Source of the DNA: Candidatus Bathyarchaeia archaeon
Lineage (GTDB): Archaea > Thermoproteota > Bathyarchaeia > 40CM-2-53-6
Reading direction: 5' to 3'
Length of the DNA stretch: 64,000 nt
Assembly: GCA_049513715.1 (NCBI GenBank)
Contig: JBEKVV010000003.1
Location: 224,001 to 288,000 of the forward strand
Below the pieces are notes generated by a model. That model did no database searches. It saw nothing but the letters and a program-made list of their open reading frames with translations, and was not told where the DNA came from. This document shows, one piece after another, positions 1 through 64,000 of the stretch. How positions within the stretch are numbered: position 1 is the first letter of the stretch; each line of letters starts with the position of its first letter. The translations under genes and the position numbers were made by a program.

Positions 1-1
1 T

Positions 2-382
2 GACGGTGCTCGGTTGGGAGAGGTTCACGGAAAGGTTCTCGCTGTGAGACCAACCTTTGAAATCTACGACAACCAAGGGAAATTGTTGGGCGTGGTCAAG
101 AAGAAGATGCTGAAATTGCTGGGTTCTGAATGGTGGTTGGAAAGCCCTCCCGGCCAAGAGGTTGCCAGAATCAAAGGAAACATAACCGAACATGATTTCA
201 CGATTCAGAACCCTGCAGGAGCACCAATCGCTCAGATTCACAAGAAATGGGTCAGCATCCGCGACTCGTATGGAGTAGAAATCGTAACCCCTGAACTGGA
301 CCCATACGTAGTCCTGGCGTATGCTATTGCAATGGACCACGTGGAATACAGAAGCCAAAAACGCGTGGGTTTCGGCGTCTGA
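2..382 (+). CDS. LURP-one/scramblase-like (tubby C-terminal fold) protein, 5'-partial
   Basis: Frame is open from the window edge. Repeated beta-hairpin pattern (FEIYD..GKLLG, HDFTI...IAQIHKKW..RDSYGVEI) and C-terminal helix LAYAIAMD are typical of the LURP-one family. Confidence 0.75.
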   Translation, partial: DGARLGEVHGKVLAVRPTFEIYDNQGKLLGVVKKKMLKLLGSEWWLESPPGQEVARIKGNITEHDFTIQNPAGAPIAQIHKKWVSIRDSYGVEIVTPELDPYVVLAYAIAMDHVEYRSQKRVGFGV

Positions 383-506
383 CAACGCACCTCACATGAT
401 GCTATCTCCGTCTCTGAGACGCATTTTGCTGTGCAAGGTTCATGCCCCCATCTGCACCTTGTCTGTTCCACTTTTTGGATTGGAACGATCTGGTCACCAA
501 CGGCGG

Positions 507-2315
507 CTAACTGGTGGTGTTTGACTCCTCCGAGGCTTTGTTAATTTTCGCTGCACTGTTTGGAGAACTGCGATCCTGCATTTCGCGAACGTACTTTACG
601 GCTTCGCCGAAGGGTTGAGGCAGATATACCGGTTTCATTGCTGCTCCGTGCAGCGCGTACCCCTTCTGAGTTCCATACAGAAATAAGATGACCCCTATCG
701 CTGTGGGCAGTGCCAAAACGTAGGGCAGGAATTGCCGAAAGGGTGGGAAAATGCGGGTCGCTAGATTGAGCGCAGCAGAGGTTATGTTCCTCGAGATTAT
801 GGGAACAAAGTAATGTTGAATGAAGAGCAGAACCGAAAGCCCCAATCCGGCGAAGAGTAGTCTCATTGGGTAACGTCTGATGTGCTCAATCGTCTCAATC
901 CCAGAGTAAGGTATCTCAAAAGTTCTTCTAGAGAACCGTCCTTGTTGGATGAAGACCCGCCTATTGGTTGCCACAACCTTCTGTGTTCCACGAGACCACG
1001 ATCTTGCAACCAACTCCGGTTCTGAAAGCGATGATCTGACTTCGGGCGGGAGCGTGGACAGCCCGGTCTCTCTTTCCAGCTCTCGTGTAAGTGCACTGTC
1101 AAGGTTCTCAATTAGTTTTGATAAAGCGAAAGGCTCTGCTTTCTCTTTGGCGTTGGCGGATAGTTTCTGCCACTTGGTGGGTTCATCAGCCAGCTGGGTT
1201 ACTGCTTGGGCAGCGCCGTCAACATCGCTAGGCCCCTTGACGTGTATACCCTCCTCTCCATTCTTGACTATCCATGATTGTCCGCCTACGCCAGAAGTGA
1301 TCACCGGAACGCCAGAGAACATGAATTCGAGTTGAGTAAGCCCGAGAGCTTCCATCCTGCTAAGAATTATGTTGAGATAGGAAGCCTTGATTAACTGGAT
1401 TTTCTCTCTTTCACTTGTTTCTCCGAAGTAAGTAACGTTTGGTAGCTCCGCGGCCTTCGTTTTGACCTGCTCAGCGTACCCAGTTTCTCCTCTTCCTGCG
1501 AGGATAAAATGAACGTCCTTTCTGTTTGTGAGTTTCTTCGCAACATCAAGTACGGCTTCGGGGTTCTTTCGTTCCTCGATTGACCCAAGGTATGAGACGA
1601 GCTTCAATTTGGGTTCGAGCTTTAGTCGTTGAAGCAGTTCTTCCGGCCCAAAGGAAGCGAATCTTAGGAAAGCGTCGTCATCTACTCCTCCCGGAAAGAG
1701 TGTGCATTTGTCCAGAGGAGCGCCCATTTTGACCTGCGCATCTCGTTCATACGGTGTGAGCACCAGGATGAGGTCGGCCACCCGGAGCACCTGTCTCAGA
1801 GAGAGCCTGTTCCAAGCCATTCGGAAGGACCGTTCGACCATAGAATACCTTCTGGCTGAGGGTTCCTGGTAATGCGACATGTGACAGAATATCAGCGGGT
1901 CTTGGAATCCGCCGAGGGCTTTGATGTTTCGCCTCCACTCGACGAATTTCGCGACCTCCTCAGGCCCGTTCCATAGAGTGCTGTGGGTGATCAGAACGTT
2001 GAGGCCGAATTCGTTTACAATTCTCTCTAATGTGTGTACTGCGTCTTTGAATCCGATCCGACGTGGAGGCCACTTCGTAATGAGGCTGCCGACCCTGATG
2101 ATGGGTATGCCAAGTTCACTGTCTTCTACACGGACGTAGCCCTTTTCCCCGATGACGGACTCGTTGACAACCTCTTTTCCGTCGTGGTAGATACTGGTGA
2201 TTAAGTGAGCTTCGTGGCCGATTTTATTGAAATAATAGACCATTCTCTGGGCCACGAGCTCTTGCCCTTTACTCTTGCTGGTCTGGTACATGATGACGCC
2301 GATTCGTTTTTTCAT
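507..2315 (-). CDS. GT4-family glycosyltransferase with C-terminal PH-like domain and two TM helices
   Basis: GT-B motifs YLGSIEERKNP and SRMEALGLTQLEFMFSGVPVI. C-terminal VATNRRVFIQQG..EIPYSGI is bPH-like and followed by two hydrophobic segments. Confidence 0.85.
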   Translation of the reverse strand: MKKRIGVIMYQTSKSKGQELVAQRMVYYFNKIGHEAHLITSIYHDGKEVVNESVIGEKGYVRVEDSELGIPIIRVGSLITKWPPRRIGFKDAVHTLERIVNEFGLNVLITHSTLWNGPEEVAKFVEWRRNIKALGGFQDPLIFCHMSHYQEPSARRYSMVERSFRMAWNRLSLRQVLRVADLILVLTPYERDAQVKMGAPLDKCTLFPGGVDDDAFLRFASFGPEELLQRLKLEPKLKLVSYLGSIEERKNPEAVLDVAKKLTNRKDVHFILAGRGETGYAEQVKTKAAELPNVTYFGETSEREKIQLIKASYLNIILSRMEALGLTQLEFMFSGVPVITSGVGGQSWIVKNGEEGIHVKGPSDVDGAAQAVTQLADEPTKWQKLSANAKEKAEPFALSKLIENLDSALTRELERETGLSTLPPEVRSSLSEPELVARSWSRGTQKVVATNRRVFIQQGRFSRRTFEIPYSGIETIEHIRRYPMRLLFAGLGLSVLLFIQHYFVPIISRNITSAALNLATRIFPPFRQFLPYVLALPTAIGVILFLYGTQKGYALHGAAMKPVYLPQPFGEAVKYVREMQDRSSPNSAAKINKASEESNTTS

Positions 2316-2414
2316 AAACGCCCACTTCGACGTAGAACTCTGGCAGATAGCTTCGCTACCATGACTTAACTTATAATACTATGAAAGGCCCCTCCAGTTT
2401 CGTGGTGCGGTAAT

Positions 2415-3188
2415 CTGAAGATTGAGGCATTGTTCTCGGATTTTGATGGCACACTCTGCCAGCTAGATGCGCGTAGAGAGGAAGCGCGCATGCCTCCCAG
2501 GCTTAAGAGATTCCTAAACAAACTAAGCACAAAGATACCGTTCGGAATCATAACCACAAAAGACCTGGGTTTCATCAGGGAGCGAGTGCCCTTCGCACAC
2601 GGCATAGCTGCTTTGAGCGGTCTTGAGATGCAAGTCGGAGAGAGGCGGCTGGTGGATGAGGGCATTCCAGGTAACCTCGATGCCATTGAGGACGCCTACC
2701 AGATGGCTTTCGCGGGGTTAAAGGAGATTCACGATGATGGGGTAGGTATTGAAAGAAAGACAACTGAGGAGGACGAACTCATCGGTTTCTGCATTGACTG
2801 GAGAATGTCCCATAATTGGACTGAGGCGCGAACAAGAGTCATGCCATTAATAGAACAATGCAAGCAGGCAGGCCTCTACGTTACCGAATCGAAGGTGAGC
2901 CCTTTCGCAAACGTCTACTTCACGAAGGTTGACAAAGGCACCGCTTTTGCGAGGCTGAAGGCCGAACTTGGCGTAACTGGCACAGTAATGTACTTGGGCG
3001 ACTCAGAAGACGACAACCCTGCCTTTGAGCTGGCCGAAGTCTCAATTGGCATTAAACATCACAAAAATATGCCAGAACTCAAATGCAAGTACTTGTTGGA
3101 ATTCTTGAAGCTAGAAGGGTTCATCGCAATCCTGACGGACGAGAACCTCGAATTCAGAGAAGACTTGCCCGGAATCAATCCAAGATAA
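2415..3188 (+). CDS. HAD-IIB hydrolase, trehalose-6-phosphate-phosphatase-like
   Basis: Motifs FSDFDGTL, DKG and YLGDSEDDNPAF. Start extended to CTG 2415 (xKIEALFSDFDGT); the ORF track starts at TTG 2430, inside strand beta1. Confidence 0.8.
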   Translation: MKIEALFSDFDGTLCQLDARREEARMPPRLKRFLNKLSTKIPFGIITTKDLGFIRERVPFAHGIAALSGLEMQVGERRLVDEGIPGNLDAIEDAYQMAFAGLKEIHDDGVGIERKTTEEDELIGFCIDWRMSHNWTEARTRVMPLIEQCKQAGLYVTESKVSPFANVYFTKVDKGTAFARLKAELGVTGTVMYLGDSEDDNPAFELAEVSIGIKHHKNMPELKCKYLLEFLKLEGFIAILTDENLEFREDLPGINPR

Positions 3189-3540
3189 GCAGAAGTTGAC
3201 TCACGCAGAAACGACGGTCATAGAGGCACAATGCGTAAGCCTTGTCCCAATAAGTCTCTGTTCACATTGTGGCGCCACTCAGCACATCGAGCAATAACTC
3301 GTAGTTGATGACGCTGAAGCCGCCCAAGCCTAAGGGGAGACTAGGTGCAAGCAGAAATGGCAACCCCATTCATACCGCGAGTCCTGCAAAGAACCCTGCC
3401 CATTGTCGGTAGTGGTGACGAGTGATTACGTCCATCAATCATTATGGATACCCGTCCTTTTCCATTGTCCCTCATGTTCGAAAGACCAGAATCTGCCAAC
3501 AAGTAAATTACAAGCAAGCGAGGTAGACGCTAGTTGAATA

Positions 3541-3807
3541 TTGTTGCCTGATTGCGAATGTGGGCGGCTAGCCACCAAATATCTGGAAGCATCTCGAATC
3601 TACGTATGCGATAATTGCTTTCAGAATAGAATGCCCAGTGCATTCCTTGTAAGGTGTCAACTGTGCTTGAAAGCAACCAAGACTACGCGTATGATGCACT
3701 ACGAAACTCTTGAACAAAGGGGATATGTGACGAACGATACCCGCATCGACTCTAACCATCCATTAGTTCTACTTTGCGAGACATGTGCGCGCAAGGTTCT
3801 TGCATAG
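3541..3807 (+). CDS. Small Cys-rich putative double zinc-finger protein
   Basis: 88 aa with CEC, CDNC, CQLC and CETC motifs. Confidence 0.55.
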   Translation: MLPDCECGRLATKYLEASRIYVCDNCFQNRMPSAFLVRCQLCLKATKTTRMMHYETLEQRGYVTNDTRIDSNHPLVLLCETCARKVLA

Positions 3808-3892
3808 GCACGTGGAAATCAAATAGACCAATCACCGTGTCAATCCGTAGCGCCAAGGTGAAATCTAACCACATGCCACTCACTCTCCGGTC

Positions 3893-4357
3893 TTGATTGC
3901 GTTGCCTCGCAAAGCCGTAAAGAAACATATGTATCAAGTCTCGAAGGAAATACGTGCCTCTCTACCTTTCGTTTTTAGCTGGTGCACTGATTACAGAGAG
4001 GATGACACGAAGATTACGGGGTCGAAGAATCGACGCAAGATCCTGCACAGATCGAAGCAATACGTCATCTACCTTACAACATTCAAGGGTCGAAGACACC
4101 CTTGGAAGGCCGTCAGCATCGTCACACTAACTCCACCCAGTGCTTGGCACCTTGATTTTTTCGGTGATCATGAGGACTGCAGAGGCGAATACAGACTCAG
4201 GAGAGTAAAGCCTGGGTTAACTAGGTTAAGCATGGTATTCAACGAGGTGTACAAGATTACCAAAGCACCAACCAAGGCAGAGGACGCCGAGAGCACCAGC
4301 CAGCTCTGGGACAAGTACATCGAGAGGCTCGAAGCGGACTACCGACGCTCAGCGTAG
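3893..4357 (+). CDS. Hypothetical protein, SRPBCC/START-like fold
   Basis: N-terminal EIRASLPFVFSWCTDY, beta-rich core and C-terminal helix WDKYIERLEADY fit the START-like pattern. Exact start uncertain. Confidence 0.55.
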   Translation: MIALPRKAVKKHMYQVSKEIRASLPFVFSWCTDYREDDTKITGSKNRRKILHRSKQYVIYLTTFKGRRHPWKAVSIVTLTPPSAWHLDFFGDHEDCRGEYRLRRVKPGLTRLSMVFNEVYKITKAPTKAEDAESTSQLWDKYIERLEADYRRSA

Positions 4358-4524
4358 TCTTGAAAAGTTATACTTTGCACGTTATCGAGATTCTCCTCGC
4401 TTGGTTCCCTGCGTGCTTCGAGTGTCGCCGACTCCCGACCAAACCATTTTCTTCCAACCTTAGGCACTTTGAAATTCTTACACAGCCACGAAATACTCTA
4501 GGCCATAGAACCAAACCAGAGATC

Positions 4525-4974
4525 TTATGTGAGATTCACCATGTCTTCAGCAGCGGCTAGAATCCTGGTCAGAACGGAGAGAAACGAATCCATCTCCTGG
4601 GACGTAACCTGACGGGTCGTCCTCTCGATGAACTTGTCATGAAGTTTCAAGGCTCGCCTTAGCTTTTCGCCACCTTTGCCTGTTATAGCCACGTTGATCA
4701 TCCTTCTATCCGCGTCGCTTCTCACACGCCGAACAAGCCCGGCTTCTTCAAGATTGTCGATAACGATAGTCATGCCTGGGGCGGTCATGCTCTGCTCCTT
4801 AGCTAGCATTACCATCGAGGACGGGCCTAGTCCTGAGAGCATCCTAAGCGCCCGCAACTCAGCGGGAGTCAACTCCACGACCAAAAGGTTTCTCTCAACA
4901 AGCCTGTTCCATCTCTTGAATCCATCAGATAATGTGCGAACTAGATCGTACTTGGAGAGAGAGGTCTGCCGCAT
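4525..4974 (-). CDS. MarR-family transcriptional regulator
   Basis: LTPAELRAL...MTIVIDNLEEAGLVRRVRSDADRR..VAITGKG is the MarR wHTH signature. Confidence 0.92.
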   Translation of the reverse strand: MRQTSLSKYDLVRTLSDGFKRWNRLVERNLLVVELTPAELRALRMLSGLGPSSMVMLAKEQSMTAPGMTIVIDNLEEAGLVRRVRSDADRRMINVAITGKGGEKLRRALKLHDKFIERTTRQVTSQEMDSFLSVLTRILAAAEDMVNLT

Positions 4975-4975
4975 T

Positions 4976-5080
4976 TTACTTTTCCGCCAGTGTTCGCATC
5001 ATCAAATCTCGGTTGTTGTTGACGCCTCGAAAGACCGAGTTCAGCGCGATAATCGCTACGTTGACATCTATTGACGCCAT
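4976..5080 (-). pseudogene. 34-codon ORF coupled to marR; possible remnant of a DHA2-type MFS transporter N-terminus
   Basis: MASIDVNVAIIALNSVFRG resembles the TM1 motif of 14-TMS drug exporters. Its TAA ends 1 nt before the marR ATG. Confidence 0.3.
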
Positions 5081-5136
5081 GATTCCGCCGTCCAAATGAC
5101 TAAAGCTGATCTGCCCTAAGTCTATCCATGCTGAAA

Positions 5137-5165
5137 CTTAAGCCTTTAATGATTAATAGTTTAAG
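5137..5165. promoter_or_regulatory. 29-bp palindromic operator, copy 1 (marR/amtB1 divergent region)
   Basis: CTTAA-GCCT-TTAATGATTAA-TAGT-TTAAG. The same architecture recurs at 14113-14141. Confidence 0.75.
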
Positions 5166-5299
5166 CTTCCGCCCGAAACGACCTCGTCGATGGTACTTTA
5201 CTTTTTGCTACCTCTGAAACGGGGCTTATACTCTCTATAGATGGGTTTTATAACAGAAGACTCTGCGCCTTGGCAGCATTCAAGTTACGGGTGATATAT

Positions 5300-6529
5300 G
5301 TGGCGCTGAACTCCGGAGACATCGCTTGGGTAATTTCCGCTACCGCATTGGTCATGATAATGACTCCGGCTGTGGGGTTCTTTTATGGTGGCCTCGTTCG
5401 AAGGAAGAACCTAGTCTCAACTATAGTTCAATGTCTGGCAATTTTCGCAGTCGTAAGTTTGGTCTGGGCACTTTGGGGGTACAGTATTGCCCTCGGTCCA
5501 TCAGTAAATGGTTTCATCGGAAGCCTAGCTGACTTGGGATTGAATAATGTTGGAGAGGCACCAAACCCAGGCTATTCAAACACGATTCCTGAACTTCTGT
5601 ATTTCGCCTTCCAACTTAAGTTCGCGGCTATCACACCCGCTCTTATCATTGGAGCGTTTGCAGAGAGAATTCGCTTCAAGTCTTTGATGCTCTACGTTGT
5701 GTTATGGACGACCTTCATCTACTGTCCAATCGCACACTGGAATTGGGCCGTGGGAGGCTTTCTAAGGTCGCTTGGTGTTGTTGACTTCGCCGGAGGTTTG
5801 GTAGTCCATACTTCAGCAGGGATCTCAGCACTTGCAGCTGCCTTAGTGGTTGGTAGAAGAAAAGGCCTAGGCGCGAAGAAACAGGAGATGAGACCTGCAG
5901 ATATCCCCTACGTGATTCTAGGTGCGTCAATACTCTGGTTCGGATGGTTCGGTTTCAACGCCGGCAGCGCGCTCGCGGCTGACGCCTTGGCGGTGAACGC
6001 GTTGGTTGTTACCAACCTTGCCGCAGCAGCGGCCGCAGTTAGCTGGATGCTAGTTGACGTGTACACGAAAGGCAAACCGTCGGCGGTCGGAATCTCAGTT
6101 GGAGCAGTCTGCGGGTTAGTGGCGATAACGCCAGCTTCCGGGTACGTGGGTCCGATGCCGTCCATAATCATCGGCCTCGTGGCCGGAGCCCTGTGCAACT
6201 ACGTTGCTAGCCTGAGAGTTAGAACAACCATGGACGACACGTTGGACGTATTTGCCGCGCATGGAGTAGGCGGAATGTGGGGAACGATAGCAACCGGACT
6301 ATTTGCAGCGACCGCAATCAACGCGGCGGGACCGAATGGGCTCTTCTACGGTAATCCCGCGCAACTAGGAATTCAAGCCTTCGCTGTCGCCATAGTCGCT
6401 CTCTTCGCGTTCTGCGGTTCCTACGTATTGCTTAAGATCGTTAACGCGATTTCGCCCCTCCGCGTGAGCGAGAAAGAAGAGGATACCGGACTGGACGTCT
6501 CACAGCATGGCGAAGAAGCGTACGCGTAA
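5300..6529 (+). CDS. amtB: Ammonium transporter (Amt), copy 1
   Basis: MTPAVGFFYGG, DFAGGLVVH, WFGWFGFNAGS, DDTLDVFAAHG and HGEEAY; both pore histidines present. GTG 5300 follows a GGTGA RBS. Confidence 0.97.
   Translation: MALNSGDIAWVISATALVMIMTPAVGFFYGGLVRRKNLVSTIVQCLAIFAVVSLVWALWGYSIALGPSVNGFIGSLADLGLNNVGEAPNPGYSNTIPELLYFAFQLKFAAITPALIIGAFAERIRFKSLMLYVVLWTTFIYCPIAHWNWAVGGFLRSLGVVDFAGGLVVHTSAGISALAAALVVGRRKGLGAKKQEMRPADIPYVILGASILWFGWFGFNAGSALAADALAVNALVVTNLAAAAAAVSWMLVDVYTKGKPSAVGISVGAVCGLVAITPASGYVGPMPSIIIGLVAGALCNYVASLRVRTTMDDTLDVFAAHGVGGMWGTIATGLFAATAINAAGPNGLFYGNPAQLGIQAFAVAIVALFAFCGSYVLLKIVNAISPLRVSEKEEDTGLDVSQHGEEAYA
5351..5421 (+). repeat. 71-bp perfect inverted repeat, left copy (inside amtB1)
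   Basis: GTCATGATAATGACTCCGGC...CTAGTCTCAAC is identical to the reverse complement of 13890-13960. Confidence 0.95.
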
Positions 6530-6570
6530 ATAGGTAAAGTCAGTGCAGTTACGCTCTGGAGTGACAACAG

Positions 6571-6960
6571 ACGAAATTCACTAGGCCCTCTGTTCTGCTG
6601 CTCCTTGTCATCGTTTTCGGCATGGGTTTCTCCGGCTACCTGACCACCGGAGTACTCCTGTCTAACTCATGTCCCCTGAACGGTGGATGCACACGTGTGC
6701 TCGGCATTCCGTCTTGCATGTACGGGTTCACCATGTACACCATTATGCTGATCATTGTTCTGTTGACATCGATGGGGAAGATAGTGTTCGGAACGGGCCG
6801 GAAGCTCGTCCTTCTTGTGTCGGTTATGGGGATGCTGTTTTCCGGTTCCTTGCTCGTCCTGGAATTCGTGAACAAAAGCCCCTTAACAATCTGCGCCGCA
6901 GGATTCTCGATGTTCCTGTTGATTTTCCTTTTGACCCGCCTGTTCTGGAAGGAGCAGTAA
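6571..6960 (+). CDS. VKOR-like four-TM membrane protein
   Basis: FSGYL..CPLNGGC..VLGIPSCMYG is VKOR-like. The first TM helix lies upstream of ATG 6622, and the frame is open back to ACG 6571 after a GGAGTGA RBS. Confidence 0.6.
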   Translation, partial: TKFTRPSVLLLLVIVFGMGFSGYLTTGVLLSNSCPLNGGCTRVLGIPSCMYGFTMYTIMLIIVLLTSMGKIVFGTGRKLVLLVSVMGMLFSGSLLVLEFVNKSPLTICAAGFSMFLLIFLLTRLFWKEQ

Positions 6961-7021
6961 TTCGACGAACATAGGACGACTGGAGCGGGCCGGACTGTTC
7001 TAAGCACGACAAGTGTTTTCG

Positions 7022-8155
7022 TTAGACGAATCTGTTGGGAGAAGTGAGCCTGAGTATCGGATCGGGCCGACCTTCGAACGCGACAGGCATCCTGCTTCCT
7101 GCTGCAAATCCCATTACTATACCCTCGTCTCCCATGGCTACGGCTGAATAGACGTGGTTGCGAACGGGGCCGATAATTGGTAGCAGGTCCTTAGTTTTCG
7201 AATACGAGTCCCCCCACTGATGTTCCCGCTCCAAACTCACTCCGCTGTAGTACCACGCGAGCTTCTGCTTGATGTTCTTGGGTTGATAGAGTTCCAACGC
7301 TAAGCGGCGCCCAAGGGGATAGAGAATGTCATACTTTTCTTCCATCGTCCAGATCACTTTGTCGCAAGGCCATATCTTCTTGGTCTCTGGCATCTCGCGG
7401 CTTGCTATGACAACACTCATTTCTTCCTCGAAGTGCTTTTCCAAGCCATAGAATGGTTTCAGGTTTGTTGCCATAATCAAACGACTGCAACGTACTTTCG
7501 CGCGTGGCGATCGGACGGTTACGTGATCTTGTTCTTCCTCAAAACCGATCAATTGGGAATTCTCAAAGACAGGTATATTGAATCTTTTGGCAAGCCCCAC
7601 CGCGAACTGAGCAGGGTGAAGCACGGAGCAGATTTCAAATGACAGGCCTGCGAGAAACTTGTTCCCGGTGAATGACTGTTCTATGTCCTCGCTTGCGTAC
7701 AGCTCGGTTTTTATCCCGATGCATGCAAGCTCCGTCTTCTCCCTTTCCAGTCTGCTCTCCTCTGCGTCGTTCTTGGCGACCATGATTGCTCCCGTGTGGC
7801 GAAGCCCGCAATCTATTCGGTTTTTCTCAATTATCGAGACCATCTGTGTGATTGTCTTTTCAGTTTCTTTCCAGAGCGTTGTCGCATCTTCTTTGCCGTA
7901 CCGTTCGACCGCTTCGACAAAGTTGCCACCCGAGCCATAATATAGAATGCCCGAGCTCGCACCAGTAGCTGCCGCGCCCACCTCATCCCTCTCGAGTACT
8001 AGAACCTTGTAACCAGCGTTCTGCAAATGAAAGGCGCAGGATATCCCCGCTATGCCGGCGCCCACAATTGCTACATCAACATTCGCATCTCGCTCTAGAA
8101 TTGGAAAACGTTCTGTGACAGGCCAAAGAGGATTAGCCTGCATGCCCGACATCAC
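7022..8155 (-). CDS. FAD-dependent oxidoreductase (DAO/PuuB-like amine oxidase family)
   Basis: DVAIVGAGIAG dinucleotide-binding motif, GAAATGASSG, and TKDLLPIIG. Confidence 0.85.
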   Translation of the reverse strand: MMSGMQANPLWPVTERFPILERDANVDVAIVGAGIAGISCAFHLQNAGYKVLVLERDEVGAAATGASSGILYYGSGGNFVEAVERYGKEDATTLWKETEKTITQMVSIIEKNRIDCGLRHTGAIMVAKNDAEESRLEREKTELACIGIKTELYASEDIEQSFTGNKFLAGLSFEICSVLHPAQFAVGLAKRFNIPVFENSQLIGFEEEQDHVTVRSPRAKVRCSRLIMATNLKPFYGLEKHFEEEMSVVIASREMPETKKIWPCDKVIWTMEEKYDILYPLGRRLALELYQPKNIKQKLAWYYSGVSLEREHQWGDSYSKTKDLLPIIGPVRNHVYSAVAMGDEGIVMGFAAGSRMPVAFEGRPDPILRLTSPNRFV

Positions 8156-8215
8156 GGGCCAAGGATTGCGAGTCGCTATTCAAAGATTACCTCACCTAGT
8201 CACTGGAGGCGGCTA

Positions 8216-9283
8216 TTAGGTCGAAGGGGGCGTAGGCGTGTAGATTTCGTAGAATTTCCTATATTTCCACACTACAACAGAGACTAGCCAAGACACAAGA
8301 AAGATGGCTATTATGCCGAACCCTATGGTTTCGAAATCTAGGCCGCTAAGCCAACCCCAATAGGTGCCTGTCAGGTTCAATTCGTTAGCTATGACCTGGA
8401 GAAGCTCAGCGGTGCCAATTGCCAACGCGACAAGCACTGAAATGACCGTCACGGTCAGGTTGTAGTAGATTTTACGAATTGGATTAAGAAAGGCCCAACC
8501 ATAGGCCAAACGCATTGTCACACCATCGGTTGTATCGACTAGGACCATTCCGCATGTGAACATGAAAGGCAATATGAGAATCATCCACACTGGAACAGCG
8601 GAAGAGACACCGACACCAACACTGATCGCTATGAGAGCGATTTCAGTTGCAGTATCAAAACCTAATCCGAAGAGGATACCGATGGGGTAAATCTGCCACG
8701 GTCGCTTGACGATCTTGAACAATGGTCGAAAGTAGCGGTTTAGGAATCCGCGATTGTCCAGAAGATTCTCAAGTTCAGTCTGGTTCATCTTTCCGCGTTT
8801 CAGTTCCTTGAAGATTCGGTAAATGCTGAAAACGATGATCATGTTGACTATTCCTATCAACCACAGGAACACTCCTGAAACAGTTGTTCCGATTATTGTG
8901 CCACTGCTCTCCAAGACAGGTATATGACCAACTATCGTTCGAGTTGCAAAAATCAACGCCACGATAAGCCCAACCACAATTGTCGAATGCCCTAACGAGA
9001 ACCACATGCCAACAGTGAAAGGGCGTTGATTCTCCTGCATCAGCTTTCTTGTCGTATTGTCAATCGCAGCGATGTGGTCAGCATCAACACCATGACGCAG
9101 GCCGAACACATATGTGACTATTCCAAGGCCCGCAAGTAAAACCGAGAGCTTACCTATGATTGTCGAGGCGATAAAACCGAAGGCCGTCGCTAGCCCGATT
9201 AATGAGTAAATGGAAACTAGTTTGAGCTTCTCATTCGGCGAAAGCCCCGCCGTCGAATAGACGAGACCAGTTTCTTTGGACAT
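8216..9283 (-). CDS. nixA: High-affinity nickel/cobalt permease (HoxN/NixA, NiCoT)
   Basis: Signatures GLRHGVDADHIAAID, FSLGHSTIV and LFGLGFDTATE. Confidence 0.95.
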   Translation of the reverse strand: MSKETGLVYSTAGLSPNEKLKLVSIYSLIGLATAFGFIASTIIGKLSVLLAGLGIVTYVFGLRHGVDADHIAAIDNTTRKLMQENQRPFTVGMWFSLGHSTIVVGLIVALIFATRTIVGHIPVLESSGTIIGTTVSGVFLWLIGIVNMIIVFSIYRIFKELKRGKMNQTELENLLDNRGFLNRYFRPLFKIVKRPWQIYPIGILFGLGFDTATEIALIAISVGVGVSSAVPVWMILILPFMFTCGMVLVDTTDGVTMRLAYGWAFLNPIRKIYYNLTVTVISVLVALAIGTAELLQVIANELNLTGTYWGWLSGLDFETIGFGIIAIFLVSWLVSVVVWKYRKFYEIYTPTPPST

Positions 9284-9316
9284 CTCAGAGGAAACGCTCC
9301 TTCCACAATCGGCGTA

Positions 9317-9344
9317 GTATTACTAATGGCAGAATGCGTAATAA
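9317..9344. promoter_or_regulatory. Putative NikR operator
   Basis: GTATTAC-N14-GTAATAA dyad between divergent nixA and nikR, downstream of a minus-strand TATA-like CTTTAATAT (9346-9354). Confidence 0.7.
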
Positions 9345-9394
9345 CGATATTAAAGAGTACCGAACCATTCCCAGACCTCGGTGACATAGTGTCC

Positions 9395-9802
9395 ATGGCT
9401 AGAGTCGAGAGGATTAGCTTCTCAACACCTCCTCTACTCTTGAAGCAATTCAACGATTCCCTCAAAATGCTTGGGTACAAGGATCGATCAAAGGCGTTGC
9501 AGATTGCGATGAGGAACTTCATATCGGAATACTCATGGAGAAAGGAGAGGGGCAAACAGGCGGCCGGAGCGATCTTGCTGACGTACGACCACGAATCACA
9601 TGGCCTTCAAGATGCCCTAACGGACATTCAGCACCACTTTCGGAGTATAGTGAATTCGACCACTCATATCCATATTGACGAATCCCACTGTTTGGAAATA
9701 GTGTCCGTGAGAGGAAAAATGGAGCTGATCCAAGCATTAGCCAAGGAGTTAATGAAAAAGCGTGGTGTGACGCAACTCAAGTTGTCAACTGTTGCCGTTT
9801 AG
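9395..9802 (+). CDS. nikR: Nickel-responsive regulator NikR
   Basis: RHH RISFST...GYKDRSKALQIAMR and Ni-site YDHE...QH...HIH....CLE. Start set at ATG 9395 (GTG 9389 is an alternative). Confidence 0.93.
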   Translation: MARVERISFSTPPLLLKQFNDSLKMLGYKDRSKALQIAMRNFISEYSWRKERGKQAAGAILLTYDHESHGLQDALTDIQHHFRSIVNSTTHIHIDESHCLEIVSVRGKMELIQALAKELMKKRGVTQLKLSTVAV

Positions 9803-9932
9803 AGTAGTAGATTGGTTTGCAGCGCTGTTAGTGGGATTCGAATCCACTGGCGGTAGGACCTTGATAACTCGTACTTTCACTTAACTCTCTTACTTATCTC
9901 CACACGGGGTCTCTTATTTTCTGTGAGCAACG

Positions 9933-10256
9933 TTGCCGATTAGACCTGTACTTTTGAAGACTTTGGGCAGCGAGGCCCGGTTGAGGATTTTGTTGGTTCT
10001 CGCCAGAAACCGCGGTGAAGACTTATCCATCTATAAGATTGCGAAATTCAGCGGGTTGGATCGGAAGGTCATAAGGAAGCATTTAGGCAAACTAATCGAC
10101 GCGAACCTCGTCCACATGAAAAACTACGGCCCCATAGCCGTGTACAGCATAAGCAGCGACAATGCCCATGTCCAACGAATCATCGACCTATTCAATGAGG
10201 CAAGGCTACTCGCACAAGTTCCCGTCCAACTACACTGGTACGACATCCGCGCCTAA
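9933..10256 (+). CDS. ArsR-like winged-helix protein
   Basis: LGSEARLRILLVL...SIYKIAKFSGLDRKVIRKHLGKLIDANLV. Confidence 0.75.
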   Translation: MPIRPVLLKTLGSEARLRILLVLARNRGEDLSIYKIAKFSGLDRKVIRKHLGKLIDANLVHMKNYGPIAVYSISSDNAHVQRIIDLFNEARLLAQVPVQLHWYDIRA

Positions 10257-10453
10257 ACCCCACCAATTTCCAGAACCACCCCCCCCATTGCCGTAAACGA
10301 AAACCAACATGTCACGCTTATTAGAGACGCATCTGTATTGGCGGACAAGTTAGGTATAAGGGCTGAAGCGAACGTCCGACCGTAACCATCCGCGTTGACG
10401 TCTAAGTTTTCTCCCGAAGAACTAGCTGAACGAAACTGAACGAGGTGAAACGC

Positions 10454-10660
10454 ATGAGCGATGAACGTTCCTTCAACAAGCCAGTTGAGGAAGGCAAAGA
10501 ATACGAACTCGAAATCAAAGAGACCAGCCGTCGCGGAGACGGAGTCGCAAGAATCGAGGGCTTCGTAGTCTTCGTCCCACAAACCAAACCTGGCGATAAA
10601 GTGAAGGTCAAAATCAACTCCGTTGGACCCAGATTCGCAACCGGAGAAGTTGTCCAATAG
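10454..10660 (+). CDS. Single TRAM-domain RNA-binding protein (archaeal cold-shock-like)
   Basis: PVEEGKEYELEI...RRGDGVARIEGFVVFVP.TKPGDKVKVKI....PRFATGEVV. GAGGTG RBS before ATG 10454. Confidence 0.92.
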   Translation: MSDERSFNKPVEEGKEYELEIKETSRRGDGVARIEGFVVFVPQTKPGDKVKVKINSVGPRFATGEVVQ

Positions 10661-10661
10661 A

Positions 10662-10697
10662 GGAATGGGGAGTTGTCCTCCCTATTCTCCACTTTTT
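10662..10697 (+). terminator. Hairpin plus T-tract after the TRAM gene
   Basis: GGAATGGGGAG-ttgtc-CTCCCTATTCT forms an 11-bp stem (2 G-U pairs), followed by ccacTTTTT. Confidence 0.55.
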
Positions 10698-10773
10698 GTC
10701 CATTACGGGTGCTTTATTACGGATGAGGCCCATATTACGTCATAGTTGAGCTATCATAGCATCACTATCGAAT

Positions 10774-11427
10774 TTGCAGAGACTTAAATCAAGTACACAA
10801 GACAGGGACCTCGTATACTTACTCCGACTCGCAAAGAAGCACAGCTTAACAGCAAGTATTCTTTACGACTCTTTGCAAGCCACGTGGCAGCGCGGCAAAG
10901 CGCAATGCGGGAAACTCAAAATTGAGATGCGACTACGCGGAGTAAGTTCCTCGACATACTTGTTCTCGGTTGGCGGGAAGCTGTTCTCGCAAGCAAACCT
11001 TCAGAATGACTCAATTAGGAAACTGAAAAGACTCCCAGAAGAATTATCAACATATTTGGACGAAGACAAACGATCTGCACGCAGATTGGACGCGAACTCC
11101 ATAAGTGCCATTAGCAATTTACGATATGGACTGAGCGGTGTATCTTTCAGAGCTCGTGTGGCAAGGAAATCTGGAGTTAGAGCTGTGACCTCGAAGGATG
11201 GAACCCCTCTGTTGGTATGCGATGTAACACTCTCTGATGGGACAGGCGAGATTCCGTTGGCCGTTTGGAATAGTCAAATTGGCACCGTCTTTGAGGGCGA
11301 CGTAGTGCAGATTCAGAACGCGCGAGTCAGGAGCTTTAGAGGCCAAATTCAGCTTTCACTTGGCAGAAAGACCGGGCTTCTTACAGTTGTCGAACCCGTC
11401 AACCGAGAACTTCTGATAGCTGCCTGA
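10774..11427 (+). CDS. OB-fold single-stranded DNA-binding (SSB/RPA-like) protein with N-terminal extension
   Basis: C-terminal LSDGTGEIPLAVWN...GDVVQIQNARVRSFRGQIQLSLG is an RPA-type OB fold. Confidence 0.8.
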   Translation: MQRLKSSTQDRDLVYLLRLAKKHSLTASILYDSLQATWQRGKAQCGKLKIEMRLRGVSSSTYLFSVGGKLFSQANLQNDSIRKLKRLPEELSTYLDEDKRSARRLDANSISAISNLRYGLSGVSFRARVARKSGVRAVTSKDGTPLLVCDVTLSDGTGEIPLAVWNSQIGTVFEGDVVQIQNARVRSFRGQIQLSLGRKTGLLTVVEPVNRELLIAA

Positions 11428-11800
11428 TTCTTCAAGGACCGAAGAACGGCGAACATCAGAACTGAGAGTCTGTCCCTTCTGAACCAAAGCCTAGTGCGTC
11501 GCTGACTCTTTCCAGCTGGTTCTTCATATCCTCGAGTTCAACTTTGTTATCGCGACCTTCATTTCTCCCATGTCGGCAACAATCCTACCCATAACCGGCC
11601 CATGTTAACTTCAAGCTTCTCCAACGGGGGCTTAATTCAGGCCTCTATACTCATGATCAAATTCTAGAAGTCTTCACTGAGTTCTGGCATATCTGTCGCC
11701 AGAGTTTGGTCTTCTGTCCCGGAACCCTCTGCGCCATACCACGTCTTCTTAAGAGTTACTTTGACTCATGCACTGCGACTGCAGAAAGGAACAGCTGAGA

Positions 11801-12487
11801 ATGTCAGTATACGCTCACATGGTGGAATTCTCGGTCAGCAGAAGCCGAGCGAATGCATACCTAGCCATCCCAGAGGGAGGAGACGTGCCGGGCGTGTTGG
11901 TTCTTCCTGCCTGGTGGGGCTTGACGGACTTCTTCAAAGGCGTGTGTGTTAGGCTCGCGAAATCTGGTTTCGTTGCTTTGGCGCCAGATATTTACCATGG
12001 CAAAACCGCAACAACAATCTCAGAAGCCAAACGCCTCCGGTCCAAGCTGAACAGCGCAAAACTAAACAAGGAGTTGGATTCCGCCACTGATTATTTGTTG
12101 GCTACGTTTGCTGAGACGGGAGGCAGGATTGGCGTGGTGGGGTTTTCACTAGGTGCATCGTGGGCGCTGTGGTTGGCTACGGCGAGACCGAAAGAGGTGG
12201 CAGCAGTGGTCACTTTCTATGGCACGAGCAAAGAAGACTACAAGAAGGCTCATGCCGACTTCCTCGGACATTACGCCGAGCACGACGAGTGGGAGCCACT
12301 TGATTCTGTCCGCGAGTTGGAGAAACGTCTTCGGGCAGCCGGTAAAGAAGTTGAGTTCAACGTATACCCAAGCACGACGCACTGGTTCTTCGAGGAAAAT
12401 CAACCGAACGCTTACAACCCTGAAGCCGCTAAACTCGCTTGGGAGAGAACCCTGCGCTTCCTACACACTCACTTGGATTTACAGTGA
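11801..12487 (+). CDS. Dienelactone hydrolase family protein
   Basis: PAWWGL, GFVALAPD, GFSLG nucleophile elbow, and YPSTTHWF...AAKLAWERTLRFL. Confidence 0.9.
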   Translation: MSVYAHMVEFSVSRSRANAYLAIPEGGDVPGVLVLPAWWGLTDFFKGVCVRLAKSGFVALAPDIYHGKTATTISEAKRLRSKLNSAKLNKELDSATDYLLATFAETGGRIGVVGFSLGASWALWLATARPKEVAAVVTFYGTSKEDYKKAHADFLGHYAEHDEWEPLDSVRELEKRLRAAGKEVEFNVYPSTTHWFFEENQPNAYNPEAAKLAWERTLRFLHTHLDLQ

Positions 12488-12775
12488 CTCGCTCGGAAGG
12501 AGGAGAAACAATGTTTCGATCTGCGGGAAGCTGAGGATTAGGTTGTCAGAGGAAATTGAAGATCACCTAGACTCGGGCATCGGATGAAAGGGGTGTTTGA
12601 TACCCTATGGAAGCGCAATGAGAAGCCAAAGGGGAAGCTCAAGATATCTTCGATATCAGGAAAAAAGCCCCTGCAGTTAATGAGATCGAACAGCAGGCGA
12701 GCTTATCGACCCATAATGCTCTAGTTCGATGCACAGGATACTTGAAAGCCGTTTGCTAGCCTTTGATCATTGGTT

Positions 12776-14008
12776 CTACATGTTCGTGTATGCTTCTTCG
12801 CCGTGTTGACTTATGTCCAAGCCTGCATCTTCGTCCTTCGGACTAACCCTCACCGGAGTGAAGACATTGATTATTCTTAGCAGCACGTATGTCCCGACGA
12901 AGGCGAAAAATCCCACGACAACTACTCCGAATACTTGCACTATGAACTGATACATATTTCCGTACAGCAGCCCGTTCGGGCCAGCTGCATTGATGGCGGC
13001 AGATGCAAAGATCCCCGTCGCTATTGATCCCAAGATCCCGCCTGCACCGTGGCAGGCGAATACATCCAGCGAGTCATCAAGTCGTGTCCTTGCGCGCCAA
13101 CCCGCCACAAAGTTACAAACAATACCAGCTGCGGCTCCTATTATGATGGAGGCCATCGGTCCAACATACCCAGAAGCAGGCGTTATCGTCGCTAACCCGC
13201 AGACTGCTCCAACTGAGATTCCGACCGCCGACGGCTTGCCCTTCCGGACCCAGTCAGTAATCATCCAACTCATCGCACCAGCCGCAGCTGCCAGATTTGT
13301 TACCAGCAAAGCGTTAGCAGCTAAACCGTCTGCCGCAAGAGCACTTCCCGCGTTGAAACCAAACCAACCGAACCACAAGATTGCAGCCCCCAAAATAACG
13401 AAGGGAACATTATTGGGCCTCATCTCCTTCCGCGGATTCACGTCCTTTCGTCTACCGATAAATATGGCCGCAGCAAGTGCCGAGACTCCGGCCGTCTCGT
13501 GCACAACCAAACCCCCAGCAAAGTCCACCACTCCCAATACCCTTAACCAACCACCCACAGCCCAGACCCAGTGCACGACTGGAACATAGACGAAAGTCGT
13601 CCACATTACAACGAAAATCAAGAGCGACTTAAAGCGAACTCTCTCAGCAAACGCTCCTATGATCAGTGCCGGGGTGATTGCGGCGAACTTGAGCTGAAAA
13701 GCCACATAGAGAACTTCCGGAATTGTAGGGGCATAGGCTGAGTTCGGTGTGATTCCGACATTGACCAATCCGAAATCAGATAGATTTCCGATAATTCCTC
13801 CAATTGAGTTTCCTCCAAGTGCAAGACTATAGCCCCATATTGCCCAAACCAGGCTTATGACGGCGAATATGGCGAGACACTGAACAATTGTTGAGACTAG
13901 GTTCTTCCTTCGAACGAGGCCACCATAAAAGAACCCCACAGCCGGAGTCATTATCATGACTAGAGCTGTAGCTGCGAGTACCCATGCTGTGTCTCCCGTA
14001 TTCAGCAA
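12776..14008 (-). CDS. amtB: Ammonium transporter (Amt), copy 2
   Basis: Same Amt signatures as copy 1 (DFAGGLVVH, DDSLDVFACHG, HGEEAY). Convergent with amtB1. Confidence 0.97.
   Translation of the reverse strand: MLNTGDTAWVLAATALVMIMTPAVGFFYGGLVRRKNLVSTIVQCLAIFAVISLVWAIWGYSLALGGNSIGGIIGNLSDFGLVNVGITPNSAYAPTIPEVLYVAFQLKFAAITPALIIGAFAERVRFKSLLIFVVMWTTFVYVPVVHWVWAVGGWLRVLGVVDFAGGLVVHETAGVSALAAAIFIGRRKDVNPRKEMRPNNVPFVILGAAILWFGWFGFNAGSALAADGLAANALLVTNLAAAAGAMSWMITDWVRKGKPSAVGISVGAVCGLATITPASGYVGPMASIIIGAAAGIVCNFVAGWRARTRLDDSLDVFACHGAGGILGSIATGIFASAAINAAGPNGLLYGNMYQFIVQVFGVVVVGFFAFVGTYVLLRIINVFTPVRVSPKDEDAGLDISQHGEEAYTNM
13890..13960 (-). repeat. 71-bp perfect inverted repeat, right copy (inside amtB2)
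   Basis: Exact reverse complement of 5351-5421. Confidence 0.95.
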
Positions 14009-14112
14009 CTAATCGCACCTTAACGGTCGATGTTGCCACAGATTGAGCGCGGTTATAACCTTGGCCGTTAGATTTCATTTACCAAAATCGCGGAGGCCTA
14101 CGCGTGCATTAG

Positions 14113-14141
14113 CTTAATGCCTTAATGATTAAACGTTTAAG
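14113..14141. promoter_or_regulatory. 29-bp palindromic operator, copy 2 (upstream of amtB2)
   Basis: CTTAA-TGCC-TTAATGATTAA-ACGT-TTAAG, extended by AG/CT on the two sides. Confidence 0.75.
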
Positions 14142-14223
14142 CTTCATCCTCGCAAGTTGGACTTGGATTAGTCCTGAGATCTGAAAGGTCAGCTAAAGCA
14201 GCAAAAACCCTGCGTAACCTCGA

Positions 14224-14271
14224 AGAAAACAGGATTTCGGTAATCAAAGCTGCCTTTGATCGGACCCGAAA
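14224..14271 (-). terminator. Hairpin downstream of the hdr-mvh operon
   Basis: TTTCGG..ATCAAAG-ctgc-CTTTGAT..CCGAAA stem. On the minus strand it is followed by GTTTTCTT. Confidence 0.4.
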
Positions 14272-14343
14272 ACGCCCTAACAAGACAGGAGACCAGAAAC
14301 CATCGTCGTTCGTTTCATTGTGTGTGTCACTGTGCTTCGGATG

Positions 14344-14811
14344 TCACGTCAGCTCCGACAGCCTCAGTCGGACCAGGTCAGCGAGTTTTGCAGCGGCTTC
14401 TTTCACTGATGAACTCATAGTCTCCGTGAAAGTGAATTCAGGCTCAATGTCAATGGTAAAGAGCGTTATTGTCATTGGTATCTTGCTGGGGTCAAACTTT
14501 CTGTAAAGCTCCAATGCAGTTGGAAATCCTGTGACATGTGTTGAAGAAAATTGGTCGGCGTTTTTCAGTTCTGCTGCGTTGAACTCTGAGATCCGCCCGA
14601 CTTCCGAGTCCTTTTGGATGATAGAGTCAACCACGAGCACGTTCTCGTAACCTAGCATTTCCTCGACCATTCTCAAGCCGCCAACACTTAGTTCCTTGAA
14701 TTCTAACCCAGGCAGCTGTGAAAGGCTGTCCTTGAGCATTCTGACTATGTGTATTCCTACGCCGTCGTCTCCCATGATCGGGTTGCCGACGCCTAGGACC
14801 AGAGTCTTCGT
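14344..14811 (-). CDS. [NiFe]-hydrogenase maturation endopeptidase (HybD/HycI family)
   Basis: xKTLVLGVGNPIMGDDGVG, VVDS and STH motifs. The conserved N-terminus lies upstream of ATG 14775 and begins at ACG 14811 (or CTG 14820). Confidence 0.9.
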   Translation of the reverse strand, partial: TKTLVLGVGNPIMGDDGVGIHIVRMLKDSLSQLPGLEFKELSVGGLRMVEEMLGYENVLVVDSIIQKDSEVGRISEFNAAELKNADQFSSTHVTGFPTALELYRKFDPSKIPMTITLFTIDIEPEFTFTETMSSSVKEAAAKLADLVRLRLSELT

Positions 14812-14823
14812 ATCAAACAGCCT

Positions 14824-16284
14824 TCATGGTCTTCGTAGGTTGCGCAATAGGTTTCGGTTCTTGTCGTAGATTTTGACATCCAAAGGCATTTGCCCGGGTA
14901 GCGTATGCGTGGCGCATGCGAAGCATGGGTCGTATGCCCTAAAAGCCATCTCAACCATGTTCAGAACCCCGTCCGAGACATCGCCTTTCTTGATGAGGCC
15001 TTCTGCGGCTTGTTTGATTGACATGCTAATGGCAGCGTGGTTGTTCGTGGTAGCCACGATCAAGTTCACGTTCTTCACGAGGCCTCTCTCGTCTGTCTTA
15101 TAGTGGTGGATCAAGGTTCCACGAGGTGCTTCAACGCAACCTACACCCTCGTCGGGGATTTCGGTTGGAATCGTGCGAACGTTTGGATTCGTGACTTCCG
15201 GGTCGCGGCTTAACTCAAGCATTCTTTCAGCTGCGTACATCAACTCTACCAAACGAGCCCAGTGTGTTGCGAGCGTTGAGTGAACCGGTTTCTTGCCAAG
15301 GGTTTCGTACATTTTTGTGTATTCGGCTTGCGCAAGAGGCGTGGCCATTCCGTCAGACACATTGAGTCGTGCTAGTGGCGTTGCACGGTAGACCCCACTG
15401 TTCTTTCCGCCGACTAGCCCTCTCCATCCTATGGATTTGAGGTATGGGTACTTCAGGTATGTCCAGGGTTCAACGTGTTCAGCGATGTACTTCTGGTAAT
15501 CAGCCGCGGGGTATTTCGCAAACTCCTTGCCTTCGGGGTCGACGATTCTGATGTTTCCGTCGTAGAAGTTGACTCGGTTCTGCGAGTCAACGGTGCCCAT
15601 GTAGTATGTTTCGGTCGCATACATGTCGCTCGTGATGAGGTTCATGTATTCTTTGTTGTGGAGGACGAGGTCGTCGAAGATTTTCAATGTAAACTGGGCG
15701 AACTCGACTTCAGACTTGGCGATTTCTTCAATCCTTGACCTTTCGGTTTCGTTGATTGCTTTGCTAACGCCGCCTGGGAGTCCGAAGCTTGGGTGAACTC
15801 TCTTTCCGCCGATAATTGCGATCGCATCTAGTGCATCGGAGCGGTGTTTTATGACTGAGGTTCCGACCTCTGCGCCCACTTTTCCTATTACGCCGAGTAT
15901 GTTTCGTTCTGCTTTGGGTGCAGTAGGGCCCATTATGAAGTCGGGTCCTGCGAGGATGTAGAAGTGGGTCGTGTGGTCGGCGACGAAGAAGGCGCTGTAG
16001 AGAAGTTCTCGGAGCTTCTTCGCTGCAGGTGGTGGGTCAACGTGAAAGAGGGCGTCCAGCGCCTTAGTTGCGGCAACGTGGTGGGCTTCTGGGCAGACTC
16101 CGCAAATTCGACTGGTAATGTCAGGCATTTCCTCGACTGGTCTGCCCTCGCAGAATTTCTCGAAGCCTCGCAGTTCTGGGACTTGGAAGTACGCGTTCTC
16201 AACGTTTCCTTCGTCGTTCAGGAAAATCGAAATCTTTCCGTGCCCTTCGAGCCTTGTGACAGGATTTATTGTTACGGTCTTCAT
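14824..16284 (-). CDS. mvhA: F420-non-reducing (group 3c) [NiFe]-hydrogenase large subunit
   Basis: TRLEGHG, RGFEKF, RICGVC and DPCFACATH followed by a cleavable C-terminal tail. Confidence 0.96.
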   Translation of the reverse strand: MKTVTINPVTRLEGHGKISIFLNDEGNVENAYFQVPELRGFEKFCEGRPVEEMPDITSRICGVCPEAHHVAATKALDALFHVDPPPAAKKLRELLYSAFFVADHTTHFYILAGPDFIMGPTAPKAERNILGVIGKVGAEVGTSVIKHRSDALDAIAIIGGKRVHPSFGLPGGVSKAINETERSRIEEIAKSEVEFAQFTLKIFDDLVLHNKEYMNLITSDMYATETYYMGTVDSQNRVNFYDGNIRIVDPEGKEFAKYPAADYQKYIAEHVEPWTYLKYPYLKSIGWRGLVGGKNSGVYRATPLARLNVSDGMATPLAQAEYTKMYETLGKKPVHSTLATHWARLVELMYAAERMLELSRDPEVTNPNVRTIPTEIPDEGVGCVEAPRGTLIHHYKTDERGLVKNVNLIVATTNNHAAISMSIKQAAEGLIKKGDVSDGVLNMVEMAFRAYDPCFACATHTLPGQMPLDVKIYDKNRNLLRNLRRP

Positions 16285-17237
16285 TGTTTCGTTCTCCTCA
16301 TGAGTGATTGGGCAAGGCCAAACCTGTAAAACGTCCCGATGGGGTCGACAACTCCGTCTACGAGTTTCTGAATATCCTCTTCAGTTTCCGCATCGAAGAC
16401 CGAGGAGAGTGCTGAGAGCATCTTTGCGCCTTGGTCTAGGACATTGGGTAATGGACCATAGCAGCCTCTGCAAGGCATGTTGGCGTCTAGGCAGACTGCC
16501 TCGCAGCCGCCTCTTGTTGCCGGGCCCATGCAAATGATACCTTGCTCAAGCAGGCACTTCTTGGGATCCTGTATGGTTTCGTAAGTTCGGACTAATTTCG
16601 CGACTTTTCTATCAGTTTTTTCACGCTTGCATTCATGGCAGAGCGATTTGTCGGAAGCCCCTAGAATAGCGCCTTTTGGTGGCAATTTGCCGCTCACGAA
16701 GGTTTCGATTACTTTTCCGACCTGTGGTCCGACAGGAGGACAACCAGGTACAAAGTAATCGACATCGACCGTTTGCTCCAGTGTCTTGACGGTGTTATAG
16801 AACTCGGGAATTGTAAGCGTTCCTTCGGGTGCCTCGAATTTCGATTGTGGGTAAGTGTTTTCAGGGTTCTCTGTGGTGGGGGTTTCCTTGTAGGACGACT
16901 TGAAGATCAGTTCCCGACTTTTTGTGTTCGCGAGTGCTGGAATGCCGCCTCCACATGCGCAGGAACCAAAAGCAACTAGTAGTTTGGATTTCGCTCTGAG
17001 CAGTTTCGCTACGTGCTCGTTTTCAGAGTTTTGAATCGCGCCGTTGAAGAACGTCACGTCGATGTTCTTGTCGGGCATGGCTTCGAGGTCTGAGTATTTG
17101 TAGTCAAGTGCAGCTGGCCAGTAGACTATGTCGATCTTTTCTTTCAGGTCGAGCAGTTTGGTTCCTAGTTCGAGGATTGCGATTTCGCATCCGCCGCAGC
17201 TACTTGCCCAGTTGAATGCAACCTTCGCTTTCGTCAT
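16281..17237 (-). CDS. mvhG: Group 3c hydrogenase small subunit
   Basis: SCGGC, GSCA, PGCPP and C-terminal Cys cluster CMGPATRGGCEAVC...CRGCYG. ATG 17237 overlaps the mvhD stop. Confidence 0.95.
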   Translation of the reverse strand: MTKAKVAFNWASSCGGCEIAILELGTKLLDLKEKIDIVYWPAALDYKYSDLEAMPDKNIDVTFFNGAIQNSENEHVAKLLRAKSKLLVAFGSCACGGGIPALANTKSRELIFKSSYKETPTTENPENTYPQSKFEAPEGTLTIPEFYNTVKTLEQTVDVDYFVPGCPPVGPQVGKVIETFVSGKLPPKGAILGASDKSLCHECKREKTDRKVAKLVRTYETIQDPKKCLLEQGIICMGPATRGGCEAVCLDANMPCRGCYGPLPNVLDQGAKMLSALSSVFDAETEEDIQKLVDGVVDPIGTFYRFGLAQSLMRRTKQ

Positions 17238-17680
17238 TATTGCGCCACCACTTCTATCTTCGACTTCCAATTCAGAGGCCCAAGTGTTCGAATGTTCTCA
17301 GTCATACTGTCCACGATCCTGGCGTATCTTTCCCCTTCAGACGCGGACACCCACTCCAATCTGACGCGGTCCTTTTCGATACCGAACTGATCGAGCATTT
17401 TCTGGAGTAGTTTGAACCGCCTCATGGTCTTCACGTTGCCGTTAGTGTAGTGACAGTCTCCGGGGTGGCATCCTGCGATCAGAACACCGTCTGCACCTGA
17501 GGCAAGCGCCTTCAGAATTAATGTTGGGTCAACGCGGCCTGAACAGTTGACTCTGATGGGGTTGATGTTTGGTGGGTACTTGATTCTGCTCGTGCCGGCC
17601 AGGTCGGCGCCAGTGTAGGCGCACCACTTGCAGAGGAAGCCAACGATTTTTGGTTCAAATCGTGTGGACAATTCCATCAT
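17237..17680 (-). CDS. mvhD: Hydrogenase iron-sulfur subunit MvhD
   Basis: FLCKWCAY.GADLAG, RVNCSGR, GCHPGDCHY and WVSASEG. Confidence 0.96.
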   Translation of the reverse strand: MMELSTRFEPKIVGFLCKWCAYTGADLAGTSRIKYPPNINPIRVNCSGRVDPTLILKALASGADGVLIAGCHPGDCHYTNGNVKTMRRFKLLQKMLDQFGIEKDRVRLEWVSASEGERYARIVDSMTENIRTLGPLNWKSKIEVVAQ

Positions 17681-17683
17681 CTC

Positions 17684-19642
17684 TCAAGCGCAAATCGCCT
17701 CAACTTCTGCTAGTAGTTGGCGGTTTGTGAAGTTCTGTTGTTCAATTGCGCCTGACGGGCATGATGCGACGCAGACTCCGCATCCTTTGCAGAGAGCCAC
17801 TGTGATTTCTGCAACATTCTTTGTGCTGTCGAAGGTTATCGCGTTGTATGGGCATAGGCCGACGCAGATCTTGCAGCCGGAGCAGGACTCTTCGTCGATT
17901 AAGGCGACCGTGGGTTCCAGTTCCACTTCTTTCCTGTCGATGAGTGAGAGCGCGTTCGCTGCTGCGGCCGCCCCCTGAGCAACGCTGTCTGGAATATCCT
18001 TCGGACCTTGACAGGAGCCGGCAATGTATACGCCGTCGGCAGCTGTTGAGACTGGGGCGAGTTTCGGGTGCTTCTCCAAGAAGAAGCCATCCTTGCTTCG
18101 ACTAATCGAGAAGGTGTGGGCAACCTGAACTGCGTCTTTCCTTGGTTCCAAACCAAGGCTTAGTACGACCATGTCCACGGGTATCCTTCGAACAATGCCG
18201 AGAAGGGTGTCTTCTGCGACAACAACCAGTTTGCCCTTTTCGGATTGTTCTTGTGCTACATCAGTTACTTCAGCAACTCTGCCCCGGATGAAGGTGACAT
18301 CTTCTTCTAGCAGGCGCTTGTAGAATTCCTCATAGCCTTTCCCAAAGGCCCGCATGTCAATGTAAAACTCGTACACTTTCGCCTCAGTCTTCTCGTGCAC
18401 GAGGTGGGCTGTTTTCAGCGAATACATGCAGCAGACTCGGGAGCAGTACTCGTTGTAGTTCCTGTCTCGGCTTCCGACGCAGTGGACAATGGCCACGCTT
18501 TCTGGCGCTTTGCCGTTCTTGAGCAGTATCTTGCCGCCAGTTGGTCCAGAGGCGTGTGTGAGGCGCTCGAATTCCAGGCTTGTGATTACGTTGGGCAGCC
18601 TCTTGTAACCATATTCCTTGATGCGAGAGGGATCGAAGAGGTCGAAACCTGTGGCCAGAATTGCCGTGCCGACCTTCAAGTCCACGACTTTTTCCTTTTG
18701 ATCGAAATCGATGGCGCCACTCGGGCAGAATTTCTGGCAGACTTTGCAGACGCCCTTCGTGAAGTATAGGCAGTGTTCCCTATCGATTACAGGGGTGCTG
18801 GGAACAGCTTGCGGAAACGGCCTGTAAATTGCCTTTCTCTTTCCCATACCGCATTCGAATTCGCTTGGGACGCTTAATGGGCATTTGGTTTCGCAGGTGC
18901 CACAACCGTTGCATTTCTCCTCGTCGACGTACCGGGGTTTTCGGCGCACTGTTGCAGTGAAGTTGCCAACGTATCCTTGAAAACCGATAACCTCACTGTA
19001 TGACAGGAGGTCAATGTTCTCATGTTGGCCTACGAACACCATCTTTGGTGTGAGGATACAAGCAGCGCAGTCAAGCGTTGGGAACGTTTTGTCGAATCGT
19101 GCCATGTAGCCTCCGATCGTGGGCTCTTTCTCGACAAGGTACACGTGTTTTCCTGCATCTGCCAACTGTAATGCTGCTTCGATGCCGGTAATTCCGCCCC
19201 CCACGATCAGAACATTGGGGTCGACGGGAACTTTCTTGACTTCTATAGGCTCATTGTATGCGACCCGCATCACCGCGGCGCCAACAATCGCCTTCGCGCG
19301 CTCCGTAGCCAAGTGCCGGTCTTCCGTTATCCAAGAGCACTGTTCACGAATGTTGGCCATTTGAAACAGGAATGGATTGAGGCCCGCGTTGCCGACAGCG
19401 CGCCTGAAGGTTCCTTCATGCATTAGAGGGGAGCAGGATGCAACTACGACCCTGGTTAAGCTGAGTTCTCTGATGTCCTTCTTGATCATTTCTTGGCCGG
19501 GGTCGGAGCATGTGTATTGGTAATCTCGCGCGACTACTACGTCGGGGAGACCTTTGGCATAATCCGCTACTGCTTTGCAGTCGACCGTTTTTCCGATGTT
19601 TGTGCCGCAGTGGCAGACGTAGACGCCTATCTTTTCAGCCAT
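17684..19642 (-). CDS. hdrA: Heterodisulfide reductase subunit A (electron-bifurcating flavoprotein)
   Basis: GVYVCHCG, DKTFPTLDCAACIL, HCVGSRD...YCSRVCCMY and two ferredoxin domains. Confidence 0.97.
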   Translation of the reverse strand: MAEKIGVYVCHCGTNIGKTVDCKAVADYAKGLPDVVVARDYQYTCSDPGQEMIKKDIRELSLTRVVVASCSPLMHEGTFRRAVGNAGLNPFLFQMANIREQCSWITEDRHLATERAKAIVGAAVMRVAYNEPIEVKKVPVDPNVLIVGGGITGIEAALQLADAGKHVYLVEKEPTIGGYMARFDKTFPTLDCAACILTPKMVFVGQHENIDLLSYSEVIGFQGYVGNFTATVRRKPRYVDEEKCNGCGTCETKCPLSVPSEFECGMGKRKAIYRPFPQAVPSTPVIDREHCLYFTKGVCKVCQKFCPSGAIDFDQKEKVVDLKVGTAILATGFDLFDPSRIKEYGYKRLPNVITSLEFERLTHASGPTGGKILLKNGKAPESVAIVHCVGSRDRNYNEYCSRVCCMYSLKTAHLVHEKTEAKVYEFYIDMRAFGKGYEEFYKRLLEEDVTFIRGRVAEVTDVAQEQSEKGKLVVVAEDTLLGIVRRIPVDMVVLSLGLEPRKDAVQVAHTFSISRSKDGFFLEKHPKLAPVSTAADGVYIAGSCQGPKDIPDSVAQGAAAAANALSLIDRKEVELEPTVALIDEESCSGCKICVGLCPYNAITFDSTKNVAEITVALCKGCGVCVASCPSGAIEQQNFTNRQLLAEVEAICA

Positions 19643-20536
19643 TTACCTCACAACCTCCAAGTACTTCTCCAAGACTGGTTGACTTGGAATAAGTTCCTCG
19701 TTGATGCCCAGCGCTTTTCTGGAGAAGCCGAATGCTAGGCCTATGAGCTGTGTGAAATACAGAATTGGAATGTTGTATTTGGTTCCGAAGAGTTTGTTGA
19801 CGTTGCCTTGGTAGGCCTCAAGGGTCATGTGACAAAGCGGGCAAATGGTACTAATCATCTCCGCTCCATTGTCGAGAGCATTTTGAATCAGCCCTCTTGC
19901 AAGGTTCAAACCAACTTTCTCACTCGTCATCGCCAGCATTCCACCGCAGCATTTCGCTTTCATCGGGAAGTTCACTGGTTCAACTCCGAGCCAAGTGAGT
20001 AATCTGTCGAGTAGCATGGGGAACTCTTTGTCGTCGATCTCTCCGAAAGGTCGCGTCAATTGGCAGCCATAATACGGTGCGACCTTTAGGCCTGAAAGGG
20101 ACCGCTTCACTCTGGCCTTGATTTCGTTCTCTCCAACATCGTTAACAATTACTTCTAGCAGGTGCCTGACCTTGACGGTTCCGAAGTATTGAAGGTTGGC
20201 GGCTCTGAGCGCAGACCCGATGGTTCTCTTGAGCCTCGGGTTCTCGCCCATGTAGTGGTTAGTCTTGTTTAGGGTTGTAAGGCAGGCTGGACAAACAACC
20301 ACTAGGTCTTTCTTTTCTTTCTCGGCTAAAGCCAGATTTCTTGCCGAAAGAAGATGAGATTTGAGCTCATCGATGGACATGTACGCGGACGCGCCGCAGC
20401 AATTCCAATCATCTAATTCCGAGATTTTGACATCGAGGGCCTTGCAAACTATCCGCGTGGATTTGTCGTAGGCTTTGTTCATGCCCTCGACCGAGCAACC
20501 GGGATAGTATGAGAAGTCAGATTGAGTGTGTGACAT
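19643..20536 (-). CDS. hdrB: Heterodisulfide reductase subunit B
   Basis: Two CCG domains: YYPGC..WNCCG..CPAC and YYGC..KCCG..CPLC. Confidence 0.95.
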   Translation of the reverse strand: MSHTQSDFSYYPGCSVEGMNKAYDKSTRIVCKALDVKISELDDWNCCGASAYMSIDELKSHLLSARNLALAEKEKKDLVVVCPACLTTLNKTNHYMGENPRLKRTIGSALRAANLQYFGTVKVRHLLEVIVNDVGENEIKARVKRSLSGLKVAPYYGCQLTRPFGEIDDKEFPMLLDRLLTWLGVEPVNFPMKAKCCGGMLAMTSEKVGLNLARGLIQNALDNGAEMISTICPLCHMTLEAYQGNVNKLFGTKYNIPILYFTQLIGLAFGFSRKALGINEELIPSQPVLEKYLEVVR

Positions 20537-20537
20537 C

Positions 20538-21155
20538 CTAGCTCGCCTTCTTGGCGCCAAGTCCAGGCCGCAATCCGGCAATCATTGGCTCTGACATGCT
20601 TCCGGCGCATTTCTTCAATTCTGAGGTTCCCCGAATCTTGTGGGGAATCATGGGCAACCTTCCACGCAGGAACAGTTTCGTGGCCCTTGGAATCATGTTG
20701 AGCATTGCGAACGGGTTCGTCTTCAGGTAGAACTTGCTGACAAGCTCTGTTTCCGAAATCCTACCGTATTTGTCAACAATGTTGACGAACAACTTGGAAA
20801 GTACTGGCGCCGCGGCTCTTTTTGGTGTGAGCCCGAACTCAATCGCGAGGCGTTTCAATTCGTACATTACATCGGTTAGCTTGATTCCTGAGGGGCATCG
20901 GACGGTGCATGAGTAGCATGATGCGCATAGCCAGATCGTGTTACTCTTCAACACTCGATCTAGCATTCCGGCTCTAAGTGCGGCGATCACTTCTCGTGGT
21001 GTGTAGTCCATCGCGTAGCTTGTGGGGCATGAGGCGCTACAGGTTCCGCATTGTATGCATTCTTTGATTTTTTCGCCGCCCGGGATCCGGTAAATGTCTT
21101 GAAGGAAGACTTCGCCCAGCGAGTGGGCTTGCCGATCGGGGTGAGCAAGGGCCAT
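20538..21155 (-). CDS. hdrC: Heterodisulfide reductase subunit C
   Basis: CIQCGTCSASCP and WLCASCYSCTVRCP. Start trimmed to ATG 21155. Confidence 0.95.
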   Translation of the reverse strand: MALAHPDRQAHSLGEVFLQDIYRIPGGEKIKECIQCGTCSASCPTSYAMDYTPREVIAALRAGMLDRVLKSNTIWLCASCYSCTVRCPSGIKLTDVMYELKRLAIEFGLTPKRAAAPVLSKLFVNIVDKYGRISETELVSKFYLKTNPFAMLNMIPRATKLFLRGRLPMIPHKIRGTSELKKCAGSMSEPMIAGLRPGLGAKKAS

Positions 21156-21321
21156 AGGTATCGCTACGCGATTAAGACGAAGATTTCGGGTATATGTGTA
21201 GCATATAGAAATGCAAGACTGGTATAGCTTCGTAAGTACTAGTAAATACACTAAGTGCATAGCACTCCCACCAAACGCTCAAAGACCAATAATCACGCCC
21301 CACAACAGCGCAACGAAAACC

Positions 21322-21558
21322 TTGAGCCCATTACACCCAGACCAAATACTGAGAGTCTTAGAAATCACAGATTCACTCAACATACACCGAGAAACGGTCT
21401 TCATACCCCTACTAATGGAAAAGGCTGGATCTGCCATGATACTTCCCGACGGCCGCTTGCAGATAACTTGCCCCGACTCCGGGAACTTTGAGGAATGGCT
21501 CAACGAGCTGCGAGCGCAATTGGAAAAGATGGACCTATCGAAACTGAAGAAACGCTAG
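21322..21558 (+). CDS. Small conserved hypothetical protein
   Basis: Protein-like 78 aa (EITDSLNIHRETVFIPL...LPDGRLQI...FEEWL), divergent from hdrC. Start at TTG 21322 is inferred. Confidence 0.6.
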   Translation: MSPLHPDQILRVLEITDSLNIHRETVFIPLLMEKAGSAMILPDGRLQITCPDSGNFEEWLNELRAQLEKMDLSKLKKR

Positions 21559-21595
21559 ATATCAACTCAACCCGCATGCGCAACTCTGGTGACAA

Positions 21596-22444
21596 TCATG
21601 CATGCTCACCCTCATTCGTGCTAACGGATGAGTTTCTGCCTTTGCCTAGGGACTTGCTGCGTTCATAGGCTGCCCAGATGGCCTTTGACAAAACTGTCCG
21701 CAAGCTTCCCTTCTCTAATTGGTATAGGGCTGCGGCGCTTGTTCCGCCTGGTGAAGTGACCAGGTTGCGTAACTCGGCGGGGTGTTTTCCCGACTTCATT
21801 GCATACATTATGGACCCACGCATCGTTTCAGTGACCAACTGGTATGCCACGTGCCGCGGGAAGCCCAAGTGGACGGCAGCGTCAACCATTGCCTCCATAA
21901 CCAAGAAAACATACGTGGGGCCCGTCCCACTGACGGCAGTTGCCATGTCTAAGAACTTCTCATCGCTCACGTAGAGCTCTTTGCCCAAGGCCTGTAAGAT
22001 CTCCCTAGCTTGTCTGAGTTGCTTTTTGCTTACGCTGCGAGTAGCAGTCCAGACGCTCATACCCTCTCCAATCTGCGCGGGCGTGTTAGGCATTACCCGG
22101 ACTACACTGCTATGTCCCACACCCTTGCCTATCGTCCCGACTCTCGCGCCAGCAACGATTGACATGATCATCTGTTCAGTTCGCAACGCGCCTTTCAGGC
22201 TCAATAGGACGCTGTCTAGGTCCTGAGGCTTTATCGAGAACACGAGTATCTTGCCGGACTTTGCTGCTTCACGGTTGTTCGCGGTGGTCTTGATTCCGTA
22301 CTTTTGCTCTAACTCTTTTCTGCGTTCTTGTCGCGGTTCTGCGACAGTAATTGACTTGTTGCTTAGGAGTTTTCTTGACAAAAGCCCTTGAACCATAGCT
22401 TCTGCCATGACACCGCCACCGATGAACGATACAGAGTCTAGCAA
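21596..22444 (-). CDS. proC: Pyrroline-5-carboxylate reductase
   Basis: FIGGGVMA, VRVMPNTP, TAVSGTGP and VTSPGGTS. Confidence 0.96.
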   Translation of the reverse strand: MLDSVSFIGGGVMAEAMVQGLLSRKLLSNKSITVAEPRQERRKELEQKYGIKTTANNREAAKSGKILVFSIKPQDLDSVLLSLKGALRTEQMIMSIVAGARVGTIGKGVGHSSVVRVMPNTPAQIGEGMSVWTATRSVSKKQLRQAREILQALGKELYVSDEKFLDMATAVSGTGPTYVFLVMEAMVDAAVHLGFPRHVAYQLVTETMRGSIMYAMKSGKHPAELRNLVTSPGGTSAAALYQLEKGSLRTVLSKAIWAAYERSKSLGKGRNSSVSTNEGEHA

Positions 22445-22543
22445 TTTGTTGAATTCCAGTCTGCGAGGGCTTCTAGATACATGTAGGTCTGGAAGATTAG
22501 AGTGGTGCTTCCCCGCTCTTTTGAGTGTGGCGAATGGCCGACG

Positions 22544-23626
22544 CTAACGAGTTGCCCAGCTTAGGATTGTTTCCTGGTGTGTGTCTGTGCTCTTCAGGTT
22601 TGATACTCGGACGCCGATCAATCGGATTTTCTTCGGCGATGCTTCGAATTCAGCAAACAGGGCCCTAACGAACTCCTCAATGATGGCTCTTTCGTCGGTG
22701 AATCTCCAATGTGACCGGGCGCGAGTGAAGGTTGTGAAGTCTTCCAATCGAACCTTAATGCCTACGGTTCGAAAGAGCATGTTCTGTGACAGAGCTCGGG
22801 TGTGAACGTCTTCGATCAATGAGGCAAATGCTTCCTTCACCTTTCCCTTGTCTGCTACGTCTTCTTCGAATGTGGTTTCGGTGCTGATGGATTTGATTGA
22901 GTATGATGCAACTACTTCCTCTTCATCCATTCCGTTTGCAACCTGCCATAGCCGCGTTCCCCACTTTCCGAAAAACTCCGTAAGTTTCCCCGGGTGTGTC
23001 GATGCTAGCTCCCCAATTGTGCTAATCCCCATCTGCTTGAGAAGGTCCGTGCTCTTCTTGCCGATTCCACTGATTTTGCTTGCGGGCAAGGGTGCAAGGA
23101 ATTCCTTCGCTCTCTCCGGTGTGACTACTGTTAGTCCGTCTGGTTTTTTGTAGTCCGAGGCGATTTTGGCTATGGACTTGTTCGGAGCGATCCCCACTGA
23201 ACCTGTCAGCTGTGTCTTTTCTTTGACTTCCTGCTTTATTCTCGTTCCTAGGGTTGCGGCTTCTTCGAAGCTGGACACCTTTCCAGTAACATCCATGAAG
23301 GCTTCATCGATGCTCATCTGCTCAAACTTAACAGCAAACTGACTGAGAATCCGCATGACTTCCTCGGAGGCACGCTCGTAGAGCTCGTAGTTCAGCGGCA
23401 GGTAGACGCCGTCAGGGCAGAGCCGGTAAGCTTGTGAAATCGGTAAAGCTGACCGCACGCCATACTTTCGTGCCTCGTAGGAACACCCAGCAACCACTCC
23501 TCGTCCCTTTCCGCCTTTCGGGTCCGCGCCGACGATCACAGGTTTTCCTTTCAAGCTTGGATTTTCGCGCTGCTCGACTGATGAATAGAAAGCGTCCATG
23601 TCAATGTGCATAATCACCTTAAGCAA
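22544..23626 (-). CDS. dinB: DNA polymerase IV (Y-family)
   Basis: HIDMDAFYSSVE, SYEARKYGV, SIDEAF and KIASDYKKPDG. C-terminal PIP-like QETILSW. Confidence 0.96.
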   Translation of the reverse strand: MLKVIMHIDMDAFYSSVEQRENPSLKGKPVIVGADPKGGKGRGVVAGCSYEARKYGVRSALPISQAYRLCPDGVYLPLNYELYERASEEVMRILSQFAVKFEQMSIDEAFMDVTGKVSSFEEAATLGTRIKQEVKEKTQLTGSVGIAPNKSIAKIASDYKKPDGLTVVTPERAKEFLAPLPASKISGIGKKSTDLLKQMGISTIGELASTHPGKLTEFFGKWGTRLWQVANGMDEEEVVASYSIKSISTETTFEEDVADKGKVKEAFASLIEDVHTRALSQNMLFRTVGIKVRLEDFTTFTRARSHWRFTDERAIIEEFVRALFAEFEASPKKIRLIGVRVSNLKSTDTHQETILSWATR

Positions 23627-23978
23627 CGCTTCTTCCTCACATTTCAAGCGTAGCACTAGTGCTATTCATCTCTTCTTTTGTTGAGACGAGCGGGTAACGG
23701 GTGTGACTCCGGATACTAGTTGGAAGAGACACCTATCTTCTCATAGGCGGACCCTCGCCTTGGCAGTATATTGTGAAAGTGTTCCGCTATCCGGGACTTT
23801 TCTTGCTTATGGCTCTCTGCTGCGCTCTCTCGAAAGTCCTAATGTCAAAACTAAGGCAATCAGCATTGGGTCACCACAATGGCCTAGTGACAATTCATGA
23901 CTGAGGCGTAGACCTAATTCCACCCATTGGAGGGCTACAAGAAATCTTAAGATGCCTATTTGTTCCTAGGCAGATCGG

Positions 23979-25067
23979 TTGGCCTTGAGGTATCTCATAC
24001 TCGTCCTCGCCGTGCTCGTATGCTTTTCGATGACCACTGCCATCCCTCTCGCATCCTCTGCCGTACACGGTCAGCTTGTCCTTGCCCCCTCATCGAGCGG
24101 TTGGGATAGCGATTCGATATGGAGGCCCTCCGTCGTTAAGATTGGGTCTAGGTTCATGATGTGGTATTCTGGTGAGAGCAATTCCATCGGCAACATCGGT
24201 CTTGCAACTTCAACCGACGGCCTAGCGTGGACTCCTTACCCGCAGAATCCTGTTCTAACACCTGGAGCGAGCGGCGAATGGGACGGGAATTCAGTAATTG
24301 AGGCATGGGTCATCTATGACCAGGGTCAGTATAAGATGTGGTACGGTGGACAAACATGGACTCCAACGAATCAGTTGAACTCCTTTCAAATCGGCTACGC
24401 CACCTCCCTAGATGGGATCCATTGGACTAAGTACTCCGGCAATCCGGTCTTCACACCAGGCCCAGCCGGTTCTTGGGATTCCATGTGGGTGTACAGGCCC
24501 ATAGTCATTGTGACCGGATCCTCATATCTAATGTTCTACCAAGGTAGTTCACAAAGTGGTGGAGGCCGAGGCATAGCAACATCATCTGATGGCATACATT
24601 GGAGCCGAATAGGCGTGATCAACCTGCCAACATCAACCTGGGATTCCTACCGCCAACGTGTGACAGGAGTGATGGAAGGAGCGGGAGGCTTTCTCATGGC
24701 GTTTGATGGCTGGACTGGAACCGACGCGGACCCAACGGACATCGGTCTTGCATCTTCAACCGATGGAACCAACTGGACTCCTTACCCCGACAACCCAGTA
24801 ATCACTGCGAGAAGTTCAACCTGGGACGGAGGCGGAATCGGTTATCCTATGGTAGTACTTGTAAACAACCAGTACTACGTGTACTTCAGTGCCTATCCAG
24901 CAAACTCACTCAACAAAAATATTGGAGTAGCAGTGCTGCCCGCGTCTCAATACCCAATCCCCGAATACACATCAATGCAGTTCATGCTTGTCGGAGCAGT
25001 CTTGGCAACCGCGGGTTGCCTAGCATTCCTAAATCGCGAAGCACGAGCGAAACACCGTCCTAGATAA
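23979..25067 (+). CDS. Secreted five-bladed beta-propeller glycosidase-like protein (GH32/43/130 clan-like) with PEF-CTERM-like anchor
   Basis: Signal peptide, five WD..P..MWYxG..IGxATSxDGxxW-type blades, and C-terminal IPEY + TM helix + basic tail. Confidence 0.75.
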   Translation: MALRYLILVLAVLVCFSMTTAIPLASSAVHGQLVLAPSSSGWDSDSIWRPSVVKIGSRFMMWYSGESNSIGNIGLATSTDGLAWTPYPQNPVLTPGASGEWDGNSVIEAWVIYDQGQYKMWYGGQTWTPTNQLNSFQIGYATSLDGIHWTKYSGNPVFTPGPAGSWDSMWVYRPIVIVTGSSYLMFYQGSSQSGGGRGIATSSDGIHWSRIGVINLPTSTWDSYRQRVTGVMEGAGGFLMAFDGWTGTDADPTDIGLASSTDGTNWTPYPDNPVITARSSTWDGGGIGYPMVVLVNNQYYVYFSAYPANSLNKNIGVAVLPASQYPIPEYTSMQFMLVGAVLATAGCLAFLNREARAKHRPR

Positions 25068-25126
25068 CAGATCACCTGATCTTCGGGCATAGCTCGCTCT
25101 GACCGCTACGCGAATTCGCGTAAGCC

Positions 25127-25711
25127 CTAAGCGTAGGTCTTTACTAGAGTGTCGAGTTTCGCGACGGCTTGGTTTGTTACGATTTTCTTTATGTCGTTGC
25201 CTTGGTGGTCTTGCGTTACGAGTAGTGGTCCGAAGTCTTTCACTTCCCAGATCCATACGAGTTCGGTTGGGCCCAGTTCCTCTAAGAGCCTCTTCTTGAC
25301 CTTCACGATTTTTGAGACGGCCAGTGCTGATGCTCCACCGGTGAATTCCGAGTACACTGCTCCGAAGTTCGCCAAGCCTTTCTTCCCGACTTCCCCGAGC
25401 CCACCTTTACCTATGATGATTTTCGTCTTGTATTTCTCAAGGACTGGTGGGGTGAGTGCGTCCATTCTGGTGCTCGTAGTGGGGCCTCCGGCCACTATTG
25501 TCCATTCTTCTCCTTTCTTTTGTGCAATGGGGCCACAGTGGAATATTGGAAGTCCAACCACATCTTGAATGAAGTTGTCTGGTTCGAGCAGCTTCTTGTG
25601 CGCCTGGTCTCTGGCTATGACAATGTCACCAGTCACGAAGAGCACGTCGCCAGCTTTGATTTCAGAGACACGATTGTTGTCTTCTGGAACTTTCAGTCTG
25701 AATTCTGTCAT
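25127..25711 (-). CDS. Class I fumarate/tartrate hydratase beta subunit
   Basis: ARDQAH, HCGP, GPTTSTRMD, IGKGG and EELGPTE...FGPLLV. Confidence 0.93.
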   Translation of the reverse strand: MTEFRLKVPEDNNRVSEIKAGDVLFVTGDIVIARDQAHKKLLEPDNFIQDVVGLPIFHCGPIAQKKGEEWTIVAGGPTTSTRMDALTPPVLEKYKTKIIIGKGGLGEVGKKGLANFGAVYSEFTGGASALAVSKIVKVKKRLLEELGPTELVWIWEVKDFGPLLVTQDHQGNDIKKIVTNQAVAKLDTLVKTYA

Positions 25712-25718
25712 TTCTGTT

Positions 25719-26582
25719 TCACCTGACCACCTTGAAATGCTCGCCTTTGAGCTCGGCTACGGCTACTCTGTTTGCCCAGCATGCGAAGGAGATTGCGATG
25801 GGAAGGCAAGCCGTATGGGTCCCTGCAGTCTCAATGTGGACATCGAGAACCGTTATATCACCGCCTAACCCCATGGTTCCGATTCCGAGCTCATTGATCG
25901 CCTTGACCAATGACTCCTCAAATTTTGCAATCTCAGGGTCCGGGTGACGCGTTCCAAGCGGCCTGAGCAATCCGAGCTTCGAGTTGAGCATTGCGTGAAC
26001 CGCCGACCCACCTATTCCAATTCCTAGGATGTTCGGTGGGCACGTCTTTCCTCCAGCGTCGATAACCACTTGGAGAATGTGCTTGAAGATATCTTGCCGG
26101 CTAGCGGTTGGAACCATCATCTTCAGGTTCGTGAAATTCTCTGAACCTGCACCTTTCAAAATCATTTTCATCATCGTCTTCTTAGTTGACTTGTCTATCA
26201 AAATCTCGGGTTCATTCAACCCGGTATTCGTTCCCGTATTCTTCCGGGTCAGGGGGTTAACGACGTTTGCCCGCATTCCACCCTTTGCTGTAAGGCCTTG
26301 AACACTATGCTCCAGGGCTTTCTCGACTTCATCGAGATGGTTGATGAGCTCTCCGGATATGAAGAGGGTGACGAGTCCTGTGTCTTGGCATAGGGGTATG
26401 TGTTTCTCGTCGCTCAAGTTGGCGCTGTTCAAAATAGCTTCTAGCTGCTTCTTCGCTATATCCTTCGTTTCATGAGCGTGCGCTTGCTTGATGGCGTCTT
26501 GAATGTCGTTTGGCAACTGTGTCGTTGTGTGAACCAGCATTTCGCTCAAGACGGGTTGCAGTTCCTTCGCCGTAAACTCCAT
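25719..26582 (-). CDS. Class I fumarate/tartrate hydratase alpha subunit (Fe-S)
   Basis: PLCQDTG, KGAGSEN, CPP, GIGTMGLGG and CWANR. Confidence 0.93.
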   Translation of the reverse strand: MEFTAKELQPVLSEMLVHTTTQLPNDIQDAIKQAHAHETKDIAKKQLEAILNSANLSDEKHIPLCQDTGLVTLFISGELINHLDEVEKALEHSVQGLTAKGGMRANVVNPLTRKNTGTNTGLNEPEILIDKSTKKTMMKMILKGAGSENFTNLKMMVPTASRQDIFKHILQVVIDAGGKTCPPNILGIGIGGSAVHAMLNSKLGLLRPLGTRHPDPEIAKFEESLVKAINELGIGTMGLGGDITVLDVHIETAGTHTACLPIAISFACWANRVAVAELKGEHFKVVR

Positions 26583-26746
26583 TTAGGCCACCTGTAATCC
26601 GAGGAACCACTTGCCGGCTACACGACTTATGCAGCGCGTCATTATTGCCTGTAGAATATATTCGAAAGGCCCACCCTTGACAGAGTGGAGGCCTGAAGAG
26701 GCGCCCATAAGCTAGAGATACCATACGCTCCATCTGAGATGGGAAC

Positions 26747-27073
26747 TTGGGTGGGAAGATTCACAAGGCTACTATAGGCAACCTACGGGAGATTCTTCGC
26801 GGCGGAAAGCCTGTAGTTGTGGACTTCTGGGCTGGATGGTGTCACCCATGCCATGTAATGGCGCCGATTTTGAGAGGCTTGGCGAAGGAGTATGATGACC
26901 GAATAGTGTTCGCAAAAGTAGATGTCGAGAACAACAAAGACCTAGCTAATCAGTTCAACATCAAGAGCATACCTACAATGGTATTCTTCAAGAAAGGGAA
27001 GGAGTGGGACAGGTTGAGCGGCGTAAAGGGCCGAGCAGAACTGAACAAAATCCTGGAGAAACTCTCAGAATAA
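26747..27073 (+). CDS. trxA: Thioredoxin (WCHPC active site)
   Basis: VVVDFWAGWCHPC and IKSIPT cis-Pro loop. Confidence 0.9.
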   Translation: MGGKIHKATIGNLREILRGGKPVVVDFWAGWCHPCHVMAPILRGLAKEYDDRIVFAKVDVENNKDLANQFNIKSIPTMVFFKKGKEWDRLSGVKGRAELNKILEKLSE

Positions 27074-27143
27074 CCTTGTTTGTCAGATCCGCGAAACCAA
27101 CCCGGGAAAGACTGCGGCTGCCGAAGGTGTGGCCAGAGACGAT

Positions 27144-27857
27144 TCAGTGTTTGAATCGAACGGTTTTTCGTTTGAGTTGTTGTATGAAGTTGGTTGGGTT
27201 TAGTTTCTTGGGGCATGCGTCGGCGCAGTTGAACACTGTGTGGCACCTCCACACTCCATTCTCGCAGCCAATCAACCGCAATCGTTCAGCTCGGGTCCCG
27301 TCTCTTGTGTCGTTGATGAAGCGTGCGGCCTTGAGGAAAGCTGCGGGCCCAGGATAACTTTCGTTAGTCCAGCTCATTGGGCATGCTGAGTAGCAGGCGG
27401 CACAGTCGATGCAATCTATCGCAGTATCAATCGTTTCCCGATCTTTGATCGACTGGAGGAACTCTTTTTCTGGGTAAGGCTCGGGGCCTTCGAAGTACGG
27501 TTTTATCATCTCGATCTTATGGAAGAATGGGCGCAGGTCAACCACAAGGTCCCGAATCACTGGCAAGTGAGGTAAGGGGGCAACCGTGATTTCGTTTCCG
27601 AGTGTGCTTACTTGGGTGTTGCACGCCAATCTTTGGCGACCGTTGATGAACATTGCGCAGCTCCCGCAGACAGCGCTCCTGCATGACGACCGGAAGGCCA
27701 GTAGTCGGTCTTGGTGATCCAGAACTTGGTATAGCGCGTCTAACACTGTCATTCTGGGTTTGACGGGAACTTCGAACGTGTCGTAGCGCGGCTCGGTGTC
27801 GGTTTTTGGGTCGAAGCGTTGAATCTTCAAGCGAATTGTTTCTAGTGCTTGGGTCAA
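27144..27857 (-). CDS. sdhB: Succinate dehydrogenase/fumarate reductase iron-sulfur subunit
   Basis: SCRSAVCGSC, CIDCAACYSACP and WRCHTVFNCADACPK. Confidence 0.96.
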   Translation of the reverse strand: MTQALETIRLKIQRFDPKTDTEPRYDTFEVPVKPRMTVLDALYQVLDHQDRLLAFRSSCRSAVCGSCAMFINGRQRLACNTQVSTLGNEITVAPLPHLPVIRDLVVDLRPFFHKIEMIKPYFEGPEPYPEKEFLQSIKDRETIDTAIDCIDCAACYSACPMSWTNESYPGPAAFLKAARFINDTRDGTRAERLRLIGCENGVWRCHTVFNCADACPKKLNPTNFIQQLKRKTVRFKH

Positions 27858-29551
27858 TACTTTCTCTCCTCCGGTTGATACGTGGTTATCTTAACGTCTG
27901 AGAACTCGATACGCGGCGCCTCCGGTGTTCTATAGGCCAATGTATGTTTCAGGAATCTAACGTCATCCCGTTTTGGAAACTCCAATCGGACATGTGATCC
28001 GCGTGATTCTTCTCGGCTTAGGGCAGAGGCCACGATAACATCGCTTAGGTCAACCATTTCTTCGAGTTCGATTGCTCGGATTAGATCCAGGTTGTAGACT
28101 TTGTAAGCCATGATGGGCCTGAGCTTCGTTAGTCTAGTTTTCATTTGTTTGAGCTTGGCCTTCGCTTCCTCTAGTCCTTCTTTGCTTCTGAACATGAAGG
28201 CTTTCTCAACCATCATGTTTCGCATCTCCTCTCGGATGACTGCGGGGTCTTCGTTGCCGCCTCCGTTCAGGAGATGTTGAATGTGTTCTTTCTCTGCGTT
28301 CAATGATTCCTGCAGGAATGCTTCCTTTGGCTCCCCTCGTGCAATGCTCATGACGAATTTGCCCGCCTCTTCTCCTGCAATCTTTCCGAAAACGATTGTG
28401 TCAAGGAGTGAGTTGCCGCCAAGCCTATTTGCGCCGTGAACGCTGATGCAGGCGCATTCACCTGCAGCGTACAGCCCCTTGAGTTGTGTTTCGCATTTTG
28501 CGTTGCAGTCAACGCCACCCATACTGTAGTGTTGGGCTGGTTGAACTGGGATGGGTTCTTTTATTGGGTCAACTGCAGCAAAGTCCATTGCGAGGTCGCG
28601 AATCCCAGGCAATCTAAGCATGATCTTCCTCTCTCCAAGGTGCCGCACGTCCAAGTAGACGTAGAGGTTCTTGACGCCGCGGCCATCATCGATCTCTTTC
28701 TGAATCGAACGGCTGACGATATCTCGGGGGGCCAATTCCATGGCTTTAGGGGCGTAACGTTGCATGAACCGTTCCCCTTGGGAATTGACTAAGTAGCCGC
28801 CCTCGCCGCGGGCTCCTTCGGTGACTAGGATGCACGTGGGGTAGAGTGTAGTTGGGTGAAATTGGACGAATTCCATGTCTTTGAGGGCTACACCTGCTTT
28901 GTACGCCATGGCCATGCCGCTACCAGTATTGATGATGGAGTTGCTCGTTCTTGCGTAAATCCACCCGGCTCCGCCTGTTGCCAGAATTACGGCTTTTGCT
29001 TTGAAGGCCTCCAGGTCACCCGTTATGATATCGAATGCAACGACGCCTTTGATTGCGCCCTTGTCTGCGATGAGTGAGGTGGCGAACCATTCGTCGTAGA
29101 ATTTGACTTTGCGTCTGAGTGCTTGCTCGTATGCGGTGACTAGGAGGTAGTGTCCTGTCTTGTCGGCGGCGAAGCAAGTTCTTGGGTACCCGGCTCCTCC
29201 GAAGGGTCGCTGGGCGATTTTTCCGTCATCTGTTCTGCTGAAGGGACAACCCCAATGCTCCATCTCGATAATTCTTGCAGGCGCGTCCTTCGTCATTGTT
29301 TCGACTGCGTCTTGGTCGGCGAGGAAGTCACTGCCTTTGATGGTGTCGTATGCATGCTTTTGCCAGTTATCGTCCTTGTTGGCTTCGATGTTGCCTAGTG
29401 CTGCGTTGATGCCGCCTTGAGCCGCTCCCGTATGGGACCTGAGCGGATGCACTCGGCTAATCACTGCGGTGTCAGCGTACTTGGAGGATTCGATTGCTGC
29501 ACGTAAGCCTGCGAGACCGCCGCCGATAATGACCACGTCATGTGAAATCAT
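27854..29551 (-). CDS. sdhA: Succinate dehydrogenase/fumarate reductase flavoprotein
   Basis: RSHTGAAQGG (covalent-FAD His), QFHPT, EGARGEG and HGANRLGGNSL. True start ATG 29551. Confidence 0.97.
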   Translation of the reverse strand: MISHDVVIIGGGLAGLRAAIESSKYADTAVISRVHPLRSHTGAAQGGINAALGNIEANKDDNWQKHAYDTIKGSDFLADQDAVETMTKDAPARIIEMEHWGCPFSRTDDGKIAQRPFGGAGYPRTCFAADKTGHYLLVTAYEQALRRKVKFYDEWFATSLIADKGAIKGVVAFDIITGDLEAFKAKAVILATGGAGWIYARTSNSIINTGSGMAMAYKAGVALKDMEFVQFHPTTLYPTCILVTEGARGEGGYLVNSQGERFMQRYAPKAMELAPRDIVSRSIQKEIDDGRGVKNLYVYLDVRHLGERKIMLRLPGIRDLAMDFAAVDPIKEPIPVQPAQHYSMGGVDCNAKCETQLKGLYAAGECACISVHGANRLGGNSLLDTIVFGKIAGEEAGKFVMSIARGEPKEAFLQESLNAEKEHIQHLLNGGGNEDPAVIREEMRNMMVEKAFMFRSKEGLEEAKAKLKQMKTRLTKLRPIMAYKVYNLDLIRAIELEEMVDLSDVIVASALSREESRGSHVRLEFPKRDDVRFLKHTLAYRTPEAPRIEFSDVKITTYQPEERKY

Positions 29552-29565
29552 TCTTGTTTTTCCCC

Positions 29566-29895
29566 TTAACTTGGAAAAAGCAACGGCCACAAACCGTACA
29601 TGCCGAAGAGAAACGCCACGAACCCGAGCATCCACAAACCCACTGAAACGAACCGGCGGGCCTGGTATCCCAAGCCAAAGTCGAGAACAATTGTTCTGAC
29701 ACCGTTGAGGCCGTGAAATAATGCGAAGGCTAGGATGGATACGTCGACACCAGCCCGAAAGAGAGCCGCCCAGTTTGTCGCGAAGTTTGATGCCCACAAG
29801 TGCAGGCCTAACAGTGCCACCAAAAGTACTGCTGTGATTCGTTGCAGAAGCCAGAGGACTACGCTTCTCCAAATTCTCATTTGTGCCATGCTCAT
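29566..29895 (-). CDS. sdhD: Succinate dehydrogenase membrane anchor (SdhD-like)
   Basis: WLLQRITA..LHL, FHGLNGVR and 3 TM helices. Confidence 0.85.
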   Translation of the reverse strand: MSMAQMRIWRSVVLWLLQRITAVLLVALLGLHLWASNFATNWAALFRAGVDVSILAFALFHGLNGVRTIVLDFGLGYQARRFVSVGLWMLGFVAFLFGMYGLWPLLFPS

Positions 29896-30317
29896 GTCAC
29901 CTTCGGCAACATCGGCAATCCCAGCAGGATTATGTAGGCGCTGACTACGATGGCAACCGCCATCGTTAGCCAGAAGCTGACTCGGTGCTTTCTTACCCCG
30001 AATCCCAAGTCTAAGAAGACGATTCGTATTCCGTTGAGGCCGTGGTAAGCGATTATGCCCAAAGCAATCAAATCAAAGATTTCGGTTGCAGAACCACCGG
30101 CCCAGAATGGGTTTCTAAGCGCGTCGAAAATCGTCACTTGAAATCCCTTTGTGACTCCAAAGCTTGCTTGGGCGATTGCAGTGATGTGCGTGAGCAAGAA
30201 GAAAACCAAGTACAGCCCTGAAAGGCGTTGAATGACCCAAGCATACATTCCTACGCGTATGTTGCGAGGGTTGAGGTCGCTACTCTTGTCAATTAACCAT
30301 CGAGTTTTGCTACCCAT
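29892..30317 (-). CDS. sdhC: Succinate dehydrogenase cytochrome b556 subunit
   Basis: AWVIQRLSG..THI, YHGLNGIR and 3 TM helices. Confidence 0.88.
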   Translation of the reverse strand: MGSKTRWLIDKSSDLNPRNIRVGMYAWVIQRLSGLYLVFFLLTHITAIAQASFGVTKGFQVTIFDALRNPFWAGGSATEIFDLIALGIIAYHGLNGIRIVFLDLGFGVRKHRVSFWLTMAVAIVVSAYIILLGLPMLPKVT

Positions 30318-30323
30318 TCTTCT

Positions 30324-30530
30324 TCAATCCCAACCATACATTAGTTCTGAAACCGAATAGAGGAGAGCAGCGAAGCAGACTATTGCGAGGCCTGCGAAGA
30401 CTCCGAACATCCTTTGAAACCCAGCCATGTCCGCCATCATTGCCTCGTAAACAAACACGAGCTCTAGAACAATCAACACCCCTGCCAACGCGAACCATCC
30501 CTTAGACAAAGTCGCTTGCATCACATTCAC
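30324..30530 (-). CDS. Unknown two-TM membrane protein in the Rieske/cytb-sdh operon
   Basis: 68 aa with two hydrophobic helices. It abuts the upstream stop and ends 6 nt before sdhC. Confidence 0.7.
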   Translation of the reverse strand: MNVMQATLSKGWFALAGVLIVLELVFVYEAMMADMAGFQRMFGVFAGLAIVCFAALLYSVSELMYGWD

Positions 30531-30791
30531 CTACTCGAACCATCCAACCTTATTCCGAATACGTCCCGCTTTCTTGTCCAATCGGTACATTGCTTTGGCG
30601 AGGAATGCTACAGCCACCGTGCCTACGAACAAGTTCCCCGCGATAAGCAATCCATCCAAGATTGTGAATCCCTTCGTTGCCACCTGAAGTAGAAGGGGCA
30701 TCAGGTTCGAAAGGGCGAAAACGCTCACACCAAAAGCCAAGGCAAGCAGCAGTAAGCGCCCGGTGCGGGTGAAGTTGCGGCGATCACTCAT
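30531..30791 (-). CDS. Unknown two-TM membrane protein in the Rieske/cytb-sdh operon
   Basis: 86 aa from ATG 30791 (ATGA overlap with the subunit IV stop), two TM helices and a basic C-tail. Confidence 0.72.
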   Translation of the reverse strand: MSDRRNFTRTGRLLLLALAFGVSVFALSNLMPLLLQVATKGFTILDGLLIAGNLFVGTVAVAFLAKAMYRLDKKAGRIRNKVGWFE

Positions 30792-31315
30792 TGTGGTGTA
30801 CCTCTTTTGACACGTCTGTTGGCTGCGAAAGCCAGTAAGATCAAAAGTACCGCAATTGAATTGACTGTAATGAAGGCGGTCGTGAACTTGAGACTTGAGA
30901 AAGACCCAGTTTGGCCTGGGGACAGGTATCCGTAGATTGTTAGGCCTAGGAACTCGGTTACCATCAGAAAGGCAGCGGCTATGAAGATAGGCCTTCGGAG
31001 GGGCCGTCGTTCTTCGCCCCGGTCGAGGAACGGAATTAGTACAATGAAGATTGCCACCCCGGCCATCAGGATTATTCCGTGAAGTGGTGTCACGTTTTGG
31101 GTTTTCAGAAACTGGTAGAAGCCCATGAAGTACCATTCAGGCTCTAAGATGCTTGGCGGGTTCAAGGGGTCAAACTTCTCGCCAAGCTTCAACGGGAACA
31201 GTGACACGAACACTGCGAGGAACCCGATGACGGCGATCGCGAGACTCATCTCTGCTAAGAGTACGTTCGGGAAGAATCGCACCTTGTCGTCTTTCTCTCT
31301 AGAGTGGTTGTGCAA
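30788..31315 (-). CDS. Cytochrome b subunit IV (PetD/QcrC-like)
   Basis: FFPN, PEWYF Qo motif and LIPFLDR. Confidence 0.92.
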   Translation of the reverse strand: MHNHSREKDDKVRFFPNVLLAEMSLAIAVIGFLAVFVSLFPLKLGEKFDPLNPPSILEPEWYFMGFYQFLKTQNVTPLHGIILMAGVAIFIVLIPFLDRGEERRPLRRPIFIAAAFLMVTEFLGLTIYGYLSPGQTGSFSSLKFTTAFITVNSIAVLLILLAFAANRRVKRGTPQ

Positions 31316-31964
31316 TGTGATGCCTCTTTACCATCCAGAAGTGCAGTAACATCAGAACCATCAACAAGCCCGGGATGAGCCAGACATGAAACGCAAAGAA
31401 ACGCCCCACTGTGTCGTCGTAATTCGTTCCCCACACGAGAGAGGTCATCATGGTTCCGAATAACGGAACCGCCCCGGCCAATCCAAGTCCAATGCCTGCG
31501 GCGCCGACAGCTTCTTGGTCCCAGCGGAGAACGTAGCCGGTGAAACCTGCCATTATTGTGAAAGCGCCAAGTCCTACGCCAACCATCCAGTTGAGTTCTC
31601 TAGGTTTCTTATAGGCACCTGTGAAGTAAACCCTAAGCATGTGGAGTATCGATGTGATTATCATTCCATTTGCGGCATAGAAATGAACGCCGCGAATGAG
31701 CCACCCATAGCGAACGTTTGTAGATATGTCTTGCAGACTACTATACGCGGCGTCTGGCGAGGGTTTGTAATACATTCCAAGCATCATTCCGGTAATTGCG
31801 AGTAGAAAGAAGAACAGGAAAGTCAAACCACCGAGACAGTACATGGGGCTCAACGCACCTTTGGCTACCGTTGCTCTCAGGATTGGTTCGATCTTGGTCC
31901 GCGAAACGAACCAGTTCCAAAGCTTTCGAAGAATCGCGGTTGGAGAGATCATCAATACTCTCAT
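31299..31964 (-). CDS. Cytochrome b6-like subunit (PetB/QcrB)
   Basis: YCLGG, RGVHFYAAN..LHMLRVY, PRELNW and FHV..LLHF; four haem-ligand histidines. Confidence 0.95.
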   Translation of the reverse strand: MRVLMISPTAILRKLWNWFVSRTKIEPILRATVAKGALSPMYCLGGLTFLFFFLLAITGMMLGMYYKPSPDAAYSSLQDISTNVRYGWLIRGVHFYAANGMIITSILHMLRVYFTGAYKKPRELNWMVGVGLGAFTIMAGFTGYVLRWDQEAVGAAGIGLGLAGAVPLFGTMMTSLVWGTNYDDTVGRFFAFHVWLIPGLLMVLMLLHFWMVKRHHIAQPL

Positions 31965-32500
31965 GCCTCTCCATAGAGCGGAAGGCCGCTCTCGTAACCG
32001 TTCGCGAAAATCTCTCCTTGATCGTCAATCACAAGTTTGATTTTCGGCAGCTGCCTTGGCGGCGGCCCGCCGAGGACCTTTGCCGTGTTCGGGTCGAAGA
32101 CACCTCCGTGACAAGGGCAGAATGTCTGGAGGGGATTGCTTTCCCATCCTGCAACGGCAACCTTGTCGAAGTGAACCTGGCAACCGAGGTGCGTGCAAAG
32201 CGCATCGAACGCAACGAAGCCGCTTGCAAGGTGAATCAGTATCGCCGGCCTGTCTTTGTGGGGATACTCAAACAGGAGACTGTCGTTCAAGGCAACATCT
32301 TTGGTGTTTGCCACCCTGGTCTTTGGATATACGACGGGCCCGCTTTGCCTGGGTACGAAAAGGAATTGACCCAAACTGGTCAGAGGAGTCAAAAGAGCTG
32401 CGCCGGCGAACAAAACGGCCAGTTTCAAGGCGTCGCGGCGTGTAACCCTCGGAAAGAGGTAATTCTCGTTTGGATGCTCTTCTGTCAACACAATTTCCAA
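31961..32500 (-). CDS. Rieske 2Fe-2S subunit with Tat signal
   Basis: TRRDALK twin-arginine signal, CTHLGC and CPCHGGVF boxes, and GPPPRQLP. Confidence 0.95.
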   Translation of the reverse strand: MEIVLTEEHPNENYLFPRVTRRDALKLAVLFAGAALLTPLTSLGQFLFVPRQSGPVVYPKTRVANTKDVALNDSLLFEYPHKDRPAILIHLASGFVAFDALCTHLGCQVHFDKVAVAGWESNPLQTFCPCHGGVFDPNTAKVLGGPPPRQLPKIKLVIDDQGEIFANGYESGLPLYGEA

Positions 32501-32635
32501 TCGGTAAGTACATCAGATGCGGTTTATTTATGCCGGAAAGAAAGAAAATACTACTATGTACCGTTAGGACCGAAACCCAACATAAATTCAGCAACTTCGA
32601 AGTCAGGTTTCGCCTTTCGGGAGAGGATTTGCTGG

Positions 32636-33568
32636 TTAGGATCGCTTGTAAGGTTGCCCAGTGAACGCGAAGGTCTTGAACAATTCATACACCTTGTCGG
32701 GAATGCCTTCAACAACGTTGAGCCCCAAGGCTCTAGCAACATCTAACGTGATTGGGGTTGCGTGGGACATGTAGCCCTTTGCTAGAAAGTCCGCAACTCG
32801 CTCCGCTTGTTCCTTGTCCATCTTGCCGTCGAGGAGCCACGTAACGAACGCTTTGGCGTTTTCAATCTCCAAGTTCGCGGCATCAGACAAGATGATCATT
32901 CTGTCGGTGATATTCTGGATTGGTTTGGTTTTCACAAGGGTCGACAATGAGCCTGCAGGCCACATCCCGTCAGGCGTGGGAATTTGTGGGTCTACCGGGC
33001 CCAATACACTATATTTCTCCATCCGAATCTCGTTAGCTGCAAGGCTCATCAATGAACCGCCAGACATTGCGTAGAAGGGAACCATGACCGTAACCTTTGC
33101 CGGATGGAACTTGATTGCCATCGCCATCATCTGCGCGGCCGAAGCGTAACCGCCAGGAGTATGAAGAATCAAGTCAATGGGTTTGCTCGGAGGGGTTTTT
33201 CGGAATGCTTGAAGAACGGCCTCGATGTCCTCGATGCCGATCTCCGGCTCTTCGCCTTCTTCGGTCCAGAGTTCCTTCTTATGTATCATTGTGATGACTT
33301 TCGTTCCGCGCTCCTCTCCAAGCTCTTCAAGTATTCTCCGCCGCCAAGCAAGAATTCCTGCTTTCGTAGTGGGACGTTGCGGAGCCGCGGGTTGAGCGGC
33401 TTGCGGTTCTTCTTCTTCCTTGGTTTTCTCTTCCTCTTCTTTTCCGGTTTCCCCCTCTAGTTCGACGGTTTGAGGTTTCCGCGGCCGAATTAGGTAAAGG
33501 AGTGCCATTGAGTTCAGCGCAGAGACGATGAGCACTCCCATTCCCAACGTTAGTTCAAATATGTCCAA
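32636..33568 (-). CDS. Membrane-anchored SDH-family (DUF114) Clp-fold serine protease
   Basis: LILHTPGG, YAMSGGS (Ser), LGPVDPQ (Asp), SHATPI (His), plus N-terminal TM and acidic linker. Confidence 0.88.
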   Translation of the reverse strand: MDIFELTLGMGVLIVSALNSMALLYLIRPRKPQTVELEGETGKEEEEKTKEEEEPQAAQPAAPQRPTTKAGILAWRRRILEELGEERGTKVITMIHKKELWTEEGEEPEIGIEDIEAVLQAFRKTPPSKPIDLILHTPGGYASAAQMMAMAIKFHPAKVTVMVPFYAMSGGSLMSLAANEIRMEKYSVLGPVDPQIPTPDGMWPAGSLSTLVKTKPIQNITDRMIILSDAANLEIENAKAFVTWLLDGKMDKEQAERVADFLAKGYMSHATPITLDVARALGLNVVEGIPDKVYELFKTFAFTGQPYKRS

Positions 33569-33580
33569 CCAAGCCCAACC

Positions 33581-34510
33581 TCAATCATTGTATTTCTTTC
33601 CCGGCCCTGGAGTCCCGCTGAACTCGATCGTTTCGAAGAGTTGGTAAACCTTCTCTGGAACGCCTTCAGTTACCTTGAGGCCAATGGCGCGGGCGACATC
33701 GAGCGTGATGGGGGTCGTGGATGCCATAACCCCGCCCACAAGGAAATTCGCGACCTGCGACGCCTGATCCTCACTCATCTTGTCCTCAAGAAGCCATTTC
33801 ACAAATCCTCTTGCGTTCTCAGTTTCCATTCGTGCCGTTTCGGCAAGTAGGACAGTTCGGTCGGCTATCGTTTCAATGGGTTTACGTTTCAATACTGCCA
33901 TGATCCAGTTCGCAGGCATATCATCGACGAGTGGCTCGACGGGCGCCAGAAGGCTATACTTTTCCATCATCACCTCGTCCCCTGCCAGAACTATGTATGT
34001 CCCGTCCGAAAACGCATAGAAAGGAACCATAACCGTAACATTTCCTTTGTGGTGCTTTAGGGCCATGGCTATCATGTCCGCAGCGAAAGTCGAACCGCCC
34101 TCGGTGTGAACAATGAAGTCTATGGGGGTGTCAGGTGGCGTTTCCCGCAATCGAAGCAAAATTTCCTCGGAATTTTCGAGAGTGATCTCTTGTTCGTCGT
34201 CGCCTTTGTTCCAAGGCTCTTTTCTATGAATTAGCGTGATGACTCTCGTACCGCGTTCCTGTTCAAGCTCGCGAATCAACTGAGCCCTACGAGCTAGAAT
34301 CTGTTCCTTGGTGGGCTCGTCGGCCGGTTCCTCTGTTTCTCCGTCGTCACTCTCTTCTTCCTCATCCCCTTCATCTTCCTCCTTCACGACGGCCTGCTGG
34401 CCTGAGGCTGAAGGCAGACGCCTTAGGAACAACAGGCTGGTTAACATGTTGAGGAGAACTACGACAACTATTGCTACTGCGAGCAGTATGTCGAGTTCTT
34501 CCACTACCAT
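33581..34510 (-). CDS. Paralogous Clp-fold protein with degenerate catalytic triad
   Basis: HTEGG, YAFSDGT, LAPVEPL (D to E) and ASTTPI (His lost). Same architecture as its neighbour. Confidence 0.85.
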   Translation of the reverse strand: MVVEELDILLAVAIVVVVLLNMLTSLLFLRRLPSASGQQAVVKEEDEGDEEEESDDGETEEPADEPTKEQILARRAQLIRELEQERGTRVITLIHRKEPWNKGDDEQEITLENSEEILLRLRETPPDTPIDFIVHTEGGSTFAADMIAMALKHHKGNVTVMVPFYAFSDGTYIVLAGDEVMMEKYSLLAPVEPLVDDMPANWIMAVLKRKPIETIADRTVLLAETARMETENARGFVKWLLEDKMSEDQASQVANFLVGGVMASTTPITLDVARAIGLKVTEGVPEKVYQLFETIEFSGTPGPGKKYND

Positions 34511-34633
34511 TCACCATTCCGAAGGGGCGAGTGTGCAAAATCCCCGAGGATTGTGTGTGGATTGCGTTGCCGTCCTCTAAAAGACTTGGCCTAGTGGCCA
34601 ACGCGGTGATGGTTCTCCGTCGCAGATGATGGA

Positions 34634-35998
34634 TTAATTGACGATTCTTGGTACCTCGATGCTTGTTGGCTCGTAGTCTTCCAACTTGCCATGTAGGAAT
34701 GCGTCGTATGCTTGGAGGTCTAGGAGACCGTGGCCGCAATTGTTGAAGGCGATAACCTTCTTTTCGCCAGTCTTCTTACAGCGAATAGCCTCATCGATTA
34801 CAAACTTGACATTGTGTGCAGTTTCCGGCGCTGTTATCATACCCTCTGTCCGAGCCAGTATTCGCGCGGCTTCGAAAACCTCGTTTTGTGAGTAAGCGAC
34901 TGAGGTTACGTATCCTTTGTTGATGAGGTAACACAAGGACGGAGCTTTGCCATGGTACCTGAGGCCACCTGCATGAATGGGCGGTGCCTGGTACTTGTGC
35001 CCGATTGTATACATTTTCAAGAGCGGAGTCATCTCCGCGGTGTCAGCGAAATCATAGGTGTAGGCTCCGCGGGTTGTTGATGGAACCGCCTTTGATTCAC
35101 AGGCGACGAATTTTGCCTCTGATTTTCCTTTCAGCTTATCGGCCATGAAGGGGTAGGCGAACCCTGCAAAGTTTGATCCTCCTCCAATGCAACCGGATAT
35201 GACATCTGGTTGGATGTCGATCATTTCGAATTGCTTCTTCGCCTCTTGGCCGATGATAGTTTGGTGGAGCAGAACATGATTCAAAACGGACCCCAAGCAA
35301 TACTTCGTGTGATCGTGGGTTAGACAGTCCTCAAGCGCCTCACTAATTGCGATGCCAAGCGACCCGTAGTTGTTGGGGTCAGCTTCCAGCAGACTTCGAC
35401 CGAACTTTGTATTCTTGCTTGGTGAGGCAACCACGTCGGCCCCGTGAGTCTCAATCATAATTCGGCGCCCAGGTTTCTGGTCGTAACTTGCTCGAACCAT
35501 GTACACACTGCACTTAAGTCCGAATAGGCCCGCGGCCATTGCCAAGGCTGTTCCCCATTGCCCAGCACCAGTCTCAGTCACGACCCGTTCGTTGCCTTCA
35601 GCCATGTTGTAGTAGGCCTGAGCTATGGCGGTGTTTGGTTTGTGACTGCCAGTTGGGTTGACGTATTCGCACTTATAGTAAATCTGCGCAGGCGTGTTCA
35701 GATACTTCTCCAGCCTCTTCGCTCTGAGGAGTGGGGTGGGTCGCGGTAAACTCAGGTATGCGTCGTAGACTTCGTCGGGTATTTTGATGAAACGTTCTGT
35801 TGAAACTTCTTGCATGATCAGCTCTTTCGCGAAGAGCCTCAGGAGTGGCTCGGGAGACATTGGTTTGAGCGTCTTAGGGTCCAGGGGAGGGGGAAGAGGT
35901 TCCGGAAAGTCTGCGAGAATATTGTACCAGTGAGTTGGAGTTTCGTCTTGGGGAAGAAACACAGCGTGGTCTCTGTCAACGGTGGCGGTTTTGAGCAT
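34634..35998 (-). CDS. trpB2: Tryptophan synthase beta chain type 2
   Basis: GSHKPNTA, TETGAGQWG, GCIGGGSNF and IHAGGLRYHG. Confidence 0.95.
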   Translation of the reverse strand: MLKTATVDRDHAVFLPQDETPTHWYNILADFPEPLPPPLDPKTLKPMSPEPLLRLFAKELIMQEVSTERFIKIPDEVYDAYLSLPRPTPLLRAKRLEKYLNTPAQIYYKCEYVNPTGSHKPNTAIAQAYYNMAEGNERVVTETGAGQWGTALAMAAGLFGLKCSVYMVRASYDQKPGRRIMIETHGADVVASPSKNTKFGRSLLEADPNNYGSLGIAISEALEDCLTHDHTKYCLGSVLNHVLLHQTIIGQEAKKQFEMIDIQPDVISGCIGGGSNFAGFAYPFMADKLKGKSEAKFVACESKAVPSTTRGAYTYDFADTAEMTPLLKMYTIGHKYQAPPIHAGGLRYHGKAPSLCYLINKGYVTSVAYSQNEVFEAARILARTEGMITAPETAHNVKFVIDEAIRCKKTGEKKVIAFNNCGHGLLDLQAYDAFLHGKLEDYEPTSIEVPRIVN

Positions 35999-36096
35999 GA
36001 GTCAGCATTCCTGCAGATTAACGCTAGACGGGAACATCACCGCAGCATTTAAGACTTTGTTGCACATTTCTGTACGTCAACGGTCGATGGTCAACC

Positions 36097-36600
36097 ATGT
36101 GGCGCCAGATCTCAGAACGTCTCGAAGATTATCCCGGCCGACAGAAAGTGGCCAAAGCACTCGTGGAGCTTGGGCTCAGCATCAAAGAAGGCCCCAAAAT
36201 ATACTGCGGCGGAATCGAACTTTCAGACGTGAAAATTGCGCGTCACCTCGGAGTCGACCGACGAACGGTAAGAGACACTGCACAACTCATCTCATCAGAC
36301 CCACTCTTGAAGTCAGTCTTCGAAAGAACTCGCCCAGCCGGCCCATTCCTCGCGGACGTAGCGAAATTTCTCGGGTACAGCGTAATCGAGATCTACGCAG
36401 ACTCACACTCAGTCGGAATCGTTGCGCAAGCCGCATCGCTAATTGCGCAAGAGAATATTGCAATAAGGCAGGCTATTGCAGACGACCCTGACCTTACGCC
36501 GGAGCCGAAACTTACGTTGGTTGTGGAGAAGGAACCGACAGGCGCTATTTTGCAGAAGATGCTTAAGATTCCGGGCGTGGTTAAGATTTCAACTTACTAA
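36097..36600 (+). CDS. Archaeal HTH-ACT regulator of amino-acid metabolism (COG2150-like)
   Basis: IYCGGIELSDVKIAR.LGVDRRTV and IRQAIADDPDL..EPKL. Divergent from trpB2. Confidence 0.88.
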   Translation: MWRQISERLEDYPGRQKVAKALVELGLSIKEGPKIYCGGIELSDVKIARHLGVDRRTVRDTAQLISSDPLLKSVFERTRPAGPFLADVAKFLGYSVIEIYADSHSVGIVAQAASLIAQENIAIRQAIADDPDLTPEPKLTLVVEKEPTGAILQKMLKIPGVVKISTY

Positions 36601-36754
36601 GCCGGCCGAAGTCTGCTAGACGCTCAAAACATCGCAGTGTACAATCTCACTGATCGGTTTTAGCTTCCTGCGCTTTGTCTTAGGTTCGAATAGGAAAACA
36701 AAAGGCATCACACTCACCAGTTCCATTCTTTGGGCGCCCCGACCAGACCCTTTA

Positions 36755-37014
36755 CCCGCATCGGCACCGTGATCATCGCAAAGGATAGGAGACCCGTTGA
36801 CATTCTGAGTGAGAGTGATTTTATCAAGCTGAGCGCGCGAGGATGCGATGTGAAGGAAGCGTCGACCAAGGAGTTCATGAACAGGAAGGTTGTCACATGC
36901 GGCCCTTCTGTCACAGTGATAGATGTTTTGATTATGCGAACTGAAAGAATCTTCCACCCTCCAGTAGTCAAAAGCAGCAAGTTAGTTGGCGTTGAAGCAC
37001 AGTCAGCTGGCTAG
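36755..37014 (+). pseudogene. Truncated CBS-domain-pair remnant
   Basis: RIGTVII..RPVDILSESD...EFMNRKVVTC.P..TV...IFHPPVV....LVGV. The first CBS strand/helix, a start codon and the final motif are missing. Confidence 0.65.
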
Positions 37015-37022
37015 TTGCAGCA

Positions 37023-37475
37023 TCATTGCGGCTTGTTCGAGTTCTTCTCGATAATTGCCCAGAGGCCTTCTTCCAATGTTCCGCCGAATTGGGGTTTCTC
37101 GACGAATCTCCCAATCTCACGCCAGTTGCGGTCATGGACTATGATGGTTGGAATTCTCAGCACGTTCATTTCGTCGGCAATATCGCGGTTATCGTCGAAA
37201 TCGATGACTTTGATGTTTAAGGCAGCGTTGTTAGCGGCCGCGAAGACCTTCACGAGATTTGGCAGCTGAGCCCGGCACTCGGCGTTCCATTCTGTCGCGA
37301 AGACAACCAAGAAGTATCGATCGGTTAGGCTTGAGAACTTGTCGATAACGTCCAGTTTCGGCTGGTATTCTTGCACTCGCTTCTTGATGGTTGATTTTAC
37401 TGAGGAATTCTTGATGTTGTTGACGTAGTCCCACAGGTTGGGGTAGGGCCCTATTACGTTCCGGAGAAGTGACAA
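37023..37475 (-). CDS. Thioredoxin-fold protein with single-Cys WNAEC site
   Basis: VVFATEWNAEC..LP, VLRIPTII and EIGRFVEKP. Confidence 0.8.
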   Translation of the reverse strand: MSLLRNVIGPYPNLWDYVNNIKNSSVKSTIKKRVQEYQPKLDVIDKFSSLTDRYFLVVFATEWNAECRAQLPNLVKVFAAANNAALNIKVIDFDDNRDIADEMNVLRIPTIIVHDRNWREIGRFVEKPQFGGTLEEGLWAIIEKNSNKPQ

Positions 37476-37622
37476 AATGACGACCTACAAAGCATGTATC
37501 ATTGTGCCGCTTCAGCGGAAGAAATTAGGCAGCATCATAGAGGCTGCATGTACTCCCTGTGCATTCGTGTTTTCAGCCTTTTAGTTCTATGGGAGCAGAT
37601 ATTTGAGGTTTGGCGCTCCACT

Positions 37623-39599
37623 CTAGAGTTTGGGGACGACTATGATTTTCTTGGCATCAAAGCCTAATTTGCCTTGGGTGCTCTGCCCAGCGGTGCCATA
37701 TACCTCAATTTCTTTGCCTATCAGGTCTGCGAGTTCTTCCTTCCTAATGCTAACACTTGTTCCCCCTTCATTCAGCATTCGTTCAACAATCTGCTTGGGG
37801 TCTGTGGAGGCGAGGCCGGTTGGGTCTTGGTTGGTGAGAATCACTTCGGCAACTCCTGTGCCGTCGTCAATCTTCAGACGCCCGGACAGGACTATTTTGC
37901 CCGCTTTCTTGCCGTTGCAGCGGTCACACATCAAGCTGTTTTCAGTGACTTTGAGGTCGCCGTTACAAGTTTCGCAGAGGGCTGTGAGGCTCACCCCTCC
38001 AACGGTGTCCAGCACCATGCCCTTTACCCATGTAGTCAGTCCTGATTCGAGGGCAATCACGTGTCGTATGTCTTCCCATGCTGGCCTGCCGGTCGCTGAT
38101 TGGTCGAGTGTATTGATTTTGGTGAAGGGTAATGTGGTCAATTCCAGCTGGCCGGTGAAGCCCGGGCGAACGCTAACCCCGACGATTCTGAGCTTTGTTC
38201 CCGGTCGGAGCTTCGTTGCGCCTGTTGCCTGTTCCCTCCAAAGAGTGACTTTCACCGATCCCGTCTCGTCGCGCAAAGTGAAGGAGGCAACATCAACCGT
38301 TTCCCCTTTCTCTGTGACCACTTGCCGGATTAGTGGCTCATCGGAGACCGAACCTTCGACGGTCAAAAGGCCTTTCGCAGATTCCAATGCGTTCAGCTTT
38401 GTAATGATGAGCTGATAGGTTCTCTGCTCCGTGGATTTCTGAAGCTCTCCCGACCTACCGAGGCTCAATCTAAGTTCACCCAGACGTTCGCGAACAGTTA
38501 CGCCGCGAACTTGAACTGAATCACCCTCCGAAATCTGGTTGACCAATTCGGCTTGGTCGTCCCAGAGTGAGAGTGAAGCAATGCCGGTTTCATCGGCGAT
38601 GAGGATTGATGATACTTTCACGGATTCCCCTGTGGGCCGTTTGACTTCCCTAGGCGCGCTCTTGGCTAGGATTGAGACATTCAGGTCTGCCGTTGCGACC
38701 TCAGGGGTCAGTGTGGCAATTTTGTAGGTCCGGCGAATCGGAGGCTTGAGGTATTCGGGTGACGAGTCGAGGACTGTTGTCTGGGTTCGTTTTTCAGCAT
38801 ACAACTCCACTCTTCCATTCGAATCCTGCCGCGTCCGCGCATTCACGACCTGCAGAATCTCCCCCTTCTTTAGCTCCCGAAGTTCTTCAGCTCGTTCGTT
38901 CCAAGCAACAAGGGGTATGGAACCTGATTCGTCTGCAATGATTGCTCGAAGCACACTACCCGTTCTGTCCTCCTTTGTGAAAGAGTAATTTCTAGGGTCT
39001 AGTTGGACGATGCCAACCGCGTTTACTTGATTTGCGTCAACCGTGAGCTTCCCTATTGGTGTGAATAGCTCTTTGAATTCAGGGAAATCCGAAGTTGGTA
39101 GATCCTGGGGGTCAACGTCGATGCTGCTTCGGTCGCCGGCATGCACCTCCGCGTCTCCGGAAAGACCCTGCCTCGTGTAGGCGTGGCCTATCCTCACAAC
39201 TCTCCCCTGTAAGTTACCTTTTCTAGAGACGACGTCGACGTGCCTATCCCAAAGAGCACAGCTTGCCCTATTACTTCTATCAACCAAAACTAGCCGAAGA
39301 ACTCGGCCGGGCGTTCCATCACGCCTCTGAAACGTCTGCGGAGGCCAAGCCATAAGGACACGACCCGATACGGTGACATCATTCAGCCCACTCACGAGAT
39401 CTCTGAGTTGCATTCTTCCGAGCTCGGTTCCACGTGTTTGGATTAGCAGCTCCTCGGCGACTAGCCTCGCCGCTCCTTCGTCAGAGAGTAGACCGTGGCC
39501 TTCTTTCTTCTTTTCTTCAATTAGAGCCAAGACTCTGTCTTCAGAGAGGTCATGCCGTTTGGAGAGGATGTCCTCCACAATGGTTTGAACTGTGGACAA
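37623..39599 (-). CDS. rpa: Replication protein A (multi-OB fold with zinc finger)
   Basis: GLLSDEGAARLVAEEL N-terminus, repeated DE(S/T)G..L.LW OB folds, CETC/CDRC and IDDGTG. Confidence 0.9.
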   Translation of the reverse strand: MSTVQTIVEDILSKRHDLSEDRVLALIEEKKKEGHGLLSDEGAARLVAEELLIQTRGTELGRMQLRDLVSGLNDVTVSGRVLMAWPPQTFQRRDGTPGRVLRLVLVDRSNRASCALWDRHVDVVSRKGNLQGRVVRIGHAYTRQGLSGDAEVHAGDRSSIDVDPQDLPTSDFPEFKELFTPIGKLTVDANQVNAVGIVQLDPRNYSFTKEDRTGSVLRAIIADESGSIPLVAWNERAEELRELKKGEILQVVNARTRQDSNGRVELYAEKRTQTTVLDSSPEYLKPPIRRTYKIATLTPEVATADLNVSILAKSAPREVKRPTGESVKVSSILIADETGIASLSLWDDQAELVNQISEGDSVQVRGVTVRERLGELRLSLGRSGELQKSTEQRTYQLIITKLNALESAKGLLTVEGSVSDEPLIRQVVTEKGETVDVASFTLRDETGSVKVTLWREQATGATKLRPGTKLRIVGVSVRPGFTGQLELTTLPFTKINTLDQSATGRPAWEDIRHVIALESGLTTWVKGMVLDTVGGVSLTALCETCNGDLKVTENSLMCDRCNGKKAGKIVLSGRLKIDDGTGVAEVILTNQDPTGLASTDPKQIVERMLNEGGTSVSIRKEELADLIGKEIEVYGTAGQSTQGKLGFDAKKIIVVPKL

Positions 39600-39919
39600 G
39601 AATGGGCTGCCTCGTTCTGAAATTGCCCCTAGTTGATGTGCGGGAAACCTAAGTTTTGTTATTCGCCGGGTGCTGTTTTACACGATGATAGCATGAGACA
39701 TTGCTGTTCCTAGCACAGAACATTGATATACTCGCACCCATGCGTCGCGAATTAGCGCGGAGGACGAGCCGACAACGGGCAGTTTCCAAGACAATCGCAT
39801 GTCCTCGCCCTACCACCCTACTCACACCAACTACGCGGGGCTCAAACCAGTTCAGTCAAGACAAGAAACCAAGACGAAAACTATTCAAGCCCACAACCAG
39901 CACTCTACGTGAGCCAGAA

Positions 39920-40186
39920 TTGGAGCCCCAATACGAGAAGGTTGGCAGAATCACACATTTCTACTCGAAAGCAAGCGTTGCAATCATCGAGCTTTCCGCA
40001 CCGCTTAACAAAGGCGACAAGATCACAATTAGAGGCAGCACAACGAACATCGAACAGACCGTCGACTCAATGGAAACAGAACACGAACAGATACCCGCCG
40101 CCCAAGCAGGTCAAGCGGTTGGGATGAAGGTCGTCGGCCGTGTACGCGAAAACGACATCGTCTACAGAGTTAAGGCTACTGCGTAG
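39920..40186 (+). CDS. Translation-factor beta-barrel (EF-Tu domain II / U32 C-terminal-like) small protein
   Basis: VGRITHFYSKASVAIIEL...GDKI.I.G.TT...Q.V.SM..EH...A..GQ.VG.KV..RVR.ND.VY. Start trimmed to TTG 39920. Confidence 0.8.
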   Translation: MEPQYEKVGRITHFYSKASVAIIELSAPLNKGDKITIRGSTTNIEQTVDSMETEHEQIPAAQAGQAVGMKVVGRVRENDIVYRVKATA

Positions 40187-40257
40187 ACAGATGGTTCCAC
40201 CATTTCCCGCAAGCTTAGAATAGCCGTGGCCTGTAGCCCTCGGAAGAGCGACGTGAA

Positions 40258-40569
40258 ATGGCAGAGGTAACAATCGAAGGAACCGTACTCGTGGTAACGC
40301 CTATACAGACAGGTGGGCAAGGACGACCCATGGTGCAAATGACTTTGGGAGATCCGTTCAAAGGGCCAGTCACATTCCCGCTCGACATGGACAAGGAGAT
40401 TGCGGGAGTCACAATAGCCGTTCAGCGGGCCATCAGTCAACTGCCCGGCCTCGGACAGCAGCTCGGCACACCAAGACTGATCGTTACATTGACTGAAGAA
40501 GAATACCAAGACTTGGGGCGCCCCAGGTACCCAGACCACGTAACCATAACCTTGAAGGTACAAGTCTAA
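40258..40569 (+). CDS. Arcadin-1-like protein
   Basis: Beta-helix-beta layout with TPRLIVTLTEEEYQDLG, resembling the PRLxLxLTEEE motif of arcadin-1 as I recall it. Confidence 0.5.
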   Translation: MAEVTIEGTVLVVTPIQTGGQGRPMVQMTLGDPFKGPVTFPLDMDKEIAGVTIAVQRAISQLPGLGQQLGTPRLIVTLTEEEYQDLGRPRYPDHVTITLKVQV

Positions 40570-40828
40570 GCCTAGGCATCACTGGGTTCATGAAATAGGC
40601 CCCCGCTCGTTGACGCCCGTTTCTCCATAACATGGCTTTTCGCAATTGAATGAGACCATACGGCTTAGATCGGTTCCTAGGTTGATTCTCGAATCTTCAA
40701 TGCGGGCCGGAAATAGTAAAATAGTATCTTTGCGCACAGATTAACTCTCCTTTGCGATTCCGACAGTGGAATACAACAACGACCTTGGATATGTTGGCAT
40801 CTCGTCCCCCGTGTAGGAGTGAAAATCC

Positions 40829-42067
40829 ATCCCGACTCTTTGGAGCCAGCGTTTTGCTCATCGGACTCAGCGAATGAGAAGCTCGGCAATTCGCGAACTT
40901 CTGAAATTGACCGCAGAGCCCGACATAATCTCATTCGCAGGCGGATTACCCGGCCCCGACGTGTTTCCCGCGAAAGAGTTTCGATCTGCCTGCATGCATG
41001 TCTTGGAGAAGCATGGCCCTGAGGCGCTTCAATACGGCACCACTGAAGGATTCGAGCCACTTCGCCAAATGATTGCGAGACACGCGAAACGTTACGGGAT
41101 AACTGCAGGACCTGAGAACATACTCATTACATGCGGCTCTCAACAGGCACTGGACTTGATCGGCAAGGTCTTCATAGACCCTGGAGACCGCGTTATCGTC
41201 GAAAAACCAACGTACCTTGGTGCACTGCAGGCTTGGAACGCCTATGAAGCCAACTTTATCGGGGTATCAACAGACGCTGACGGCATCAGAATAGATGAAC
41301 TTGAGAAAACTCTGGATGTAGGCGGGAAGTTCGTCTACGTAATGCCCAACTTTCAGAACCCAACCGGCGTAACCCTCTCTTTGGAAAGAAGAAAAAGACT
41401 CATCGAACTAGCCGCGCAATACCAAGTACCACTGATAGAGGATGACCCTTACGGTCAACTTCGTTACGAAGGCAAACACATAACGCCGCTATTCGCTCTC
41501 GACGGCCAAGACGTAATCTACCTCAGCACCTTCTCCAAAATCCTTTCGCCGGGGCTACGCTTGGGCTGGATAATTGCCCCGCCAGACATCATTCACCGGC
41601 TCGTCCAAGCAAAACAAGGCACTGACCTCCACACTAGCACGCTCATTCAGATGGTTGTGTACGAAGTTGCACACGGCGGGTTCTTAGATAGGCAGGTGCG
41701 AGCTATCCGCTCAGTTTACCGCGAACGGCGCGACGCGATGTTATCAGCTATGAAGAAGCAGTTCCCTGCCGGCGTTCGGTGGACCGAACCACATGGCGGG
41801 CTCTTCTTGTGGGTAACACTACCTACACCACTGGATTCGGCTGAGGTGCTGCGTGAAGCACTCAAAGAGAAAGTCGCCTTCGTACCCGGAGCATCATTCT
41901 ACCCCGACGGTTCAGGGGCCAATACAATGCGTCTCAACTTCTCATATTCAAAACCGCCCATCATCGAGGAAGGCATCCGCAGGTTGGGGAAGGTCCTCAA
42001 GATCATGTTAACCAACACGAAGCCCATCGAATTACCAGTTCAATCACCAAAACGAACAAGTCCATGA
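40829..42067 (+). CDS. PLP-dependent class I aminotransferase (LysN/ARO8-like)
   Basis: SSAIRELLK..ISFAGGLP, PNFQNPTG, EDDPY and STFSKILSPGLRLGW. The conserved N-terminal WSQRFAHR lies upstream of ATG 40874; start placed at ATC 40829. Confidence 0.92.
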   Translation: MPTLWSQRFAHRTQRMRSSAIRELLKLTAEPDIISFAGGLPGPDVFPAKEFRSACMHVLEKHGPEALQYGTTEGFEPLRQMIARHAKRYGITAGPENILITCGSQQALDLIGKVFIDPGDRVIVEKPTYLGALQAWNAYEANFIGVSTDADGIRIDELEKTLDVGGKFVYVMPNFQNPTGVTLSLERRKRLIELAAQYQVPLIEDDPYGQLRYEGKHITPLFALDGQDVIYLSTFSKILSPGLRLGWIIAPPDIIHRLVQAKQGTDLHTSTLIQMVVYEVAHGGFLDRQVRAIRSVYRERRDAMLSAMKKQFPAGVRWTEPHGGLFLWVTLPTPLDSAEVLREALKEKVAFVPGASFYPDGSGANTMRLNFSYSKPPIIEEGIRRLGKVLKIMLTNTKPIELPVQSPKRTSP

Positions 42068-42291
42068 ATACCTCGGAAAACCTTCAATGTACCCCGAAAA
42101 AGGATATCTTTCGGATTCTGATTCCCAGCACAGTAGGTGCTGGACGTCCTCAAGCTGCTGCCCTGCAAAGTCCACCAAGAAAGAGGCTACAGCGACAGTG
42201 TCCGAAGCACGATAGCTGAAACCGAGGAAAGTTCCGAACGAGCCGCATTATCTGAAGCCACTCGCTGGCATGAATCGCTCGTTGAGTGAAT

Positions 42292-45144
42292 TTAATCCCA
42301 GAACAGTCTGGTTCTTGCGTATTCGCGTTCTGCTTTCAATATGTCAACGTAGAGGTCGTCTTGGGTTCTGTGTGGTCGTCTTAGGATTCGGGTGGCGGTT
42401 GATGGCCCTACGCCCCTGCCGCTCATGACGATTACTGCTTCTCTGCCTTTCGTTTGGACTAGGCTTGCGCTGAGCCACGCCTGGTGCCAGTTATGCTCCT
42501 CCTCTGGCGAGAGTTTTATCCCCTTCTTCTTTTTCTTCACGATTCTTGCGAGTTTATCGTTTGACCTGTATGTAGCGGCGACGAGAGTCGACGAGCATTT
42601 GGGGCATCGTATCTTCTCACCGAGTTGTCCTACGACTCTGACCGCGTCCCAGTCGCCGTTGAAGACACAAACCAAACGAACTGTATCAGCGAGCAACCGC
42701 TCCCGCACAATGTCCGTTAGTGATCTTGATGGGACAGCTGGCCTGAGCAGGTCGTGTGGAATAATTTTGTCAATTATCGGAGTCGCAAATGGGGAGCATG
42801 ATTCTGCCCGTTCTTGGGCTATATCTATCGTGAACTCTCTGGATTGGATTTTCGCGACAATGACTTTGGTCGTTGAAAGGTCGAATTTTTCTTGAAGGAC
42901 CTCGCGTTTCGTTTCAGTGTTCACTGGAGTATCCTTCATTGCACGAACGAGCATGCGCGCCCGGTACGAGCGGTAATCGGCCTTTCTTTCCACTATTCCG
43001 AAGCGCCTGGCAACGTGCCATTGTCTCCAAGCAAATAGGTCGGAGGCCTGCAAAGCCTCGTTTAGGACCATTCCCACATCTTCTGGCGTAAACTTCGAAA
43101 GCTCCAGCGCAACCATTTCGGGCACGATTTTGAATGGGCATATTATGGCGATTCGGTAAGGATCAGTCTGTGTGGCCACGTTCACGCCGTATTTGGCGCT
43201 TAGCATTGATGCCAGAATCATTGCCAGTGTTTCGTTTACAGTGCTTCCGAAGCATGCGTGGATGATTATGCAGTTTTCGAACTTTTCAATGATAATGTGT
43301 TTGTCGGTTGGTACTGGGTAGTTCTTCTGCTGCGACCTTACGGTTTCGTTGATTTTGCTGATAGCGGCATCGGTGAGTTCCAGTTGGTTCTGAGTCTCGT
43401 TCAACTGTGCTGGGTCGTCGGATCTTTCAGAGAGTGTGGCCCGGAGACTTCCAACCTCTTGTGCGGTCTCGAAGCTGACTGGGATAATTTCGCCCTCCCA
43501 ACTGGGGATGGCATCCAAGGTTGGGACGGTTGGCTCAACCTCGACCGAAAGCTTCTCCTCGTTGACATTAATCACCCTCCAAGTCTGACCGTGAATAATG
43601 AAAACAGTTCCAGCCTTGCATTTCCTGGCCACGAAATCTTGATCCAAAGTTCCGATTCTGCGTTTCCTGATGAAATCGAAAACGTCGAACCGCTTTACGT
43701 CAGGTATGACTGAGAGATTCTCGTAGTAGTACCTGAAGGTTCGAGGGAAACGTGCGGAGATTATATCGTCGATGAGCCTGATGATACGGAGCGAGTCTAG
43801 GAATTTGACCAACGCATGGAACTCTTCGCCTGTAAGTTCCCTGTACGGGTAGGCTCCTCGAATGATTTGGTACGCTTCCTCAAGCTTCGCCCTCTTTAGG
43901 TCTAGGGCTATGCCGGCAACTTGGTGGGCGAGGACATCGAAGGCTTTGTCGTGAATTAGTGTTTTTTCTATTCTTCCTGCTTTGGAGTTCTTGGCGATGA
44001 CGGCGGCTTCGAGCAGGTCATCTGCCCAAGTGCCTATGACGGTTCCCTTCGCGAGCCCCCGCAGCGTATGCCCGCTTCGCCCGACCCGTTGAATGAGGCG
44101 GGTTGACATCCTAGGGGACATGTATTGAACAATAAAATCCACCCTACCGATGTCCATTCCGAGCTCAAGGGATGATGTGCAGATGACCCCCTTCACTGAG
44201 CCCTCATGAAACCCCTTCTCAACCTCTTCCCGGATCTCACGTGAGAGTGAGCCGTGGTGTACGCGTACACCAAGATCAGGGGATAGCACGCGTAATTGTG
44301 ACCCCACGGCTTCGGCTTGTTCGCGAGTATTCGTGAAGACTAGGGTTGACTGTTTCTCGGAGATGATCTCAGAGATTCGCCTCGCTCTGGCAATGGTTGT
44401 TGGCGGCAACCCGAATCGGTCTGAGTCTTTCGCATCTTGTGCGGTTGGGGGAACATATTGGATTTGGACTTCGAATCTCCTTAGTTCATCGGACTTTGCG
44501 ACTGTGACGGGCCGGTCGGATCCGGCGAGAAAACGGCCAACCTTCCCCTCCTCTCCAACGGTTGCGGACAGACCTATTCTTTGGAAGTTTCTGCCAGCTA
44601 AGTATTGTAAGCGTTCGAGGGCTAGTGTGAGTTGGACGCCTCGTTTGCTTGTGGCAAGTTCATGAATTTCATCGACAATAACCCATCGGACGCCTTTCAG
44701 GTGCTCGCGCATTCTTCGGCCTGGCAGAATGGCTTGGAGGGTTTCTGGGGTTGTGACGAGCATTTCGGGTGGTGATTTTGCTTGCATGGCCCGTGTACTG
44801 GTTGGCGTGTCCCCATGCCTAACCTGCACCTTGATTTCCAACTCTTTTCCAATAAGCTCGAGCCTCCGCAAGATGTCGCGGTTGAGCGCTCTGAGTGGGG
44901 TCACGTAGAGAATTGTGATACCCTTCGTCTCTCCGGCTGAACGCAACTCGAGAAACATGTTGAAAATAGGAAGAATCGACGCTAGCGTCTTGCCCGTTCC
45001 CGTAGGAGCGATCACCAGAACGTTATCTCCGCGCAGAATCGACGGGATTGCGATCTTCTGTATATCGCTGGGTTCCTCCAGGCCTATTTTCTCCAGATGA
45101 GACCGGATGGGTCTGTGCAACTGTGAGAACGTGTTCTCGAGCAT
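42292..45144 (-). CDS. lhr: Lhr-family DEAD/DEAH helicase
   Basis: APTGTGKT, TPLRALNRD, DEIHE, LSAT, HHGSL, SSLELGMD, QRVGRSGH and C-terminal CPKC. Confidence 0.94.
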   Translation of the reverse strand: MLENTFSQLHRPIRSHLEKIGLEEPSDIQKIAIPSILRGDNVLVIAPTGTGKTLASILPIFNMFLELRSAGETKGITILYVTPLRALNRDILRRLELIGKELEIKVQVRHGDTPTSTRAMQAKSPPEMLVTTPETLQAILPGRRMREHLKGVRWVIVDEIHELATSKRGVQLTLALERLQYLAGRNFQRIGLSATVGEEGKVGRFLAGSDRPVTVAKSDELRRFEVQIQYVPPTAQDAKDSDRFGLPPTTIARARRISEIISEKQSTLVFTNTREQAEAVGSQLRVLSPDLGVRVHHGSLSREIREEVEKGFHEGSVKGVICTSSLELGMDIGRVDFIVQYMSPRMSTRLIQRVGRSGHTLRGLAKGTVIGTWADDLLEAAVIAKNSKAGRIEKTLIHDKAFDVLAHQVAGIALDLKRAKLEEAYQIIRGAYPYRELTGEEFHALVKFLDSLRIIRLIDDIISARFPRTFRYYYENLSVIPDVKRFDVFDFIRKRRIGTLDQDFVARKCKAGTVFIIHGQTWRVINVNEEKLSVEVEPTVPTLDAIPSWEGEIIPVSFETAQEVGSLRATLSERSDDPAQLNETQNQLELTDAAISKINETVRSQQKNYPVPTDKHIIIEKFENCIIIHACFGSTVNETLAMILASMLSAKYGVNVATQTDPYRIAIICPFKIVPEMVALELSKFTPEDVGMVLNEALQASDLFAWRQWHVARRFGIVERKADYRSYRARMLVRAMKDTPVNTETKREVLQEKFDLSTTKVIVAKIQSREFTIDIAQERAESCSPFATPIIDKIIPHDLLRPAVPSRSLTDIVRERLLADTVRLVCVFNGDWDAVRVVGQLGEKIRCPKCSSTLVAATYRSNDKLARIVKKKKKGIKLSPEEEHNWHQAWLSASLVQTKGREAVIVMSGRGVGPSTATRILRRPHRTQDDLYVDILKAEREYARTRLFWD

Positions 45145-45242
45145 TTGTGGCTCCCCATTCTCCGCTACTCAGGGGTTTCCACCGGGCAACGTAGGTTAGG
45201 GTGGAGATATGGTTGTGCCGCGGCCAACGACACCCTGCAAGC

Positions 45243-45353
45243 TTAGGCGGATGGTTTCTCGTAGGCGAGGTAAACGAAGATGAGAACGACCGCTAGAAAG
45301 GCCAGGAACATTATTCCGATTTGAAGAAGGCCCCAGTATTCATCAACTGTCAA
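45243..45353 (-). CDS. 36-aa single-TM small protein
   Basis: MTVDEYWGLLQIGIMFLAFLAVVLIFVYLAYEKPSA. A TTTAAA TATA-like box lies about 40 nt upstream. Confidence 0.5.
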   Translation of the reverse strand: MTVDEYWGLLQIGIMFLAFLAVVLIFVYLAYEKPSA

Positions 45354-45417
45354 CGTCTTGACGCTCGCTTGCACCGTAGAAAGCAGATTCCCATTTAAAC
45401 ACTGCTCATACCAAGGG

Positions 45418-45849
45418 TTACTCAGGTGTCTCGGTTTTTTCTTTGGCCCTCCAACGGTCTGTAACAATTGAATACTGCGAATCTTTCTTCGTGATCGTTG
45501 TGAACTGGTTCAATGCTTCAGCGACCCGTTGAGCTATAATGTGGTAGCATAGGCCTCTCTTTTTGTCCATGACGCGGAAGTAGTAGTCGTCGCAGTAACA
45601 GAAGGGAATGTCCGGCATTACTTGATATTCCCCCTTCCTGCCCTGAACGGCCCAGACTAAGCGTCCGCTGGGCATGAACTCATACTTCCTAACCTTCTTG
45701 GAGTTCGCCAAGTTCCAGCCGTTCGTAAACCGCCCACCGAAAGTCTTTGTGAGTGCGTCCTTTAGTTGATCAGAGAGTTCACGTCGCGACTTTAGCTCAG
45801 CGCAAGCCTCCTCCATCAACTTGTTCTCAATCTCGTAGGCTGTTTGCAT
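45418..45849 (-). CDS. SWIM zinc-finger protein
   Basis: WAVQG..GEYQV...FCYCDDY..R......CYHIIA. Confidence 0.85.
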   Translation of the reverse strand: MQTAYEIENKLMEEACAELKSRRELSDQLKDALTKTFGGRFTNGWNLANSKKVRKYEFMPSGRLVWAVQGRKGEYQVMPDIPFCYCDDYYFRVMDKKRGLCYHIIAQRVAEALNQFTTITKKDSQYSIVTDRWRAKEKTETPE

Positions 45850-46083
45850 GTGAATTCCAACAAGGAGGCCGGTGTTCACTGAAGGAAGGCGGACAATTGG
45901 CCGTGCGACTTTCAAAGTTTGTGATATTTATTGACGAAGTATTCGCGCTCAGCAATTGAGGGTGTGAGCGTTCAAGAAACGTTTTTAAGTGATACTGCTT
46001 CGGTCTATGCAGTTGCGCTTGACCGTTTTCTTGCGCGACCGCGTTAAGCTCCCGAAATTGTTCTCGGAGGCAAAACCAAAACC

Positions 46084-46734
46084 ATGTATCAAGAACAGAA
46101 GAGTAACATGCCGAAGTTCGTGATGACGGGAACCACTACTATGGGTCTCGTCTGCCGGGATGGTATAGTGCTCGGGACTGATACCCGCGCGACACTGGGA
46201 ACCTTCGTCGCCCACAAGAAAGCGAAGAAGGTTTACGCAATCGACGAACACGTCGCCATGACCATTGCCGGAGGCGTCGCGGACGCTCAGAGCGTCGTAG
46301 AGGTGCTTCGGGCTAACTCGAAACTCTACAAGTTCGAGAAAGGCCTTCCTATACCAATAAGCGCGGTCGCACGACTAGCGGCAAACATCCTCTTCTCATC
46401 ACGGTACTACCCTTTCATACTCCAATCGATTATCGGCGGAATGGACGACCAAGGCGCCCACATTTTCGCCCTTGACCCCTTAGGTAGTGTTACGGAAGAG
46501 AAATGTGTCTCCACAGGTTCAGGGTCGCCTGTGGCATACGGCGTTCTCGAGCCAGGTTACAAAGAGGGTATGTCTGTTAAAGAAGCGATACCCCTCGTGG
46601 TTCGGGCCGTCACTTCGGCCATGAAACGGGACTCGGCCAGTGGGGATAGCTTCGACGTGGCTGTCATTTTGAAGGATGGTTATCGGGAACTCAGTGATGA
46701 CGAGAAGAAGAGCGTCCTCACTGAGGCCAGTTAA
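46084..46734 (+). CDS. psmB: Proteasome beta subunit
   Basis: Propeptide-G|TTT, GVADAQ, TGSGS and RDSASG. Confidence 0.97.
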   Translation: MYQEQKSNMPKFVMTGTTTMGLVCRDGIVLGTDTRATLGTFVAHKKAKKVYAIDEHVAMTIAGGVADAQSVVEVLRANSKLYKFEKGLPIPISAVARLAANILFSSRYYPFILQSIIGGMDDQGAHIFALDPLGSVTEEKCVSTGSGSPVAYGVLEPGYKEGMSVKEAIPLVVRAVTSAMKRDSASGDSFDVAVILKDGYRELSDDEKKSVLTEAS

Positions 46735-46777
46735 ACCCCTCTCTTGTCATGAGAATTCTAAGTAACTAGATCTCAGG

Positions 46778-48709
46778 GTGGTTTCGGCAGTGGCTAAGCT
46801 GGTAGATGAAACACAGGTAAGAATACGCGAAACCATAATTTCCCACATGCCGAAAGAGGCCGAAATAACTCGAATCGAATTCGAGGGTCCCCGCCTGGCG
46901 ATATACGTGAAGAACGTTGGCCTGCTGCTTGAGCAAAGCTACGTGGTCACAGATATCGTAAACCTACTTCACAAACGGGTCGTCATCAGATCGGACCCGT
47001 CAATCCGTCTTACTGAGATCGAATCTGAACGACTGATTAAGGGCATTGTGCCGACCGAGGCAGAGATTACGGAGATTAACTTCGACCCTAGTTTGGGCGA
47101 GGTTGTTATCGAAGCAAAGAAACCAGGCCTCGCGATTGGAAAAGATGGAATGACCCTTCAAGATATCATTAAGAAAACCAGTTGGCGCCCGAGAGTTCTG
47201 CGAGCGCCTCCATTGCCATCCAAAATCATAGCCAGCTCCCGACACATCCTTCACTCGGAAAGTGAAGAGAGAAGCAGAATATTCAGAGATGTCGGGGAAC
47301 GAATTTTCCGGCCTAGGCTCGCGAAAACCTCTAGCGTTTTCTTCACGCCGCTTGGGGGCTTTCATGAAGTCGGACGCTCGGCTATGCTTGTGCAGACTGA
47401 GGAGAGCTGCGTTATGCTGGACTGCGGAATCAGTGCCGGCGCCGAGCATCCCCTTTCAGCATATCCAAGAATCGACTCGGACGCCTTTGACATAGAGAAA
47501 CTTGATGCGGTAATCATTTCGCACAGCCACCTCGACCATTGCGGCTTTGTTCCTTTCCTCTACAAGTACGGTTATGATGGACCGATCTACTGCTCCGAGC
47601 CCACCTCTGTGCTTATGACGTTACTGCAACTCGATTACTTGGACGTCTTCAACAAGGAGGGTGGAATCGCTCCATATGACCAGAAGGACGTTCGCGAAGC
47701 AGTGATGCACACCATACCAGTCAAGTATGGCGTGGTCACCGATGTGGCGCCTGACATTAAACTAACCCTCCACAACGCGGGCCATATTATCGGAAGCTCA
47801 ATTGTCCACCTCCACATAGGAGAAGGCCTACACAACCTAGTCTACTCTGGGGACTTCAAATTTGCTCGCACAATGCTCTTGGAACCTGCGGTCTGCTCTT
47901 TCCCCAGAGTGGAGACGCTTGTTATGGAGAGCACGTATGGCGGGCCTGATGATGTAATGTCGGACCGAGAGACCGTGGAGGGCAAGTTGACAAAGATTGT
48001 GAATGACACCGCGGAGAAGGGTGGGAAAATCTTAATCCCCACTCTGGCCGTTGGACGCGCTCAGGAGATCATGCTCGTCCTCAACGCCTACATGAAGAAC
48101 AAACTGATCAAAGAACTTCCTATATTCATTGAAGGAATGATTTCCGAAGCGACAGCCATCCATACCGCCTACCCGGAATACTTGGCGCGAGATTTGCGTG
48201 AGCAGATTCTATACAAGGACGTCAACCCGTTTCAGTCGGATTATTTCACGAATGTGGATCATCCGTCTGAGCGAGAGAAGATTGCGGCCGGGAACCCATG
48301 CATTATTCTTGCCACCTCAGGGATGATGGAGGGCGGCCCGGCAATCGACTATTTCCGATACCTCGCTCCAGACGAAAAAAACTCCCTAGTGTTCGTCAGC
48401 TACCAAGTGGAAGGGACGCTGGGGAACAGGCTGAAGAATGGGGCTAGAGAAGTTTCATTGATGAGCAGAAATGGGAAAATGGACGCCTACAAGGTGAACC
48501 TGCGCGTAGAGAGCGTCGAGGGCTTCTCAGGCCACTCAGACAGAAACCAACTATTTTCCTTCCTGAAACGAATATCGCCGAGACCGTCGAGGGTGATAAT
48601 GGGGCATGGCGAGCGAAGAAAGACGGACCTATTTGCACATCAGGTGTCGCGTATCCTGAGGCTGAGAACGGTGGCGCCTGATAATCTGGAAACATTAAGA
48701 TTAAGGTAA
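46778..48709 (+). CDS. fttA: Beta-CASP ribonuclease aCPSF1 (FttA)
   Basis: N-terminal KH domains, SHSHLDH, AGHIIGS, ESTYG and GFSGHSD. Canonical position after psmB. Confidence 0.96.
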   Translation: MVSAVAKLVDETQVRIRETIISHMPKEAEITRIEFEGPRLAIYVKNVGLLLEQSYVVTDIVNLLHKRVVIRSDPSIRLTEIESERLIKGIVPTEAEITEINFDPSLGEVVIEAKKPGLAIGKDGMTLQDIIKKTSWRPRVLRAPPLPSKIIASSRHILHSESEERSRIFRDVGERIFRPRLAKTSSVFFTPLGGFHEVGRSAMLVQTEESCVMLDCGISAGAEHPLSAYPRIDSDAFDIEKLDAVIISHSHLDHCGFVPFLYKYGYDGPIYCSEPTSVLMTLLQLDYLDVFNKEGGIAPYDQKDVREAVMHTIPVKYGVVTDVAPDIKLTLHNAGHIIGSSIVHLHIGEGLHNLVYSGDFKFARTMLLEPAVCSFPRVETLVMESTYGGPDDVMSDRETVEGKLTKIVNDTAEKGGKILIPTLAVGRAQEIMLVLNAYMKNKLIKELPIFIEGMISEATAIHTAYPEYLARDLREQILYKDVNPFQSDYFTNVDHPSEREKIAAGNPCIILATSGMMEGGPAIDYFRYLAPDEKNSLVFVSYQVEGTLGNRLKNGAREVSLMSRNGKMDAYKVNLRVESVEGFSGHSDRNQLFSFLKRISPRPSRVIMGHGERRKTDLFAHQVSRILRLRTVAPDNLETLRLR

Positions 48710-48726
48710 GAAGCTAGAGCGCTGGT

Positions 48727-49104
48727 CTATTCTGTCTCCTCGTCCGCCCCAGCACTTGCGGTGGCGACGGCTAACGGAGAGTTTTCTTTCCCACGCCACA
48801 CCTTCACTGTGGGCGGAGTCATCACAATTCTCTCTTCGCCAAGCCTCGCAATATCCCCTTGAATGGATTTTATAAAATCAACGAGTTCGCTAATCGCTGA
48901 CTTAGTTTCCTCGACACTTCTCTTTGCGATAGGAGTTATCTTGACAATCAGAATGTTGCCCTCGATAATCTCCGCCTTGACCCGGGGTACATCTGTAGGG
49001 TCACGCAGCGGATACGCCTTCACGTAAATCGGATGCTGAATGGAGGGGTTTACTAACGGAAACCTTTCGTTTCTCTCATCACTTGAGCTAATCATTGATG
49101 TCAC
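48727..49104 (-). CDS. sepF: Cell division protein SepF-like
   Basis: EGNILIVKITP...L......I.GDIARLGEERIVMTP..VK. Confidence 0.85.
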   Translation of the reverse strand: MTSMISSSDERNERFPLVNPSIQHPIYVKAYPLRDPTDVPRVKAEIIEGNILIVKITPIAKRSVEETKSAISELVDFIKSIQGDIARLGEERIVMTPPTVKVWRGKENSPLAVATASAGADEETE

Positions 49105-49310
49105 ACAATGCTTGTTCCTGCACGACGATCAGTTGTCTCAGGCGATGCCAGTTTAAACGTTTGCGCGGAAAATCGAGGATTCCAACACGCCCATGTCAAG
49201 ACCGTGCAGGACTTCCACTGTGAAGTACCGATTGTTTGTCACTCACGCGTATGGGAAATTCACAGCCACAACGAGCTTCAACAGGCCTCATTTCCAGTGG
49301 AACCTCACGC

Positions 49311-49799
49311 CTATTTTGATGCACCAAAAGCGGTCCAAAACACGTCGCCTACATAGTGCACGTTCCTGACTGCCTTACCCTTGCCCATCGACTTCATGGC
49401 TTCAGAATCCAATTCAGCGATTCCAAGAGCGATTGTCTTGCCGAATTTCTCATCGACAATTGCCACCAAGTCCCCTTTGGCAAAAGCATAATTCAACTGC
49501 TTGATGCCTGGCCTCATCACCTGCGCGCCATTCACCACGTGAGGGACAGCACCCATATCGACTACGATTCTCGGCAGAGAACCCACTAACTCATCGAACT
49601 TCAATGAAGGAAGAAGGCGTACCTTTGTGCGGAGAATCAACGGTTTCTCATCAACGAAAAACACCGACCCCCCCTCAACAACGAGTTCCTCGAATCTCTC
49701 AGCTGCCTTCAGCTTCTGCTCGGCCCGCGGGTACCATTCTGCGAATTCCCTTATGACCTGTCTAGCCTCACTGTCCTTCAAATGTCGTCGTGCAGGCAA
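49311..49799 (-). CDS. PUA-domain RNA-binding protein (DUF1947/MCT-1-like)
   Basis: VVDMGAVPHVVNGAQVMRPGI and NVHYVGD..W. Confidence 0.92.
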   Translation of the reverse strand: MPARRHLKDSEARQVIREFAEWYPRAEQKLKAAERFEELVVEGGSVFFVDEKPLILRTKVRLLPSLKFDELVGSLPRIVVDMGAVPHVVNGAQVMRPGIKQLNYAFAKGDLVAIVDEKFGKTIALGIAELDSEAMKSMGKGKAVRNVHYVGDVFWTAFGASK

Positions 49800-49993
49800 G
49801 GCCCTTCAGTCGATTACCCCAGCATTTCGGATTATTAACGTCACGTTTCTCGTCGAACATAATTCACCTTCCTGGCAAGGAAGGTGAGGTGTGGGACAAA
49901 GCAACCGGAGGCATTTCTTGGCCAGCCTAAGCTTTAATTTGGAGGCCTTTCCTTTACGGTGAAACTGCTTTCAAAATCAGGTCAGAAAGAACA

Positions 49994-50224
49994 ATGTCTG
50001 CAGTCGCCGACAAGATCTTCCAAGAGAGCCTAAGCAAAATCGTTCTCGTGGAACTGAAAGGTAGTCGTACGATACGGGGGAAACTCTACAGCTACGACCA
50101 ACACATGAACCTGGTGCTGGAGGACGCTGAAGACGTTTCGAACCCCGACAACGCACGAAATATTGGCACAATCATCGTTAGAGGCGACAATGTGGTGCTC
50201 GTCTCGCCTCCACCTAAGAGGTAA
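49994..50224 (+). CDS. Sm-like archaeal protein (SmAP1/LSm)
   Basis: G.L.SYDQHMNLVL and IIVRGDNVVLVSP. Directly upstream of L37e. Confidence 0.96.
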   Translation: MSAVADKIFQESLSKIVLVELKGSRTIRGKLYSYDQHMNLVLEDAEDVSNPDNARNIGTIIVRGDNVVLVSPPPKR

Positions 50225-50263
50225 AATTCAAGGTAGAATAACTACTTCTCGAGGAGTGACGCG

Positions 50264-50455
50264 ATGACTAAGGGTACAGCATCCTTCGGAAGACGAGGAC
50301 GCTCAAAGACCCATATTAGATGCAGACGTTGCGGCCGGCACTCCTATCACATAAGGTGGAAACGTTGCTCCGCCTGCGGTTTCGGAGCGTCCAAGAGACT
50401 CCGCGGATACGCCTGGCAAACGCATACCATGAACCGCTTCAGAAGGATCCGGTAA
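50264..50455 (+). CDS. rpl37e: 50S ribosomal protein L37e
   Basis: KGTASFG..THIRCRRCG..SYH....CSACGF. Confidence 0.97.
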   Translation: MTKGTASFGRRGRSKTHIRCRRCGRHSYHIRWKRCSACGFGASKRLRGYAWQTHTMNRFRRIR

Positions 50456-50533
50456 CCGTTTCCCTCAGTGAAGAGCTCAAAGTCTAGCTTCTTAGCAAGC
50501 GTGCTGAGTTTAGCATGAATGCTGACTCTGAAT

Positions 50534-51301
50534 CTAAGCGGATGGGCTGGGCGCTGCGGGCGTAGTCGCAGTGGTGGCAGCGGCAGCTTCAGGGGCTGCA
50601 GGCGGAGGAGACGGAGCTGGCTTCTTGAAGTTTTCCAAGAAGGTTACGGTTTGAATGCTCGAGAAGAACTTCTCCACATCAGCGGTTATGGTACGTTTAG
50701 CCACTTGGAGTCCTTCAAGGAAGAAAGCTTCCTCCGGAATCTCAGCCTCCAACTTCCCGTCCGAAATCTTGACGTTGAACTTCTGCTGTTCGACAGATGA
50801 AAGCCGTTTGTGCAGTAAATTCTTCACTTTGTCTTCGTCGGTCTCGATAACCTTCTCCACCGTCGCATCATAGATGAGGGTCTTACCGGCGAAGGGATTA
50901 TTGTAATCGACCTGAACTCTGCCAGCGCCGACTGCGCGTACCTGGGCTACCTTACCGTCTATGTTCACCTGCAAACCAGGAACCGGAGTCATGCCATCAG
51001 CAGTGAACTTGCGAAGCGGAACCAACCTGACTTTCTTTGGGTCACGAGCTCCGTAAGCCTTTTCGGGGGGCAGTTCCACCGTCTTAGCCTTGCCGATTTC
51101 GAAACTCGTCAAGGACTCGTCTAGTCCTTTAGGTACCCATCCTTCTCCGATGACAACGAAGAATGGTTCATACCGTTCTTCCCCGTGGTACAGTTTCGTT
51201 TCCTTTGCCACATTCTCCAGCGTTGTCCCGACGGTTTCTCCAGTTTCTTTCACTTTCAGCGTGTAGTTTAGGAGGATGAAGTCGCCGTTTTTGAGGGGCA
51301 A
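50534..51301 (-). CDS. slyD: Long-type archaeal FKBP peptidyl-prolyl isomerase
   Basis: GEGWVPKGLDE, PPEKAYG.RD, RVQVDYNNPFAGKTL and an Ala/Pro/Thr-rich tail. Confidence 0.92.
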   Translation of the reverse strand: MPLKNGDFILLNYTLKVKETGETVGTTLENVAKETKLYHGEERYEPFFVVIGEGWVPKGLDESLTSFEIGKAKTVELPPEKAYGARDPKKVRLVPLRKFTADGMTPVPGLQVNIDGKVAQVRAVGAGRVQVDYNNPFAGKTLIYDATVEKVIETDEDKVKNLLHKRLSSVEQQKFNVKISDGKLEAEIPEEAFFLEGLQVAKRTITADVEKFFSSIQTVTFLENFKKPAPSPPPAAPEAAAATTATTPAAPSPSA

Positions 51302-51478
51302 TCAATAGCACCTTGATCTTTGAAGGCGAACGTAAGATTTGACCGCTCTAGATTAATCTTTCAGCAGAGACCTCAGAAACAATGCTTGAAGAGTTGAACT
51401 TGAAGAGGACGTCACGATCGTTCAAGCTTGAGAAAAGGGAGTTGAGGGGCCGCGAGTCCCTCAAAGTGACGCCGTCCA

Positions 51479-51904
51479 CTAAGTCTTTGCTTCGGGTGGC
51501 TTCCAGGTTATCCCTAAAATGCCTCCGATTAGGCCTAGTATGAGTCCGACTCCGAATCCGCCCATTGCACTTCCGAATATGCTTAGGACCGAGAACACTA
51601 CGATGACGGTGCCCCAAGTTGAGTGCTCTGCAGGCTTCTTGTTCAGCATCAATGCGCTGATTATCACTATGACCCCAAATACAAGGCCTAAGACACCCAG
51701 TACGCCGAATGCCGCGCCCATCACGCCGAAAGGGTACCGGCCGTAACCCATCATACCGCCGAAACCACCATAACCGCCCATCATTCCGAACCCATACTGC
51801 CCCATGAACGATCCGAGCATAGACATCATTCCTCCACCCAGAAGGATGAAGATGCCCGCGACCAAGGACAACACAAAGGCGGCCGTTGGCTTTTCCTCTG
51901 TCAT
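51479..51904 (-). CDS. Gly/Met-rich membrane protein (DUF6114-like)
   Basis: EKPTAAFVLSL.AGI.IL, GMMGG repeats and GGF.VG.ILG.IGGILG..W. Confidence 0.75.
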   Translation of the reverse strand: MTEEKPTAAFVLSLVAGIFILLGGGMMSMLGSFMGQYGFGMMGGYGGFGGMMGYGRYPFGVMGAAFGVLGVLGLVFGVIVIISALMLNKKPAEHSTWGTVIVVFSVLSIFGSAMGGFGVGLILGLIGGILGITWKPPEAKT

Positions 51905-51927
51905 TTCTTACTTGTCACCTCCAAAGA

Positions 51928-52491
51928 TCAGTTGAACTCAACCTCTTGTACGAACGCGCCATGCCAGGAGTGGTACCACACTTGACCCGTGTAGCCGTTG
52001 ACACTCAACATGCCAGCGACTTTTCCGTTGACTGTGAAGTCAAAGGTGTAATATCCGTAGAACTGTGTAGCCATCTCAGTTCTTGCGCCTTGGAAGTGCG
52101 CGTCAAGAAAGGTTTGCGCAAGCTGCTCAGCTTTGTTCTCGTTGACGGTCATGGTTGATGATTTTTGCTTCGCGTAACCCATCATGCCGCTTGCCATCGG
52201 GCTGTACTTTGTGTTCCACATCATGTTAGGGCCAGGTTCAGGCATCATGACCCCGGTGCCAATGCGGTTGCCCATTATGCCACCGCCCATACCCGATTGT
52301 GGAACCTGCTTCCAGATAAGCATCTCAAACGCGCCGATTCCTGTGTCTTTCTCATAGTAGATAACGTAGAAGTTGTTCTGGAATTCCATGATTTCCTTGA
52401 TTGCTAAGTTTGGGTTCTGTGTTGACGCTAAGTATTGCTGAGCGATAGATTTCGCCTGGTCGAGCGAAATTGGAGAACTCGTCTGAACCAC
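51928..52491 (-). CDS. PepSY-like Met-rich protein, apparently lacking its N-terminal signal region
   Basis: EIMEFQNNFY, PEPGPNMMWNTKY, FYGYYT and GMLSVNGYTGQVWYHSWHG. Confidence 0.7.
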   Translation of the reverse strand: MVQTSSPISLDQAKSIAQQYLASTQNPNLAIKEIMEFQNNFYVIYYEKDTGIGAFEMLIWKQVPQSGMGGGIMGNRIGTGVMMPEPGPNMMWNTKYSPMASGMMGYAKQKSSTMTVNENKAEQLAQTFLDAHFQGARTEMATQFYGYYTFDFTVNGKVAGMLSVNGYTGQVWYHSWHGAFVQEVEFN

Positions 52492-52551
52492 AGTCTGCTG
52501 TGCCCATTGCGCTTGCTGGTTCTGCCCCTGCCATACTCGGCGGAGTTGAGT

Positions 52552-52692
52552 TCAGCTGTACTTGGTGGGGTTCTTGTCAAACTCCTGCTTACAGGCCGCC
52601 GAGCAGAAGTAGTACTTTGCACCATCGCGGACACTTGTGTACTTCGCTTGGCTTTCAGAGACGTTCATTCTACAGACCGGATCAACCGCCAT
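52552..52692 (-). CDS. YHS-domain protein (46 aa, absent from the ORF track)
   Basis: Translated by hand: MAVDPVCRMNVSESQAKYTSVRDGAKYYFCSAACKQEFDKNPTKYS. DPVC.M and YYFCS..C are the YHS/TRASH signature. Confidence 0.92.
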   Translation of the reverse strand: MAVDPVCRMNVSESQAKYTSVRDGAKYYFCSAACKQEFDKNPTKYS

Positions 52693-52831
52693 ATCTCAAT
52701 CACCCGTTATACCTACTTCGTAATAGTATCTAAGACTTCGTTCGACTCGGATATTCCGCTCCGTGGATTTCGAAAGTCACGAGCCGCAACATTAACAACC
52801 AATCACCCAATCATGCTCTTTCCGAATAGCC

Positions 52832-53368
52832 ATGCCTCCTTCGAAAACAGCCAAGACCGTGCCCAAGTCATTCAGAATAGATGAGTCCGCGCTTCGGGCA
52901 GTCGAGGCAGAAGCGGCCTCTCTCAGCGTAAGCCCAAACACGCTTGTGAACCAAATTCTCAAGCAGTACGCTGAATTCGACCGCTTTGCACGCAAAATCA
53001 ATACTGTGAAAATAAGCAGCGCTCCCTTCAGAGGCCTACTCTCAGCGACTAATGTCGACCAACTCATTGAAGTCGCCAAATCCGCGGGCAGCAGCATTCC
53101 CCAAGCATTTGTGACAGCGAAGCACGGAAAGATTGACCTTGGTTCTCTAATCAATCACGTGAGATCTTTGGCAACATATGCCCAACTTTTCGAGTTTAGC
53201 GAAACCTTCGACCCACATGGCCATGTGGTCACGCTCATCCATGATTATGGCTTGAACTGGTCCATATTCCTAGTGCACTACATCAGCGCAATGTTGGAGC
53301 AAATCGGCGTTTCACCAAAACTAGAGATGAGTGACAGGTCTGTGATTTTCACTCTGTCAAATCAATAG
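52832..53368 (+). CDS. Ribbon-helix-helix protein with C-terminal ligand-binding-like domain
   Basis: KSFRIDE......EA....VSPNTLVNQILKQY and IHDYGLNWS.F. Confidence 0.7.
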   Translation: MPPSKTAKTVPKSFRIDESALRAVEAEAASLSVSPNTLVNQILKQYAEFDRFARKINTVKISSAPFRGLLSATNVDQLIEVAKSAGSSIPQAFVTAKHGKIDLGSLINHVRSLATYAQLFEFSETFDPHGHVVTLIHDYGLNWSIFLVHYISAMLEQIGVSPKLEMSDRSVIFTLSNQ

Positions 53369-53383
53369 ATGCAATGCACACAG

Positions 53384-54535
53384 CTACTGTGTTTTCGCGA
53401 AGACTTCTCTAGCTGATGCTACGGCTTCCCCGTTCTTCAGTCTGTGTCCTTGCTCCAATAGGACGGATTCGATAGCTGTTGCGGTTGCAAGGATTTCGAA
53501 TTGTGATACGGTTCCCATTACACCGATTCGGAATAGCTGGCCATGGGTTTTCCCCATGCCACCCGCAACCACGAGGCGGAACTTGGAATTCAGTGCTCCT
53601 CTGAATTTCTTGTCGTCTATGCCTTTAGGGTACTTGATCGCTACGACGGTGTTAGAGCGGACTTCTTTGCGTGCGAAGAGCTCCAATCCCATGGCTTCGA
53701 CTGCCGCGTACGTCGCGTCGGCACAGGTTTTGTGCCGTTTAAAGCGAGCTTCAAGCCCTTCTTGGCGGATCATTTGCAGAGCTTCATCAAGAGCGAAGAA
53801 GAGATTCACTGCTGGTGTGTATGGTGTTTCCTTCTTGCCGTCCCAGAATTCCTTGCAAATTTGAAGGTCGAAGTAGTATGAACGCGGAGTCTTCTTGATT
53901 ACCTCCCACGCCTTCGGGCTCACTGATATGATTGCCAACCCCGGTGGGGTCATCAAGCATTTCTGGCTCCCGGTAATGCAAATGTCTACTCCCCACTCGT
54001 CGACGGGAAGCTCAACACCTCCCTGAATTGAAATCGCATCGACCAAGAAGAGCGCGCCGTACTTTCTGCAGAGTTCACCGATTTCTTTCAGGTTTGGGGT
54101 AGTTACACCTGTTGATGTTTCGTTGTAGATTATTGCGACAGCGGTTACAGGGGAATTCTTCTTGAGAGCTTCTTCAACTTGACTGACGGTGACTGCGTTT
54201 CCCCATTCAACAGGAATCTCGATACCTTTCCCGCCCAACAGGTTCACTGCTTCAAGGAAACGTTGGCTGAACACACCGTTAACAGGAACAATGATCTTTG
54301 CGCCTGGATTGCAGATGTTTCGGACTGCGCATTCCACCCCGCCCGTTCCTGAGGCGGAAAGCACGAATAGGTCGTTCTTTGTTCCAAAGACGTACTTGGC
54401 GTTGTCAACTATTCGAGCGTGCAGTTCGTGAAATTCGGGTCCGCGGTGGTTGATGATCGGACGAAGCATAGCGGCGGCTACCCTTGTTGGAATGTTCGTC
54501 GGCCCGGGCAACATTATCAATTGCTTAGTTTCCAT
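53384..54535 (-). CDS. Class V aminotransferase (serine-pyruvate/alanine-glyoxylate type)
   Basis: MLPGPT, SGTGGVE, NETSTG, VDAIS and GSQKCLMTPPG. Confidence 0.94.
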   Translation of the reverse strand: METKQLIMLPGPTNIPTRVAAAMLRPIINHRGPEFHELHARIVDNAKYVFGTKNDLFVLSASGTGGVECAVRNICNPGAKIIVPVNGVFSQRFLEAVNLLGGKGIEIPVEWGNAVTVSQVEEALKKNSPVTAVAIIYNETSTGVTTPNLKEIGELCRKYGALFLVDAISIQGGVELPVDEWGVDICITGSQKCLMTPPGLAIISVSPKAWEVIKKTPRSYYFDLQICKEFWDGKKETPYTPAVNLFFALDEALQMIRQEGLEARFKRHKTCADATYAAVEAMGLELFARKEVRSNTVVAIKYPKGIDDKKFRGALNSKFRLVVAGGMGKTHGQLFRIGVMGTVSQFEILATATAIESVLLEQGHRLKNGEAVASAREVFAKTQ

Positions 54536-54725
54536 TTGTGAATCCCCAGTTTTGATGCGTGGAGAAGTTATTCACTGAAAACCTTTTCTCAGTACTCTCT
54601 CATGTGACATTCAAACCCAGAAGATGCGGTAGCCACTTGAAGCGGAAGATGAATCTATTATATGACTACGTGGAGAATAACGTCTGAGCACAGCCACAAT
54701 AGGGTCGCCGCTAGAGTACTGACAG

Positions 54726-55997
54726 GTGTGGTCTCCAGTGTCGGTTAAGCTTGGCAAAATTATGGGGATACCGGTCAGGATACACTACACTCTCTGGTTA
54801 GTTTTCATTCTGATTGCGTGGTCTCTGGCCTACGGGTATATGCCCCACCAGTATCCAGGGCTCAGTGCGATGACTTATTGGGCGATTGGCATCGCGTCCG
54901 CCGTAATACTATTCGCATCGGTGCTAGTCCATGAGCTGTCCCACTCCTACATAGCCAAGAAGAATGGACTCCCCATCGCGAGAATTACGTTGTTCTTCTT
55001 CGGTGGCGTTTCAGAAATGACTGAGGAACCCCAAGACCCAGGATTGGAAGTCAGAATGGCTGCAGCTGGCCCGCTGATGAGCTTCCTAATCGCAGCCGTG
55101 CTGGCCGCGTTTTGGTATCTCCTCAGTCTCGCCAAAGCTCCTGTGGCAATAACGGCTACGCTCGGATATGGTGCACTAATCAACGCAGTACTAGGAGGTT
55201 TCAATCTACTTCCAGCTTTCCCACTCGACGGCGGCAGAGTGTTTCGGGGAACCCTCTGGAAGCGATCGGGTAACCTGATCCGATCCACGAGAAACGCTAC
55301 TAGGGTCAGCGAAGTATTCTCACTACTGATGATGTTTGGTGGTTTCGCCGCGATAATCTTTGGAGACTTTGTTGATGGACTATGGATAGTCGTTTTGGGT
55401 TGGTTCATCAGATCCGGAGCCGAAACCAGTCTGAAACAAACGATTATGGGCGAAGCTCTGGCAGGTGTGATGGTTGGTGAAATCATGACACGAAACGTGC
55501 TCAGCGTTCCATCTGACTTGACTGTGCAGCAGTTGATAACCGACTACTTCCTCGTCCAACCTCACGGAGGCTATCCGGTGATTCAAGATGGACAAATCTT
55601 GGGCCTGTTGACGTTGCAGAGCGTCCGGTCGGTTCCGAAGGAGGCACGAACAACAGAAACGGCTAGGCAAGTAATGCTTCCCTTAGACCCCAAGATCACG
55701 GTCAAGCCAACAGTATCAGCTTTAGATGTCATGCACAAGATGGCACGCGAGAGATTGGGGCGACTTCTCGTAACCGACAACGGGCATTTGCTTGGAATCG
55801 TCACCCGCGGAGACTTGATGCGCTCAATCCAAATGAGGCAGGACCTTAGCTTAGGCTCCATTCTTCAGCGACCTGAACCATGGTCTCCCTCCACCCCAGT
55901 TGCACCGAGACAGGTTAGGTACTGCGTTCAATGTGGAGCTCAACTGACTATCGGAACCGCAACATGCCCATTCTGCAATGCTAAACAGCCCCAGTAA
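54726..55997 (+). CDS. Site-2 (M50) zinc metalloprotease with CBS pair and C-terminal zinc ribbon
   Basis: HELSH, FNLLPAFPLDGGR, two CBS domains and CVQCG..CPFC. Confidence 0.93.
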   Translation: MWSPVSVKLGKIMGIPVRIHYTLWLVFILIAWSLAYGYMPHQYPGLSAMTYWAIGIASAVILFASVLVHELSHSYIAKKNGLPIARITLFFFGGVSEMTEEPQDPGLEVRMAAAGPLMSFLIAAVLAAFWYLLSLAKAPVAITATLGYGALINAVLGGFNLLPAFPLDGGRVFRGTLWKRSGNLIRSTRNATRVSEVFSLLMMFGGFAAIIFGDFVDGLWIVVLGWFIRSGAETSLKQTIMGEALAGVMVGEIMTRNVLSVPSDLTVQQLITDYFLVQPHGGYPVIQDGQILGLLTLQSVRSVPKEARTTETARQVMLPLDPKITVKPTVSALDVMHKMARERLGRLLVTDNGHLLGIVTRGDLMRSIQMRQDLSLGSILQRPEPWSPSTPVAPRQVRYCVQCGAQLTIGTATCPFCNAKQPQ

Positions 55998-56132
55998 AGC
56001 GCGTCGACTTTGCGATTCTAATTGAGTTGCTAATCTCCCTTTGGTCATCTGGCCGAAGAGAGCCGACACGAAAACACTATCGCAACAGGGATTGTTAAAA
56101 GGCGAAAGCAAGTAGAACCCGTCGATGAACTC

Positions 56133-56927
56133 TTGCGTATACTCAGTTTGCTAACCGATTTCGGCTTGGCAGACCCATTCGTAGCAGAAATGAAAGCGGT
56201 CATTCTAGGCATATGCCCTGAGGTGAGAATTGTCGACATCAGCCATCAAGTCGACAAGTTCAATGTTAGAATGGGTTCATTTCTACTGGCCAGCGCAGCG
56301 CCACATTTCCCAAGTGGAACAATACACGTAGCGGTCGTGGACCCCGGTGTGGGCGGCAATCGTCGCCCAATCCTTGTTGACGGGCAGCGAAGCCTATTTG
56401 TCGGCCCCGACAACGGGTTGCTGATACCCGCAGCCCAATCTGAAGGCATTCTCCACGTCTATGAACTAACAAATAGAACCCTCATGAGTGCTGACGTTTC
56501 GGCGACATTTCACGGCCGGGACGTTTTCGCTCCTGTTGCAGCACATGTGGCGTGCGGAACTGCACCGAAGGATTGTGGGGAAGAGATTTCGGATTATGTG
56601 AAAGCAGCGTTTACTGAGCCTAAGGTCGAACGCGGACGGGCGATTGCCGAGGTCATCTACGTTGACGGATTCGGAAACATTGTGACGAATCTGAAGCCTG
56701 AGCACATCACGAAACTGAACTTAGCCTTTGGTGAACGGATTGCCGTTACCATTGGTAGGCGCAGGATCTCCTGCCGATATGTCAGAACCTATTCGGACCT
56801 AATTGGAAGAGAGTTGGGTTTTCTTGTTAGTAGCCATGGGTTCGTTGAAGTTGTTTGCCTAAAGGGAAATGCCGCAAAGAGGGTTGGCGCTAGAAGTGGG
56901 GTTGGTGTTCGCGTTGTTGGTGCTTAG
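56133..56927 (+). CDS. SAM hydroxide adenosyltransferase (DUF62)
   Basis: LLTDFG, VVDPGVG, GPDNG, TFHGRDVF and VDGFGN. Confidence 0.94.
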   Translation: MRILSLLTDFGLADPFVAEMKAVILGICPEVRIVDISHQVDKFNVRMGSFLLASAAPHFPSGTIHVAVVDPGVGGNRRPILVDGQRSLFVGPDNGLLIPAAQSEGILHVYELTNRTLMSADVSATFHGRDVFAPVAAHVACGTAPKDCGEEISDYVKAAFTEPKVERGRAIAEVIYVDGFGNIVTNLKPEHITKLNLAFGERIAVTIGRRRISCRYVRTYSDLIGRELGFLVSSHGFVEVVCLKGNAAKRVGARSGVGVRVVGA

Positions 56928-57456
56928 GTTCGTCGCTCAAGGCAAGCTCCCGCAGTCGCTCGTCACCAAATATGCTCTTGATGTAAGCCGCTGTGGAGGG
57001 TGGAACAAGTTGCTCCCAACTCTTGCCTTGGACGACACGTTCTCGAATTTCCGTGGCAGAATAGGTTTCACGATCAAAGAATGGAATGGGTTCCACTCTG
57101 AACCCGGCCTCCTTAAACAACCTAGTCGTAACAGGCTCATTCGAGAACACGACCTCGAATCTCGGCGTCTGTGAGACTAGATGTGAGACCCATAAGTCGT
57201 GAATCCTTAGGTCGCGGATTGGTATGAGGTAGTATTTCGATGCGTCTATTTTCGCTTCGTCTAGCGCCAAGCGAATCATTGTAATTCGCTCGCCAGCGGT
57301 GAAGGGGTTGTGTAGGGTATGGCTGAACTGAGCACTCCCAATTGCAATGATGACCTCCGAGATTTTCTCGAGAATATGTTGAGTAGAATGCAGATGGCCT
57401 AAGTGAAAGGGCTGATAGCGCCCAATCATTAAGCCACGGTGCTTGTTTCGGTCCAA
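56890..57456 (-). CDS. nadM: Nicotinamide-nucleotide adenylyltransferase
   Basis: GRYQPFHLGH, GSAQ.SH...NPFTAGER and SATEIR. Confidence 0.95.
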   Translation of the reverse strand: MDRNKHRGLMIGRYQPFHLGHLHSTQHILEKISEVIIAIGSAQFSHTLHNPFTAGERITMIRLALDEAKIDASKYYLIPIRDLRIHDLWVSHLVSQTPRFEVVFSNEPVTTRLFKEAGFRVEPIPFFDRETYSATEIRERVVQGKSWEQLVPPSTAAYIKSIFGDERLRELALSDEPKHQQREHQPHF

Positions 57457-57623
57457 AGGAGGATACCCTGAACGTGCCTTCTCGTTGCGAGGGCTTTGTT
57501 AAGCCCACTATTAAGTGGCGTCCACGACCGCCGTTGAATGTTGGCTAGGCCTTGGCAAATCCTGGGACCGCAATGCCCTATTCTACAACTGCAGTTTGCT
57601 ATACCGTTTCTTTCGGGACTGCA

Positions 57624-58193
57624 TTAGCTGGGAACCCACAGAGAAGTCGTTGAGACTTTCTTCCCTTGAAACTCGACGCCTTCATGTTCTAGAAGCCGGT
57701 GTTTCATGTAAGCTCCCTCTGAGGGCTTTCGGCCGGGCATTCCATAGTTTAAGATCTCGAGAGTGGACGTGACAACCCGGTGGCAGGGAATGACTAGTGA
57801 GAACGGGTTCGTGGCAACCGCGGTGCCAATTGCCCGAGCGGCTTGAGGCCTGCCCAGCTTCTTCGCCAGCGCTCCATACGTCGTGACCTTTCCCCGTGGG
57901 ATTTGATGGAGAAGGAGATACACCATTTTCCGGAAATCTGAAACATTTGAAAAGTTCACTGAATCCAGTCCGACGCTGCCTTCACCCCTGTATAGCTTGT
58001 AGAGTTGCTCAAGCTGGGATAGGTTCGGTGAGCTTTCTCTTGTGATGCCGGTCTTCGGGAATGAACTGCTTACAGCTTTTTCTGCCTTGGCTTGGCTCTC
58101 GTCTGAAAAGGCGCAGGCAACTAATCGATTGTTCTCGTTCAATGCAGCGGCGAACCAGACGCCATCGAACTCATGGGATGAAACGCGAAACAA
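57624..58193 (-). CDS. ogt: O6-methylguanine-DNA methyltransferase
   Basis: IPRGKVTTYG, ARAIG and IPCHRVV active site. Confidence 0.94.
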   Translation of the reverse strand: MFRVSSHEFDGVWFAAALNENNRLVACAFSDESQAKAEKAVSSSFPKTGITRESSPNLSQLEQLYKLYRGEGSVGLDSVNFSNVSDFRKMVYLLLHQIPRGKVTTYGALAKKLGRPQAARAIGTAVATNPFSLVIPCHRVVTSTLEILNYGMPGRKPSEGAYMKHRLLEHEGVEFQGKKVSTTSLWVPS

Positions 58194-58323
58194 GTTTACC
58201 CAAAACCAATATACTTTGAGATGGTTACCGATAATAAAGTCTAAGGTATGAAAGGGGCGCGCGGCTGCATTAGTTTCATATGCCTCTCTGGCTGATTAGA
58301 TTGACCTGTAATTCCGTGTTGTT

Positions 58324-59652
58324 TTGGTGGACTTGAGCTCGCTGCAAGACCTCGAATGGATTCAGAGGCGCACTGGTCTAGACCCGGTTAAAAATGCTGA
58401 GAGCCTAGCATTCATTCAGACCACTTCATCAACAATGTGTATGGAGTGCCGCGGTGGCCGCATGCTCTGCGGTAAAAGCAGCTGCCCAATCCTTGCGAAA
58501 GCGAAATCTCTTGTAACTCACCTTCCAGACCTACGTTCAGACCAGATTGACGGGTCCAGCCCGCCCGGCGCCTTCGTTGGGCATATTGGGTACCCGAAGG
58601 TGTACTTGGGCCCGCTGATTCCGGCAACGAAAGGGGATACGCAAATCCTAGACATGCCTGAACTCTGGCTTGGAAAGAGCATTCAGACCATTATTGATTA
58701 TAGGTTCAGTTTGATTCGCGGAAAATCATTAGTTGAGGTTCATGACGCCGCTGACCCATCCAAATACTTACTCGATATCCACGACCTTGCGCTGTCTTCC
58801 GCCTCGGTAGATGTGGATGCCAAGTTCAGAAAGAAGCCTCGAATGGCTGTGTCGCTAAGTGAGGACACCCAGCCCTTCGGCCCCTCCGCACTGATCGAGA
58901 ATATGCGAATCTCCCCCAGCACTGGGGAGCGCAAGATTGAGGCTGTGTACTATGATGCGGATGAGTTGGCTGCGGATGGAATGTACGACATGTACCATGA
59001 TGGGGTGGAGGTATCGCGGATTCAACGCATCCTCAGCCTAGGCATGCTCGGAGTCCAAGACCAACGAAAAATCGTCCCGACACGTTGGAGCATCACAGCC
59101 GTAGATGATACCCTGTCGAAGCATCTCTTGGAATCTGTAAGGCGATACCCGCCAATAGACAAGTTCCAAGTGTACAAATACCACTATCTTGACAACGTTT
59201 ACGTTGCGATCCTCTCACCGCGGAACTGGGAGTACGAATGCATCGAGGCATGGTTCCCCGGAACAACCTGGAACGAAACCGGAACCATACCAGCCATGAT
59301 GGGCGATCATGAACCCTACGAGGGCCGAACCAAATATGCGTCCATTGGCGGATGCTACTACTCAACAAGGTTGGCTGTTAACGAGGCGCTTCAAAAAATG
59401 CAACGACAAGCGGCCGCTCTGGTCCTCCGCGAGATCAGACCTGGTTACATTTTGCCGGTGGGCGTTTGGAACGTAAGAGAGAGTGTCCGCGCAGCATTCA
59501 GGATGAAGCCATCGGTTTTTGACACATTCGAGCAGGCGTTTCAATTCTCGTGTAAGGAATTTCTGATACGGCCGGAGACCTGGGCCAAGAACAGTAGGCT
59601 GATCCGAAACGAGATGTATCAGCGTCGGTTAAGCCAGTATTTCACTAACTGA
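58324..59652 (+). CDS. nreA: Nre-family DNA repair protein
   Basis: CMECRG...CG...CP, GSSPP, VPTRWSITAVD, PVGVWNVRE and C-terminal PIP box QRRLSQYF. Confidence 0.93.
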   Translation: MVDLSSLQDLEWIQRRTGLDPVKNAESLAFIQTTSSTMCMECRGGRMLCGKSSCPILAKAKSLVTHLPDLRSDQIDGSSPPGAFVGHIGYPKVYLGPLIPATKGDTQILDMPELWLGKSIQTIIDYRFSLIRGKSLVEVHDAADPSKYLLDIHDLALSSASVDVDAKFRKKPRMAVSLSEDTQPFGPSALIENMRISPSTGERKIEAVYYDADELAADGMYDMYHDGVEVSRIQRILSLGMLGVQDQRKIVPTRWSITAVDDTLSKHLLESVRRYPPIDKFQVYKYHYLDNVYVAILSPRNWEYECIEAWFPGTTWNETGTIPAMMGDHEPYEGRTKYASIGGCYYSTRLAVNEALQKMQRQAAALVLREIRPGYILPVGVWNVRESVRAAFRMKPSVFDTFEQAFQFSCKEFLIRPETWAKNSRLIRNEMYQRRLSQYFTN

Positions 59653-59685
59653 AACTCGCACAGCGCGGGCCAATGCACGTATCAG

Positions 59686-60126
59686 TCAGAGAGACCCAAC
59701 GTACGCGTAGAGCTTAGTAACACCGATCTCCTTTAGTGTAGTGAATCTGCAGTAGCCGTCAAGAACTTGCATGTCCTCTTTTCTTAAGATAATTGGCCAT
59801 ATGACGATTCCATATTTCTCGATGGACTTTCGCATCTCCATCCTACGCTGCTTGAGCCGTTCGGGGAAGTTATAACCTGTCTTTGGATTAACGAAATTCA
59901 TCATTGTGGGATCCGTTTTGGGTTCGTCAATGCGCACGATTTCCAGTTTCCACTTTCGTTGATGCAGGGTCGACAGCCAAGGTTCTCTCGCCGGGTCGTC
60001 GGGCATGTCCCTAATGTCCTGTTCCCACTCCCTTCGAACCTGAGTGGTGATGAATTCACGAATTGCTTCAGGGTTCTCGATGACCCAGTAGGCAATTCCA
60101 TTAAGGGAACGAACTGGCGTGTTCAA
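59686..60126 (-). CDS. Hypothetical protein with ParB/Srx-like motif
   Basis: SIEKYGIVIWPIIL.....VLDGYCRFTTLKEIG is a variant of the DGxxR motif. Confidence 0.55.
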   Translation of the reverse strand: MNTPVRSLNGIAYWVIENPEAIREFITTQVRREWEQDIRDMPDDPAREPWLSTLHQRKWKLEIVRIDEPKTDPTMMNFVNPKTGYNFPERLKQRRMEMRKSIEKYGIVIWPIILRKEDMQVLDGYCRFTTLKEIGVTKLYAYVGSL

Positions 60127-60150
60127 TTACATGATCCCGCAGAATAGTGG

Positions 60151-60780
60151 CTACCAATTGTTCTCGTGGATGAAATTCTCAATTGGTGACCGTTTGGGTT
60201 CACTGAACCTGCCGATAGGATAGCCAATGTAAACAAGAATCCCCGGTTTCACATATTCCGGTAGATGGAGAACTTCTTTCAGTTCGGCCATTTGGAATAG
60301 AGGGAAAATGGAGACGGCTGTGCCCAGGCCGAGAGCTCTGGCGGCTAGGAGGAGGTTTTGAACGGCGGGAAAGACGGAGGCCCAGTTTGACTGCTCCTCC
60401 AACCACGCCCATTCATCGGAAAGCCGTTTCGCGCGCTTCGCGTTCAAACAGGCCAATATTAACACGGGAACATTATCCGTGTTCAATGCCAGCCATGCAA
60501 CTGGATTGCCAGGGTCAAGGAATTCGGCAACTGCCTCCTTGGGAATCCGTAGGTTCGATTTGGCATAAACTTCAAGCCCCTTCACAGTTAGGTTTCGAAG
60601 CTGTTGTTTGATGAGGTGGTCTTTGACCACGATGAACTCCCAAGGTTGTGAGTTTCCACCCGAAGGCGCCTTGCCAGCCGCCTCCAATATCGTTTGAACC
60701 TTCTCAGGTTCCACGGGGTCAGGTTTGAGCCGCCGCATGCTTCGCAGGGTTTTGATAGCTTCCAATGTGGAGATTTCCAT
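60151..60780 (-). CDS. Nitroreductase family protein
   Basis: RSMRR, APSGGNSQPWEF and QNLLLAARALGLG. Confidence 0.93.
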   Translation of the reverse strand: MEISTLEAIKTLRSMRRLKPDPVEPEKVQTILEAAGKAPSGGNSQPWEFIVVKDHLIKQQLRNLTVKGLEVYAKSNLRIPKEAVAEFLDPGNPVAWLALNTDNVPVLILACLNAKRAKRLSDEWAWLEEQSNWASVFPAVQNLLLAARALGLGTAVSIFPLFQMAELKEVLHLPEYVKPGILVYIGYPIGRFSEPKRSPIENFIHENNW

Positions 60781-60906
60781 CTTTCAACCGACCGAGTACA
60801 GGTAGAGCTTGGGAAACGGTCTCGTTGACCTTATGATTTGTGCACATGGGACCTGAAAAGCGAGGAGATCCGATTATGCGGCCTAGGTTAGATGACCTGG
60901 AAGTTC

Positions 60907-62010
60907 TTATGAAATGGTGTACTTCGCTACGACCTCGTCTTTCAAGGTCACGCCGAGGCCGGGGGTGTCGTTCGGTTTGACTTTCGAGCCTTCCCACGCA
61001 AGGCCATCCACCACGTCTTCTAGGATGAATTCGGTTGGTGGTGCAACATCCAAGTACTTCAGCCCTGGGCAGGCGGTTGCAAGGTGAATGCTGGCCGCGG
61101 CGCTGATTCCGGTCTCCACAGTGCTCCCAATCATACAGGGGACGCCCGCGGTCTGGAGAACCTTAGCGATTTGCATTGCTCGGTGAAGCCCGCCGCTTTT
61201 GAGGTGCTTGATGTTGACCATATCTGCGGCTTTCAGGTGAATGACGGCGGAGGCATCGGACGGAGACCAAACGGCTTCATCGGCCATGATTGGGGCGTCT
61301 ACTGCAATCGCGATCCTCGCCAAACCTACCCTATCATCCCACGGGACTGGTTGTTCGCATGCGGCGAAGTCGCTGCCGAACTCAAGGAGTATTTTGATGG
61401 ATTCCTCAACTATCCAAGCTTGATTCGGGTCAATGATGAGTTCCATGTTCGGCCCAATGATTCGCCTTACCGCTGCGATGCGCTCCATGTCAGAAGGCCA
61501 GTTTCGCGCGACTTTGATCTTGTAACTGGTGCACCCACCGTGTACATGACGCTCAGCTTCTTCCGAAGCGTCCCGGACGGAACCGAGGTCACTAAAACCA
61601 AGGCTCGTAAGGGCTTCCCTCTGTTTCTGGCCAAGAATCGAATGAACCGGAACACCCTTCAACTTGCCCAATGCGTCATGGGCGGCAATATCAATTCCGG
61701 CCTTCGCTGAAGGGTTGGAAATCAACACCTCATCCATACGCACACAAATCCTATCCATATCAACGGCCTCCGAGAATTCATAGCCCGTCAGCGCGGGTGC
61801 CAAGTAGTCTCGAATTACTGCTAGGACGGAGGCTTGTGTTTCTCCAGTTATGTGGGGTTTGGGATCGCACTCCCCGATTCCGACAATGTCGCTATCAGTG
61901 TGTAACTTGACCAAGACGGGTCGAGTGTCTTTCTGGATAGCTCTAGAAGTGGCAAACGGAATTCTAAGTGGTATTTTTAGCGGAATGATTTCAACGCGAG
62001 TGATCTTCAA
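60907..62010 (-). CDS. Enolase superfamily, MLE subgroup (dipeptide epimerase-like)
   Basis: GIGE, KIK, DPNQ, EQP, ADE and NIKHLKSGG. Confidence 0.9.
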   Translation of the reverse strand: MKITRVEIIPLKIPLRIPFATSRAIQKDTRPVLVKLHTDSDIVGIGECDPKPHITGETQASVLAVIRDYLAPALTGYEFSEAVDMDRICVRMDEVLISNPSAKAGIDIAAHDALGKLKGVPVHSILGQKQREALTSLGFSDLGSVRDASEEAERHVHGGCTSYKIKVARNWPSDMERIAAVRRIIGPNMELIIDPNQAWIVEESIKILLEFGSDFAACEQPVPWDDRVGLARIAIAVDAPIMADEAVWSPSDASAVIHLKAADMVNIKHLKSGGLHRAMQIAKVLQTAGVPCMIGSTVETGISAAASIHLATACPGLKYLDVAPPTEFILEDVVDGLAWEGSKVKPNDTPGLGVTLKDEVVAKYTIS

Positions 62011-62181
62011 ATCTTCGGACGCCCAATATGTCCTGACATTTGCTCAGTATATCTAATATGGTGTCGCATCTACTGCGGCCGAGGATTTCATGCGTCGCAA
62101 TTTTCGCTACAGTGGTCATCATTTTGCGTTGCAGTTTCGTGCTCTTAAGGCCAAACAATTCTCGAGCTACGAGAAAGGTAA

Positions 62182-63201
62182 TCAGTGGATTGTTCTAATT
62201 CTCAAACCGCCTTCAGAGAACCTGTACTGCAGAATTGCTCCGCCTTGCTTGGTGATCGCGTCCTCAACCTGGCGCCTCTTTCCATCTCGCACCAAAACCA
62301 TAATTGACCCCCCTCCTGCAGCACCGCAGCCTTTCGCAGCTGAACCCCCAGCTTTCAGGGCTTGTGCGATTATTCGTTTCATTTTCGCTGTTTCAATTTT
62401 GGGGGACAGTCGTCGTCTGTTATGCCACTCAAGGTTGAGCAATCGTGAAACTTCTTCCATGTCTTCGTCACGAAGTGCGTCCAGCATTTTCAGTGCGATG
62501 TTCTTGATGGACCCTAGTGCTTTGATTGCGGAGCGGTCGCGTTCAATGTAGTTTCTGAAGATGTGCCAGTTGGTCATGGAAGACGAACGAGATTCGCCAA
62601 CATAGGTTAGAACCAAGTTCTCCTCCAATTCTGATTTGAACATGTTCGATAGGCTGAGTTTCTCCACGTAGAGCCCTTGAGGTTTGAACCACAGAGCCTT
62701 GACGCCACCATATGCGGCTGCAAGGTGGTCTTGTTGGCCTGTGGGGTTCATGATCGTTTGAACCTCCGAGTTGAAGGCGAGTTCGACGAGGCCCATCAGA
62801 GAGCGCTTGCGGCCAAGGAGCTTGCTCAAAGCTCCAACCGTAGCGACGGCTAGGGCTGATGACCCACCCAGCCCAGAGCCTAGAGGGGCCTTGCAGGATG
62901 TTTCCAGGTTGAGGCCCACCTGAGGTTGAAAGTTTCTTACAACGTTCTTCAGGAGAGCCAGCGGCCCTGATTGTGTGAGGTTCTCAGAGTTTGAGTATGA
63001 CTCGGTGACGTTGAGGTCTTTGGATCTGATTACGATTCTCTTGTCTTTTCTTTTCCATGCTCGTGCGGTTGCGTTGAGGTTTATGGAAGCGTTGATGGTC
63101 AACCCGAACCCTTGAAATAAGTTCAATGGAAATATGTCCAGGGTTCCGCCGGCCAGGTCCATTCTGGTCGGGGCAACTGCCTCGACTCCCAACGAGCTCA
63201 A
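62182..63201 (-). CDS. GHMP-family sugar kinase (HddA-like)
   Basis: APTRMDLAGGTLD, PLGSGLGGSSA, GQQD and KGCGAAGGG. Confidence 0.9.
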   Translation of the reverse strand: MSSLGVEAVAPTRMDLAGGTLDIFPLNLFQGFGLTINASINLNATARAWKRKDKRIVIRSKDLNVTESYSNSENLTQSGPLALLKNVVRNFQPQVGLNLETSCKAPLGSGLGGSSALAVATVGALSKLLGRKRSLMGLVELAFNSEVQTIMNPTGQQDHLAAAYGGVKALWFKPQGLYVEKLSLSNMFKSELEENLVLTYVGESRSSSMTNWHIFRNYIERDRSAIKALGSIKNIALKMLDALRDEDMEEVSRLLNLEWHNRRRLSPKIETAKMKRIIAQALKAGGSAAKGCGAAGGGSIMVLVRDGKRRQVEDAITKQGGAILQYRFSEGGLRIRTIH

Positions 63202-63695
63202 CTCCTAACCTGTTCCCCCTTCTATTGCCCGAGGTTCTTACAATGTTCGATGAAATGTGGATGGAGCTTGGGTTTTGCGTTTGGCCGCGTTTGTGCCAGG
63301 GTCCGGGTGCAGGTTTATATGTGTGGGAGTGTGCTACACAACTACATAATGGAGATGTGCGAATGAGTCTGTCAAAACACCAAGTCGAGAAGCATTTGCC
63401 GCTACTAATTGCCATCTTGTACGTTGCCTCAGGCGATTACCTATCGCTAGTCAGACAGCTTAGACTGATAGTCTGAGACACGGACTCATTCAACTTTTAG
63501 ACATCTGAGTCACACAGACGAACAAGTTCATCGCACCCGAGCAAGTAAAAGCTCCAAAGGCACGTCAACTTACCTCAATTCCGCCTCAATCTCGCTAATG
63601 CGTCTGCCAGCATACGAGCTATTCAATACCCACATGTCTATTTCGATTCAACGTCATCATTAAGTCATCAACAGTGAATCAGTGTTGGAATAGTC

Positions 63696-64000
63696 TTGCG
63701 TGAAGTTGAAATCAACAACCTGACTTTCGTCTATGAAAACCGAAAAGACCCAGCTCTTGAACAGATCAACCTAACTGTGGACAGTCAAGAATTTGTGCTC
63801 CTAGCGGGCGCAAGCGGATCGGGCAAATCCACTCTCCTGAAATGCATCAACGGGTTAATTCCACACCGTTACGTAGGTGATTACTCGGGAGAAGTCAAGG
63901 TCAGAGGCCAACCTATTTCCAGCAGTCGATTCCTCGACCTCTCGCTTGTCGTCGGAACGGTATTGCAGGAATCAGACAAGCAATTCGTTTCCTCTATCGT
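63696..64000 (+). CDS. ECF/ABC transporter ATPase, 3'-partial
   Basis: Translated by hand from TTG 63696: MREVEINNLTFVY...GASGSGKSTLLKCINGLIPH...VGTVLQ. Runs off the window end. Confidence 0.88.
   Translation, partial: MREVEINNLTFVYENRKDPALEQINLTVDSQEFVLLAGASGSGKSTLLKCINGLIPHRYVGDYSGEVKVRGQPISSSRFLDLSLVVGTVLQESDKQFVSSI

Follow-up and report, generated by a model that had tools for sequence, protein, structure and literature searches.

A conserved palindrome, likely the operator of an adjacent MarR regulator, precedes ammonium transporter genes in one Bathyarchaeia family

Results

We found that a 29-bp palindrome upstream of both ammonium transporter (amt) genes of a Candidatus Bathyarchaeia archaeon recurs as a conserved cis-element at the marR-amt loci of one Bathyarchaeia family. 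It probably serves as operator for the MarR-family regulator encoded alongside. Judging from sequence comparison, we hold with good confidence the overall reading in which this MarR represses its own promoter through the palindrome and probably activates the amt promoters from upstream. The window that we analyzed is a stretch of 64,000 nucleotides (contig JBEKVV010000003.1, positions 224,001 to 288,000 of the forward strand), and all coordinates refer to it.

Both amt genes of the genome are preceded by the palindrome

CTTAA-N4-TTAATGATTAA-N4-TTAAG occurs at 5137-5165 (predicted operator copy 1, 29.4 bits) and at 14113-14141 (predicted operator copy 2, 30.6 bits). The original prediction was reproduced in its positions and details: 21/21 fixed positions are identical between the copies, the spacers differ and CTTC directly follows both. 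As had also been claimed, the window holds no further copy, and the same is true of the whole genome (2,793,248 bases, 11 contigs), where no other match with 0-3 mismatches exists and the exact core TTAATNATTAA occurs nowhere else. Among 100 shuffled versions of the window, 0/100 contained a match at three mismatches or fewer.

The genome has exactly two amt genes, each preceded by one copy. Amt1 (5300..6529, plus strand) matches PF00909 at 4e-125 and TIGR00836 above cut-off and carries the twin-His and Phe-gate residues; Amt2 (12776..14008, minus strand), identified by Pfam and TIGR00836 matches and by alignment, is 73% identical to Amt1. Residues H170, H321, F104, W149, F217 and S223 are invariant in 5/5 aligned proteins, and we take their twin-His and Phe-gate roles to be those of E. 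coli AmtB. The start codons, GTG at 5300 for amt1 and TTG at 14008 for amt2, lie 134 bp from site 1 and 104 bp from site 2, in line with the predicted 105-135 bp, and the two copies have opposite orientations relative to their own amt genes.

The palindrome is conserved across marR-amt loci

Unseeded expectation maximization (EM) on 78 amt upstream regions recovered the same element as a 27-bp dyad, TTAR-N4-TTAATSATTAA-N4-YTAA, with a log-likelihood of 666 versus 472 for the next solution; across its copies the arms are fixed and the spacers variable. The expectation that the motif would be conserved in relatives was borne out upstream of both amt and marR. A site of at least 15 bits was present at 68/71 non-redundant amt upstream regions within marR loci, a frequency that describes the site given marR and not the converse (the metagenome loci were fetched by marR) and that derives from a matrix trained on the same upstream regions and from related, non-independent loci. 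Upstream of marR, 50/53 regions scored at least 12 bits. Shuffled upstream regions reached at most 14.2 bits (n = 390) and marR coding sequences at most -7.0 bits (n = 52).

The site accompanies amt in every arrangement that we observed: it precedes amt genes divergent from marR (42/42), downstream of marR (6/6) and remote from it in tandem or convergent order (20/23). It is found at 26/29 amt genes that have no intergenic region in common with marR, and at 10/10 genes of an Amt clade of ~30% identity; the Amt tree is a quick version. Exceptions are the marR loci L085, L093 and L100 and genome G011 (L012), which carry amt without the site, and five promoters of one Amt subclade, where the sole copy is that at the marR promoter, at a distance of 97-115 bp from the amt TATA.

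The distribution is restricted to one family (7/43 family genomes and 0/257 other genomes of the class sampled). Among 23 genomes of the genus, 16 have amt; 8 of these have the marR ortholog beside amt, with sites in 8/8. In the other eight, together with G023 and G036 (10 loci), no site above 10 bits was found in the 3-15 kb around amt. Since the entire amt promoter differs in genomes without this MarR, the loss of the site may reflect rearrangement and not relaxed selection. In genome G138 (95% complete), where the ortholog is present, a 23-bit site lies on a contig that begins 18 bp before it, and amt was not found.

The adjacent MarR is the likely binder of the palindrome

The marR gene (4525..4974, minus strand) encodes a 149-aa winged-helix regulator of the MarR family (Pfam MarR/MarR_2), the predicted binder of the palindrome, with PF12802 and PF01047 domains above cut-off. 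Its AlphaFold model (pLDDT 91) resembles ST1710, BldR, MexR and SlyA, and ST1710 and BldR are the closest solved structures. No named MarR subfamily was reached at cut-off in NCBIfam, the ESM Atlas returned generic MarR clusters only, and protein searches gave no functional name. Among the ORF clusters that recur across 74 loci, inspection recognized no other transcription-factor family.

The palindrome is very probably bound by one MarR dimer, or by a pair of dimers lying side by side on the TTAA repeats. At marR, the copy is mostly a separate one, GAAGAAC-TTAA-N4-CTAACCTTTAG-N4-TTAG, 76-98 bp before the start codon and usually placed on the BRE/TATA-like sequence of marR. In the window, GAAGCTTAAAC is present on the minus strand of both copies, as originally noted, and the left arm of site 1 on that strand, GAAG-CTTAAAC, is the probable BRE/TATA of marR. 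A MarR bound here would cover the region from BRE/TATA to the start site and block TBP/TFB, resulting in autorepression.

The palindrome lies upstream of a separate, predicted amt TATA box

The original prediction placed the dyad over a promoter. This stands for marR and fails for amt, where a separate conserved TATA lies 32-83 bp downstream of the site. The predicted TATA box of amt1 (5248..5253, plus strand) keeps its position across 23 amt1-type promoters and lies 83 bp from site 1; that of amt2 (14053..14058, minus strand), placed by comparison of amt promoters, lies 55 bp from site 2. Among these amt1-type promoters the gap is 61-63, 72 or 83 bp; in 24 other amt promoters it measures exactly 32 bp. 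Helical phasing gave p ~0.01 for the three amt1-type spacing classes (post hoc) and p 0.35 across all six classes.

With a distinct, conserved TATA downstream of the site, a bound MarR is unlikely to act by simply occluding the amt promoter, and the position of the site favors activation. A published analysis associates upstream sites in archaea with activation and downstream ones with repression (PMC4158304). We propose that MarR, bound 32-83 bp upstream of TATA, would aid assembly of the initiation complex; activation from this position has a slightly better than even chance, and repression a smaller, still appreciable one. There is about an even chance that a small molecule switches MarR binding, for which a nitrogen-status signal is plausible.

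A second palindrome, consensus CTCTCTATAGAGAG, is located at 5231..5244, abuts the BRE/TATA of amt1-type promoters and is present in 22 amt upstream regions. We rejected it as a global nitrogen box, as it had 31 genome matches versus 13-78 for shuffled matrices, without enrichment.

The regulon is small, local and distinct from known nitrogen regulons

A matrix scan of the genome (G000) found only the two sites above 12.1 bits, and fewer weak matches than with column-shuffled matrices. A wider nitrogen regulon including glnA and gdh, as originally suggested, was not supported, with best upstream scores of 1.1 (glnA), -1.6 (glutamate synthase) and -9.8 bits (gdh). Over 59 family genomes a relaxed pattern was no commoner than its reversed control. 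Off-locus matches, among those listed, scored 17.7 (G017), 16.2 (G006), 15.7 (G004), 13.3 (G013), 13.0 (G019) and 12.6 bits (G001); three more scored below 12 bits and one in G204 reached 16.5 bits. We rejected these as targets: they precede unrelated genes or fall in coding sequence and were treated as chance.

What is known of amt control in archaea comes mainly from NrpR and GlnK of methanogens and halophiles. The palindrome was correctly predicted to differ from the NrpR operator: GGAA-N6-TTCC is absent from both window promoters and occurs in 1/78 amt upstream regions, and NrpR (NRD domain PF01995) was found in 0/23 genus genomes by a search that was positive in two control methanogens. 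PII (PF00543) is absent from G000 and from all eight marR-positive genomes, occurs in 2/23 genomes of the genus, and no PII gene lies beside amt. The NrpR regulon of methanogens, as described in the accessible part of one report (PMC2723118), has its operator at nif, glnA and glnK-amtB. Both systems have a palindromic operator at archaeal amt promoters, but here the protein family and the site differ, glnA has no site, glnK is not adjacent, and the site lies upstream of TATA. Dedicated transcription factors also control amt in bacteria (the TetR-family AmtR, TnrA/GlnR and NtcA); they belong to different protein families. Motifs that we take to represent AmtR, TnrA/GlnR and NtcA were rejected as candidates: they match 0, 0 and 3 of the 78 upstream regions and are absent from the two window promoters.

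A literature search found no description of a MarR-operator-amt arrangement, and one on regulons in Bathyarchaeia found no paper. The predicted regulator-operator pair, local in reach and limited to one family, is a candidate answer to Amt control where NrpR and GlnK are not found. It is also tractable in vitro, comprising one 149-aa protein and a 30-mer.

The regulator was probably co-opted from an efflux operon

The inner TAATNATTA of the palindrome presumably matches a BldR site. BldR (3F3X) of Saccharolobus (Sulfolobus) solfataricus shares the archaeal MarR fold (profile E 4e-15, TM 0.77) at 28% identity, but it regulates genes for aromatic-aldehyde detoxification instead of amt; one report describes this structural neighbor as a MarR activator and BldR2 as binding its own promoter (PMC6080066). 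ST1710 (StEmrR) of Sulfurisphaera tokodaii is the best match in sequence and structure (E 1.4e-18, TM 0.75; 30% identity). Its AT-rich binding site immediately precedes its own gene, it was crystallized with salicylate, and the available part of the source describes no amt target (PMC2724296).

The nearest MarR paralogs (38-43%) sit in operons with DHA2-like MFS genes, as in MarR/EmrR-DHA2 efflux systems, and the window retains the 5' remnant of such a gene (DHA2, EmrB/QacA-like; 5018..5089, minus strand) inside a 34-codon ORF at 5080-4976, between site 1 and marR. By tblastn the remnant matches the MFS genes of G316 (E=2.5e-8, 58% over 24 aa) and G022 (3e-7), its family assignment being taken from the G013 and G022 proteins. 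It lies 57 bp from the site, compared to 53 bp in the intact G316 operon. Amt-free marR-efflux operons carry weaker copies: 16.6 and 17.2 bits at the promoter in G013, 8.6 bits in G316 (the best in 11 kb, 5 bp before the MFS start) and 10.2 bits in G166 (the best in 6.3 kb); the MFS-marR paralog operon of G022 has no site above 10 bits. Because of these copies and the remnant, we conclude that MarR and its operator were probably co-opted from an efflux operon. The MarR tree has long branches and did not resolve its root, so we base the direction, efflux first and amt later, on the remnant and its geometry.

In this scenario the transporter would have been deleted, leaving the operator before ammonium importers, with the site later becoming established at every amt gene that joined the locus. 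More tentatively, and somewhat short of an even chance, in a lineage lacking NrpR and, for the most part, PII, the MarR of a MarR-MFS operon that lost its pump became a ligand-gated amt activator and hence a new switch for ammonium uptake, its pocket either retuned to a nitrogen-status signal or still accepting an aromatic or stress ligand. In the latter case ammonium import would respond to stress from organic compounds rather than to nitrogen. The locus would record how a regulator moved from controlling an efflux pump to controlling a nutrient importer, the remnant of the old gene being still present.

Alternative readings of the palindrome

MarR might bind the palindrome and repress amt, either at an upstream amt promoter containing the GAAG-TTAA arm or by looping or spreading to TATA, until a ligand of nitrogen shortage releases it. 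MarR proteins act mostly as repressors that a ligand releases. The left flank of many amt-facing copies is purine-rich, as in the marR promoter copy, and MarR could repress an upstream promoter there; in some promoters 2-3 sites follow one another in tandem, spaced by 15 and 34 bp. We nevertheless regard repression as rather unlikely, given that the separate TATA has its own conserved upstream sequence at fixed spacings and that the 28 second-class sites show no BRE-like conservation of the left flank.

Alternatively, an unlinked regulator, for example of the Lrp/AsnC type or another global nitrogen factor, might bind the dyad and control both marR and amt, with MarR only a co-regulated neighbor. 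Co-occurrence is expected if marR, amt and the sites move as one block; the genome has 14 matches to the MarR profile as well as other regulators; and the second palindrome points to a possible further factor at amt1 promoters. For a global factor one would expect more than the two sites that the genome has, and the relaxed pattern stays at the reversed-control frequency; with copies also at amt-free marR-efflux operons, this explanation is improbable. Still less credible, and in our view very improbable, is that the amt sites play no part in amt regulation and are left over from a promoter duplication or from the promoter of the former efflux operon. Site 1 does sit where the operator of the MFS-marR operon ancestrally lies, and the flanks downstream of the two window sites match at 16/30 positions in amt orientation, hinting at a shared origin. 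The relic reading is opposed by the fixed arms and variable spacers, the fixed spacing to the amt TATA, and retention of the site at amt genes not facing marR and before the divergent Amt clade. On the test named in the original prediction, the 100-bp flanks match at 31-33%, compared to 24/29 positions within the site.

Two dyads precede the two amt genes of the genome

Both 29-bp dyads were found at the coordinates originally predicted, 5137-5165 (site 1) and 14113-14141 (site 2), and the claim that the window holds no further copy was borne out: at up to 3 mismatches the two 29-mers were its sole matches, with none in 100 shuffles. They were also the sole matches at 0-3 mismatches in the 2.79-Mb genome, where exact TTAATNATTAA cores occur twice, both inside the 29-mers. 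A genome scan with a matrix built from the palindrome motif of amt upstream regions returned two sites, of 30.6 and 29.4 bits, with the next best at 12.1. The genome has only two ammonium transporter genes, each preceded by one dyad. Site 1 lies in the intergenic region between marR (4525-4974, minus strand), which encodes a winged-helix regulator, and amt1 (start 5300), while site 2 is located 104 bp before the start of amt2 (14008, minus strand). We also observed a NicO nickel transporter gene divergent from nikR (8216-9802) and an Mvh/Hdr hydrogenase-heterodisulfide reductase cluster (14344-21260) with its end 200 bp before site 2.

The dyad is conserved upstream of amt genes

The dyad is not a relic of the amtB duplication, since the flanks of the two sites are dissimilar and the motif is kept upstream of relatives' amt genes. 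Flank identity across 100 bp is 31-33% whichever way the sites are aligned, compared to 24/29 positions within the site, and blastn between the two window intergenic regions detected the site alone; the exception is 16/30 matches immediately downstream of the sites in amt orientation. From the genomes and 74 marR loci (leaving out L068, a 34% bacterial match) we collected 127 amt starts, or 78 after removal of short upstreams and near-duplicates. An unlabelled and unseeded palindrome search of these 78 upstream regions yielded TTAR-N4-TTAATSATTAA-N4-YTAA. Of the 71 non-redundant amt upstream regions in marR loci, 68 scored at least 15 bits, in-sample and with loci selected by marR presence, which agrees with the predicted conservation. 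This included all 42 amt genes divergent from marR (29 with the site >170 bp from the marR start), all 6 downstream of it and 20 of 23 remote from it, compared to 0/390 trials with shuffled upstreams. The site was present in 10/10 members of an Amt clade of only ~30% identity. No site was found at four amt genes of marR-positive loci or genomes.

The adjacent MarR is the likely regulator

amt was present in 16/23 genus genomes, eight of which had a MarR ortholog, each time adjoining amt (60-66% identity in relatives). All eight carried sites (G011, G013, G019 and G022 scored via matching loci L061, L064, L067 and L063), and no site >10 bits was detected around amt in the eight amt-bearing genomes without MarR or in G023 and G036. 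In a quick Amt tree, genes with and without the site were interleaved in four clades. This co-occurrence is consistent with a MarR link but is not proof, because kin are non-independent and marR-less promoters are wholly different. The extra copy at marR is, on sequence grounds, better evidence: at least 12 bits were reached in 50/53 marR upstream regions. Most of these copies are of a weaker type, lying 76-98 bp upstream of the marR start, with GAAGAAC preceding and a TATA-like left arm, a placing that would be typical of autoregulation. The recurring ORFs of marR loci included no other recognised regulator. The MarR clade is narrow (7/43 family genomes and 0 of 257 further genomes sampled from the class), and one genome (G138) has MarR and site with amt not found. 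The dyad is real and a well-supported predicted operator, likely that of the adjacent MarR.

Most marR 5' leaders contain a conserved GTCGATA(G/T)CTTTCTAAC ~50-60 bp before the start (e.g. L064, L092, L101), which is either functional in the leader or a decayed MFS gene piece. marR and a bacterioferritin-like gene are convergent at L211:4030-4446 and in 34/74 marR loci; in G016 the latter still adjoins amt, with marR not found there. L063 is titled as a bacterium (Acidiferrales), yet the locus is typical of the archaeal marR-amt family and the record is likely mislabelled.

Promoter geometry suggests different modes of control

The predicted overlap of dyad and promoter held at marR, but amt promoters have a TATA-like box of their own, downstream of the site. 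Since both the BRE/TATA-like sequence and the predicted start site of marR are covered by the dyad, MarR would repress its own promoter. We took site-to-TATA gaps from 62 site-bearing promoters. Gaps in 23 promoters resembling that of window amt1 (amt1-type) were 61-63 bp (16), 72 bp (4) or 83 bp (3); 24 others had exactly 32 bp, two had 46 bp, window amt2 had 55 bp, and for the remaining 12 the gap was 15, 66 or 97-115 bp, or no TATA was called. Helical phasing is suggested by the 10-11-bp steps between amt1-type classes (p about 0.01, post hoc) but not by all six gap classes pooled (p 0.35). In archaeal dual regulators, passages of PMC4158304 associate an upstream site position with activation. 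We lean towards activation of amt by upstream-bound MarR, favoured over repression of amt by MarR, a tenable but less probable reading.

ST1710 and BldR are the closest solved structures to this MarR, and we take the BldR site to be TAATNATTA. In excerpts of the cited sources, BldR is a MarR activator (PMC6080066) listed with aromatic aldehydes and no more (PMC6792243, PMC8157027), and ST1710 has an AT-rich binding site before its own gene (PMC2724296).

The predicted regulon comprises marR and amt

Among the targets expected from a genome scan, amt and marR were recovered but glnA and gdh were not; no site lies upstream of glnA, glutamate synthase genes or gdh in the window's genome. An NrpR domain was found in 0/23 genus genomes and PII in 2/23, neither with a MarR ortholog, and conducting-pore residues are kept in the Amts. 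Because of these three observations, transcriptional control may be the main brake on the Amts, several of the genomes being incomplete. As anticipated, the NrpR operator differs from the dyad: excerpts of PMC2723118 describe GGAAN6TTCC at nif, glnA and glnK-amtB. Those of PMC10714827 present glnK/amtB coupling as a common feature of bacteria and archaea, and place M. mazei glnK1/amtB1 under NrpR. The literature found, seen in excerpts, does not describe a MarR with ammonium transporters or such regulation in Bathyarchaeia, consistent with the original prediction, although a regulon-database or supplement entry is possible. Within the genus, amt was seen paired with PII only in G012, whose second amt cluster includes two PII genes. 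Amt matches split by frameshifts or stops occur in G012 (C16 and C17), G018 (C2) and G036 (C8).

Probable origin in an efflux operon

The nearest MarR paralogs (38-43%) are encoded in operons that include DHA2-like (EmrB/QacA-like) MFS efflux genes. The G013 paralog has sites of 16.6 and 17.2 bits, with no amt within the 6 kb fetched. In G316 (69% complete, neither amt nor amt-linked MarR found), an 8.6-bit site, the best of 11 kb, lies 5 bp before an MFS-marR operon. No site >10 bits was present in the G022 paralog operon, and for G005 the contig does not reach the promoter. In the window, the 5' end of such an MFS gene persists at 5018-5089, in the stretch that separates marR from site 1 (E 2.5e-8). 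Its distance from the site is 57 bp, compared to 53 bp in G316, where the operon is intact; 59 codons of the gene survive in G138 (E 2e-14). Given this remnant at a G316-like distance, site 1 is probably the old efflux-operon operator with the pump deleted. The predicted amt regulon is small and lineage-specific with a visible efflux-operon origin, a direction that the MarR tree does not root.

Other promoter elements

A second palindrome, CTCTCTATAGAGAG (window 5231-5244; also L004, L006, L009, L010 and others), abuts the TATA in 22 amt1-type promoters, ending 3 bp before it. Neither the other amt classes nor marR-less genomes have this palindrome, to which a partner factor may bind. A weak match, within chance level, lies 87 bp before an AbrB-PhoU-like regulator gene (by eye; G000:C2:184361-184374). 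A different conserved amt promoter, with TGGTTAACCA just before TATA and behind a dCTP-deaminase-like gene (L008, L011, L013, L019), was seen in genomes with and without MarR. Amt2-type genes often lie behind the 5' remnant of a distant (~30%) Amt gene (L027, L028, L108, L113), whose promoter they appear to use, an arrangement that suggests promoter capture by deletion.
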